From Ranitomeya imitator (lineage: Eukaryota): a stretch of DNA of 64,000 nt. The stretch is taken from positions 156,488,001-156,552,000 of the forward strand of contig NC_091290.1 of the NCBI RefSeq assembly GCF_032444005.1, given 5' to 3'. The position numbers were made by a program, and so were the translations under genes. How positions within the stretch are numbered: position 1 is the stretch's first letter; the number at the start of each line of letters is the position of its first letter. Shown one piece after another: positions 1 to 64,000 of the stretch. The notes beneath the pieces were generated by a model. The model made no database searches and was not told the origin of the DNA. It was given only the letters and a program-made list of their open reading frames with translations.

Positions 1-350
1 TCCCCAGCCACGACCCTTCCCAGCCACGACCCTTCCCAGCCACGACCCTTCCCAGCCACGACCCTTCCCAGCCACGACCCTTCCCAGCCACGACCCTTCC
101 CAGCCACGACCCTTCCCAGCCACGACCCTTCCCAGCCACGACCCTTCCCAGCCACGACCCTTCCCAGCTACGACCCTTCCCAGCCACGACCCTGACACTT
201 CCCAGCCACGACTCTGACCCTTCCCAGCCACGACCCTGACCCTTCCCAGCAACCACGCTGACCCTTCCCAGCAACCACGCTGACCCTTCCCAGCAACCAC
301 GCTGACCCTTCCCAGCAACCACGCTGACCCTTCCCAGCCACGGCACTGAC
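1..350. repeat. 16/22-bp minisatellite, POLR2C intron 5
   Basis: cccagccacgaccctt and cccagcaaccacgctgaccctt units; continues past the window edge. Confidence 0.95.
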
Positions 351-479
351 CGGAATCACCCTGTGATTGTTGGAGATGAGGTCACGAGAGGTCACATGAC
401 GGGTCTGATCTTCATTGCACCGCACATCCAGAGTGAACTCCACCGAGCATTCAGCACAGAACTCGTCGCACGTACAGTC
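351..479 (-). CDS. POLR2C: POLR2C exon 5 (129 bp)
   Basis: [43 protein letters not shown]; acceptor cag|GAC, donor CCG|gtcagt. Confidence 0.96.
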
Positions 480-3400
480 CTGCAGGGACAAATCCCGAGA
501 GTAACAGCGGAAAGCGCGTGGGGAAAAGCACACAGAAAAGTACTGGAGGAGAGGAATCCCGGGGAAAAGATGGGAAAGCACAGAGCGAGGCAGAGAGGGA
601 ATGCATGGGACGAAGGGGCAGTCACAGGACACCCACCCTGGAGTACTGCAGCTTGTCCACAATGTCATCACTGGTCAGAGGTACGAGCCCTGTGGATGAA
701 ACCAACAGATGGGTCACCGGGGCCCAGGACACAATAATCGCAGCCCGTCGCCCACTCTCACTCACCAACTCTGTGTGCAATGAATTCATCATGGAGGACG
801 GAGGAGTTGGCGTCTATTTGCACCCAGTCGATGGCTGCAAGAAACATCAGATTAATGGTGGAACTACGCAATCCACTCTGATACGACACAGGTAAAGGCA
901 GGACGCTGCGCCCACGATGGACGGGACCCCACACTCACAGGTCACAGCAGATATCAGGACAGTGGCCCCAAGCAACTGAGGGAGGGGACACCACTACGAT
1001 TAAGGAGGCAGCCGTGCACCCCGAATATCACATGGAGGCTACTGAAAAATTTTGTCACTTGGTGTTTTGACACCAATTCTCCCAGGAGTTGGCGTGGCAC
1101 AGGGGTGCACCGGCACAGATCGTCTAATTCATGACAGGTTGTAGCAAAAATTATACTGAAAATCTTACTCCAAAACTCATCAGAGACCCATCATGTGCCA
1201 CAGCCCCACACAGCTAGCGCTAGGTCACATGACATCACTCACCAATCGTAGGCACCTCTGCGATAAACACACGGCGGATGGAGTTGGCGATCCTGCAAGA
1301 GATGGATAATAACATCACAAGGAGATAGGAGGCGTATAAATATATGGGACAGTCAGGAGATAAGTATGTGCCCCCCACCTCCAGGGGCTTCTGTGTCCTC
1401 ATCTACACCCATAGACATTAATATGGAGAAAAGTATGTGCCCCCCACATCCTCCTCCGGGGGCTTCACTGTCCTCATCTACATCCATAGACATTAATATG
1501 GAGAAAAGTATGTGCCCCCCACATCTACCTCCGGGGGCTTCACTGTCCTCATCTACATCCATAGACATTAATATGGAGAAAGTACGTGCCCCCCACATCC
1601 TCCTCCGGGGGCTTCTCTGTCCTCATCTACATCCATAGACATTAATATGGAGAAAGTATGTGCCCCCCACATCCTCCTCCGGGGGCTTCACTGTCCTCAT
1701 CTACATCCATAGACATTAATATGGAGAAAGTATGTGCCCCCCACATCCTCCTCCGGGGGCTTCACTGTCCTCATCTACATCCATAGACATTAATATGGAG
1801 ACAGTATGTGCCCCCCACATCCTCCTCCGGGGGCTTCACTGTCCTCATCTACATCCATAGACATTAATATGGAGAAAGTATGTGCCCCCCACATCCACCT
1901 CCGGGGGCTTCACTGTCCTCATCTACATCCATAGACATTAATATGGAGACAGTATGTGTCCCCCACATCCACCTCCGGGGGCTTCACTGTCCTCATCTAC
2001 ATCCATAGACATTAATATGGAGAAAGTACGTGCCCCCCACATCCACCTCCGGGGGCTTCACTGTCCTCATCTACATCTATAGACATTAATATAGAGACAG
2101 TGTGTGCCCCCCACATCCTCCTCCGGGGGCTTCACTGTCCTCATCTACATCCATAGACATTAATATGGAGAAAGTATGTGCCCCCCACATCCTCCTCCGG
2201 GGGCTTCTCTGTCCTCATCTACATCCATAGACATTAATATGGAGACAGTATGTGCCCCCCACATCCACCTCCGGGGGCTTCACTGTCCTCATCTACATCC
2301 ATAGACATTAATATGGAGAAAGTACGTGCCCCCCACATCCTCCTCCGGGGGCTTCTCTGTCCTCATCTACATCCATAGACATTAATATGGAGAAAGTACG
2401 TGCCCCCCACATCCTCCTCCGGGGGCTTCTCAGTTTCTTTGTCTCCGAAAGCAGAGAGGGAAAAACTATGCAAATAGATGAATCAAGTAATTGTACTTGA
2501 TCTCATCACCATTCTTCCCCTTATCTGTGATGCTGGACTGAAGGACACTTGTTACATGCCTCTGTATAGAGACCTTCCTTGTTGGATTCTGACACTGTCT
2601 CTCCTGCTGCCATTACCCATGATGGCTTACAATTCTCACATTCCCCGAGACCCACAAACAGACCTGGTGGTGGAGTTGGCATACTCCTGTCCCCACAATG
2701 CACTTTCCAGGTCATCCCCCCAGCTCCATCACTCTCATTCCCTTCTTTTGAGGTCCACACAATCAGGCTCTTCCGTCCCCTCTCCCTCAGAGTAGCGGTC
2801 ATATACCGGCCCCCAGGCTCACCCACCCACTTCCTGGACCATTTCTCTGCCTGGCTGCCGCACTTCATGTCCTCAGAACTCCCAGCCCTTATCCTGGGAG
2901 ACTTCAACATCCCCATAAACAGCCCCACTTCTACATCTGCATCCCAGCTTCTATCACTAACCACTTCGCTCAGCCTCTCACAGCTCTCAACCTCTGAAAC
3001 ACACAAAGACGGTAACACCCTGGACCTGGTCTTTGTCCAGATCTGTTCAATCTCCTACCTGAATAACTCACCGCTTCCCCTCTCTGACCACAACATTCTC
3101 TCCTTCATGTTCACAAATCCTCGCCCAACCCAGCACTCTCCTACCTACCACACATTCAGAAATCTACAAGCCATTAACCCTCATACACTTTCAGACTCCT
3201 TACACTCATCACAGTCCCCAATCTCCTCTTTTTCCTGTCCTGATCTGGCTGTACACCACTACAATGACACTCTTAGGCCAAGTTCACATTAGCGTTGTGC
3301 GGGGCAGCATCGGCGACGCATGCATCATGCACCCCTATATTTAACATGGGGGGCGCATAGACATGCGTTGTCTTGCGTTTTGTGACGCATGCGTCATTTT

Positions 3401-6400
3401 GGCGCAACTGTCAGGGCGCAGAGGACGCTGCATGATGCAGTTTTTTCTGCGCCACAAATCATGCAAAAATGACCGCATGCGTCACAAAAAGCTGCGTTTT
3501 GCATGCATTTTTGCATGCGTTGCGTCGCCGACGCAGCACCGCACAACGCTAATGTGAATGAAGCCTTAGAAGCAACCTTGACCAAGTTGCTCCCCTCACC
3601 CTCAGAACCTCCAAACACAGAGTGAAACAGACTCAGAAACCGTGCGGCACCAGGTTAGTAAATCTTCACAGGTTATTCAGGAAGCGAAGGAAGATAGACT
3701 TGAAACACTTTCCAGATTTAAGCAATCAGGGGTGGTGCACAAAAAATATATCAACAGTGGACCGGAGACTTCATTTGTTTCCCCGTACACTCTCCTGTTC
3801 ATTCCCTGCCGCCTCTCCATGTAAGCCTTAATGCTGTTCGCAGCGAATAAAGGACTTTAACTTCAGCATCGTTGAGGTGAGTGCCATATCATTTCTATGT
3901 TTTTACTACAGAGTGAAACAGCCCTGGCTCACATCGCAAACCCGATTTCTCCAGCGATGCTCTAGGAGTGCTGAACGCTTATGGAGGAAAACTCGCACAC
4001 CAGAAGACTTCATACACTTCAAATTTATGTTAAAAAGCTATAACTCTGCCCTTCATCTCGCCAAACAGACCTACTTCACCACCCTGATCTCCTCACTATC
4101 CAACAACCCCAAGAAACTTTTTGACACCTTTCACTCCCTCCTCAGGCCAAAAGCACAAGCCCCTAGCACAGACATTTGTGCTGATGACCTGGCCTCCCAC
4201 TTTAAAGAGAAAATAGATAGCATCTGTCAGGAAATCCGCTCCCAGACACCAAGTTCAGTGACTCCCATCCCTCCCTGCATCTCCCCTGGCTCACTCTCCA
4301 CATTCGATCCCATCACAGAAGAAGTCTCCAGGCTCCTCTCCTCTTCTCATCCGACTACATGCACTACTGACCCCATTCCCTCTCATCTCCTCCAGTCTCT
4401 CTGTCCAGTCGTCACAACTCACCTAACTACAATCTTTAATCTCTCCATCTCCTCTGGCATTTTCCCCTCCTCCTTCAAACACTTTATCATAACTCCATTA
4501 CTAAAGAAACCCACCCTCGACCCATCCTGCACAAACAACTACAGACCAGTCTCCGATCTCCCCTTCATCTCTAAACTCTTGTAGCGCCTGATATACTCCC
4601 GCCTTACCCGTTACCTCTCCACTCACTCCCTCCTAGACCCTTCACAGTCCGGCTTCCGCCCCCTACATTCGACAGAAAATGCACTCATCAAAGTGACCAA
4701 CGACCTGACAGCAAAATGTTATGGTGACCACTCTCTGCTCATTCTCCTCGACCTTTCTGCAGCTTTCGACACTGTTGACCAACCTCTCCTACTCTCTAGG
4801 CTCCAGTCACTTGGCATTAAGGACACTGCTCTCTCCTGGTTCTCCTCCTATCTTTCTGACCGCTCCTTCATTGTTCTGTTCTCTGGCTCCACTTCATCTC
4901 CTCTTCCTCTCACTGTCGGGGTACCTCAAGGCTCAGTCCTTGGCCCCCTTCTCTTCTCCCTCTACACGGCCCCAATTGGACAGACCATCAGCAGATTTGG
5001 CTTTCAGTACCATCTTTATGCCGACGACACACAACTATACACGTCATCCCGTGACCTTACCCCCGCTATACTACAGAACGCCACTGACTGTCCGCAGTCT
5101 CTGACATCATGTCCGCTCTCTATCTGAAACTCAACCTCTCCAAAACTGAACTTCTTCTGCTCCCGCCTTCTACTAACCTCCCTAAATCTGACATTTCCCT
5201 CTCTGTGGGTGGCACCATAATAACACCCCGGCAGCAGGCGCGCTGTCTGGGTGTTATGTTTGACTCCGATCTCTCCTTCACCTCCCATATACAATCTCCT
5301 GCCGGCTCATGCCGCTTACACCTAAAGAACATCTGTCACGATATTGTATGAAATATAATATGATGTTGTAGCTTTGTCCTTCAGCTCATGCTGGGGGATA
5401 ACCCCCTCCCCCTTCTCTCTCTGGCTCTCTTTGTCTCTTTGTGTTGGAATATATCGGGGAAGAGAGTTTTATTGCCCGGGCCATAAATTCCAGGCTCCAC
5501 GAAAGTTACTCGCCCCCTCCCAACTGCACTAGCTGGAACTGGTAAAAATGGCTCCAAAATCCATGGAAGTCCTTTGTTCCATTATTGTAAGATATTGGGC
5601 CAACGATGTAGGCTAGAAAAAGGAAAATACATATGGTTAACATTCATCGGCCGTTCTGTCAATCACACTAAACATGAGCTTCTAACTCCATCAGGTAAGA
5701 AGTAGGGATTTCTCTGTAATTATGCATCACACATAGGACATATTTGATCTCATTAGAATGCCAATGTTAATACGACATGAATGCTGGGTTTCTTATGACT
5801 ATGACATGTTCAGTAGTGGAGTTACAGGCATTAGACAAATTTAGGTTAAATCTAGTAAGACTGAAGAGGTAGGACGGACGGAGTAAACCAACCCCTTTCT
5901 GTGATGTCACAGGCTGCAGCTATAAGTTTTTTGGCCAGACCCCAGCAGTGAGTCTGCTGCTGGAGCCTATGTGAGCCTGACGTGAAGAGCTGTCCCTAAC
6001 CAGTCCTAATGCATTGGGACATATGGACCTAGCCTGGTTGCCTCACATGATCTGAACACATTTAAGTGTTATTTCTCATTTAACCCCTGTTCTTTTTAGG
6101 ATTACCTTGTACATATTTACAATTGTCTCATATTATAACATCTTTATATGACTTATTTTATAAACACTGCCTGAAACCGTTGACGGAGTATAATGTGTAA
6201 TACTAGTTTTCGTTCTTCCTGCTCTAAAACGTACCCTGTCTCCTGAAGGGAATGACGCTACTGTTTTGGGTTAGCTTCGGACCCGTTTAATCGAAGCTGG
6301 TGGCAGCTTACCGTGTTCCGGCCTCTGGGTGTTGTTGTAGCGACTGCGGCGTTGCTAATTATTGTTCCTGCCTGAGTGGGAGTAGTTCATCGCGTCACTG

Positions 6401-9400
6401 CAGCGTGCCCAATAGCCAGTACATAGCAGGCAGCCTTTCTGGCGACTAATTACCCTAGGTGCAGTACCTAATCTGACCTGAGAGTAAGGGGGTGCCAGAG
6501 AGCTGCAAGTGTTAAGTGGAACTGTAAGCGGGATATACATAAATCCCTGCAGTTTGTGGTATATTGAAGAGCAGTGGGATACCTAGTATAAGCCCCTGCT
6601 GTAAACTAAGAGGTCAATAGCCTTGTGTGTGTTTTTTTATCACATTGTGGAGTGGAGGGAAAACTAAGATAAGCCCCCTGCACATGTGATAGCTGTCTGT
6701 TGGCCTAAAGTCACCCCGACCCGTGACGTGGGGGTGACGGTCACGGTATGAATCGTGACAACATTTCTAGAATCCGCCCTTTTCTCACCATGGAAACAAC
6801 AAAAACCCTCACTATTGACCTGATCCACTCCCGCCTGGACTACTGTAACGCTCTATTAATTGGCCTCCCCCTCACTCGACTTTCCCCTCTCCAGTCCATC
6901 CTTAATGCAGCACCAGGGTCGTCCATCTGGCTAATTGTTACTCGGACGCGTCCGCTCTTCGCCAGTCGTTACACTGGCTGCCCATTCATTACAGGATACA
7001 ATTCAAAGTACTTGTTCTCACCCACAAAGCTCTCCACAGTGCGGCACCCCCTTACATCTCCTCCCTCATTTCTGTCTATCGGCCTAACAGACCACTGCGC
7101 TCTGCAAATGACTTTCGACTAACCTCTGCACTAATCCGTGCCTCCCACTCCCGACTCCCAACACTTCTCCCATGCTGCGCCAATCCTCTGGAATGCTCTA
7201 CCCCAAGATATTAGGACCATCCACAATTTGCATCATTTTAGGCGCTCCCTCAAAACACATTTGTTCAGAGCGGCCTATCATGTTCTCTAATCAGTCATTT
7301 TATGTTTGTGTAGCCCATTCACTATCTCCATCTATCCTTCGCCCCCTGAAGATGGCTGGACCATCATTGTAAATTCATCATTGTAAATACACACCTGTAC
7401 TTTGTATCTCCCCCACCTCATTGTAGATTGTAAGCTCTCACCAGCAGGGGCGGCTTATTTCGCTTTAATTACTGTATTGTTAACGTTGTTACTTATGACT
7501 GTTGTGTTTGAAACTGTTAAACTGTAAAGCGCTGCGGAATATGTTGGCGCTATATAAATAAAGATTATTATTATTGTGCCTCTCTGACTGTAGGTTACGG
7601 GACTTGTGAGCCTCTTGTGGGAGCCGCGGGTCCTCTTCATCTCAGGGGGCTCCTCACCGCAGAGGACGGCACGCTCCACCCGGTCTATACACCACAGAGG
7701 ACAGCACGCTCCACCCGGTCTATACACCACAGAGGACAGCACGCTCCACCCGGTCTATACACCACAGAGGACGGCACGCTCCAACCGGTCTATACACCAC
7801 AGAGGACGGCACGCTCCACCCGGTCTATACACCACAGAGGACGGCACGCTCCAACCGGTCTATACACCACAGAGGACGGCACGCTCCACCCGGTCTATAC
7901 ACCACAGAGGACGGCACGCTCCACCCGGTCTATACACCACAGAGGACGGCACGCTCCACCCGGTCTATACACCACAGAGGACGGCACGCTCCAACCGGTC
8001 TATACACCACAGAGGACGGCACGCTCCACCCGGTCTATACACCACAGAGGACAGCACGCTCCACCCGGTCTATACACCACAGAGGACGGCACGCTCCAAC
8101 CGGTCTATACACCACAGAGGACGGCACGCTCCACCCGGTCTATACACCACAGAGGACGGCACGCTCCACCCGGTCTATACACCACAGAGGACGGCACGCT
8201 CCACCCGGTCTATACACCACAGAGGACGGCACGCTCCAACCGGTCTATACACCACAGAGGACAGCACGCTCCACCCGGTCTATACACCACAGAGGACGGC
8301 ACGCTCCACCCGGTCTATACACCACAGAGGACGGCACGCTCCAACCGGTCTATACACCACAGAGGACGGCACGCTCCACCCGGTCTATACACCACAGAGG
8401 ACGGCACGCTCCGCCCGATCTATACACCACAGAGGACGGCACGCTCCGCCCGCTCTATACACCACAGAGGACGGCACGCTCCGCCCGATCTATACACCAC
8501 AGAGGACGGCACGCTCCGCCCGCTCTATACACCACAGAGGACGGCACGCTCCACCCGGTCTATACACCACAGAGGACGGCACGCTCCAACCGGTCTATAC
8601 ACCACAGAGGACGGCACGCTCCACCCGGTCTATACACCACAGAGGACGGCACGCTCCACCCGGTCTATACACCACAGAGGACGGCACGCTCCACCCGGTC
8701 TATACACCACAGAGGACGGCACGCTCCAACCGGTCTATACACCACAGAGGACAGCACGCTCCACCCGGTCTATACACCACAGAGGACAGCACGCTCCACC
8801 CGGTCTATACACCACAGAGGACGGCACGCTCCACCCGGTCTATACACCACAGAGGACGGCACGCTCCACCCGGTCTATACACCACAGAGGACGGCACGCT
8901 CCAACCGGTCTATACACCACAGAGGACAGCACGCTCCACCCGGTCTATACACCACAGAGGACGGCACGCTCCAAATGGTCTATACACCACAGAGGACGGC
9001 ACGCTCCAACCGGTCTATACACCACAGAGGACGGCACGCTCCACCCGGTCTATACACCACAGAGGACGGCACGCTCCACCCGGTCTATACACCACAGAGG
9101 ACGGCACGCTCCACCCGGTCTATACACCACAGAGGACGGCACGCTCCAACCGGTCTATACACCACAGAGGACGGCACGCTCCACCCGGTCTATACACCAC
9201 AGAGGACGGCACGCTCCGCCCGGTCTATACACCACAGAGGACGGCACGCTCCGCCCGATCTATACACCACAGAGGACGGCACGCTCCGCCCGCTCTATAC
9301 ACCAGAGGACGGCACGCTCCACCCGGTCTATACACCACAGAGGACGGCACGCTCCACCCGGTCTATACACCACAGAGGACGGCACGCTCCAAATGGTCTA

Positions 9401-12400
9401 TACACCACAGAGGACGGCACGCTCCAACCGGTCTATACACCACAGAGGACGGCACGCTCCACCCGGTCTATACACCACAGAGGACGGCACGCTCCACCCG
9501 GTCTATACACCACAGAGGACGGCACGCTCCACCCGGTCTATACACCACAGAGGACGGCACACTCCAACCGGTCTATACACCACAGAGGACGGCACGCTCC
9601 GCCCGGTCTATACACCACAGAGGACGGCACGCTCCGCCCGGTCTATACACCACAGAGGACGGCACGCTCCGCCCGGTCTATACACCACAGAGGACGGCAC
9701 GCTCTGCCCGGTCTATACACCACAGAGGACGGCACGCTCCGCCCGATCTATACACCACAGAGGACGGCACGCTCCGCCCGATCTATACACCACAGAGGAC
9801 GGCACGCTCCGCCCGCTCTATACACCACAGAGGACGGCACGCTCCACCCGGTCTATACACCAGAGGACGGCACGCTCCACCCGGTCTATACACCACAGAG
9901 GACGGCACGCTCCACCCGGTCTATACACCACAGAGGATGGCACGCTCCACCCGGTCTATACACCACAGAGGACGGCACACTCCAACCGGTCTATACACCA
10001 CAGAGGACGGCACGCTCCGCCCGGTCTATACACCACAGAGGACGGCACGCTCCGCCCGGTCTATACACCACAGAGGACGGCACGCTCCGCCCGGTCTATA
10101 CACCACAGAGGACGGCACGCTCTGCCCGGTCTATACACCACAGAGGACGGCACGCTCTGCCCGATCTATACACCACAGAGGACGGCACGCTCCGCCCGAT
10201 CTATACACCACAGAGGACGGCACGCTCCGCCCGCTCTATACACCACAGAGGACGGCACGCTCCACCCGGTCTATACACCAGAGGACGGCACGCTCCACCC
10301 GGTCTATACACCACAGAGGACGGCACGCTCCACCCGGTCTATACACCACAGAGGACGGCACGCTCCACATGGTCTATACACCAGAGGACGGCACGCTCAA
10401 CCCGGTCTATACACCACAGAGGACGGCACGCTCCACCCGGTCTATACACCACAGAGGATGGCACGCTCCGCCCGGTCTATACACCACAGAGGACGGCACG
10501 CTCCACCCGGTCTCAGTTAACGCTTGCATATGGGCGGGCTGGGCCGGTTGGCAGAGGGGCAAGGGCCCCCCAGGCTGGTCCCTCCAAAGCAGTTGCGGGC
10601 CGGTTACTCCAGCAGCAGTTGCGGGACGCCCGGCCCTTTGCTGCCTAGAACATGGCTAGTGACACTGTACATTAACGTGTACAAATGCCGGGCCGGCCAT
10701 CCCTGTTTTGTAGACATGCCCACACTGCACACTGTGTGGGCGTGTCTTATGCTCTCACCTCAGCAGCTCGCTGGCCTGGATGCTCCCTCGGTAGCCGGAC
10801 AGCAGCGTCAGAGGTCAGCAGGGGCCAGGGAAGAGGTCAGCAGGGGCCAGGGAAGGGGTCAGCAGGGGCCAGGGAAGAGGTCAGCAGGGGCCAGGTTAGA
10901 GGTCAGCAGGGGCCAGGGAAGGGGTCAGCAGGGGCCAGGGAAGAGGTCAGCAGGGGCCAGGGAAGAGGTCAGCAGGGGCCAGGGAAGAGGTCAGCAGGGG
11001 CCAGGGAAGAGGTCAGCAGGGGCCAGGGAAGAGGTCAGGGACAGGGTCGGATCCTGCTTTGGAGGCTCTGAGGCACGGTGGGAGGATTTATTGCACCAGT
11101 TTGAACATTCATGCAGCTTAGGTCACGCTGTCAGTGGGAGTCATCGGCTCCAACATCACACGATCTTCAGGAAAGTGCAAGCTGCAGCAATAACAATCAA
11201 GTCAGGCTCAGGCCCCAATATACAGAGTTATCCTGCAGTGACTGCTCCTGAGCCTGGCTCCAGAACATTATAGATCATATAGAATTCCATATTATAATGT
11301 GAGGTCTGCAGCCAGGTCCAGGTGTGATCAGTCCAGTGCATAGATCACTGTAGGCATGTGCTCATAGTATAGGACATTAGTACACAGATTAGTGTATGAC
11401 TGATAAGTAATATACCAGTGGTGGTGAACCTATGGCACGCGCGCCATCTCCTCAGCACTATCGCTCATCCCTCATCACTAGCGCCGCGGCCACTCTCCTC
11501 TGCTCCTAACTCTCCCATCAGGCCGTTCCATCAGTCTGCGCATGTGCTGAGGATGGAGATCTCACACAGGCTGAGAAGAGTGGTGGCGGCACTATTGCCG
11601 AGATGGCGCACGTGCCCACAGGTAGGACTTATAGATGAAGAGACCAGATCAGCATTGGAATGGGCAGAGGTGAGTATTTTTTTTTTAGTGTGAGGCATTA
11701 TACTGTATGAAACATCATGTGGGGCCATTATACAGTCATGGCCAAAAGTTTTGAGAATGACACCAAAATTCTATTGTCACATGATCTGCTGCCCTCTGGT
11801 TTTTATTAGTGTTTGTCTGATGTTTATATCACATACAGAAATATAATTGCAATCATATTATGAGTACCAATAGGTTATATTGACAGTTAGAATGAGTTAA
11901 TGCAGCAAGTCAATATTTGCAGTGTTGACCCTTCTTCTTCAAGACCTCTGCAATTCTCCCTGGCATGCTCTCGATCAACTTCTGGACTAAATCCTGACTG
12001 ATAGCCGTCCATTCTTGCATAATCAATGCTTGCATTTTGCCAGAATTTGTTGGTTTTTGTTTGTCCACCCGTCTCTTGATGATTGACCACAAGTTCTCAA
12101 TGGGATTAAGATCTGGGAGTTTCCAGGCCATGGACCCAAAATCTCTATGTTTTGTTCCATGAGCCATTTAGTTATCACCTTTGCTTTATGGCAAGGTGCT
12201 CCATCATGCTGGAAAAGGCATTGTTGGGCGCCAAACTGCTCTTGGACGGTTGGGAGAAGTTGCTCTTGGAGGACATTCTGGTACCATTCTTTATTCATGG
12301 CTGTGTTTTTAGGCCGATTCCCTTGGCTGAGAAGCAACCCCACACATGAATGGTTTCAGGATGCTTTACAGTTGGCATGAGACAAGACTGGTGGTAGCGC

Positions 12401-15400
12401 TCACCTCTTCTTCTCCGAATAAGCTGTTTTCCAGATGTCCCAAACAATCGAAAAGGGGATTCATCAGAGAAAATTACTTTGCCCCAGTCCTCAGCAGTCC
12501 ACTCCCTGTACCTTTTGCAGAATATCAGTCGGTCCCTGATGTTTTTTCTGGAGAGAAGTGGCTTCTTTGCTGTCCTCCTTGAAACCAGGCCTTGCTCAAA
12601 GAGTCTCCGCCTCACAGTGCGTGCAGAAGCACTCCCACCAGCCTGCTGCCATTCCTGAGCAAGCTCGGCACTGCTGGTAGTCCGATCCCGCAGCTGAAGC
12701 AGTTTTAAGATACGGTCCTGGCGCTTGCTGGTCTTTCTTGGGCGCCCTGGAGCCTTTTTGATAACAATGGAAGCTCTCTCCTTGAAGTTCTTGATTATGC
12801 GATAGATTGTTGACTGAGGTGCAATCTTTGTAGCTGCGATACTCTTCCCTGTTAGGCCATTTTTGTGCAGTGCAATGATGGCTGCACGTGTTTCTTTAGA
12901 GATAACCATGGTTAACTGAAGAGAAACAATGATACCAAGCACCAGCCTCCTTTTAAAGTGTCCAGTGATGTCATTCTTACTTAATCATGACTGATTGATC
13001 GCCAGCCCTGTCCTCATCAACACCCACACCTGTGTTACTGGATCAATCACTAAAATGATGTTAGCTGCTCCTTTTAAGGCAGGACTGCAATGATGTTGAA
13101 ATGTGTTTTGGGGGTTAAAGTTCATTTTCTGGGCAAATATTGACTTTGCAAGTACAGTAATTGCTGTTAAGCTGATCACTCTGACATTCAGGAGTATATG
13201 CAAATTGCCATTAGAAAAAATGAAGAAGTAGACTTTGGAAAAATTAATATGTGTCTCATTCTCAAAATTTTTGTCCATGACTGTACTGTATGCAGCGGTA
13301 CGTGGGGCCATTATACAGTGTACAGCATCACATGGGGTCATTATACTGTATAGAGCACTATGTGCGGTCATTACACAGTATGGAGCATCAAAAAAACGTA
13401 TTAACTAAATACCCTGTATTTTTTCATTTTTTGACTAGCACTTCCTTATTTACTGTGACTTCTTTACAACAGAGTATTTTTGACCTCACTGTGCCCTTTG
13501 TGTCTTCAAGTTTCTTTTTTTTTTAAATTCATTTATTAATTCCAGAGTAAACAAACAATGCACACATTACATTTATCATTATTAAGTATACCATCAGATA
13601 CAAATGATTACAGAACATCATCATATCCAAAGTTCAGAGGTAATAGACTGTGCATGTTGAATCACTAGTACCTACAAAATACCTACTATACAACTTAAAC
13701 AACTTTAACCATTAGTAGTAGTCGCCAAAAGAAAAACAGATTTAAATTTGCTCCGCAACGATGTCCCAAAACCACATGCCCTCCCTCCCGTGTATATATC
13801 TAATCAGCACAGACTACAGAGTATGATGAGATGAGTTCCATCTACCCCAAATTTTTTCGAATTTACCTGGGCATCCTCTATTATGGTACAGTGTTCTTTC
13901 ATATGGGATAACCGAGTTCACCAGGTCAATCCAAGCTCCGAGAGACGGGGAGGAGCGACCCATCCACCTTAACGCCAGTACCTTTCATGCTAAGAAGAGC
14001 GTTTCTCGAAGGAAGATCCCAGTATGATGATCCCAGGTCTCTGTATCCCACACCCCAAATAGGCAAGTCAATGGTTCAAGTGGGACAGGGATTAGCAATA
14101 AAGACATTAACAATGTTGTGACTTCTTTCCAATAGTGAAAAATTACCGGGCACCTCCATATCATGTGGATAAAATCCGCATCACGTGTGTAGCATCGTAG
14201 ACAGTCTGACGTATGGAGGCGACCCATTTTAAAAAGTCGTGTTGGGGTCAAATAAGTCTGATATATAATATATAATTGGGTCATCCTGTTATTAACTGAG
14301 GGAGAAACTTTAGTTGGAGATTCCAAAATATCTTCCCACTCCTCTCCCAGTGTTTATTCCCATAGTCCTATATATAGCACAGGCTGCAGTCACTTCGACA
14401 TAGGATAACACATTTTCAAATGGTGGTTACCATAGAAAAAAGAAGTGAGAAAGAAGTACTAATAAAAACAATACATTTATTGAAAACTTGTTCTAAAAAA
14501 TGTGTAACAATTAAGATTAGACAATGACAGAAAAAAGGGGGGGGAGGAATGGAAAAAACCTCCAAATACCAGAGGAGGCACACCACAACACACCGGTACG
14601 GTATAGCAAGTGTATCCCAAAAATAGCTACATAATGAATCAAGGGCTACCAAAAGTATGCCAAATGAAAACGGCTGCTAGGATATAAGTGCCTTAATGAC
14701 AGTGCACAGAACCATATATAAGGTAATGTAGTTTTGGAGGAAGCGAGGGGGAGGGAAAGGGGGCATATGATAACCAAGTGGGAAAAATCAGGTTCTGTGC
14801 ACTGTCATTAAGGCACTTATATCCTAGCAGCCGTTTTCATTTGGCATACTTTTGGTAGCCCTTGATTCATTATGTAGCTATTTTTGGGATACACTTGCTA
14901 TACCGTACCGGTGTGTTGTGGTGTGCCTCCTCTGGTATTTGGAGGTTTTTTCCATTCCTCCCCCCCCCTTTTTTCTGTCATTGTCTAATCTTAATTGTTA
15001 CACATTTTTTATAACAAGTTTTCAATAAATGTATTGTTTTTATTAGTACTTCTTTCTCACTTCTTTTTTCAATGGTAACCACCATTTGAAAATGTGTTAT
15101 CCTCTCCCAGTGTATCGGGAAGAAGTCCCTCCCATTTCTTCTTTAAAGTTAATAGTGAGCCCATCTCCCACGGATAATAGATATGTGTATAAAGAGGAGA
15201 TGAGTCCCTGAGGACCCTGTAATTTGAGAATGCCTATAAGGGGTAAAGATGAAATTGCTCGACTTGCACCCATATTTCGCATATGTGACTGGAAGGCTGA
15301 CCTCAGCTGTAAATAACGGAAGAATTGAGATCTTGGGATATTGTAGGTATACAGTATGGAGCATCATGTGTGGTCATTATACAGTATGGAGCATCATGTG

Positions 15401-18400
15401 TGGTCATTATACAGTATGGAGCATCATGTGTGGCCATTATACAGTATGGAGCATCATGTGTGGTCATTATACAGTATGGAGCATCATGTGTGGTCATTAT
15501 ACAGTATGGAGCATTATGTGTGGCCATTATACAGTATGGAGCATCATGTGTGGTCATTATACAGTATGGAGCATCATGTGAGGTCATTATACAGTATGGA
15601 GCATCATGTGTGGTCATTATACAGTATGGAGCATCATGTGTGGTCATTATACAGTATGGAGCATCATGTGTGGCCATTATACAGTATGGAGCATCATGTG
15701 TGGCCATTATACAGTATGGAGCATCATGTGCGATCATTATACAGTATGGAGCATCATGTGTGGCCATTGTACAGTATGGAGCGTCGTGTGTGGCCATTAT
15801 ACAGTATGGAGCATCATGTGTGGCCATTATACAGTATGGAGCGTCGTGTGTGGCCATTATACAGTATGGAGCATCATGTGTGGCCATTATACAGTATGGA
15901 GCATCATGTGTGGTCATTATACAGTATGGAGCATCATGTGTGGCCATTATACAGTATGGAGCGTCGTGTGTGGCCATTATACAGTATGGAGCATCATGTG
16001 TGGCCATTATACAGTATGGAGCGTCGTGTGTGGCCATTATACAGTATGGAGCATCATGTGTGGTCATTATACAGTATGGAGCATCATGTGTGGCCATTAT
16101 ACAGTATGGAGCGTCGTGTGTGGCCATTATACAGTATGGAACATCATGTGTGGCCATTATACAGTATGGAGCATCATGTGCGGCCATTATACAGTATGGA
16201 GCATCATGTGTGGTCATTATACAGTATGGAGCATCATGTGTGGCCATTATACAGTATGGAGCATCATGTGTGGCCATTATACAGTATGGAGCATCATGTG
16301 CGGTCATTATACAGTATGGAGCATCATGTGCGGTCATTATACAGTATTGAGCATCATGTAGGGTCATTATACAGTATGGAGCATCATGTGTGGCCATTAT
16401 ACAGTATGGAGCATCATGTGTGGCCATTATACAGTATGGAGCATCATGTGCGGTCATTATACAGTATGGAGCATCATGTGTGGCCATTGTACAGTATGGA
16501 GCATCATGTGTGGCCATTATACAGTATGGAGCATCATGTGCGGTCATTATGCAGTATGGAGCATCATGTGCGGTCATTATGCAGTATGGAGCATCATGTG
16601 TGGCCATTATACAGTATGGAGCATCATATGCGGTCATTATACAGTATGGAGCATCATGTGCGATCATTATACAGTATGGAGCATCATGTGTGGCCATTAT
16701 ACAGTATGGAGCATCATGTGGGGCCATTATAAAGTATGGAGCATCATGTGGGGCCATTATAAAGTATGGAGCATCATGTGTGGCCATTATATAGTATGGA
16801 GCATCATGTGCGATCATTATACAGTATGGAGCATCATGTGTGGTCATTATACAGTATGGAGCATCATGTGTGGTCATTATACAGTATGGAGCATCATGTG
16901 CGGCCATTATACAGTATGGAGCAGTGTGTGGGGTCATTATATAGTATGGAGCATCATGAGCGGCCATTATACAGTATGGAGCATCATGTGCGGCCATTAT
17001 ACAGTATGGAGCATCATGTGTGGTCATTATACAGTATGGAGCATCATGTGTGGCCATTATACAGTATGGAGCATCATGTGTGGTCATTATACAGTATGGA
17101 GCATCATGTGTGGCTATTATACAGTATGGAGCATCATGTGTGGCCATTATATAGTATGGAGCATCTTGAGCGGCCATTATACAGTATGGAGCAGTGTGTG
17201 GGGTCATTATATAGTATGGAGCATCATGAGCGGCCATTATACAGTATGGAGCATCATGTGCGATCATTATACAGTATGGAGCATCATGTGTGGTCATTAT
17301 ACAGTATGGAGCATCATGAGCGGCCATTATACAGTATGGAGCATCATGTGCGGCCATTATACAGTATGGAGCATCATGTGTGGCCATTATACAGTATGGA
17401 GCATCTTGAGCGGCCATTATACAGTATGGAGCGTTGTGTGTGGCCATTATACAGTATGGAACATCATGTGTGGCCATTATACAGTATGGAGCATCATGTG
17501 CGGCCATTATACAGTATGGAGCATCATGTGTGGTCATTATACAGTATGGAGCATCATGTGTGGCCATTATACAGTATGGAGCATCATGTGTGGCCATTAT
17601 ACAGTATGGAGCATCATGTGCGGTCATTATACAGTATGGAGCATCATGTGCGGTCATTATACAGTATTGAGCATCATGTAGGGTCATTATACAGTATGGA
17701 GCATCATGTGGGGCCATTATACAGTATGGAGCACTGTGCGGTCATACAGTATGGAGCATCATGTGTGGTCATTATACAGTATGGAGCGTCATGTGGGGTC
17801 ATTATACAGTATGGAGCATCATGTGCGGCCATTATACAGTATGGAGCATCATGTGGGGTGATTATACAGTATGGAACATCATGTGTGGCCATTATACAGT
17901 ATGTAGCATCATGTGCGGCCATTATACAGCATGGAGCATCATGTGGGGCCATTATACAGTATGGAGCACTGTGTGACCATTATACAGTATGGAGCATCAT
18001 GTGGGGCTATTATACAGTATGGAGCACCATGTGGGGCCATTATACAGTATGGAGCATCATGTGTGTTCATTATACAGTATGGAGCATCATGTGGGGCCAT
18101 TATACAGTATGGAGCACTGTGTGGCGATTATACAGTATGGAGCATCATGTGCAGTCATTATACAGCATGGAGCATCATGTGGGGCCATTATACAGTATGG
18201 AGCACTGTGTGGCCATTATACAGTATGGAGCATCATGTGGGGCCATTATACAGTATGGAGCACTGTGCGGTCATTATACAGTATGGAGCATCATGTGTGG
18301 TCATTATACAGTATGGAGCATCATGTGGGGTCATTATACAGTATGGAGCATCATGTGCGGCCATTATACAGTATGGAGCATCATGTGGGGTGATTATACA

Positions 18401-21400
18401 GTATGGAGCATCATGTGCGGCCATTATACAGTATGTAGCATCATGTGCGGCCATTATACAGCATGGAGCATCATGTGGGGCCATTATACAGTATGGAGCA
18501 CTGTGTGGCCATTATACAGCATGGAGCATCATGTGGGGCCATTATACAGTATGGAGCACTGTGTGGCCATTATACAGTATGGAGCATCATGTGGGGCCAT
18601 TATACAGTATGGAGCGCTGTGCGGTCATTATACAGTATGGAGCATCATGTGGGGTCATTATACAGTATGGAGCATCATGTGGGGTCATTATACAGTATGG
18701 AGCATCATGTGCGGCCATTATACAGTATGGAACATCATATGTGGCCATTATACAGTATGGAGCATCATGTGCGGCCATTATACAGCATGGAGCATCATGT
18801 GGGGCCATTATACAGTATGGAGCACTGTGCGGTCATTATACAGTATGGAGCGTCATGTGCGGCCATTATACAGTATGGAGCATCATGTGCGGCCATTATA
18901 CAGTATGGAGCATCATGTGCGGCCATTATACAGTATGGAGCACCATGTGGGGCCATTATACAGTATGGAGCACTGTGCGGTCATTATACAGTATGGAGCA
19001 TCATGTGTGGTCATTATACAGCATGGAGCATCATGTGGGGTCATTATACAGCATGGAGCATCATGTGTGGTCATTATACAGTATGGAGCATCATGTGCGG
19101 CCATTATACAGTATGGAGCATCATGTGCGGTCATTATACAGTATGGAGCATCATGTGTGGCCATTATACAGTATGGAACATCATGTGTGGCCATTATACA
19201 GTACTGAGCATCATGTGGGGCCATTATACAGTATTGAGCATCATGTGGGGTCATTATACAGCATGGAGCATCATGTGGGGTCATTATACAATATGGAGCA
19301 TCATGTGTGGCCATTATACAGTATGGAGCATCATGTGTGGCCATTATACAGTATGGAGCATCATGTGTGGCCATTATACAGTACTGAGCATCATGTGGGG
19401 CCATTATACAGTATGTAGCATCATGTGCGGCCATTATACAGCATGGAGCATCATGTGGGGCCATTATACAGTATGGAGCACTGTGTGGCCATTATACAGT
19501 ATGGAGCATCATGTGTGGCCATTATACAGTATGGAGCACTGTGTGGCCATTATACAGTATGGAGCATCATGTGTGGCCATTATACAGTATGGAGCATCAT
19601 GTGTGGCCATTATACAGTATGGAGAACTATGTGGCCATTATACAGTATGGAGCACTGTGTGGCCATTATACAGTATGGAGCATCATGTGCGGTCATTATA
19701 CAGTATGGAGCATCATGTGTGGCCATTATACAGTATGGAGAACTATGTGGCCATTATACAGTATGTAGCATCATGTGCGGCCATTATACAGGATGGAGCA
19801 TCATGTGCGGCCATTATACAGCATGGAGCATCATGTGGGGCCATTATACAGTATGGAGCATCATGTGGGGCCATTATACAGGATGGAGCATCATGTGCGG
19901 TCATTATACAGTATGGAGCATCATGTGTGGCCATTATACAGTATGGAGCATCATGTGGGGCCATTATACAGGATGGAGCATCATGTGCGGTCATTATACA
20001 GTATGGAGCATCATGTGCGGCCATTATACAGGATGGAGCATCATGTGTGGCCATTATACAGTATGTAGCATCATGTGCGGCCATTATACAGGATGGAGCA
20101 TCATGTGCGGCCATTATACAGTATGGAGCACTGTGTGGCGATTATACAGCATGGAGCATCATGTGTGTTCATTATACAGTATGGAGCATCATGTGGGGCC
20201 ATTATACAGTATGGAGCATCATGTGTGGCCATTATACAGTATGGAGCATCATGTGGGGCCATTATACAGGATGGAGCATCATGTGCGGTCATTATACAGT
20301 ATGGAGCATCATGTGTGGTCGTTATACAGTATGGAGCATCATGTGGGGCCATTATACAGTATGGAGCATCATGTGGGGCCATTATACAGTATGGAGCATC
20401 ATGTGTGGTCATTATACAGTATGGAACATCATGTGGGGCCATTATACAGGATGGAGCATCATGTGCGGTCATTATACAGTATGGAGCATCATGTGTGTTC
20501 ATTATACAGTATGGAGCATCATGTGGGGCCATTATACAGTATGGAGCATCATGTGGGGTGATTATACAGTATGGAGCATCATGTGTGGTCATTATACAGT
20601 ATGGAGCATCATGTGTGTTCATTATACAGTATGGAGCATCATGTGGGGCCATTATACAGTATGGAGCATCATGTGGGGCCATTATACAGTATGGAGCATC
20701 ATGTGTGGTCATTATACAGTATGGAACATCATGTGGGGCCATTATACAGGATGGAGCATCATGTGCGGTCATTATACAGTATGGAGCATCATGTGTGTTC
20801 ATTATACAGTATGGAGCATCATGTGCGGCCATTATACAGTATGGAGCATCATGTGGGGTGATTATACAGTATGGAACATCATGTGTGGCCATTATACAGT
20901 ATGTAGCATCATGTGCGGCCATTATACAGCATGGAGCATCATGTGGGGCCATTATACAGTATGGAGCACTGTGTGGCCATTATACAGTATGGAGCATCAT
21001 GTGGGGCTATTATACAGTATGGAGCACCATGTGGGGCCATTATACAGTATGGAGCATCATGTGTGTTCATTATACAGTATGGAGCATCATGTGGGGCCAT
21101 TATACAGTATGGAGCACTGTGTGGCGATTATACAGTATGGAGCATCATGTGCAGTCATTATACAGCATGGAGCATCATGTGGGGCCATTATACAGTATGG
21201 AGCACTGTGTGGCCATTATACAGTATGGAGCATCATGTGGGGCCATTATACAGTATGGAGCACTGTGCGGTCATTATACAGTATGTAGCATCATGTGTGG
21301 TCATTATACAGTATGGAGCATCATGTGGGGTCATTATACAGTATGGAGCATCATGTGGGGCCATTATACAGTATGGAGCACTGTGCGGTCATTATACAGT

Positions 21401-24273
21401 ATGTAGCATCATGTGTGGTCATTATACAGTATGGAGCACTGTGCGGTCATTATACAGTATGTAGCATCATGTGTGGTCATTATACAGTATGGAGCATCAT
21501 GTGTGGCCATTATACAGTATGGAGCATCATGTGTGGTCATTATACAGTATGGAGCATCATGTGGGGTCATTATACAGTATGGAGCATCATGTGCGGCCAT
21601 TATACAGTATGGAGCATCATGTGGGGTGATTATACAGTATGGAACATCATGTGTGGCCATTATACAGTATGTAGCATCATGTGCGGCCATTATACAGCAT
21701 GGAGCATCATGTGGGGCCATTATACAGTATGGAGCACTGTGTGGCCATTATACAGCATGGAGCATCATGTGGGGCCATTATACAGTATGGAGCACTGTGT
21801 GGCCATTATACAGTATGGAGCATCATGTGGGGCCATTATACAGTATGGAGCGCTGTGCGGTCATTATACAGTATGGAGCATCATGTGGGGTCATTATACA
21901 GTATGGAGCATCATGTGGGGTCATTATACAGTATGGAGCATCATGTGCGGCCATTATACAGTATGGAACATCATATGTGGCCATTATACAGTATGGAGCA
22001 TCATGTGCGGCCATTATACAGCATGGAGCATCATGTGGGGCCATTATACAGTATGGAGCACTGTGCGGTCATTATACAGTATGGAGCATCATGTGCGGCC
22101 ATTATACAGTATGGAGCATCATGTGCGGCCATTATACAGTATGGAGCATCATGTGCGGCCATTATACAGTATGGAGCACCATGTGGGGCCATTATACAGT
22201 ATGGAGCACTGTGCGGTCATTATACAGTATGGAGCATCATGTGTGGTCATTATACAGCATGGAGCATCATGTGGGGTCATTATACAGCATGGAGCATCAT
22301 GTGTGGTCATTATACAGTATGGAGCATCATGTGCGGCCATTATACAGTATGGAGCATCATGTGCGGTCATTATACAGTATGGAGCATCATGTGTGGCCAT
22401 TATACAGTATGGAACATCATGTGTGGCCATTATACAGTATGGAACATCATGTGGGGCCATTATACAGTATGGAGCATCATGTGTGGTCATTATACAGCAT
22501 GGAGCATCATGTGGGGTCATTATACAGCATGGAGCATCATGTGTGGTCATTATACAGTATGGAGCATCATGTGCGATCATTATACAGTATGGAGCGTCAT
22601 GTGTGGTCATTATACAGTATGGAACATCATGTGTGGCCATTATACAGTATGGAACATCATGTGGGGCCATTATACAGTATGGAGCATCATGTGTGGTCAT
22701 TATACAGTGTTGAGCATCATGTGGGGTCATTATACAGCATGGAGCATCATGTGTGGTCATTATACAGTATGGAGCATCATGTGCGATCATTATACAGTAT
22801 GGAGCGTCATGTGGGGCCATTATACAGTACTGAGCATCATGTGGGGCCATTATACAGTACTGAGCATCATGTGTGGCCATTATACAGTATGGAGCATCAT
22901 GTGTGGCCATTATACAGTATGGACCATCATGTGTGGCCATTATACAGTATGGAGCATCATGTGGGGCCATTATACAGTATGGAACATCATGTGTGGCCAT
23001 TATACAGTATGGAGCATCATGTGGGGCCATTATACAGTATTGAGCATCATGAGCGGCCATTATACAGTATGGAGCATCATGTGTGGCCATTATACAGTAT
23101 GGAGCATCATGTGGGGCCATTATACAGTATGGAGCATCATGTGGGGCCATTATACAGTATGGTGCACTGTGTGGCCATAATACAGTATGGAGCATCATGT
23201 ATGGCCATTATACAGTATGGAGCATCATGTGGGGCCATTATACAGTATGGAGCATTATGTGGGGCCATTATACAGTATGGAGCATCATGTGGGGCCATTA
23301 TACAGTATTGAGCATCATGAGCGGCCATTATACAGGATGGAGCATCATGTGCGGCTGTTATACAGTATGGAGCATCATGTGGGGCCATTATACAGTATGG
23401 AGCATCATGTGGGGCCATTATACAGTATGGTGCACTGTGTGGCCATTATACAGTATGGAGCATCATGTGAGGTCATTATACAGTATGGAGCATCATGTGG
23501 GGCCATTATACAGTATGGAGCACTGTGTGGCCATTATACAGTATAGTATTAGGTGGTAATAGTATGCTGATAATTAGTGACAGCTAGACCAGGTAAAAAG
23601 CGCATGTGGCTGCTTGCTTACCTTGGAAGACTTGGTGGTGTGCAAAGTGGTTGCATGTATGAGGGTGCAGATTTGGTGCTGTACCAGGCGTCCGGAGTTG
23701 GGGTTGTTGTTCGGAGCCAAGCAGTGAAGTCTAGGTGTAAATGTGCTGTGTAGAGCCAGGGAAGCCCCGGCCGGTGGCGTCAGTGGATACTAAGTGTGGA
23801 AACAAGATGGCCGATAAGCAGCACCTACATGTGACGTCACACTAGGTACGGAGCGAGGGAAATGTTGGGGGGCGACCAAAGAACGGCGCTCTTCATCATC
23901 ATCATCATCAGGGTAATAGCTCCCCAACAACACAGCCCATCGTATATAGCTCCACATGTACTCACATTAACGCAGAGTGGACACGTCCCTCACTCCACCA
24001 TAGCTGGACGGGCACACGTGGCTCGCAGTGACATGAGGGTATAGAGCCCACAGGCGCCTCTTCTATTAGAACATCCAGGCTCCATCTATGGAGAGAAGCG
24101 GCGGAGACCCGGGCAGCATCTCACCTATCACCCGACACACCACAAGGATGGGCCGCTGCCCTCAGCCCCGCCACACACATCACTCACGCCAGGTCCGTGT
24201 TCTCCACCACAAACTTCACGTTCTCGTCCGTCAGATCCGTGATGCGGACGGTCGGCTGGTTGGCGTACGGCAT
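351..24273 (-). CDS. POLR2C: RNA polymerase II subunit C (RPB3), partial: exons 1-5, join(24188-24273,1243-1292,766-834,637-689,351-479); downstream exons lie left of the window
   Basis: Spliced translation [129 protein letters not shown] is near-identical to the remembered vertebrate RPB3 N-terminus. All junctions are GT-AG, exon sizes are 86/50/69/53/129 and the frame is continuous. Intron 1 is 22.9 kb. Confidence 0.97.
637..689 (-). CDS. POLR2C: POLR2C exon 4 (53 bp)
   Basis: (G)[17 protein letters not shown]; cag|GG and AGG|gtgggt. Confidence 0.95.
766..834 (-). CDS. POLR2C: POLR2C exon 3 (69 bp)
   Basis: (A)[22 protein letters not shown]; cag|CC and G|gtgagt. Confidence 0.95.
1243..1292 (-). 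CDS. POLR2C: POLR2C exon 2 (50 bp)
   Basis: [16 protein letters not shown]; cag|G and G|gtgagt. Confidence 0.95.
1355..2429. repeat. 74-bp minisatellite, about 14 copies, POLR2C intron 1
   Basis: ggagaaagtatgtgccccccacatcctcctccgggggcttcactgtcctcatctacatccatagacattaatat. Confidence 0.95.
3276..3565. mobile_element. Harbinger/PIF-type MITE (290 bp) inserted in the L2
   Basis: TIRs ggccaagttcacattagcgttgtgcgg and ccgcacaacgctaatgtgaatgaagcc; TTA duplication at 3273-3275 and 3566-3568; removal restores the L2 frame ([15 protein letters not shown]). Confidence 0.85.
3631..3907 (+). mobile_element. 277-bp retroposed insert with 14-bp TSD, possibly a Penelope-like terminal fragment
   Basis: acagagtgaaacag duplicated at 3617-3630 and 3908-3921; removal restores the L2 frame ([10 protein letters not shown]); AATAAA at 3846 and ggtgagtgcc near the 3' end. 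Family assignment is tentative. Confidence 0.6.
5334..6760. mobile_element. Solo LTR (Gypsy-like), 1427 bp, inserted in the L2 RT tail
   Basis: Termini TGTCACGAT...ATCGTGACA; 5-bp TSD acatc/acatt; removal restores LKNISRIRP. Confidence 0.8.
7666..10512. repeat. 35-bp minisatellite, about 80 copies
   Basis: agaggacggcacgctccacccggtctatacaccac. Confidence 0.97.
10810..11040. repeat. 22-bp minisatellite, about 10 copies
   Basis: agaggtcagcaggggccaggga. Confidence 0.93.
11416..11690. mobile_element. Possible degenerate hAT-type MITE fragment
   Basis: Starts cagtggtggtgaacctatggcacgcg, resembling hAT-MITE termini; no matching right TIR found. Confidence 0.3.
11733..13283 (-). mobile_element. 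Tc1-family DNA transposon (1551 bp), transposase frameshifted
   Basis: TIRs cagtcatggccaaaagttttgagaatgacac and gtgtctcattctcaaaatttttgtccatgactg; TA TSD. Transposase runs from ATG 12909 to 11910 with HTH region, GRPRK, FSDES, HDGAPCH and DLNPIENLW (DD34E); frameshifts near 12315 and 12118. Confidence 0.93.
13512..15345 (-). mobile_element. L1-clade LINE 3' fragment (ORF2 C-terminus, 3' UTR, poly-A), interrupted at 14354-15099
   Basis: [19 protein letters not shown]...YLTPTRL...CLRC...HMIWRCP (CCHC knuckle); AATAAA at 13537-13532 followed by an A-tail on the minus strand. Confidence 0.8.
14354..15099 (-). mobile_element. 746-bp fold-back insertion with 14-bp TSD (about 312-bp inverted arms, 77-bp spacer)
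   Basis: tcctctcccagtgt at 14340-14353 and 15100-15113; arms 14402-14713 and 14791-15103 are near-perfect reverse complements; removal restores the L1 frame. Confidence 0.8.
15348..23545. repeat. 30/28-bp satellite, about 8.2 kb (about 275 copies)
   Basis: tacagtatggagcatcatgtgtggccatta, with a 28-bp variant tacagtatggagcactgtgtggccatta after about 17730. Confidence 0.97.
24188..24273 (-). CDS. POLR2C: POLR2C exon 1, coding part (86 bp)
   Basis: ATG at 24273; [29 protein letters not shown]; donor GC|gtgagt. Confidence 0.96.
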
Positions 24274-24786
24274 GTCGGCAGGAGAAGCAGCAACCGGAAG
24301 TGAGGGCCATAGAGCGGAGAGGCAGGAGAGAGCGCCGAGGGAGGATAGAGCTGCGGCTGGAGGACTGAGCGGCTCCGGAAGTGAGGGCCATAGAGCGGAG
24401 ACGCGGGAGGGAGCGCCGAGGGAGGAAAGAGCTGCGGCTGGAGGACTGAGCGGCTCCGGAAGTGAGGGCCATAGAGCGGAGAGGCAGGAGAGAGCGCCGA
24501 GGGGAGATACAGCTGCGGCTGGAGGACTGAGCGGCTCCGGAAGTGAGGGCCATAGAGCGGAGAGGCAGGAGGGAGCGCCGAGGGGAGATACAGCTGCGGC
24601 TGGAGGACTGAGCGGCTCCGGAAGTGAGGGCCATAGAGAGGAGACGCGGGAGGGAGCGCCGAGGGGAGATACAGCTGCGGCTGGAGGACTGAGCGGCTCC
24701 GGAAGCACGTGGTGCGGCGGTGTGGAGGGCAGTATAGAGCTGCAGTGTGTGGTGAGGCTGTACAGAGAGCTGTGTGGAGCGGCAGG
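24274..24786. promoter_or_regulatory. Bidirectional promoter / 5' UTR region shared by POLR2C and UTP6
   Basis: 513 bp between divergent ATGs, CpG-rich. CCGGAAGTG occurs at 24294, 24375, 24456, 24537 and 24618, and CCGGAAGC at 24699. Confidence 0.85.
24294..24705. repeat. 81-bp tandem repeat, 5 units, inside the POLR2C/UTP6 promoter
   Basis: Exact 81-bp spacing of CCGGAAG(T/C); unit about ccggaagtgagggccatagagcggagaggcaggagagagcgccgaggggagatacagctgcggctggaggactgagcggct. Confidence 0.95.
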
Positions 24787-24878
24787 ATGGCGGAGTTCGT
24801 CCAGCGCCGCGCGGAGGATCACATCCCGGAGCTGCAGCAGCTGGAGCGGGTCGGGCTGCTGACCTGTAAGGAAGTCAG
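24787..24878 (+). CDS. UTP6: UTP6 exon 1, coding part (92 bp)
   Basis: [30 protein letters not shown](R); Kozak aggATGG; donor AG|gtgaga. Confidence 0.94.
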
Positions 24879-27800
24879 GTGAGAGCCCCGGTGTGTGTGG
24901 AGGTCGGTGTCTGGGGGCCCCCGGTGTGTGTGTGTGTGTGTAGGAGGTCGGTGTCTGGGGGGCCCCCGGTGTGTGTGTGTGTGTGTGGAGGTCGGTGACT
25001 CTGGGGGGCCCCCGGTGTGTGTGGAGGTCGGTGACTCTGGGGGGCCCCGGTGTGTGTGTGTGTAGGTCGGTGACTCTGGGGGGCCCCCGGTGTGTGTGTG
25101 TGGAGGTCGGTGACTCTGGGGGGCCCCCGGTGTGTGTGTGTGGAGGTCGGTGACTCTGGGGGGCCCCCGGTGTGTGTGGAGGTCGGTGACTCTGGGGGGC
25201 CCCCGGTGTGTGTGTGTGGAGGTCGGTGACTCTGGGGGGCCCCCGGTGTGTGTGTGTGGAGGTCGGTGACTCTGGGGGGCCCCCGGTGTGTGTGTAGGTC
25301 GGTGACTCTGGGGGGCCCCCGGTGTGTGTGTGTGGAGGTCGGTGACTCTGGGGGGCCCCCGGTGTGTGTGTAGGTCGGTGACTCTGGGGGGCCCCCGGTG
25401 TGTGTGTGTGGAGGTCGGTGACTCTGGGGGGCCCCCGGTGTGTGTGTGTGTGGAGGTTGGTGACTCTGGGGGGCCCCCGGTGTGTGTGTAGGTCGGTGAC
25501 TCTGGGGGGCCCCCGGTGTGTGTGTGTGGAGGTCGGTGACTCTGGGGGGCCCCCGGTGTGTGTGTGTGGAGGTCGGTGACTCTGGGGGGCCCCCGGTGTG
25601 TGTGTGTGGAGGTCGGTGACTCTGGGGGGCCCCCGGTGTGTGTGGAGGTCGGTGACTCTAAGGGGCCCCCGGTGTGTGTGTAGGTCGGTGTCTGGGGGGC
25701 CCCCGGTGTGTGTGTGTGGAGGTCGGTGACTCTGGGGGGCCCCCGGTGTGTGTGTGTGGAGGTCGGTGTCTGGGGGGCCCCCGGTGTGTGTGTGGAGGTC
25801 GGTGACTCTGGGGGGCCCCCGGTGTGTGTGGAGGTCGGTGACTCTGGGGGGCCCCCGGTGTGTGTGGAGGTCGGTGACTCTGGGGGGCCCCCGGTGTGTG
25901 TGTGTAGGTCGGTGTCTGGGGGGCCCCCGGTGTGTGTGTGTGGAGGTCGGTGACTCTGGGGGGCCCCCGGTGTGTGTGTGTGGAGGTCGGTGACTCTGGG
26001 GGGCCCCCGGTGTGTGTGTGTGGAGGTCGGTGACTCTGGGGGGCCCCCGGTGTGTGTGTGTGGAGGTCGGTGACTCTGGGGGGCCCCCGGTGTGTGTGGA
26101 GGTCGGTGACTCTGGGGGGCCCCCGGTGTGTGTGTGTGGAGGTCGGTGACTCTGGGGGGCCCCCGGTGTGTGTGTGTGGAGGTCGGTGACTCTGGGGGGC
26201 CCCCGGTGTGTGTGGAGGTCGGTGACTCTGGGGGGCCCCCGGTGTGTGTGTGTAGGTCGGTGTCTGGGGGGCCCCCGGTGTGTGTGTGTGGAGGTCGGTG
26301 ACTCTGGGGGGCCCCCGGTGTGTGTGTGTGGAGGTCGGTGACTCTGGGGGGCCCCCGGTGTGTGTGTGTGGAGGTCGGTGACTCTGGGGGGCCCCCGGTG
26401 TGTGTGTGTGGAGGTCGGTGACTCTGGGGGGCCCCCGGTGTGTGTGGAGGTCGGTGACTCTGGGGGGCCCCCGGTGTGTGTGTGTGGAGGTCGGTGACTC
26501 TGGGGGGCCCCCGGTGTGTGTGGAGGTCGGTGACTCTGGGGGGCCCCCGGTGTGTGTGTAGGTCGGTGTCTGGGGGGCCCCCGGTGTGTGTGTGTGGAGG
26601 TCGGTGACTCTGGGGGGCCCCCGGTGTGTGTGTGTGGAGGTCGGTGACTCTGGGGGGCCCCCGGTGTGTGTGGAGGTCGGAGACTCTGGGGGGCCCCCGG
26701 TGTGTGTGTGTAGGTCGGTGACTCTGGGGGGCCCCCGGTGTGTGTGGAGGTCGGTGTCTGGGGGGCCCCCGGTGTGTGTGTGTGTGTAGGTCGGTGACTC
26801 TGGGGGGCCCCCGGTGTGTGTGGAGGTCGGTGACTCTGGGGGGCCCCCGGTGTGTGTGGAGGTCGGAGACTCTGGGGGGCCCCCGGTGTGTGTGTGGAGG
26901 TCGGTGACTCTGGGGGGCCCCCGGTGTGTGTGGAGGTCGGTGTCTGGGGGGCCCCCGGTGTGTGTGTGTGTAGGTCGGTGACTCTGGGGGGCCCCCGGTG
27001 TGTGTGGAGGTCGGTGACTCTGGGGGGCCCCCGGTGTGTGTGTGTAGGTCGGTGTCTGGGGGGCCCCCGGTGTGTGTGTGTGGAGGTCGGTGACTCTGGG
27101 GGGCCCCCGGTGTGTGTGTAGGAGGTCGGTGTCTGGGGGGCCCCCGGTGTGTGTGTGTGGAGGTCGGTGACTCTGGGGGGCCCCCGGTGTGTGTGTAGGA
27201 GGTCGGTGTCTGGGGGGCCCCCGGTGTGTGTGTGTGGAGGTCGGTGAATCTGGGGGGCCCCCGGTGTGTGTGGAGGTCGGTGACTCTGGGGGGCCCCCGG
27301 TGTGTGTGGAGGTCGGTGTCTGGGGGCCCCCGGTGTGTGTGTAGGTCGGTGTCTGGGGGGCCCCCGGTGTGTGTGTGTGTGTGGAGGTCGGTGACTCTGG
27401 GGGGCCCCCGGTGTGTGTGTGTGGAGGTCGGTGACTCTGGGGGGCCCCCGGTGTGTGTGGAGGTCGGTGACTCTGGGGGCCCCCGGTGTGTGTGGAGGTC
27501 GGTGTCTGGGGGCCCCCGGTGTGTGTGTAGGTCGGTGTCTGGGGGGCCCCCGGTGTGTGTGTGTGGAGGTCGGTGACTCTGGGGGGCCCCCGGTGTGTGT
27601 GTGTAGGTCGGTGTCTGGGGGGCCCCCGGTGTGTGTGTGTGGAGGTCGGTGACTCTGGGGGGCCCCCGGTGTGTGTGTGTGGAGGTCGGTGACTCTGGGG
27701 GGCCCCCGGTGTGTGTGTGTGGAGGTCGGTGACTCTGGGGGGCCCCCGGTGTGTGTGTGTGTGGAGATCGGTGACTCTGGGGGGCCCCCGGTGTGTGTGG

Positions 27801-30800
27801 AGGTCGGTGACTCTGGGGGGCCCCCGGTGTGTGTGTGTGGAGGTCGGTGACTCTGGGGGGCCCCCGGTGTGTGTGGAGGTCGGTGACTCTGGGGGGCCCC
27901 CGGTGTGTGTGTAGGTCGGTGTCTGGGGGGCCCCCGGTGTGTGTGTGTGGAGGTCGGTGACTCTGGGGGGCCCCCGGTGTGTGTGTGTGGAGGTCGGTGA
28001 CTCTGGGGGGCCCCCGGTGTGTGTGGAGGTCGGAGACTCTGGGGGGCCCCCGGTGTGTGTGGAGGTCGGTGACTCTGGGGGGCCCCCGGTGTGTGTGTGT
28101 AGGTCGGTGTCTGGGGGGCCCCCGGTGTGTGTGTGTGGAGGTCGGTGACTCTGGGGGGCCCCCGGTGTGTGTGTAGGAGGTCGGTGTCTGGGGGGCCCCC
28201 GGTGTGTGTGTGTGGAGGTCGGTGAATCTGGGGGGCCCCCGGTGTGTGTGGAGGTCGGTGACTCTGGGGGGGCCCCCGGTGTGTGTGGAGGTCGGTGTCT
28301 GGGGGCCCCCGGTGTGTGTGTAGGTCGGTGTCTGGGGGGCCCCCGGTGTGTGTGTGTGTGGAGGTCGGTGACTCTGGGGGGCCCCCGGTGTGTGTGTGTG
28401 GAGGTCGGTGACTCTGGGGGGCCCCCGGTGTGTGTGTGGAGGTCGGTGACTCTGGGGGGCCCCCGGTGTGTGTGGAGGTCGGTGACTCTGGGGGGCCCCC
28501 GGTGTGTGTGGAGGTCGGTGACTCTGGGGGGCCCCCGGTGTGTGTGGAGGTCGGTGACTCTGGGGGGCCCCCGGTGTGTGTGTAGGAGGTCGGTGTCTGG
28601 GGGGCCCCCGGTGTGTGTGTGTGGAGGTCGGTGAATCTGGGGGGCCCCCGGTGTGTGTGGAGGTCGGTGACTCTGGGGGGCCCCCGGTGTGTGTGGAGGT
28701 CGGTGTCTGGGGGCCCCCGGTGTGTGTGTAGGTCGGTGTCTGGGGGGCCCCCGGTGTGTGTGTGTGTGGAGGTCGGTGACTCTGGGGGGCCCCCGGTGTG
28801 TGTGTGTGGAGGTCGGTGACTCTGGGGGGCCCCCGGTGTGTGTGGAGGTCGGTGACTCTGGGGGCCCCCGGTGTGTGTGGAGGTCGGTGTCTGGGGGCCC
28901 CCGGTGTGTGTGTAGGTCGGTGTCTGGGGGGCCCCCGGTGTGTGTGTGTGGAGGTCGGTGACTCTGGGGGGCCCCCGGTGTGTGTGTGTGTAGGTCGGTG
29001 TCTGGGGGGCCCCCGGTGTGTGTGTGTGGAGGTCGGTGACTCTGGGGGGCCCCCGGTGTGTGTGGAGGTCGGTGACTCTGGGGGGCCCCCGGTGTGTGTG
29101 GAGGTCGGTGACTCTGGGGGGCCCCCGGTGTGTGTGTAGGAGGTCGGTGTCTGGGGGGCCCCCGGTGTGTGTGTGTGGAGGTCGGTGACTCTGGGGGGCC
29201 CCCGGTGTGTGTGGAGGTCGGTGACTCTGGGGGGCCCCCGGTGTGTGTGGAGGTCGGTGACTCTGGGGGGCCCCCGGTGTGTGTGGAGGTCGGTGACTCT
29301 GGGGGGCCCCCGGTGTGTGTGTGTAGGTCGGTGTCTGGGGGGCCCCCGGTGTGTGTGTGTGGAGGTCGGTGACTCTGGGGGGCCCCCGGTGTGTGTGGAG
29401 GTCGGTGACTCTGGGGGGCCCCCGGTGTGTGTGGAGGTCGGTGACTCTGGGGGGCCCCCGGTGTGTGTGGAGGTCGGTGACTCTGGGGGGCCCCCGGTGT
29501 GTGTGTGTAGGTCGGTGTCTGGGGGGCCCCCGGTGTGTGTGTGTGGAGGTCGGTGACTCTGGGGGGCCCCCGGTGTGTGTGTGTAGGTCGGTGTCTGGGG
29601 GGCCCCCGGTGTGTGTGTGTGGAGGTCGGTGACTCTGGGGGGCCCCCGGTGTGTGTGGAGGTCGGTGACTCTGGGGGGCCCCCGGTGTGTGTGGAGGTCG
29701 GTGACTCTGGGGGGCCCCCGGTGTGTGTGTGTAGGTCGGTGTCTGGGGGGCCCCCGGTGTGTGTGTGTGGAGGTCGGTGACTCTGGGGGGCCCCCGGTGT
29801 GTGTGGAGGTCGGTGACTCTGGGGGGCCCCCGGTGTGTGTGGAGGTTGGTGACTCTGGGGTGCCCCCGGTGTGTGTGTGGAGGTCGGTGTCTGGGGGGCC
29901 CCCGGTGTGTGTGTGTGGAGGTCGGTGTCTGGGGGGGCCCCGTGTGTGTGTGTGTGGAGGTCGGTGTCTGGGGGGCCCCCGGTGTGTGTGTGTGGAGGTC
30001 GGTGTCTGGGGGGCCCCCCGTGTGTGTGTGTGGAGGTCGGTGACTCTGGGGGGGGCCGCCGGTGTGTGTGTGGAGGTTGGTGACTCTGGGGGGCCCCCGG
30101 TGTGTGTGTGTGTGTGTGTAGGTCGGTGTCTGGGGGCCCCCGGTGTGTGTAGGTCGGTGTCTGGGGGCCCCCGGTGTGTGGAGGTCGGTGTCTGGGGGGC
30201 CCCCGTGTGTGTGTGTGGAGGTCGGTGACTCTGGGGGGCCCCCGGTGTGTGTGGAGGTCGGTGACTCTGGGGGGCCCCCGGTGTGTGTGGAGGTCGGTGA
30301 CTCTGGGGGGCCCCCGGTGTGTGTGTAGGAGGTCGGTGTCTGGGGGGCCCCCGGTGTGTGTGTGTGGAGGTCGGTGACTCTGGGGGGCCCCCGGTGTGTG
30401 TGGAGGTCGGTGACTCTGGGGGGCCCCCGGTGTGTGTGGAGGTCGGTGACTCTGGGGGGCCCCCGGTGTGTGTGGAGGTCGGTGACTCTGGGGGGCCCCC
30501 GGTGTGTGTGTGTAGGTCGGTGTCTGGGGGGCCCCCGGTGTGTGTGTGTGGAGGTCGGTGACTCTGGGGGGCCCCCGGTGTGTGTGGAGGTCGGTGACTC
30601 TGGGGGGCCCCCGGTGTGTGTGGAGGTCGGTGACTCTGGGGGGCCCCCGGTGTGTGTGTGTAGGTCGGTGTCTGGGGGGCCCCCGGTGTGTGTGTGTGGA
30701 GGTCGGTGACTCTGGGGGGCCCCCGGTGTGTGTGGAGGTCGGTGACTCTGGGGGGCCCCCGGTGTGTGTGGAGGTTGGTGACTCTGGGGGGCCCCCGGTG

Positions 30801-33800
30801 TGTGTGTGTGGAGGTCGGTGTCTGGGGGGCCCCCGGTGTGTGTGTGTGGAGGTCGGTGTCTGGGGGGGCCCCGTGTGTGTGTGTGTGGAGGTCGGTGTCT
30901 GGGGGGCCCCCGGTGTGTGTGTGTGGAGGTCGGTGTCTGGGGGGCCCCCCGTGTGTGTGTGTGGAGGTCGGTGACTCTGGGGGGGGCCGCCGGTGTGTGT
31001 GGAGGTCGGTGACTCTGGGGGGCCCCCGGTGTGTGTGTGTGGAGGTCGGTGACTCTGGGGGGCCCCCGGTGTGTGTGTGTGGAGGTCGGTGTCTGGGGGG
31101 CCCCGTGTGTGTGTGTGTGGAGGTCGGTGTCTGGGGGGCCCCGTGTGTGTGGAGGTCGGTGTCTGGGGGGCCCCCGGTGTGTGTGTGTGGAGGTCGGTGT
31201 CTGGGGGGGCCCCGTGTGTGTGTGTGTGGAGGTCGGTGTCTGGGGGGCCCCCGGTGTGTGTGTGTGTGTGGAGGTCGGTGTCTGGGGGGCCCCCCGTGTG
31301 TGTGTGTGTGGAGGTCGGTGACTCTGGGGGGCCCCCGGTGTGTGTGTGTGTGGAGGTCGGTGACTCTGGGGGGCCCCCGGTGTGTGTGTGTGGAGGTCGG
31401 TGTCTGGGGGGCCCCGTGTGTGTGTGTGTGGAGGNNNNNNNNNNNNNNNNNNNNNNNNNNNNNNNNNNNNNNNNNNNNNNNNNNNNNNNNNNNNNNNNNN
31501 NNNNNNNNNNNNNNNNNNNNNNNNNNNNNNNNNNNNNNNNNNNNNNNNNNNNNNNNNNNNNNNNNNNNNNNNNNNNNNNNNNNNNNNNNCCCCGTGTGTG
31601 TGTGTGGAGGTCGGTGTCTGGGGGGCCCCCGGTGTGTGTGTGTGGAGGTCGGTGTCTGGGGGGGCCCCGTGTGTGTGTGTGTGGAGGTCGGTGTCTGGGG
31701 GGCCCCCGGTGTGTGTGTGGAGGTCGGTGTCTGGGGGGCCCCCCGTGTGTGTGTGTGTGGAGGTCGGTGACTCTGGGGGGCCCCCGGTGTGTGTGTGTGT
31801 GGAGGTCGGTGACTCTGGGGGGCCCCCGGTGTGTGTGTGTGGAGGTCGGTGTCTGGGGGGCCCCGTGTGTGTGTGTGTGGAGGTCGGTGTCTGGGGGGCC
31901 CCGTGTGTGTGTGTGTGTGTGGAGGTCGGTGTCTGGGGGGCCCCCGGTGTGTGTGTGTGTGTGGAGGTCGGTGTCTGGGGGGCCCCGTGTGTGTGTGTGG
32001 AGGTCGGTGTCTGGGGGGCCCCCGGTGTGTGTGTAGGAGGTCGGTGTCTGGGGGGCCCCCGGTGTGTGTGTAGGAGGTCGGTGTCTGGGGGGCCCCCGGT
32101 GTGTGTGTAGGAGGTCGGTGACTCTGGGGGGCCCCCGGTGTGTGTGTAGGAGGTCGGTGTCTGGGGGGCCCCGTGTGTGTGTGTGGAGGTCGGTGTCTGG
32201 GGGGCCCCCGGTGTGTGTGTAGGAGGTCGGTGTCTGGGGGGCCCCCGGTGTGTGTGTAGGAGGTCGGTGTCTGGGGGGCCCCGTGTGTGTGTGTGGAGGT
32301 CGGTGTCTGGGGGGCCCCGTGTGTGTGTAGGAGGTCGGTGTCTGGGGGGCCCCCGGTGTGTGTGTAGGAGGTCGGTGTCTGGGGGGCCCCCGGTGTGTGT
32401 GTAGGAGGTCGGTGACTCTGGGGGGCCCCCGGTGTGTGTGTAGGAGGTCGGTGTCTGGGGGCCCCCGGTGTGTGTGTGTGTGTGTGTGTAGGTCGGTGTC
32501 TGGGGGCCCCCGGTGTGTGTGTGTGTGGAGGTCGGTGACTCTGGGGGGCCCCCGGTGTGTGTGTGTGTGGAGGTCGGTGTCTGGGGGGCCCCCGGTGTTT
32601 GTGTGTGTGGAGGTCGGTGTCTGGGGGGCCCCCGGTGTGTGTGTGGAGGTCTGTGACTCTGGGGGGCCCCGTAAGGCACCGCTCACATCTCGTCTTATTT
32701 TTTGCAGATCTGTCATTAAGAAACGAATGTCTCTGGAGTACAAGCTGGGGAGGAGGACAGTAGAGAAGGAGGACTTCATCAGCTACATCCAGGTGAGCCA
32801 AACAGGACACACACACACGCCCCCTCCCTCCCTCCGCCCCCTCCCTCCGCTCTCGCCCCCTCCCTCCGCTCTCGCCCCCTCCCTCCGCTCTCGCCCCCTC
32901 CCTCCGCTCTCGCCCCCTCCCTCCGCTCTCGCCCCCTCCCTCCGCTCTTGCCCCCTCCCTCCCTCCGCTCTCGCCCCCTCCCTCCCTCCGCTCTCGCCCC
33001 CTCCCTCCCTCCGCTCTCACCCCCTCCCTCCCTCCCTCCGCTCTCGCCCCCTCCGCTCTCGCCCCCTCCCTCCCTCCCTCCCTCCGCTCTCGCCCCCTCC
33101 CTCCCTCCCTCCCTCCGCTCTCGCCCCCTCCCTCCCTCCCTCCCTCCGCTCTCGCCCCCTCCCTCCCTCTCTCCGCTCTCGCCCCCTCCCTCCCTCCCTC
33201 CGCTCTCGCCCCCTCCCTCAACGCTCTTGCCTTGTCTTTTATAGTATGAGATCAACTTTCTGGAGCTGCTTAAAAAGAGGAGGCAGGTATGAAGGATTCA
33301 ATGGTTCTGTGAGGTCGGGGGGAATGGCTGTTAGTTTGGAGAGGTCGGGGGAATGGCTGTTAGTTTGGAGAGGTCGGGGGGGAATGGCTGTTAGTTTGGA
33401 GAGGTCGGGGGGGAATGGCTGTTAGTTTGGAGAGGTCGGGGGAATGGCTGTTAGTTTGGAGAGGTCGGGGGGAATGACTGTTAGTTTGGAGAGGTCGGGG
33501 GGAATGGCTGTTAGTTTGGAGAGGTCGGGGGAATGGCTGTTAGTTTGGAGAGGTCGGGGGGGAATGGCTGTTAGTTTGGAGAGGTCGGGGGGGAATGGCT
33601 GTTAGTTTGGAGAGGTCGGGGGAATGGCTGTTAGTTTGGAGAGGTCGGGGGGGAATGGCTGTTAGTTTGGAGAGGTCGGGGGGGAATGGCTGTTAGTTTG
33701 GAGAGGTCGGGGGAATGGCTGTTAGTTTGGAGAGGTCGGGGGGGAATGACTGTTTGGAGAGGTCGGGGGGAATGGCTGTTAGTCTGGAGAGGTCGGGGGG

Positions 33801-36800
33801 AATGGATGTTAGTTTGGAGAGGTCGGGGGGGAATGGCTGTTAGTTTGGAGAGGTCGGGGGGAATGACTGTTAGTTTGGAGAGGTCGGGGGAATGGCTGTT
33901 AGTTTGGAGAGGTCGGGGGGAATGACTGTTTGGAGAGGTCGGGGGGAATGGCTGTTAGTCTGGAGAGGTCGGGGGGGAATGGCTGTTAGTTTGGAGAGGT
34001 CGGGGGGGAATGGCTGTTAGTTTGGAGAGGTCGGGGGGAATGACTGTTAGTTTGGAGAGGTCGGGGGGGAATGACTGTTAGTTTGGAGAGGTCGGGGGGG
34101 AATGACTGTTAGTTTGGAGAGGTCGGGGGGGAATGACTGTTAGTTTGGAGAGGTCGGGGGGGAATGACTGTTAGTCTGGAGAGGTCGGGGGGGAATGACT
34201 GTTAGTCTGGAGAGGTCGGGGGGGAATGACTGTTAGCTTGGAGAGGTCGGGGGGGGAATGACTGTTAGTTTGGAGAGGTCGGGGGGGAATGACTGTTAGT
34301 TTGGAGAGGTCGGGGGGGAATGACTGTTAGTTTGGAGAGGTCGGGGGGAATGACTGTTAGTTTGGAGAGGTCGGGGGGGGAATGACTGTTAGTCTGGAGA
34401 GGTCGGGGGGGAATGACTGTTAGTCTGGAGAGGTCGGGGGGGAATGACTGTTAGTTTGGAGAGGTCGGGGGGGAATGACTGTTAGTTTGGAGAGGTCGGG
34501 GGGGAATGGCTGTTAGTCTGGAGAGGTCGGGGGGGAATGACTGTTAGTTTGGAGAGGTCGGGGGCTGTGCAGCTCGGGATCTCGGTCAAACTCTCAGTAG
34601 GGGTGGAGCAGCTCTTCTCGAGGGCGTGGCGGTAGTGTTGCCCCTGATTGGTCAGTCTCCCCTGTGTTCTCAGCGCATTGGATACTGGCATAAGAAGGAG
34701 GAGATGGAGTACGTGATCCTACAGAGAGTCCACAACCTCTTCATTCGCGCCACCAACAAGTGGAAGGTATGTGCTGCTGTACTGCGCATGCTGGGGGTTG
34801 TAGTCTTGGTGACCTCCTAACCTCTTGCTGCTGTCGTCTTGTAGGAGGACCTGCAGATGTGGATGTCTCACGTGGCTTTCTGTAAGAAGTGGGTGAGTGT
34901 CTCAGTCAGTTTGCGCTCGGCCTGGAGCACGTTCTCCATCTGACGCTTGTCTCTGTTTCAGAACTTTAAATTGAAGCTCAGCAGCATCTTCTCCTCCCTC
35001 CTGGCCGTGCACCCGGATAAAGCAGGTAGTACACGGACCGCTCCCTCCGGCCCCGCGCCGACCGCTCCCTCCGGCCCCGCGCCGACCGCTCCCTCCGGCC
35101 CCGCGCCGACCGCTCCCTCCGGCCCCGCGCCGACCGCTCCCTCCGGCCCCGTGCCGACCGCTCCCTCCGGCCCCGCGCCGACCGCTCCCTCCGGCCCCGC
35201 GCCGACCGCTCCCTCCGGCCCCGCGCCGACCGCTCCCTCTTCTTTGCTTTCAGCTTTGTGGATAATGGCAGCCAAGTGGGAGTTTGAAGATCATCTGTCA
35301 ACAGAGAGTGCAAGACATCTCTTTCTGCGCGCCCTGCGCTTCCACCCAGACTCCGCCAAATTGTACCTGGAGGTGAGTGTATGCTACCAGCACTAAACTG
35401 TGTGCCTCCTGATGGGGGTAGTATTATAGTAGTTATATTCTTGTATATAGGGGGCAGTATTATAGTAGTTATATTCTTGTACATAGGGGCAGTATTATAG
35501 TAGTTATATTCTTGTACATAGGGGCAGTATTATAGTAGTTATATTCTTGTACATAGGGGCAGTATTATAGTGGTTATATTCTTGTACATAGGAGCAGTAT
35601 TATAGTAGTTATATTCTTGTATATAGGGGGCAGTATTATAGTAGTTATATTCTTGTACATAGGGAGCAGTATTATAGTAGTTATATTCTTGTACATAGGG
35701 GCAGTATTATAGTAGTTATATTCTTGTACATAGGGGCAGTATTATAGTAGTTATATTCTTGTACATAGGGGGCAGTATTATAGTAGTTATATTCTTGTAC
35801 ATAGGGGGCAGTATTATAGTAGTTATATTCTTGTACATAGGGGCAGTATTATAGTAGTTATATTCTTGTACATAGGAGCAGTATTATAGTAGTTATATTC
35901 TTGTACATAGGAGCAGTATTATAGTAGTTATATTCTTGTACATAGGGGGCAGTATTATAGTAGTTATATTCTTGTATATAGGAGCAGTATTATAGTAGTT
36001 ATATTCTTGTACATAGGGGCAGTATTATAGTAGATATATTCTTGTATATAGGAGCAGTGTTATAGTAGTTATATTCTTGTATATAGGAGCAGTATTATAG
36101 TAGTTATATTCCTGTACATAGGGGCAGTATTATAGTAGTTATATTCTTTTACATAGGGGCAGTATTATAGTAGTTATATTCTTGTACACGGGCAGTATTA
36201 TAGCAGTTATATTCTTGTACATAGGAGCAGTATTATAGCAGTTATATTCTTGTACATAGGGGCAGTATTATAGTAGTTATATTCTTGTACACGGGCAGTA
36301 TTATAGCAGTTATATTCTTGTACATAGGGGCAGTATTATAGCAGTTATATTCTTGTACATAGGAGCAGTATTATAGTAGTTATATTCTTGTACATAGGAG
36401 CAGTATTATAGTAGTTATATTCTTGTACATAGGGGGCAGTATTATAGTAGTTATATTCTTGTACATAGGAGCAGTATTATAGTAGTTATATTCTTGTACA
36501 TAGGGGCAATATTATAGTAGTTATATTCCTGTACATAGGAGCAGTATTATAGTAGTTATATTCTTGTATGTAGCAGTATTATAGTAGTTATATTCTTGTA
36601 CATAGAGCAGTATTATAGTAGTTATATTCTTGTACATAGGGGCAGTATTATAGTAGTTATATTCTTGTATGTAGCAGTATTATAGTAGTTATATTCTTGT
36701 ACATAGGGGCAGTATTATAGTAGTTATATTCTTGTATGTAGCAGTATTATAGTAGTTATATTCTTGTACATAGGGGCAGTATTATAGTAGTTATATTCTT

Positions 36801-39800
36801 GTATGTAGCAGTATTATAGTAGTTATATTCTTGTACATAGAGCAGTATTATAGTAGTTATATTCTTGTACATAGGGGCAGTATTATAGTAGTTATATTCT
36901 TGTATGTAGCAGTATTATAGTAGTTATATTCTTGTACATAGAGCAGTATTATAGTAGTTATATTCTTGTACATAGAGCAGTATTATAGTAGTTATATTCT
37001 TGTATATAGGGGCAGTATTATAGTAGTTATATTCTTGTACATAGGGGGCAGTATTATAGTAGTTATATTCTTGTACATAGGGGCAGTATTATAGTAGTTA
37101 TATTCTTGTACATAGAGGCAGTATTATAGTAGTTATATTCTTGTACATAGGGAGCAGTATTATAGTAGTTATATTCTTGTACATAGGGTGCAGTATTATA
37201 GTAGTTATATTCTTGTACATAGGGGGCAGTATTATAGTAGTTATATTCCTGTACATAGGAGCAGTATTATAGTAGTTATATTCTTGTACATAGGAGCAGT
37301 ATTATAGTAGTTATATTCTTGTACATAGGGGCAGTGTTATAGTAGTTATATTCTTGTACATAGAGCAGTATTATAGTAGTTATATTCTTGTACATAGGGG
37401 CAGTATTATAGTAGTTATATTCTTGTACATAGGGGCAGTATTATAGTATATTCTTGTACATAGGGGCAGTATTATAGTAGTTATATTCTTGTACATAGGA
37501 GCAGTATTATAGTAGTTATATTCTTGTACATAGGGGGCAGTATTATAGTAGTTATATTCTTGTATATAGGAGCAGTATTATAGTAGTTATATTCCTGTAC
37601 ATAGGAGCAGTATTATAGTAGTTATATTCTTGTACATAGGGGCAGTATTATAGTAGTTATATTCTTGTATATAGGAGCAGTATTATAGTGGTTATATTCT
37701 TGTACATAGGAGCAGTATTATAGTAGTTATATTCTTGTACATAGGGGCAGTATTATAGTAGTTATATTCTTGTATATAGGAGCAGTATTATAGTAGTTAT
37801 ATTCTTGTACATAGGGGCAGTATTATAGTAGTTATATTCTTGTACATAGGGGCAGTATTATAGTAGTTATATTCTTGTACATAGGAGCAGTATTATAGTA
37901 GTTATATTCTTGTACATAGGAGCAGTATTATAGTAGTTATATTCTTGTACATAGGGGCAGTATTATAGTAGTTATATTCTTGTATGTAGCAGTATTATAG
38001 TAGTTATATTCTTGTACATAGGGGCAGTATTATAGTAGTTGCACGTATCAGTATTATAGTAGTTATACTGCCCCTGTGTTCCCGGATAAGTATTTATCAG
38101 CCTTACTGTTCCGCCCCCGTACTATTCCCCTATGTATAGCATGGCTGCCCTGACTCTGGCTTTTCCCCGTAGTATTTCCGGATGGAGCTGATGAATGCCG
38201 AGAAGCAGAGGAAGGAGAAGGCCGATCTGGCGGAGATGGATGTTGTAAGTTCCCCTCCTCCCTGTGCTGTTCTGGGAGCATGGGCCCCTCATTAGCGGAT
38301 GGGGCACGGTCTGGACAGACCAGTGTTGTGTTGGCCCCACATCGTGTATTTCGGGATACCCCTTGTGTCTGACCTGAGTATTGGCCGTGTGTCTCTTTAC
38401 AGGGGGATGTCTCGTACTCGGACGAGATACTTGATGGAGGACTGGTCCGCGCCATCTATAAGTCCGCCAAGCAGAAGATTAAAGGTGAGCGCGGTGCTGG
38501 TGTATGTGGTGGTGGTGGAGCTCCGCAGGGAGGTCGTGACCAGTGTCGTCTCCTATTTCAGGGGTTGAGTTCCATCTTTCTCTTCTCTCCGTTGCCCAGA
38601 AGTTTCCCTTCACCGCGGAGCTGCAGAAGGAGATTTTGGCTGAGTAAGTTACTGCTGTCTGATGGACGGGGAGGCACTAGAGGCCGGCAGGGATTTTTGG
38701 GTGGTGGGTTCAGGAGGACCATTGCTGGTTGGTCCCTGCAGTCATGTATTGCTTGGTGCCTGTGCTCTCGGGAATGGAGTGTCCTACAGCTTGTGGGGTA
38801 TGGATTGACCATGTGCTGCATTCAGCTTGCAGACCCTGTATGCGGAGAGTCCTCTGACCTGGGACTTCTTGGCTCGTCAGGAGTTGTCCACCAAACTTCC
38901 ACCATCATCAGAGCACACGTCCAAACAGATGAAGGCGCAGGAGCTGGCGAGACAAGAGGAGCGGTGCAGCCATGTGTACGAGTCTGCGCTGGGCTCTGTG
39001 CAGACAGGTGGGAATTGTGTAACCTGCCCCTTGTGGCCGTGTGTATCACTGCTGACCTGAACCTTCTCTGCGTTCTCAGAGTCCATGTGGGAGCTGTACC
39101 TTTCCTTCTGTCTGGAGAGGTACAAGAGGCAGACTAACAGCAAGGAGCTAAAGCAGCAGGTACGGAAATATCCCCGAGTCGGGGCGCTGACACGTCGCTC
39201 TGCGTACCATGAATCTGTGGCTACAGGCAGGCGCCGACTCACCAGGAGCGAGAGTAGACTTGTGGAGACAGGCTGGTGTCAGCCCTCCGGAAGAGAGGAT
39301 GGACACGTGGCGGGCAGGCAGTAAGGATGGGGCAGGCAGCCTCCGACTCACCGGGAAGGAGGATGGACACTGGGGGGGGGGCAGGCAGCCAGCCTCCGAC
39401 TCCCCGGGAGGAAGGATGGACGCGGAGGGCAGCCAACCTCCGACTCACCAGGACATGGGTAATGGGGAGATGGGTGTCACCTCCCTGGGGGTTGGGGAGA
39501 GAATGAACTTATGGGGGTGGGCAGACAGGTGGATTCATGGGGTGGGCAGGTGCCGAGTCCCCCGGGAGAGAAGATTGACATGAGCAAAGGTGTCAAACTG
39601 CATTCCTCAAGGGCTGCAAACAGGTCATGTTTTCAGGATTTCCTTGTACTGCACAGGTGATAATTTAATCACCTACACACATAATGATTACAGCACCTTG
39701 TGCAAAGCTAAGGAAATCCTGAAAAGACCCATGGTTTGCAGCCCTCGAGGATTGCAGTTTGACACCCCTGGACATGAGGGAATGGTCAGGTGCCAACTAC

Positions 39801-41347
39801 CTGGGCGCAGACTGCAGATAGGGGACCTTTCTGCTGCTTCTCGTAGGACTACTTCTGCAGGAGCTGAGGGGCGTCAGTCTTTTCCGCATGGTGCGGTTGC
39901 TTGTCGTGTCTTCTGTCCTGCAGAGAAATGACGGCTCTGCCTGAGCTGCAGTAGTATCCAGAACCTGTGGACAGAGGTGGTGGTGTCCATGAGTGAGATG
40001 CCATTTCTGACACCCCTTTCACACGTCGGGTGGACACGGGGACGTTCTTGCAGTGTCGGCCCTTGCGTTCATGTCTCACATTTGTCTTGTAGCGACAGGA
40101 CCGGCTGCTGGTGGCCCTCCAGAAGGCTCATGAGGCCACGCTCTTGCCGCAAGCCAGATACCATGACTGGGTGAGTAGATGTGCAGGACGGGGACGGGCT
40201 CTGGGCCAAGGTTAGGTGGGTAATCCATGATGTGTCCTCCAGATCTCCCTTCTCTTGGAGTTGGGCCAGGGGAATATGGCAGCTCAGATCCTGGCGGCAG
40301 CCACTGACAGATTTTCAGGGTCTGCGGACATGTGGAAGAAGAGACTAGAGACGTTGATGACGCTGAAAGAGGAGAACCTTGAGCAGATATTTGAGCGGGC
40401 ACTGACCACCGTGAAGGTGCAGGTAGGATGGCGATCCAGTGTCTGTTGTGATGTGATGGCTGCGGCCCGCTGACGGCCTCTTATCTATAGGATTGTCTGC
40501 CTTTGTGGACATTGATGGCAGACTGGAGTGAGAAGGAAAGAAATGAGGAGTCTACGGAGTCCATGTACCAGGTAAGTGCCCCAACCGGTTACGCTGCCAC
40601 TTACCACCAGGCACCGCCACCACTCATGACTTGTCACCCTCCACAGAAACTTGTCCTCAATCCGACTGCTACCCGGACCATGAAGGTGAAGTACCTAGAC
40701 TGGGCCTACAGGACCCAGGGCTACAAGCGAGCGAGGAAGGTGTTCAGCAGGTGAGCAGCGTACCGCACCTGCTGTGATGGTGGCTCGGCCCTCTCCCCAG
40801 TCAGCACCATGCGGTTTTTCCTAATTTGCACCCCTCTCTTCCAGCTTACATGAAAATCGCCCCTTTTCTGAGGATTTTTTCCAGAAGATGATTGACATAG
40901 AGAAAGAACAGGTGAGCGTGGCTGGAGCGTTTGTTGTGTATGATGGCGGTCAGAGTTCAGCTCTGGAGCACTTAGTCTTTCCATGTCACACAGGAGACAA
41001 GCAGGATGGTAAATCTGAGGGAGTACTACGAGCGGGCACTGCGGGAGTTTGGGGCCACACATCCAGGTCAGTGTTGCCCTATATATGCTGAATTTCCCAT
41101 CCCCCGCCTCTGTGGTACAGAAGGGGCTTGCATCCCCTTGGCCATTTTGGTTATTAGTCTGGGTGAAGCCAAGATTTTTTTATTTCCAGATCTCTGGCTG
41201 TCTTACATCAAAGAAGAGCTGAGCCACGAGGAGGGAAAAGTGGAGAACAGCGGCGCCCTGCACTGGAGAGCCATGAAAGCGCTGCAAGGACCGGCCGTGG
41301 AGGAGTTTGTGAGGAAACACACGCTGCTGCAGAGTGGCCGCCCATGA
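24787..41347 (+). CDS. UTP6: U3 snoRNA-associated protein 6 homolog (HAT-repeat SSU processome component), complete, 19 exons, 593 aa
   Basis: join(24787-24878,32708-32792,33245-33286,34674-34766,34845-34892,34962-35025,35254-35372,38173-38244,38403-38484,38562-38643,38826-39007,39080-39159,40093-40170,40243-40422,40491-40571,40647-40750,40845-40911,40994-41066,41190-41347) = 1782 nt in one frame, all GT-AG. Motifs match remembered human UTP6: [65 protein letters not shown]. Confidence 0.96.
24890..32670. repeat. About 35-41-bp G-rich minisatellite with embedded (GT)n, UTP6 intron 1
   Basis: ggaggtcggtgactctggggggcccccgg(tg)n; contains the N gap. Confidence 0.97.
31435..31589. other. Assembly gap (155 N)
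   Basis: Run of N inside the UTP6 intron 1 array. Confidence 0.99.
32708..32792 (+). CDS. UTP6: UTP6 exon 2
   Basis: [28 protein letters not shown]; GT-AG. Confidence 0.94.
32820..33217. repeat. C/T-rich about 20-28-bp repeat, UTP6 intron 2
   Basis: cgctctcgccccctccctc(cctc)n. Confidence 0.92.
33245..33286 (+). CDS. UTP6: UTP6 exon 3
   Basis: [14 protein letters not shown]; GT-AG. Confidence 0.93.
33310..34562. repeat. About 30-bp minisatellite, UTP6 intron 3
   Basis: aatggctgttagtttggagaggtc(g)5-8. Confidence 0.95.
34674..34766 (+). CDS. UTP6: UTP6 exon 4
   Basis: [31 protein letters not shown]; GT-AG. Confidence 0.93.
34845..34892 (+). CDS. UTP6: UTP6 exon 5
   Basis: [16 protein letters not shown]; GT-AG. 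Confidence 0.93.
34962..35025 (+). CDS. UTP6: UTP6 exon 6
   Basis: [21 protein letters not shown]; GT-AG. Confidence 0.92.
35034..35238. repeat. 24-bp minisatellite, about 8 copies, UTP6 intron 6
   Basis: accgctccctccggccccgcgccg. Confidence 0.95.
35254..35372 (+). CDS. UTP6: UTP6 exon 7
   Basis: (A)[39 protein letters not shown]; GT-AG. Confidence 0.95.
35414..38066. repeat. About 34-35-bp AT-rich minisatellite, UTP6 intron 7
   Basis: ggggcagtattatagtagttatattcttgtacata. Confidence 0.96.
38173..38244 (+). CDS. UTP6: UTP6 exon 8
   Basis: [24 protein letters not shown]; GT-AG. Confidence 0.93.
38403..38484 (+). CDS. UTP6: UTP6 exon 9
   Basis: [27 protein letters not shown]; GT-AG. Confidence 0.92.
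38562..38643 (+). CDS. UTP6: UTP6 exon 10
   Basis: [26 protein letters not shown]; GT-AG. Confidence 0.92.
38826..39007 (+). CDS. UTP6: UTP6 exon 11
   Basis: [20 protein letters not shown]...[17 protein letters not shown]; GT-AG. Confidence 0.93.
39080..39159 (+). CDS. UTP6: UTP6 exon 12
   Basis: [26 protein letters not shown]; GT-AG. Confidence 0.93.
39225..39455. repeat. Short degenerate about 55-60-bp repeat, UTP6 intron 12
   Basis: Recurring ggcaggcagcctccgactc...gaggatggacac. Confidence 0.6.
39585..39770. mobile_element. hAT-family MITE (186 bp) in UTP6 intron 12
   Basis: TIRs caaaggtgtcaaactgca and tgcagtttgacacccctg; perfect 8-bp TSD gacatgag at 39577-39584 and 39771-39778. Confidence 0.88.
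40093..40170 (+). CDS. UTP6: UTP6 exon 13
   Basis: [26 protein letters not shown]; GT-AG. Confidence 0.9.
40243..40422 (+). CDS. UTP6: UTP6 exon 14
   Basis: [31 protein letters not shown]...[11 protein letters not shown]; GT-AG. Confidence 0.91.
40491..40571 (+). CDS. UTP6: UTP6 exon 15
   Basis: [27 protein letters not shown]; GT-AG. Confidence 0.92.
40647..40750 (+). CDS. UTP6: UTP6 exon 16
   Basis: [34 protein letters not shown]; GT-AG. Confidence 0.92.
40845..40911 (+). CDS. UTP6: UTP6 exon 17
   Basis: [22 protein letters not shown]; GT-AG. Confidence 0.93.
40994..41066 (+). CDS. UTP6: UTP6 exon 18
   Basis: [24 protein letters not shown]; GT-AG. Confidence 0.93.
41190..41347 (+). CDS. 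UTP6: UTP6 exon 19, coding part to TGA
   Basis: (D)[51 protein letters not shown]. Confidence 0.93.
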
Positions 41348-42055
41348 CGTGATCGGCCAACCAGCCGCGCCAGCCTCATCAGCCCATGACGTGACCGGCC
41401 AGCCGCATCAGCCAGTGACGTGACCGGTCAGCTGCACCAGCCCGTGACGTGATCGGCCAACCAGCCGCGCCAGCCTGTGACGTGATCGGTCAGCTGCACC
41501 AGCCCGTGACGTGATCGGCCAACCAGCCGCGCCAGCCTGTGACGTGACCGGTCAGCTGCATCAGCCCGACGTGATCGGTCAGCTGCACCAGCCCGTGACG
41601 TGACCGGCCAGCTGCACCAGCCCGTGACGTGACCGGCCAGCTGCATCAGCCCGTGACGTGACCGGTCAGCTGCACCAGCCCGTGACGTGATCGGCCAACC
41701 AGCCCGTGACGTGACCGGTCAGCTGCATCAGCCCGTGACGTGACCGGTCAGCTGCACCAGCCCGTGACGTGATCGGCCAACCAGCCGCACCAGCCTGGAA
41801 CGTGACCGGTCAGCTGCACCAGCCCGTGACGTGATCGGCCAACCAGCCGCACCAGCCCGTGACGTGACCGGTCAGCTGCACCAGCCCGTGACGTGACCGG
41901 CCAGCTGCATCAGCCCGTGACGTGACCGGCCAGCTGCATCAGCCCGTGACGTGACCGGCCAGCTGCATCAGCCCGTGACGTGACCGGCCAGCAGCATCAG
42001 CCCGTGACGTGACCGGCCAGCTGCATCAGCCCGTGACGTGACCAGCCAACCAGCC
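41343..42055. repeat. 29-bp-based minisatellite in the UTP6 3' UTR
   Basis: cagcccgtgacgtgaccggccagctgcat and variants; starts at the stop codon. Confidence 0.93.
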
Positions 42056-42244
42056 CGCCACCCACCCATGACCAGCCGCTTAACCGCCACCATCAGTGAG
42101 CGGTGGTCAACAGCCTGTCTCCACCGCAGACTGAGGGTGAATCCTCTGCTAGAGCAGCCGGTGGGACGGGCTGAGAGCCGCTGCTTGCTGTCAGTGAACA
42201 GAGCGTTCACATATTGCTATAAGACATTTTAATGGACTTCAAAA

Positions 42245-42250
42245 AATAAA
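42245..42250 (+). terminator. Probable UTP6 polyadenylation signal AATAAA
   Basis: First AATAAA on the plus strand after the UTP6 stop, about 900 nt downstream. Confidence 0.6.
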
Positions 42251-42917
42251 GATCCTGCATAGACTCTGCCGCTTATGTACAGATTTATAGTATTGCAGTA
42301 ACTGTAGAAAATGTTGGCCCCCGCGCCCCCCACAAGCCTGATCCTCAGTGTGTCCATACAGTGATTAGAAGTATCGGTGGATCACTCAAAAATCCATTGC
42401 TAACCAAGTGTGTCCAGAGGTGTGAGGTTGGGCGGTGGGATCAGATCAGTGAGGATCCGTGGAATCACATACATTCCTGGACACGTAGAAACCCCTCCAA
42501 TGTGTGTGTGGGGGGTTAGTGAGGATGGCGGCCGGACCACCATGTGAAGAAACCTCATGGACACTTGACAATCTGAGTGTCAGGAGGAGGCTGCTCCGCC
42601 ACGGTCCACACAATATACCGGTATCTTGGCTGTGCATATGTGGCAGGGCGTGCCGATACCCAGAATGGCGGTATATACAGTCAGGTCCAGAAATCTTTGT
42701 TCAGTGATGAATCGTTGTGATTTCAGCTCTGCAGGCCACTAATTTGCGTTTGAAGTGGAGACGTTCAGGGTTGAACAGAAATCTGTGAAACGTTTAGGAA
42801 TTACAGACATTTTTGTACAAATCCTCATTTCAGGGGCTTGGAGTGAACTAGACAAATTCACTTTCTCAAATAAAATGTCTGTTTGATAATCCTTTCTAGA
42901 GAATCCTTTTCATTAAT

Positions 42918-45622
42918 GACGACCTGATGTCTGGAGGCCATGTATGTCACCATCACTGGTCTCCTCCGGTGTGAGGCTTTACAGCAATGATGGCCTGATG
43001 TCTGGAGGCCATGGACGTCACCATCGCTGGTCTCCGGTGTGAGGCTTTGCAGCAATGACGGCCTGATGTCTGGAGGCCATGGATGTCGCCATCGCTGGTC
43101 TCCTCCGTTGTGAGGCTTTGTATAATGACGACCTGATGTTTGGAGGCCATGGACGTCACCATCACTGGTCTCCTCCGGTGTGAGGCTTTGTATAATGACG
43201 ACCTGATGTCTGGAGGCCGTGGACGTCACCATCGCTGGTCTCCTCCGGTGTGAGGCTTTGTATAATGACGGCCTGATGTCTGGAGGCCATGGACGTCACC
43301 ATCACTGGTCTCCTCCGGTGTGAGGCTTTGTATAATGACGGCCTGATGTCTGGAGGCCATGGACGTCACCATCGCTGGTCTCCTCCGGTGTGAGGCTTTG
43401 TATAATGACGACCTGATGTCTGGAGGCCGTGGACGTCACCATCGCTGGTCTCCTCCGGTGTGAGGCTTTGTATAATGACGGCCTGATGTCTGGAGGCCGT
43501 GGACGTCACCATCGCTGGTCTCCTCCGGTGTGAGGCTTTGTATAATGACGGCCTGATGTCTGGAGGCCATGGACGTCACCATCACTGGTCTCCTCCGGTG
43601 TGATGCTTTGTATAATGACGACCTGATGTCTGGAGGCCGTGGATGTCGCCATCGCTGGTCTCCTCCGTTGTGAGGCTTTCTATAATGACGACCTGATGTC
43701 TGGAGGCTATGGACGTCACCATCACTGGTCTCCTCCGGTGTGAGGCTTTCTATAATGACGACCTGATGTCTGGAGGCTATGGACGTCACCATCACTGGTC
43801 TCCTCCGGTGTGAGGCTTTGTATAATGACGACCTGATGTCTGGAGGCCATGGATGTCGCCATCGCTGGTCTCCTCCGGTGTGATGCTTTGTATAATGACG
43901 ACCTGATGTCTGGAGGCCGTGGACGTCACCATCGCTGGTCTCCTCCGGTGTGAGGCTTTGTATAATGACGACCTGATGTTTGGAGGCCATGGACGTCACC
44001 ATCGCTGGTCTCCTCCGGTGTGAGGCTTTGTATAATGACGACCTGATGTCTGGAGGCCGTGGACGTCACCATCGCTGGTCTCCTCCGGTGTGAGGCTTTG
44101 TATAATGACGGCCTGATGTCTGGAGGCCATGGACGTCACCATCACTGGTCTCCTCCGGTGTGATGCTTTGTATAATGACAGCCTGATGTCTGGAGGCCGT
44201 GGACGTCACCATCGCTGGTCTCCTCCGGTGTGAGGCTTTGTATAATGACGACCTGATGTCTGGAGGCCGTGGACGTCACCATCACTGGTCTCCTCCGGTG
44301 TGAGGCTTTGTATAATGACGACCTGATGTCTGGAGGCCGTGGACGTCACCATCGCTGGTCTCCTCCGGTGTGAGGCTTTGTATAATGACGACCTGATGTC
44401 TGGAGGCCGTGGACGTCACCATCACTGGTCTCCTCCGGTGTGAGGCTTTGTATAATGACGACCTGATGTCTGGAGGCCGTGGACGTCACCATCGCTGGTC
44501 TCCTCCGGTGTGAGGCTTTGTATAATGACGGCCTGATGTCTGGAGGCCATGGACGTCACCATCACTGGTCTCCTCCGGTGTGAGGCTTTGCAGCAATGAT
44601 AGCTGAAGTCTGGAGACCATGGACGTCACCATCCACCAGTGAGAATCTGGAATTGCTTGCCTGAGGAGGTGGTGATGGCGAACTCAGTCGAGGGGCTCAA
44701 GAGAGGCCTGGATGTCTTCCTGGAGCAGAACAATATTGTATCATACAATTATTAGGTTCTGTAGAAGGACGTAGATCTGGGGATTTATTATGATGGAATA
44801 TAGGCTGAACTGGATGGACAAATGTCTTTTTTCGGCCTTACTAACTATGTTACTATGTTACCATCGCTGGTCTCCTCCGGTGTGAGGCTTTGTATAATGA
44901 CAGCCTGATGTCTGGAGGCCATGGCCGTCACCATCGCTGGTCTCCTCCGTTGTGAGGCTTTGCAGCAATGATAGCTGAAGTCTGGAGACCATGGACGTCA
45001 TCATCGCTGGTCTCCTCCGGTGTTAGGCTTTGTATAATGACAGCCTGATGTCTGGAGGCCATGGACGTCACCATCGCTGGTCTCCAGTGTGAGGCTTTGC
45101 AGCAATGATGGCCTGATGTCTGGAGGCCATGGACGGCACCATCGCTGGTCTCCGGTGTAAGGCTTTGCAGCAATAATGGCCTGATGTCTGCAGGCCATGG
45201 ATGGCACCATCGCTGGGGTCCGGTGTAAGGCTTTGCAGCAATGATGGCTGGAGGCCATGGATGGCACCATCGCTGGTCTCCTCCGGTGTGAGGCTTTGCA
45301 GCAATGATGGCCTGATGTCTGCAGGCCATGGATGGCACCATCGCTGGGGTCCGGTGTGAGGCTTTGCAGCAATGATGGCTGGAGGCCATGGATGGCACCA
45401 TCGCTGGTCTCCTCCGGTGTGAGGCTTTGCAGCAATGATGGCCTGAAGTCTTGAGGCAGTGGATGGCACCATCGCTGGGGTCCGGTGTGAGGCTTTGCAG
45501 CAATGACAGCCTGATGTCTGGAGGCCGTGGACGTCACCATCGCTGGTCTCCTCCGGTGTGAGGCTTTGTATAATGACAGCCTGATGTCTGGAGGCCATGG
45601 ATGGCACAATCGCTGATCTCCG
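42918..45622. repeat. 70-bp satellite, about 35 copies, derived from a Tc1 transposase C-terminus
   Basis: tataatgacgacctgatgtctggaggccatggacgtcaccatcgctggtctcctccggtgtgaggctttg. Confidence 0.93.
44634..44859 (+). mobile_element. CR1 LINE 3' end (226 bp) inserted in the 70-bp satellite
   Basis: WNCLPEEVVMANSVEGLKRGLDVFLE-type C-terminus; 3' UTR ggctgaactggatggac...ttttttcggcctta; (tatgttac)n tail; accatc flanking duplication. Confidence 0.85.
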
Positions 45623-46584
45623 GTGTGCGGTTTTGCTGCCTTTCCTGCAGTTACTTCAGTTCCATCTTGTTTGCGGCTCTTTCTGCCTTCAGCCGGTGAA
45701 ATGGGGCTCGATAAGATCTGGTGATGACTCGGCCACTGCAGAATATTCCACTTCTTTGCTTTCGCAGGATGTTTTGGGTCAATGTCTCTGTCCTGTGAAG
45801 CGTCATCCAATCATCTTTGCTGCATTTGGTGGATCTGAGCAGAAAGTCTCGCCCTGTACCAGGATTAATCCGTCCGCTTCTGTTCAGTCACATCAGCAAT
45901 AACCACTAGTAGTAGTGACCCATTGCCATTGGCCACCATGCATGCTCACACCATCCCATCGCCTCCACCATGTGTTATGCAGGATGTGACGCGGATTCAG
46001 TGCTGCTCCGAGCCTTCTGCAGACGGTCTTCTTCCCATCATTCTGGTATGGGTTGATCTTAGTTTTGCTTTTCCAGATCCGGGTGGCTTCTTTAGATGTT
46101 TTTTTGGCAAAGTCTAATCTGGCCAGTTTTCTGGCTGATTAATGTTTGCACCTTGTGGTGACCCCTCTGTATCTGCTCTCATGAAGTCTTTGCTTTCTTG
46201 TAGACTTCGGGAATGTGCCCACGCAACATTTTGGACACAGTGTATTTTCACTGCATTCTACATTACAAACAGTGGATGGATTTGTAGAAATCCTGCGCCC
46301 ACGAGCTTCTCTTTCCCACAGTGTGGAATTATGAGCTGCGGTACCTCAATTTCTGTAGTGATGACGCTAGTCTATGCTGGGCAGGAAGTCATTAAATGCG
46401 GTGACTGTACCTAAACAAGTGCAGCAAAAATACACTGCATCCAGAATGCTATTATTCGTGATCGGGAGCCTATGGGCTTGGATACTGAGATCCGGGTTTT
46501 CTGGAGAGTGGTCTTTACTTGGGGGGGGGGAGGGATTCTGAATTTATTCACCATTGATGTCTTCTAGGCCATTCTAAGCACCAA

Positions 46585-46922
46585 TGTGTGTCAAACAGAA
46601 ATCAGTCCCAGGAGCGCTGAAGGAAACTCAGACAACATATGTCGTTTGCCACAACGCGTTTCAACGGTAAACACCGTCTTCTTCAGGAGAAACTCCCACC
46701 TGAAGAAGACTGTGTTTACCGTTGAAACGCGTTGTGGCAAACGACATATGTTGTCTGAGTTTCCTTCAGCGCTCCTGGGACTGATTTCTGTTTGACACAC
46801 ATTCTTATCCTCCTTTGGAGGTATTCAGCTGGAGCTGCGGTGGTGCTCGACAACTCCCTTTCATCTCCCCTTCCCTGGGTCAATTCCTCTGCGCTCCCCT
46901 CTGACTGCTTTCACTTATCTTG
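46585..46922 (+). mobile_element. Penelope-like fold-back fragment (338 bp) with about 14-bp TSD
   Basis: 105-bp inverted arms 46583-46687 and 46699-46803 (1 mismatch, 11-nt loop); TSD attctaag(c/t)accaa at 46571-46584 and 46923-46936; cctgaagaag...gaaacgcgttg motif. Confidence 0.72.
46696..46737 (+). ncRNA. Minimal type I hammerhead ribozyme motif
   Basis: Stem I CCAC/GUGG; core CUGAAGA (46700-46706); stem II GAC(U)GU-GUUU-ACCGUU; GAAA (46724-46727); short palindromic helix III C-GC-G; cleavage triplet GUU (46731-46733). Folded by eye; activity untested. Confidence 0.62.
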
Positions 46923-47670
46923 ATTCTAAGTACCAAAGCTCACTAGGGAGCTTTTTTTTATTTTTTTGCAAAATGTACAAACTGTTGCATTGGTTGCTCT
47001 TAATATTTTTGCTCTATAATGGATTTCTTCAGCCTAATGATGTTTTGTTTCTCCACCATTGAGAGCTCCTTTGTCCGCATGTTGTAGGTTCACAGCAACA
47101 GCTTCCAAATGCCGCTCTGGAATCTGCTGCAGTGTAGATGCCTGCTTAATTGATGATGGAATAATGAGCTTCTGAGAATTGTGCAATTACTTTTGGTCCC
47201 TTGCAAAAGTGACAGCTCCATATTACAGAGCTATAATTTCTAAACCCATTCTCCAGTCAGGATGTGAAACCCCTCAGATTAAGTCCATGGTCACAATGTC
47301 AGTATTTGCAGCCACAACCAGGAATGGAACAATCAGCGAAAAAGTAGAATAGAAACACGTCAACATTTCTGGTTTTGGCTGCAAAAACTGATAGTGTGGC
47401 CTAAAGCTGCTCACAGTACTGGATCTGGAATATGTCACCGTCCACAGATTTCTGGGCCTAACTGTATAAGCCAGGGGCATCCAATACCACACATGGCGTA
47501 TACACATGTGCACCTATATGCTGATATTAAACATTACATGATCAGTACAGGTGACCGTTTTTCAAATATTGGGGAGCTTATCCTCTGTATATATGGAGTT
47601 AGACCCCCTCACACAGTCACCGGACACAGCTGTGCTACACAAACGTTTAATAGATGGATATGCATGATGT

Positions 47671-47706
47671 TCACCGGCGCTGGTTCGGTCTCGTCAGGTT
47701 TTTTAA
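47671..47706 (-). CDS. COQ9: COQ9 exon 9, coding part
   Basis: [11 protein letters not shown]; acceptor cag|TTA. Confidence 0.93.
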   Translation of the reverse strand, partial: LKNLTRPNQRR

Positions 47707-50700
47707 CTGGAAAAAGAGAAAAAAATATTCAGTGATCTGCCTGTTATAGGATGGAAGCAAAAAATACTTATCACCTCTCTCTAGAGCACCGCCCTCCCCA
47801 CCCCCAAATCCATCATCCTCCTCTTCTGACCAGTAAAACGTAGCCACAACCATGGCTTCTGAGTGGACCTGGTTCTGGATACTCACAGTGACTGCGGCGC
47901 CCATCAGCCCCTGTATCACAGCCTCTCCAGTGCTGGTCACCTACAACAGAAAATAACATGTGTGAGCTTGGCGCAGCAGAAGACGATGGGCGAGCGAGAG
48001 CTAATCCCGGCAGAGGACAAAGTGAGAGCGAGAGCTAATCCCGGCAGAGGACAAAGTGAGAGCGAGAGCTAATCCCGGCAGAGGACAAAGTGAGAGCGAG
48101 AGCTAATCCCGGCAGAGGACAAAGTGAGAGCGAGAGCTAATCCCGGCAGAGGACAAAGTGAGAGCGAGAGCTAATCCCGGCAGAGGACAAAGTGAGAGCG
48201 AGAGCTAATCCCGGCAGAGGACAAAGTGAGAGCGAGAGCTAATCCCGGCAGAGGACAAAGTGAGAGCGAGAGCTAATCCCGGCAGAGGACAAAGTGAGAG
48301 CGAGAGCTAATCCCGGCAGAGGACAAAGTGAGAGCGAGAGCTAATCCCGGCAGAGGACAAAGTGAGAGCGAGAGCTAATCCCGGCAGAGGACAAAGTGAG
48401 AGCGAGAGCTAATCCCGGCAGAGGACAAAGTGAGAGCGAGAGCTAATCCCGGCAGAGGACAAAGTGAGAGCGAGAGCTAATCCCGGCAGAGGACAAAGTG
48501 AGAGCGAGAGCTAATCCCGGCAGAGGACAAAGCGAGAGCGAGAGCTAATCCCGGCAGAGGACAAAGCGAGAGCGAGAGCTAATCCCGGCAGAGGACAAAG
48601 CGAGAGCGAGAGCTAATCCCGGCAGAGGACAAAGCGAGAGCGAGAGCTAATCCCGGCAGAGGACAAAGCGAGAGCGAGAGCTAATCCCGGCAGAGGACAA
48701 AGCGAGAGCGAGAGCTAATCCCGGCAGAGGACAAAGCGAGAGCGAGAGCTAATCCCGGCAGAGGACAAAGCGAGAGCGAGAGCTAATCCCGGCAGAGGAC
48801 AAAGTGAGAGCGAGAGCTAATCCCGGCAGAGGACAAAGTGAGAGCGAGAGCTAATCCCGGCAGAGGACAAAGTGAGAGCGAGAGCTAATCCCGGCAGAGG
48901 ACAAAGTGAGAGCGAGAGCTAATCCCGGCAGAGGACAAAGTGAGAGCGAGAGCTAATCCCGGCAGAGGACAAAGTGAGAGCGAGAGCTAATCCCGGCAGA
49001 GGACAAAGTGAGAGCGAGAGCTAATCCCGGCAGAGGACAAAGTGAGAGCGAGAGCTAATCCCGGCAGAGGACAAAGTGAGAGCGAGAGCTAATCCCGGCA
49101 GAGGACAAAGTGAGAGCGAGAGCTAATCCCGGCAGAGGACAAAGTGAGAGCGAGAGCTAATCCCGGCAGAGGACAAAGTGAGAGCGAGAGCTAATCCCGG
49201 CAGAGGACAAAGTGAGAGCGAGAGCTAATCCCGGCAGAGGACAAAGTGAGAGCGAGAGCTAATCCCGGCAGAGGACAAAGTGAGAGCGAGAGCTAATCCC
49301 GGCAGAGGACAAAGTGAGAGCGAGAGCTAATCCCGGCAGAGGACAAAGTGAGAGCGAGAGCTAATCCCGGCAGAGGACAAAGTGAGAGCGAGAGCTAATC
49401 CCGGCAGAGGACAAAGCGAGAGCGAGAGCTAATCCCGGCAGAGGACAAAGCGAGAGCGAGAGCTAATCCCGGCAGAGGACAAAGCGAGAGCGAGAGCTAA
49501 TCCCGGCAGAGGACAAAGCGAGAGCGAGAGCTAATCCCGGCAGAGGACAAAGCGAGAGCGAGAGCTAATCCCGGCAGAGGACAAAGCGAGAGCGAGAGCT
49601 AATCCCGGCAGAGGACAAAGTGAGAGCGAGAGCTAATCCCGGCAGAGGACAAAGTGAGAGCGAGAGCTAATCCCGGCAGAGGACGCAGCAGAGGACGATG
49701 TGAAAGCGCGCCTCTGGCTCAGGAGGCACAGCAGAAAATGATGTGAGAGCTGAAGTTCACTGCAGCAGAGGACAATGTTACAGCATGGCACCGACTCGGG
49801 AAGCAGCAGAGGACGATGCGCGCCGTTGGGTCAATGGACACAGCAGAGGAAGATGAGAAGGCAGGAGTTCTGCCCTGGCTCAGGATGCAACAGAGAAAGA
49901 TGTGAGAGCGGGAGTGCAGCACTGGCTCAGCGGTTGCAGCAGAGGACGGTGTGAGCGCACTGCTTGCTCAGGGGACACAGCACAGGATGATGTGAGAGCT
50001 TGCCTACAATTTGGGGGACACAGCAGAGGATGATGTGCAAGCCGGAAATTGCCAAAGGCTCAGGGGAACATGAGAGTGTTGGAGTTCACCACAGGCTCAG
50101 CAGCCGCAGTGGTCGGGTCAGTACCTGGGTGACCGAATCTGCCATGGTCATGGCCTCAGAGATCCGGTTTTGCAGAAAGTTCCAGGTGTCCTCATAGTCC
50201 AGCGACTTGTCCTGCATCATGACCAGCTCCGTGGTGTTATAAATCCCGGCCAGAACCGCCCGCCGCGTGTACCAGCTCACCTGTGGGAACAATGAGCATG
50301 ACGTGGGAGAAGGACCAACCAGAGGCAGCCCTCAACCCCATATCCAAACAGGACCACCGAGACAAAGCCCTCGCCCCATTCCTGTGAACACCCTAATGCC
50401 TCATCCCCACCCCCATACAGGACCACTCAGCGGCAGCCATGGTCATCACTGTACTCGCAGGACCACTCAAAACGCCTCATCCCCAACATGAGACCAACTA
50501 GATTCAGCCCTCGCCCCACCCACATATATGACCACCCAGACACAGCCATCACCCCAATCCCTATACTCGCAGGACTGAGAGGCAGCCCCCACCCCCTTAC
50601 AGGACCACCCAGATACAGCTCTCACCTCCATCCCCATACTAACAAGACCACGCACATAGCAAAGGGCACTCACGTCTGTAGACTGGTCACTAGCATAGTG

Positions 50701-53700
50701 CCAAATGTCGTCTACCATCGTCGTCAGGAGTGTCAGACCAGAGGGAAGATTGTGCGGTAAAAGGAGAATCCCCATCGCCTAAAAAAGAGACACTCATCAG
50801 TAGGGGGCGCTACACTTGCTGCTAGGTATTCATACACAGCAGTGATATGACCACTCTCCAGATACCAGTTATATTATACAGCAGTGATATCACTGTTCAC
50901 AAGGAGGATACCTTTATCATCCCCACCACTCACTCCAATTTGTCATGAACTGGGGTTGTTTGGTTGCCCCTGGTTCTTTCTGAAGGGGGATTTATCTATA
51001 CCGCATTTCTGGTTTGAAACTTGTAGCTCTCTGGCGCCCCCCTTACCCTCAGGTCAGACTAGGTACTGCACCAAGGGTAACTAGTTGCCAGAAAGGCTGC
51101 CTTACTATGTACTGGCTAATGGGCACACTGCAGCTAGGGCGATATAAGTACTCCCACTCAGGCGGGAACAATAATTATCAACGCCGCCGGTCGCTACGAA
51201 AACCTCCCAAATGCACGCACACAACAAATCTGCTGCCACCAGCTCCGATTTCTTAATTATAAATAGGTCCGGAGCCAACCCAGATTAGTAGCGTAATTCA
51301 CTTCAGAGAACATGACAGTTCGTTATAGAGCAAGGAGAGACAAGTTAGTAATTTTATATATTTTACTCCAAAACGGTAGGCAGTGTTTACAGAAGTATGA
51401 AAAGATATTATAAAAAAAGTATCGTATGTACAGTACAATTACAAATAAAATGGGATTAAAGTTGTAAAACACTTGCATAGCATTCAGATCATTTCATCTC
51501 ATGGCTGTCCATGTGCTCAGGGGACACACAAAGATGCATTACACCCCTGTCTCGCAGCTAGACCCTCGACAAAGACACTCAAGACTGCTGTCTCACTTAT
51601 CTCCCAGCCTAAAACTTTTCACTTTTTGCATTCACCCATGGGTGCGGCTGTTCTTCCTATTGTTACTTTGGACCAAGTCCTGTTCAGCATGCCCCAACCC
51701 ACCCTGCTGAGTGCGCACCTTCTCCATTCCCTGCACTGTACAGTGGTTGTGATGCCTGTCATGGATCCCTTCTCCGTGGTGTCACTAATTCGTCACGTGC
51801 CCGCTCTCACACGTGACTTGGGGTTGTGCCTGCAAGGGTTAATCTCCCCACTCAGAGTCCAGCATTCAACCTCTGTCATATGCTGTAATGGGAGCATAAA
51901 TCACACACTGACCCAGGCCACACACCCGCTCATACACGCTGCCACCACTCACCGAATACACGGGCGATGAGTCCCGGAAATATTACTACTACTGTCTGCC
52001 AATCATAAGGCTCACACACTTTAGGATATGGATTATTTAAAACATATGAGGTTCAACTGTTAAAGTTTTAGGCTGCCGTCACACTATCAGTATTTGGTCA
52101 GTATTTTACATCAGTATTTCTCAGCCAAAACCAGGAGTGGGTGATAAATGCAGCAGTGGTGCATATGTTTCTATTATACTTTTCCTCTATTTGTTCCACT
52201 CCTTTTTTTGGCTACAAATACTGATGTAAAATACTGACCAAATACTGATCGTGTGACGGCAGCCTTATGCTTTAATACAAAAAGGTTTAGTGCTTACAGT
52301 AAAGAAAAAGGTATAAAAATATGGTAATAAAGACATACAATTTATGCAAAACACTATAAAATAAACAGGAGAAAACTTACACAAATAGCTAAGGCTACTT
52401 TTACACTAGCGTCGTACTCAGCCCGTCGCAGTGCGTTGGGCCGACGTACCGACGCATACTGTGGAAGTGCCGCACAACGGGGCAGCGGATGCATTTTTCC
52501 AACGCATCCGCTGCCCCATTCTGAGCTGTGGGGAGGAGGGGGCGGAGTTCCGGCAGCGCATGCGCAGTCGGAAATGGCAGACACAACACACCAAAAAACA
52601 TTACATGCAACGTTTTTTGGTGTCGACGGTCGGCCACAACACGACGGTTGCGACGTGTGGCAAAGCGTCGCCAATGTTAGTCTATGGGGAAAAAACACAT
52701 CCTGCAAGCAATTTTGCAGGATGCGTTTTTTCTCCAAAACGACGCACTGCCTTACTTGTAGTCTGCTTCTGGTCCCTGAGGGTAGGATGAATATAGACTG
52801 GATCACATCAGCTTCCCAGGCTGCCCCCGCATGTGAACAATTTTGAATGTATACAAGCCAAATTTATAGTCACCCTGGAGGTCAGATTTCTAGACCAGCC
52901 CATCAAGTTGATATTCTAATTGCTTGTTATTGATTAGACCACGGCCGCGCCCCCTATGAATATATAATTTTTTTCTCTGAGATTCTTTGTGTAAAGCTTC
53001 CCACAGATAGTGTCAGGCTGTAATTGACATCTCTCTTCAAAGAGCTAGGAGGTGTCAAATGTTCCCTTTTTTCTTGGTTCCCAGCACAACCCCCCTGGTG
53101 AGATTGGAGACAGAAGTCTGCTGTCTCAGGAAAATATATTAACACCTGGGTGAGACCTGCAGCTTTCAGGACAGATGTTCAATTATTACTAGTCACACAA
53201 TAAACCTATACATGGTTCACTGCACACATTTTTATACATATTTCACTACAATGCCGCTCTGCACTGTACAGGGGTTGTTATGCCGTCGCTCTGCACTGTA
53301 CAGGGGTTGTTATGCCGTCGCTCTGCACTGTACAGGGGTTGTTATGCCACCGCTCTGTGCTGTACAGGGGTTGTGATGCCGCAGCTCTGCACTGTACAGG
53401 GGTTGTGATGCCGACGCTCTGCGCTGTACAGGGGTTGTGATGCTGCCGCTCTGCGCTGTACAGGGGTTGTAATGCTGATGCCGCTCCGCGCTGTACAGGG
53501 GTTGTGATGCCGCCGCTCTGCGCTGTACAGGGGTTGTGATGCCGCCACTCTGCACTGTACAGGGGTTGTCATGCCGACACTGCTCCGCACTGTACCGGGG
53601 ATGTGATGCCGCGCTCCGCACTGTACCGGGGATGTGATGTCGCGCTCCGCACTGTACAGGGGTTGTGATGCCGCGCTCCGCACTGTACAGGGGTTGTGAT

Positions 53701-56700
53701 GCCGACACTGCTCCGCACTGTACATGGGTTGTGATGCCGCCGTTCTGCACTGTACAGGGGTTGTGATGCTGCCGCTCTGCGCTGTACAGGGGTTGTGATG
53801 CCGATGCCGCTCCGCGCTGTACAGGGGTTGTGATGCCGCCGCTCTGCACTGTACAGGGGTTGTCATGCCGACACTGCTCCGCACTGTACCGGGGATGTGA
53901 TGCCGCGCTCCGCACTGTACCGGGGATGTGATGCCGCGCTCCGCACTGTACAGGGGTTGTGATGCCGACGCTCCGCACTGTACAGGGGTTGTGATTCCGC
54001 GCTCCGCACTGTACAGGGGTTGTGATGCCGATGCTGCTCCGCACTGTACCGGGGATGTGATGCCGCACTCCGCACTGTACCGGGGATGTGATGCCGACGC
54101 TGCTCCGCACTGTACCGGGGATGTGATGCCGCGCTCCGCACTGTACAGGGGTTGTGATGCCGACGCTCCGCACTGTACAGGGGTTGTGATTCCGCGCTCC
54201 GCACTGTACAGGGGTTGTGATGCCGATGCTGCTCCGCACTGTACCGGGGATGTGATGCCGCGCTCCGCACTGTGGGGGATGTGATGCCGACGCTGCTCCG
54301 CACTGTACCGGGGATGTGATGCCGCGCTCCGCACTGTACCGGGGATGTGATGCCGACGCTGCTCCGCATTGTACCGGGGATGTGATGCCGACGCTCCGCA
54401 CTGTACAGGGGTTGTGATTCCGCGCTCCGCACTGTACAGGGGTTGTGATGCCAATGCCGCTCCATGCTGTACAGGGGTTGTGATGCTGCCGCTCCACGCT
54501 GTACAGGGGTTGTGATGCTGCCGCTTCGCACTGTACAGGGGTTGTAATGCCGCGCTCCGCACTGTACAGGGGTTGTGATTCCGCGCTCCGCACTGTACAG
54601 GGGTTGTGATGCCGACGCTGCTCTGCACTGTAATGGGGATGTGATGCCGCGCTCCACGCTGTACAGGGGTTGTGATGCCGACTCTGCACTGTAATGGGGA
54701 TGTGATGCCGCGCTCCACGCTGTACAGGGGTTGTGATGCCAACGCTGCTCTGCACTGTAATGGGGATGTGATGCCGCGCTCCGCACTGTACAGGGGTTGT
54801 GATTCCGCGCTCCGCACTGTACAGGGGTTGTGATTCCGCGCTCCGCACTGTACAGGGGTTGTGATGCCGCGCTCCGCACTGTACAGGGGTTGTGATTCCG
54901 CGCTCCGCACTGTACAGGGGTTGTGATGCCAATGCCGCTCCACGCTGTACAGGGGTTGTGATGCCACCGCTTCGCACTGTACAGGGGTTGTAATGCCGCG
55001 CTCCGCACTGTACAGGGGTTGTGATGTTGCTGTTACCTGTGGCCAGCGCTCGATGTAGGGGATGACCATCCTCAGCCGAGTCTCCACTGCGTCTCTCAGG
55101 AACTGCTCTGTTGGCTTCTTCCTGAAACACAGGCGGTAACACCATACAATGTGAACCATGTGCTGAGTTTCTCCCCTCACTCCTCGTGCCCCATACTCAC
55201 TCCGTGCTGCCCAGTTGGACCAGTTTGTGCTCCTGCTCCAGCAGCTCAGTCAGGTTCTTATTACACACAGATATGAAGTGCAAGACGAGCTCGGCGCCGC
55301 CGCCATTGGGGAAGATTCCTGCTGCAGCAGCAGACAGATCCAGGGACTGTGGAGAAAGGGGAGAGGTGACATGTCGCTGGCCCTGTGGGCCCTAGGACTG
55401 ACCGCACTGCTTACCTTTGCCCCCTCAGCGATGGCCTCCGCGCTCCAGCCGTACTCGGGTACAAAGGTGAGAGCGGCGGAGAGGATGCGCTGCTGCAGCT
55501 GCTCCTCACTCTCGTAGTCCTCTGACTCTTCTCCTCCCTGGTCAGTAAACCTGCAGCCACAGCTGTGATCAGAGTGGGCCCTCAGGACCACAGGCACCGT
55601 GAGGGGCCCCATCATACCTGGGCGGTGTAGTGTTTGGTTCCCCGGCCACCTCTGATGGGAAAGAAAATGGTGGAGAGGATTTCTCTTCTCTGGACCTCAG
55701 GGCCGAAGTCGCCCACAGGGCCCGGGCACAGCGCCCCACCGGGCGAGTCAGGCCTGGAAGATAGAAAGAGCCCACAGTGGGAGAAGGGTCAGGACAAGGG
55801 CAGCCATCACCTCCAGGGGTCACATCTCCCAGCCGATGACAGGGGCAAGGGATGAATAATAACTCCACAGCCCCCGAAACTGGGGACAGCCAATCAGGCC
55901 GCAACTAGGAGCGGCCACTCACCTCACAACCCCCGCAACTAGGGACGGCCAATCACCTCACAACCCCCGCAACTAGGGACGGCCAATCACCTCACAACCC
56001 CCGCAACTAGGGACGGACAATCACCTCACAGCCCCCGCAACTAGGGACGGCCAATCACCCCACAGCCCCCGCAACTAGGGACGGCCAATCACGTCACAAC
56101 CCCCGCAACTAGGGACGGCCAATCACCTCACAGCCCCAGCAACTAGGGACGGCCAATCACCTCACAACCCCCGCAACTAGGGACGGCCAATCACCTCACA
56201 GCCCCCGCAACTAGGGACGGACAATCACCTCACAGCCCCCGCAACTAGGGACGGACAATCACCTCACAGCCCCCGCAACTAGGGACGGACAATCACCTCA
56301 CAGCCCCCGCAACTAGGGACGGACAATCACCTCACAACCCCAGCAACTAGGGACGGACAATCACCTCACAGCCCCCACAAGTAGGGACGGACAATCACCT
56401 CACAACCCCAGCAACTAGGGACGGCCAATCACCTCACAGCCCCCGCAACTAGGGACGGCCAATCACCTCACAGCCCCAGCAACTAGGGACGGCCAATCAC
56501 CTCACAGCCCCCGCAACTAGGGACGGACAATCACCTCACAGCCCCCGCAACTAGGGACGGACAATCACCTCACAGCCCCCGCAACTAGGGACGGCCAATC
56601 ACCTCACAACCCCCGCAACTAGGGACGGCCAATCACCTCACAGCCCCCACAACTAGGGACGGCCAATCACCTCACAGCCCCAGCAACTAGGGACGGCCAA

Positions 56701-59700
56701 TCACCTCACAGCCCCAGCAACTAGGGACGGCCAATCACCTCACAGCACCCGCAACTAGGGACGGCCAATCACCTCACAGCCCCCGCAACTAGGGACGGCC
56801 AATCACCTCACAGCCCCAGCAACTAGGGACGGCCAATCACCTCACAGCCCCAGCAACTAGGGACGGACAATCACCCCACAGCCCCAGCAACTAGGGACGG
56901 ACAATCACCTCACAGCCCCCGCAACTAGGGACGGCCAATCACCTCACAACCCCCGCAACTAGGGACGGCCAATCACCTCACAGCCCCAGCAACTAGGGAC
57001 GGACAATCACCTCACAACCCCCGCAACTAGGGACGGCCAATCACCTCACAGCCCCCACAACTAGGGACGGCCAATCACCTCACAGCCCCAGCAACTAGGG
57101 ACGGCCAATCACCTCACAGCCCCAGCAACTAGGGACGGACAATCACCTCACAGCCCCCACAACTAGGGACGGCCAATCACCCCACAGCACCCGCAACTAG
57201 GGACGGCCAATCACCTCACAACCCCCGCAACTAGGGACGGCCAATCACCTCACAGCCCCAGCAACTAGGGACGGACAATCACCTCACAACCCCCGCAACT
57301 AGGGACGGCCAATCACCTCACAGCCCCCACAACTAGGGACGGCCAATCACCTCACAGCCCCAGCAACTAGGGACGGCCAATCACCTCACAGCCCCAGCAA
57401 CTAGGGACGGACAATCACCTCACAGCCCCCACAACTAGGGACGGCCAATCACCCCACAGCACCCGCAACTAGGGACGGCCAATCACCTCACAGCCCCCAC
57501 AACTAGGGACGGCCAATCACCTCACAACCCCCGCAACTAGGGACGGCCAATCACCCCACAGCCCCCGCAACTAGGGACGGCCAATCACCTCACAACCCCC
57601 GCAACTAGGGACGGCCAATCACCCCACAGCCCCAGCAACTAGGGACGGACAATCACCTCACAGCCCCCACAACTAGGGACGGCCAATCACCCCACAGCCC
57701 CCGCAACTAGGGACGGCCAATCACCTCACAACCCCCGCAACTAGGGACGGCCAATCACCCCACAGCCCCAGCAACTAGGGACGGACAATCACCTCACAGC
57801 CCCCACAACTAGGGACGGCCAATCACCTCACAGCCCCCACAACTAGGGACGGACAATCACCTCACAGCCCCCGCAACTAGGGACGGCCAATCACCTCACA
57901 GCCCCCGCAACTAGGGACGGCCAATCACCTCACAACCCCCGCAACTAGGGACGGCCAATCACCTCACAGCCCCCACAACTAGGGACGGACAATCACCTCA
58001 CAGCCCCCGCAACTAGGGACGGCCAATCACCTCACAGCCCCCACAACTAGGGACGGACAATCACCTCACAGCCCCCGCAACTAGGGACGGCCAATCACCT
58101 CACAACCCCCGCAACTAGGGACGGCCAATCACCTCACAGCCCCCACAACTAGGGAAGGACAATCACCTCACAGCCCCCGCAACTAGGGACGGCCAATCAC
58201 CTCACAGCCCCCACAACTAGGGACGGACAATCACCTCACAGCCCCCGCAACTAGGGACGGCCAATCACCTCACAGCCCCCGCAACTAGGGACGGCCAATC
58301 ACCTCACAACCCCCGCAACTAGGGACGGCCAATCACCTCACAACCCCCGCAACTAGGGACGGCCAATCACCTCACAACCCCCGCAACTAGGGACGGCCAA
58401 TCACCTCACAACCCCCGCAACTAGGGACGGACAATCACCTCACAGCCCCCGCAACTAGGGACGGACAATCACCTCACAACCCCCGCAACTAGGGACGGCC
58501 AATCACCTCACAGCCCCCGCAACTAGGGACGGCCAATCACCTCACAACCCCCGCAACTAGGGACGGCCAATCACCTCACAGCCCCCGCAACTAGGGACGG
58601 ACAATCACCTCACAGCCCCCGCAACTAGGGACGGACAATCACCTCACAGCCCCCGCAACTAGGGACGGCCAATCACCCCAAACCCCCGCAACTAGGGACG
58701 GACAATCACCTCACAGCCCCCGCAACTAGGGACGGACAATCACCTCACAGCCCCCGCAACTAGGGACGGACAATCACCTCACAGCCCCCGCAACTAGGGA
58801 CGGACAATCACCTCACAACCCCCGCAACTAGGGACGGCCAATCACCCCACAGCCCCCGCAACTAGGGACGGACAATCACCTCACAACCCCAGCAACTAGG
58901 GACGGACAATCACCTCACAGCCCCCGCAACTAGGGACGGCCAATCACCTCACAACCCCCGCAACTAGGGACGGACAATCACCTCACAGCCCCCGCAACTA
59001 GGGACGGACAATCACCTCACAGCCCCCGCAACTAGGGACGGACAATCACCTCACAGCCCCCGCAACTAGGGACGGCCAATCACCTCACAGCCCCCGCAAC
59101 TAGGGACGGCCAATCACCTCACAGCCCCCGCAACTAGGGAAGGACAATCACCTCACAGCCCCCGCAACTAGGGACGGCCAATCACCTCACAGCCCCCGCA
59201 ACTAGGGACGGACAATCACCTCACAGCCCCCGCAACTAGGGACGGCCAATCACCTCACAGCCCCAGCAACTAGGGACGGACAATCACCCCACAGCCCCAG
59301 CAACTAGGGACGGACAATCACCTCACAGCCCCCACAACTAGGGACGGCCAATCACCTCACAGCCCCCACAACTAGGGACGGCCAATCACCTCACAGCCCC
59401 CCCAACTAGGGACGGCCAATCACCTCACAGCCCCCCCAACTAGGGACGGCCAATCACCTCACAGCCCCCGCAACTAGGGACGGCCAATCACCTCACAGCC
59501 CCCGCAACTAGGGACGGCCAATCACCTCACAACCCCCGCAACTAGGGACGGCCAATCACCTCACAGCCCCCGCAACTAGGGACGGACAATCACCTCACAG
59601 CCCCCGCAACTAGGGACGGCCAATCACCTCACAGCCCCCGCAACTAGGGACGGACAATCACCTCACAGCCCCCGCAACTAGGGATGGACAATCACCTCAC

Positions 59701-61870
59701 AGCCCCCGCAACTAGGGACGGCCAATCACCCCAAACCCCCGCAACTAGGGACGGACAATCACCTCACAGCCCCCGCAACTAGGGACGGACAATCACCTCA
59801 CAGCCCCCGCAACTAGGGACGGACAATCACCTCACAGCCCCCGCAACTAGGGACGGACAATCACCTCACAGCCCCCGCAACTAGGGACGGACAATCACCT
59901 CACAGCCCCCGCAACTAGGGACGGACAATCACCTCACAGCCCCCGCAACTAGGGACGGACAATCACCTCACAGCCCCCGCAACTAGGGACGGCCAATCAC
60001 CTCACAGCCCCCGCAACTAGGGACGGACAATCACCTCACAACCCCCGCAACTAGGGACGGACAATCACCTCACAGCCCCCGCAACTAGGGACGGACAATC
60101 ACCTCACAGCCCCGCAACTAGGGACGGACAATCACCTCACAGCCCCCGCAACTAGGGACGGCCAATCACCTCACAGCCCCCGCAACTAGGGACGGACAAT
60201 CACCGCACAGCCCCCCCAACTAGGGACGGACAATCACCTCACAGCCCCCGCAACTAGGGACGGCCAATCACCTCACAGCCCCCGCAACTAGGGACGGCCA
60301 ATCACCTCACAGCCCCCACAACTAGGGACGGACAATCACCGCACAGCCCCCCCAACTAGGGACGGACAATCACCTCACAGCCCCCGCAACTAGGGACGGA
60401 CAATCACCGCACAGCCCCCCCAACTAGGGACGGCCAATCACCTCACAGCCCCCGCAACTAGGGACGGACAATCACCGCACAGCCCCCGCAACTAGGGACG
60501 GCCAATCACCTCACAGCCCCCGCAACTAGGGACGGACAATCACCTCACAACCCCCGCAACTAGGGACGGACAATCACCTCACAACCCCCGCAACTAGGGA
60601 CGGACAATCACCTCACAGCCCCCACAACTAGGGACGGACAATCACCTCACAGCCCCCACAACTAGGGACGGCCAATCACCTCACAGCCCCCACAACTAGG
60701 GACGGCCAATCACCTCACAGCCCCCACAACTAGGGACGGACAATCACCGCACAGCCCCCCCAACTAGGGACGGACAATCACCTCACAGCCCCCGCAACTA
60801 GGGATGGACAATCACCGCACAGCCCCCCCAACTAGGGACGGCCAATCACCTCACAGCCCCCCCAACTAGGGACGGACAATCACCGCACAGCCCCCGCAAC
60901 TAGGGACGGCCAATCACCTCACAGCCCCCGCAACTAGGGACGGACAATCACCTCACAACCCCCGCAACTAGGGACGGACAATCACCTCACAACCCCCGCA
61001 ACTAGGGACGGACAATCACCTCACAGCCCCCACAACTAGGGACGGACAATCACCTCACAGCCCCCACAACTAGGGACGGCCAATCACCTCACAGCCCCCA
61101 CAACTAGGGACGGCCAATCACCTCACAGCCCCTAGACCAGGTGAAATGTAAGATTCTCCGCACTGTCTCTAATAACAGAGTTTACTGTGAATGTATTGTA
61201 CACAATGTGGGAGCGGAGCAGAATCTACAACTTGTGTGACCCTTGTACAACGTTCCGGCTCATTCCAGTATAAATAGTGATAGTAGGAGGGGATTGTGCT
61301 AGTGGTGGTGGTGGGGTGTAAATGTCCACAGGAGGACGGTCCGGATCCGCAATGTGCTGAGCGGTGAGATACGCCGGTGACAGCAGGGTGCGGACAATCC
61401 CTCCTACTATCACTATTTATACTGCAATGAGCCGGAACGTTGTACAAGGGTCACACAAGTTGTAGATTCTGTACAGTACATTCACAGTAAACTCTGTTAT
61501 TAGAGACAGTGTGGAGAATCTTATATTTCCCCTGGTCTGAGAGCTCTGCTCTGTTACCCCGGCACCGGCTCTACAAGGCTCAGTGCACACAGCATCTAAC
61601 CTATCCTACACCGACAAGAATGACACGCCACAGGGCGGAGCCGGACGGATCAGGGGCGGGGCCGGGCGGATCAGGGGCGGGGCCACATGGGGTCACCGGC
61701 TGTTCCGCCCTCGGGGTGGCTGTGACCTCTGGCAGTGACCTGCCCGTCCTCCTGCCGCCATTTCCGCCCTCCGCTCCCCTCCTCTCACCACACAGCCCAC
61801 GCCGCCCACACAGGAGAACGAGTCCTCCGCTGCCACCAGCCGCCAGACACCGCACCGCGACGGCCGCCAT
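47671..61870 (-). CDS. COQ9: Ubiquinone biosynthesis protein COQ9, mitochondrial, complete, 9 exons, 311 aa
   Basis: join(61789-61870,55618-55753,55415-55550,55201-55346,55037-55121,50674-50778,50125-50280,47887-47940,47671-47706) = 936 nt in one frame, all GT-AG. Motifs match remembered human COQ9: [82 protein letters not shown]. Confidence 0.96.
47887..47940 (-). CDS. COQ9: COQ9 exon 8
   Basis: [18 protein letters not shown]; GT-AG. Confidence 0.94.
47992..49684. repeat. 34-bp near-invariant minisatellite, about 50 copies, COQ9 intron 7
   Basis: gagagcgagagctaatcccggcagaggacaaag(t/c). Confidence 0.97.
50125..50280 (-). CDS. COQ9: COQ9 exon 7
   Basis: [52 protein letters not shown]; GT-AG. 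Confidence 0.95.
50674..50778 (-). CDS. COQ9: COQ9 exon 6
   Basis: [35 protein letters not shown]; GT-AG. Confidence 0.95.
50941..51990. mobile_element. Degenerate solo LTR related to 5334-6760, opposite orientation, in COQ9 intron 5 (right end approximate)
   Basis: Starts TGTCATGA; 51010-51400 is a diverged reverse complement of about 6150-6540 (both translate to [23 protein letters not shown]). Confidence 0.7.
52071..52264. mobile_element. Harbinger/PIF-type MITE (194 bp)
   Basis: Long TIRs ggctgccgtcacactatcagtatttggtcagtattttacatcagtattt and the mirrored right end; TTA duplication at 52068-52070 and 52265-52267. Confidence 0.85.
52393..52753. mobile_element. Truncated Harbinger/PIF-type MITE
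   Basis: taa|ggctacttttacactagcgtcg left end, TGCG-rich body like 3276-3565; right TIR mostly missing. Confidence 0.6.
53252..55028. repeat. About 29-35-bp minisatellite, COQ9 intron 5
   Basis: gctccgcactgtacaggggttgtgatgccgc and variants. Confidence 0.95.
55037..55121 (-). CDS. COQ9: COQ9 exon 5
   Basis: [28 protein letters not shown]; GT-AG. Confidence 0.95.
55201..55346 (-). CDS. COQ9: COQ9 exon 4
   Basis: [48 protein letters not shown]; GT-AG. Confidence 0.94.
55415..55550 (-). CDS. COQ9: COQ9 exon 3
   Basis: [45 protein letters not shown]; GT-AG. Confidence 0.95.
55618..55753 (-). CDS. COQ9: COQ9 exon 2
   Basis: [44 protein letters not shown](R); presequence-like; phases 1 and 2 fit the neighbouring exons. 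Confidence 0.86.
55867..61133. repeat. 34-bp minisatellite, about 150 copies, COQ9 intron 1
   Basis: cccccgcaactagggacgg(c/a)caatcacctcacag. Confidence 0.97.
61134..61538. mobile_element. Fold-back / MITE-like element (405 bp) in COQ9 intron 1
   Basis: Arms about 61134-61297 and 61394-61538 are reverse complements except for an 18-nt indel; about 96-bp spacer; no clear TSD. Confidence 0.6.
61789..61870 (-). CDS. COQ9: COQ9 exon 1, coding part (mitochondrial targeting region)
   Basis: gtcATGG Kozak; [27 protein letters not shown]; donor G|gtgaga in phase 1 as exon 2 requires. Confidence 0.82.
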
Positions 61871-61960
61871 GACTGCAGCTGTAGGAAGAGGGCGGGGACT
61901 AATCTGCCCGGGGACCTCATATCCGGTCACGAGACCGGAAGTGGTGAATAGGCGCCTCAC
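61871..61960 (-). promoter_or_regulatory. COQ9 proximal promoter (GC box plus ETS site)
   Basis: GGGCGGGG near 61890; CCGGAAGTG at 61935-61943; further GC boxes at about 61654-61685 in early intron 1; CpG-rich. Confidence 0.65.
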
Positions 61961-62004
61961 CTGAACCAGCGGCGGGAGAGGGAGGTGCGGAACATACCCC
62001 CGTG

Positions 62005-64000
62005 TATCGCGATAGACTGTCATACCCCCCCCCCCGTGTATCGCTGTGGACGGTGACCTCTCCTCCCCCCGTGTATCGCTGTGGACGGTGACCTCCCCCC
62101 CCCCCCCGTGTATCGCTGTGGACGGTGACCTCCCCCCCCCCCCGTGTATCGCTGTGGACGGTGACCTCTCCTCCCCCCCCGTGTATCGCTGTGGACGGTG
62201 ACCTCTCCTCCCCCCGTGTATCGCTGTGGACGGTGACCTCTCCTCCCCCCCCGTGTATCGCTGTGGACGGTGACCTCTCCTCCCCCCGTGTATCGCTGTG
62301 GACGGTGACCTCCCCCCCCCCCCCCGTGTATCGCTGTGGACGGTGACCTCCCCCCCCCCCCGTGTATCGCTGTGGACGGTGACCTCTCCTCCCCCCGTGT
62401 ATCGCTGTGGACGGTGACCTCCCCCCCCCCCCCGTGTATCGCTGTGGACGGTGACCTCTCCTCCCCCCCCGTGTATCGCTGTGGACGGTGACCTCTCCTC
62501 CCCCCGTGTATCGCTGTGGACGGTGACCTCTCCTCCCCCCCCGTGTATCGCTGTGGACGGTGACCTCTCCTCCCCCCGTGTATCGCTGTGGACGGTGACC
62601 TCCCCCCCCCCCCCCGTGTATCGCTGTGGACGGTGACCTCCCCCCCCCCCCGTGTATCGCTGTGGACGGTGACCTCTCCTCCCCCCGTGTATCGCTGTGG
62701 ACGGTGACCTCCCCCCCCCCCCCGTGTATCGCTGTGGACGGTGACCTCCCCCCCCCCCCCCGTGTATCGCTGTGGACGGTGACCTCTCCCCCCCCCCCCC
62801 CGTGTATCGCTGTGGACGGTGACCTCCCCCCCCCCCCCCGTGTATCGCTGTGGACGGTGACCTCCTCACCCCCGTGTATCGCTGTGGACGGTGACCTCCT
62901 CCCCCCCCCCCCGTGTGTATCGCTGTGGACGGTGACCTCCTCCCCCCCGTGTATCGCTGTGGACGGTGACCTCCTCCCCCCGTGTATCGCTGTGGACGGT
63001 GACCTCCTCCCTCCGTGTATCGCTGTGGACGGTGACCTCCTCCCCCCGTGTATCGCTGTGGACGGTGACCTCTCCCTCCCCCCGTGTATCGCTGTGGACG
63101 GTGACCTCTCCCCCCCCGTGTATCGCTGTGGACGGTGGCCTCCTCCCCCCGTGTATCGCTGTGGACGGTGACCTCCTCCCCCCGTGTATCCCTGTGGACG
63201 GTGACCTCCTCCCCCCGTGTATCGCGGTGGACGGTGACCTCCTCCCCCCGTGTATCGCTGTGGACGGTGACCTCCTCCCCCCGTGTATCGCTGTGGACGG
63301 TGACCTCCTCCCCCCCGTGTATCGCTGTGGACGGTGACCTCCTCCCCCCGTGTATCGCTGTGGACGGTGACCTCCTCCCCCCGTGTATCGCTGTGGACGG
63401 TGACCTCCTCCCCCCGTGTATCGCTGTGGACGGTGACCTCCTCCCCCCGTGTATCGCTGTGGACGGTGACCTCCTCCCCCCCGTGTATCGCTGTGGACGG
63501 TGACCTCCTCCCTCCGTGTATCGCTGTGGACGGTGACCTCCTCCCCCCGTGTATCGCTGTGGACGGTGACCTCTCCTCCCCCCTTGTGTATCGCTGTGGA
63601 CGGTGACCTCTCCTCCCCCCCGTGTGTATCGCTGTGGACGGTGACCTCCTCCCCCCCCCCCCCCCCCCGTGTGTATCGCTGTGGACGGTGACCTCCTCCC
63701 CCCGTGTATCGCTGTGGACGATGACCTCCTCCCCCCGTGTATCGCTGTGGACGGTGACCTCCTCCCCCCGTGTATCGCTGTGGACGGTGACCTCCTCCCC
63801 CCGTGTATCGCTGTGGACGGTGACCTCTCCTCCCCCCGTGTGTATCGCTGTGGACGGTGACCTCTCCTCCCCCCCCCCCCCCCCCCCGTGTGTATCGCTG
63901 TGGACGGTGACCTCTCCCCCCCCCCCCCCCCCCGTGTATCGCTGTGGACGGTGACCTCCTCCCCCCGTGTATCGCTGTGGACGGTGACCTCCTCCCCCCG
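62005..64000. repeat. About 31-40-bp minisatellite with variable C-run, upstream of COQ9
   Basis: (c)ngtgtatcgctgtggacggtgacctc(tcct); continues past the window edge. Confidence 0.96.

What the first reader, a model, noticed from the sequence alone, without database searches (positions are those of the whole stretch)
24274..24786. Bidirectional POLR2C/UTP6 promoter built from a 5x 81-bp tandem amplification of its ETS/GABPA site
Seen: about 410 of the 513 bp between the two start codons are five 81-bp units, giving five CCGGAAGTG and one CCGGAAGC at exact 81-bp spacing. The first lies only 21 bp from the POLR2C ATG. Without the extra units the intergenic distance would be under about 200 bp. 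Established: CCGGAAGTG (GABPA/ELK) is the signature motif of vertebrate bidirectional housekeeping promoters. Inference: a promoter VNTR that could act as a copy-number dial on both a Pol II core subunit and a ribosome-biogenesis factor, and could multiply transcription start sites.
Basis: partly seen in the sequence, partly recalled or inferred. Interest (0 to 1): 0.72.

Follow-up and report, generated by a model that had tools for sequence, protein, structure and literature searches.

The report
ETS-site minisatellite inside POLR2C/UTP6 promoter
In a poison frog, an 81-base piece of the shared on-switch between a Pol II subunit gene and a ribosome-assembly gene has been copied five times; the repeat is real, but both genes still start at its outer edges and nothing yet shows the extra copies act as a dial.

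Summary
An 81-bp x 5.1 tandem array (24294-24705, 95% match) fills 412 of the 513 bp between the POLR2C (minus) and UTP6 (plus) start codons. It carries five CCGGAAGTG and one CCGGAAGC at exact 81-bp spacing.

Spliced RNA contigs from three studies show both first exons are used. The mRNA 5' ends lie at the two outer ETS cores: POLR2C about 24289, UTP6 about 24696-24711. The four extra units therefore sit between two divergent start sites that are now 413 bp apart, and would be about 89 bp apart without them.

The array is 5 x 81 + 7 bp, and the extra 7 bp are CCGGAAG. This suggests duplication by misalignment between two ETS cores that were already there.

Each unit carries an out-of-frame upstream ATG on the POLR2C strand, which argues against productive internal POLR2C starts. 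The 81-bp spacing (7.7 helical turns) does not fit the GABP-tetramer phasing model.

62% of this window is minisatellite. Unchecked first-reader notes of this scan report similar promoter-motif arrays elsewhere in this genome (CRE, ZNF143-type).

Copy-number variation and any dosage effect remain untested. Verdict: a real, ordinary promoter minisatellite, a new member of a known kind, probably tolerated or mildly stimulatory.

The parts
24294..24705 (.). 81-bp minisatellite, 5 full units plus 7 bp (CCGGAAG)
   Evidence: TRF period 81, 5.1 copies, 95% match, score 726. Units listed in register. No copy of the unit elsewhere in the window.
24294..24302 (+). Outer ETS/GABP consensus CCGGAAGTG next to the POLR2C start site
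   Evidence: Exact match. The POLR2C RNA contig ends at 24289, 5 bp away.
24375..24626 (+). Four internal CCGGAAGTG sites, starting at 24375, 24456, 24537 and 24618
   Evidence: Exact matches at 81-bp spacing.
24699..24711 (+). Outer ETS core CCGGAAGC overlapping a CACGTG E-box (24706-24711), at the UTP6 start site
   Evidence: UTP6 RNA contig 5' ends at 24696, 24702 and 24711.
24187..24273 (-). POLR2C exon 1 coding part (29 codons), followed by a GTGAGT-type donor
   Evidence: Translation. RPB3 residues 1-29, E 5e-13. Spliced to 1291 in run X3.
24274..24289 (-). Observed POLR2C 5' UTR, about 16 nt
   Evidence: X3 contig covers 24187-24289 and then runs straight into sequencing-adapter letters.
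24702..24786 (+). Observed UTP6 5' UTR, about 76-91 nt, with no ATG
   Evidence: X12 contig starts at 24702 directly after 5'-adapter letters. X4 starts at 24696 and X3 at 24711. No + strand ATG in 24274-24786.
24787..24878 (+). UTP6 exon 1 coding part, donor GT at 24879
   Evidence: Translation. UTP6 residues 1-29, E 2.9e-5. Three RNA contigs jump from 24878 to exon 2.
32708..32793 (+). UTP6 exon 2
   Evidence: The loose end of the RNA contigs maps here. UTP6 residues 33-59, E 3.7e-5. Acceptor and donor visible.
1244..1291 (-). POLR2C exon 2, about 16 codons (lower boundary approximate). Intron 1 is about 22.9 kb.
   Evidence: The loose end of the X3 contig maps to 1270-1291. Translation [16 protein letters not shown], then stops.
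24310..24634 (-). Five upstream ATGs on the POLR2C strand, one per unit (A at 24310, 24391, 24472, 24553, 24634)
   Evidence: All are out of frame with the POLR2C ATG and open through exon 1.
15348..23544 (.). 8.2-kb 30-bp minisatellite in POLR2C intron 1, forming the left wall of the promoter island
   Evidence: TRF, 275 copies.
24891..32670 (.). 7.8-kb 36-40-bp minisatellite that fills UTP6 intron 1 and starts 12 bp after the splice donor
   Evidence: TRF. Holds an N run at 31435-31589, left untouched.

Best explanation
This is a compact, ETS-driven, TATA-less divergent promoter shared by POLR2C and UTP6. An 81-bp segment inside it has been tandemly amplified from one to five copies. The array ends in an extra 7-bp CCGGAAG. 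The simplest history is therefore that the original promoter already had two same-direction ETS cores 81 bp apart, one beside each start site, and that slippage or unequal exchange between these two short repeats duplicated the segment between them. Further unequal exchanges then built the present mosaic of five units.

Both genes still start at the two outer ETS cores (shown by RNA contig ends). The four added units, each with a perfect GABP-type site, therefore lie between the two start sites and stretch their distance from about 89 bp to 413 bp.

Inferred, not shown: the internal sites sit in open promoter chromatin and are probably bound by ETS factors. They add at most a modest, redundant boost, and the array persists because this minisatellite-prone genome produces such arrays often and this one does little harm.
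For: The array and motifs are exact.

The extra 7 bp at the right edge would match by chance with P of about 2e-4. The rest of the right flank is no more unit-like than shuffles (score 21 against 16 +/- 2.8).

Spliced RNA contigs from three studies put the UTP6 5' ends at 24696, 24702 (abutting a 5' adapter) and 24711. One contig puts the POLR2C 5' end at 24289, abutting an adapter.

ETS cores and one CACGTG are the only common promoter motifs found. There is no TATA, Sp1, NRF1, CCAAT or full YY1 site between the start codons; the only YY1-like core overlaps the UTP6 ATG itself. GC is 0.67 and CpG observed/expected is 0.84.

Each unit holds an out-of-frame upstream ATG for POLR2C, consistent with POLR2C starting downstream of the first of them.

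The variant pattern among units is mosaic: columns 28 and 31 group units 2 and 5, while columns 49, 50 and 55 group units 1 and 2. This is typical of repeated unequal exchange.

62% of the window is tandem arrays, in 22 merged blocks.

Unchecked notes of this scan describe many arrays grown from functional elements in this frog genome, including arrays at other divergent promoters.
Against: No outgroup or second species could be examined, so the single-unit, two-ETS ancestor is inferred from the array's edges alone.

Contigs cannot show minor start sites. Run X4 has a low-depth contig over 24595-24705 (3.6 against 30.7 for the mRNA) that might be a minor upstream UTP6 start. Its depth equals that of the same run's intronic contig (3.4), so it may be background.

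The POLR2C 5' end rests on one run, because longer POLR2C contigs were probably removed by the tool's filter for conserved sequence.

Five perfect consensus sites, and an invariant 47-bp block around each one, could reflect selection. The test has no power here: 8 variable columns, fewer independent events.

The + strand has no ATG at all. This would permit harmless internal UTP6 starts (P = 0.06, not significant).
Confidence: 0.6

Rival explanations
1. One reading: the array is a functional copy-number dial. Each added ETS site raises output of both POLR2C and UTP6, and copy number varies among individuals.
For: The sites are perfect strict-consensus GABP sites (PMC2077898). Promoter tandem repeats act as expression QTLs in humans (PMC4857002). 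Repeat number in the TYMS enhancer region modulates expression (PMC7712088). ETS-containing tandem duplications activate the TERT promoter through GABP (PMC9481613).
Against: No copy-number variation could be measured. Both genes are essential housekeeping genes for which variable dosage has no obvious benefit. The 81-bp spacing is 7.71 helical turns, out of phase and far beyond the 2-3 turns at which the GABP tetramer effect was seen, and that effect fell with distance. The local background rate of arrays is very high.
Confidence: 0.15
2. Tandem-promoter reading: every unit is a working start site, so the array multiplies start sites in one or both directions.
For: ETS-only promoters start close to the ETS core, as both outer sites do here. 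The internal units share the core and 21 invariant downstream bases. The + strand has no ATG, so longer UTP6 leaders would be harmless. A low-depth X4 contig covers 24595-24705.
Against: In three runs the UTP6 contigs stop at 24696-24711, one of them directly on adapter letters. The POLR2C contig stops at 24289 on adapter letters. Internal POLR2C starts would put 1-5 out-of-frame upstream ATGs before the real one. The low-depth contig matches intronic background depth.
Confidence: 0.1
3. Spacer reading: the expansion was kept because it moves the two start sites apart, possibly leaving room for a nucleosome, and so uncouples two promoters that were once tightly shared.
For: The start sites are now 413 bp apart instead of about 89 bp.
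Against: This is inference only. No expression comparison or chromatin data are available, and any inert DNA would serve the same purpose.
Confidence: 0.05
4. Assembly artefact: the copies are an assembler's over-expansion of one or two units.
For: Short-read contigs break inside the array, and run X1 has no contigs over 24480-24890.
Against: The units carry distinct variants. An independent DNA run bridges the unit 1 to unit 2 junction with unit-specific letters. Another run matches units 4 and 5 plus the right edge exactly.
Confidence: 0.03

Closest known systems
GABP/ETS-driven vertebrate bidirectional promoters (Collins et al. 2007, PMC2077898)
   Same: Two head-to-head genes with start sites under 1 kb apart. 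CpG-rich and TATA-less. Carries the strict-consensus GABP site CCGGAAGTG.
   Different: Here the site is present six times through tandem amplification. No other usual partner motif (Sp1, NRF1, CCAAT) lies between the start codons; the only YY1-like core overlaps the UTP6 ATG. Binding was not tested, and the species is a frog.
TERT promoter tandem duplications that add an ETS motif and recruit the GABP tetramer (PMC9481613)
   Same: A tandem duplication of wild-type promoter sequence that copies a native ETS motif.
   Different: The TERT duplications are about 22 bp (2 helical turns), somatic and in phase, and their activity falls with distance. Here the unit is 81 bp (7.71 turns, out of phase), germline and present in five copies, with no activity data.
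Human promoter and 5'-UTR VNTRs, such as the TYMS enhancer-region 28-bp repeat with USF sites (PMC7712088), and promoter tandem-repeat eQTLs (PMC4857002)
   Same: A minisatellite in a housekeeping-gene promoter whose unit holds a transcription-factor site.
   Different: In those cases copy-number polymorphism and an expression effect are documented. Here neither is. This array lies between two divergent start sites rather than in a 5' UTR.
Minisatellites grown from functional elements in repeat-prone genomes
   Same: A short functional signal is caught in a local tandem expansion, in a region packed with unrelated arrays.
   Different: The seed here is a promoter core with an ETS site, not a splice site or an RNA-processing signal.
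Formation of homotypic binding-site clusters by local duplication (PMC3188502)
   Same: Neighbouring binding sites share a common origin by local duplication.
   Different: That work is in fly enhancers and concerns short, decayed duplications. Here the duplication is young and fully recognisable.

Membership tests
Vertebrate bidirectional (divergent) promoter | Two genes on opposite strands, head to head, with start sites less than 1 kb apart | tested here: met
   POLR2C runs on the minus strand from about 24289 and UTP6 on the plus strand from about 24696-24711, so the starts are 413 bp apart.
Vertebrate bidirectional (divergent) promoter | CpG-rich and TATA-less | tested here: met
   GC 0.67 and CpG observed/expected 0.84 over 24274-24786. 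No TATAWA.
Vertebrate bidirectional (divergent) promoter | GABP/ETS factor bound at the promoter and needed for activity in both directions | not testable with these tools
   Only the consensus sequence is shown. No ChIP or reporter data.
Minisatellite / VNTR | Head-to-tail units of roughly 10-100 bp | tested here: met
   81 bp x 5.1, 95% match.
Minisatellite / VNTR | Copy number varies among individuals | tested here: inconclusive
   The runs are held only as k-mer contigs that break inside the array, so copies cannot be counted.
Functional promoter VNTR (copy-number dial) | Expression changes with the number of units | not testable with these tools
   Contig depth is not a measure of expression, and no genotypes are available.
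GABP-tetramer paired-site architecture (TERT-type) | Two ETS sites a few full helical turns apart, in phase | tested here: not met
   81 bp is 7.71 turns at 10.5 bp per turn. Only sites three units apart (243 bp, 23.14 turns) come near phase (criterion from PMC9481613).
Tandem promoter array (each unit a start site) | Transcripts start in every unit | tested here: inconclusive
   Contig 5' ends lie at the outer cores only, plus one low-depth contig over unit 5 at background depth. Contigs cannot show minor starts.

The most novel reading that the evidence does not exclude
The internal ETS sites are all occupied, and the array works as a heritable, length-variable amplifier that co-tunes a Pol II core subunit and a ribosome-assembly factor. 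On this reading it would be one case of a genome-wide habit of this frog lineage of building transcription-factor-site minisatellites at housekeeping promoters. Unchecked notes of this scan report CRE and ZNF143-type arrays at other divergent promoters. That would give a natural allelic series for studying how site number and start-site spacing set the output of a divergent promoter.
Probability: 0.12. Interest if true: 0.6.

Novelty: new member of a known kind. Interest (0 to 1): 0.33.

Why it matters
In itself it is a small thing: one more minisatellite in a genome full of them, at a promoter type that is well understood.

Its value is as a clean natural experiment. A compact two-way promoter has had 324 bp, carrying four extra perfect ETS sites, inserted between its two start sites, and both essential genes still start at the original outer sites.

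Comparing individuals or sister species with different unit numbers would test three things directly:
- whether extra GABP-type sites add output;
- whether the distance between divergent start sites matters;
- whether a shared promoter is really one unit or two.

The 7-bp CCGGAAG overlap also gives a concrete, testable case of a binding-site pair acting as the microhomology that seeds a minisatellite.

Tried and rejected
1. Dispersed-repeat or transposon origin of the unit. blastn-short of a two-unit probe and of both flanks against the window gave only 10-14-nt chance matches. Rejected within this window; the rest of the genome was not searched.

2. The right flank as a decayed sixth unit. 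Local alignment score was 21 against 16 +/- 2.8 for shuffles, which is not significant. The array ends sharply after CCGGAAG.

3. Selection on the ETS motif judged from within-array variation. The 8 variable columns all fall in columns 22-55, but they reflect only about 5 independent events, so the test has no power.

4. Absence of + strand ATGs as a sign of selection for long UTP6 leaders. P = 0.06 on the 189 unique bases, not significant.

5. Coding repeat or N-terminal extension. The UTP6 frame has a stop at 24634. The POLR2C frame is open upstream but has no in-frame ATG, and the RNA starts at 24289. Rejected.

6. Comparative data. No tool here reaches other frog genomes by DNA. POLR2C exons beyond exon 2 lie outside the window. 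Joining UTP6 exons into one protein query was left out, and the costly protein searches were not spent on exon-sized queries that could only return fragments. The exons were searched one by one by reference.

7. Papers naming POLR2C and UTP6 together: nothing about their linkage.

8. Earlier notes of this scan. None covers this locus.

Full report
**What is there**

Tandem Repeats Finder reports one array at 24294-24705 with period 81, 5.1 copies, 95% matches, no indels and score 726. Read in register, the five full units differ pairwise at 1-7 of 81 positions.

CCGGAAGTG starts every unit, at 24294, 24375, 24456, 24537 and 24618. The whole 64-kb window holds six copies of this 9-mer against 0.44 expected, and none of 100 shuffles reached six. 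A sixth core, CCGGAAG followed by C, starts at 24699, exactly 81 bp further on.

The minus-strand ATG at 24273..24271 opens a 29-codon exon that matches residues 1-29 of RNA polymerase II subunit RPB3 (E 5e-13). The plus-strand ATG at 24787 opens an exon that matches residues 1-29 of UTP6 (E 2.9e-5, the only hit).

The spacer 24274-24786 is 513 bp. Without the four extra units it would be 189 bp.

**Are the genes live, and where do they start?**

All public runs that hold this stretch are kept as assembled contigs. They cannot give expression levels or minor start sites, but they do show splicing and contig ends. I laid four runs from four studies.

- UTP6. Three runs (X12, X3, X4) have contigs of 1.1-1.9 kb that cover UTP6 exon 1 up to 24878 and then jump to sequence that maps at 32708. 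That site lies behind a proper acceptor and encodes UTP6 residues 33-59. These runs are therefore RNA, and exon 1 is in use.
- UTP6 5' ends. The three contigs begin at 24702 (X12), 24711 (X3) and 24696 (X4). In X12 the contig runs directly out of 24 letters that I recognise, from my own knowledge, as the end of an Illumina 5' RNA adapter.
- POLR2C. Run X3 has a contig covering 24187-24289. At its lower end it continues into sequence that maps to 1270-1291. That sequence is POLR2C exon 2 and reads [16 protein letters not shown].
- POLR2C 5' end. At its upper end the same contig continues into letters that I recognise as the TruSeq read adapter.

The observed mRNA ends are thus about 24289 for POLR2C and about 24696-24711 for UTP6. 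The first lies 5 bp from the first ETS site. The second lies on the last ETS core, which overlaps a CACGTG E-box.

The two start regions are 413 bp apart and bracket the array. Without the four extra units they would be about 89 bp apart.

One low-depth X4 contig (3.6 against 30.7 for the mRNA) covers 24595-24705. Its depth equals that of the same run's contig in the POLR2C intron (3.4). It may be background or a minor upstream start.

The POLR2C end rests on one run. The tool silently drops contigs that resemble conserved human genes, which probably removed the longer POLR2C contigs.

**Is the array an artefact?**

No. A DNA run from another individual (X1, three single-base differences in the flank) has a contig that bridges the unit 1 to unit 2 junction (24344-24454). 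X4 matches 24595-24705 exactly. The copy number itself cannot be checked from k-mer contigs.

**How it arose (inference from anatomy)**

The array is 5 x 81 + 7 bp long, and the extra 7 bp are CCGGAAG.

- The left flank does not resemble the end of a unit.
- Beyond the 7 bp, the right flank is no more unit-like than shuffled sequence (score 21 against 16 +/- 2.8).
- A chance 7-bp match of this composition has P of about 2e-4.

A tandem duplication that carries m bases of overlap at its edge is the usual signature of misalignment between two short direct repeats. The ancestral promoter most likely had two same-direction ETS cores 81 bp apart, one beside each start site, and the segment between them was duplicated.

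The variant pattern among units is mosaic. Columns 28 and 31 group units 2 and 5. Columns 49, 50 and 55 group units 1 and 2 against units 3-5. This points to several later unequal exchanges.

Units differ by 1-9%, so the array is not brand new. The unit has no other copy in the window.

**Background rate**

TRF finds 22 merged arrays covering 39,797 of 64,000 bases, or 62%. The promoter and the two first exons form a 1.35-kb island.

- On one side is an 8.2-kb 30-bp array in POLR2C intron 1.
- On the other is a 7.8-kb 36-40-bp array that begins 12 bp after the UTP6 splice donor.

Earlier notes of this scan are unchecked and used only as leads. They call the genome that of a poison frog, and they describe many arrays grown from functional signals:

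- histone 3' processing signals;
- a snoRNA hairpin;
- a CTCF site;
- a splice acceptor;
- first-reader notes of CRE and ZNF143-type motif arrays at other divergent promoters.

A tandem array in a 513-bp stretch here is therefore expected. What is particular is only that this one caught the ETS site.

**Does the array do anything?**

Apart from the six ETS cores and the one CACGTG, none of the common housekeeping motifs lies between the two start codons: no Sp1, NRF1, CCAAT, E2F, TATA or full YY1 site. The only YY1-like core overlaps the UTP6 ATG. ETS factors are thus the likely main driver.

CCGGAAGTG is the 'strict consensus GABP site'. In human cells it increased reverse-direction activity in four of six one-way promoters. 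GABP bound more than 80% of the divergent promoters tested (PMC2077898). It is reasonable, but not shown, that the internal sites are occupied.

Three things argue against the stronger claims.

1. The RNA ends lie at the outer sites, not at every unit.
2. On the POLR2C strand each unit carries an ATG (A at 24310, 24391, 24472, 24553, 24634). Each is out of frame with the real start and open through exon 1. Any POLR2C transcript that started at an internal unit would carry overlapping upstream reading frames, and the observed start at 24289 lies just downstream of the first of them. The UTP6 strand has no ATG in the whole spacer, but that is not significant (P = 0.06 on the 189 unique bases).
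3. In the best-studied case of ETS duplication, the TERT promoter, activation needs the two sites in helical phase about 2-3 turns apart and falls with distance (PMC9481613). Here neighbouring sites are 7.71 turns apart and out of phase.

**Comparison with what is known**

Tandem repeats in promoters that hold transcription-factor sites and modify expression are well documented:

- human promoter tandem-repeat eQTLs (PMC4857002);
- the TYMS enhancer-region repeat with USF sites (PMC7712088);
- TERT promoter ETS duplications (PMC9481613);
- binding-site clusters formed by local duplication (PMC3188502).

This locus meets the structural definitions of a divergent promoter and of a minisatellite. 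It has not been shown to be variable in copy number or to be a dial, and it fails the phasing criterion of the GABP-tetramer model. I file it as a new member of a known kind.

**Limits**

- No related genome could be reached with the tools, so the ancestral state and the age of the POLR2C-UTP6 linkage are open.
- Only one call each for finding runs and laying reads was allowed, and no raw reads were on offer.
- The exons were searched one by one by reference.
- The N run at 31435-31589 was left as it is.

**Verdict**

The promoter identity is supported by RNA evidence. The 'dial' and 'multiple start sites' ideas are unproven, and for POLR2C unlikely. The most probable reading is a tolerated or mildly stimulatory expansion of a promoter core in a very minisatellite-prone genome. 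Interest is modest, mainly as a natural experiment on site number and start-site spacing in a divergent promoter.

Noticed in passing
window 1-64000: 62% of the window (39,797 bp, 22 merged blocks, 15 of them at least 200 bp) is unrelated minisatellite arrays with periods of 16-81 bp. The POLR2C/UTP6 promoter and first exons form a 1.35-kb island (23545-24890) between an 8.2-kb array and a 7.8-kb array.
   Followed up: partly
window 24879-24891: The 36-40-bp intron array of UTP6 begins only 12 bp after the exon 1 splice donor. Intron 1 (24879-32707) is almost entirely this array, yet it is spliced correctly in three RNA runs.
   Followed up: partly
window 1292-24186: POLR2C intron 1 is about 22.9 kb and holds several large arrays. 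Exon 2 is only about 16 codons (about 1244-1291), and the rest of the gene lies beyond the window start.
   Followed up: partly
window 61630-61990: A second GC-rich, promoter-like stretch. It has a 21-bp unit with a GC-box (GGGGCGGGGC) repeated 2.5 times at 61633-61684, the only other CCGGAAGTG of the window at 61935, and an ATG in good context near 61869. It may be another promoter in which a binding site has begun to duplicate. The gene was not identified.
   Followed up: no
window 61150-61540: A palindromic element of about 390 bp with long inverted arms (MITE-like), just upstream of the GC-rich stretch.
   Followed up: no
window 24781-24793: The UTP6 start codon sits in GGATGGCGG, which resembles the YY1/TISU-type element often found at housekeeping start codons. 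Here the leader is about 85 nt, so a short-leader role is unlikely.
   Followed up: no
window 32726-32728: Run X4, which has no species label, reads T where the window and runs X12 and X3 read A in UTP6 exon 2. This would change Met to Leu. It may be a polymorphism or a closely related taxon.
   Followed up: no
window 24280-24287 (minus strand): The observed POLR2C leader begins in a pyrimidine run (CTTCTCCT) that resembles a TOP-like start. With contig ends alone, the exact first base is unknown.
   Followed up: no
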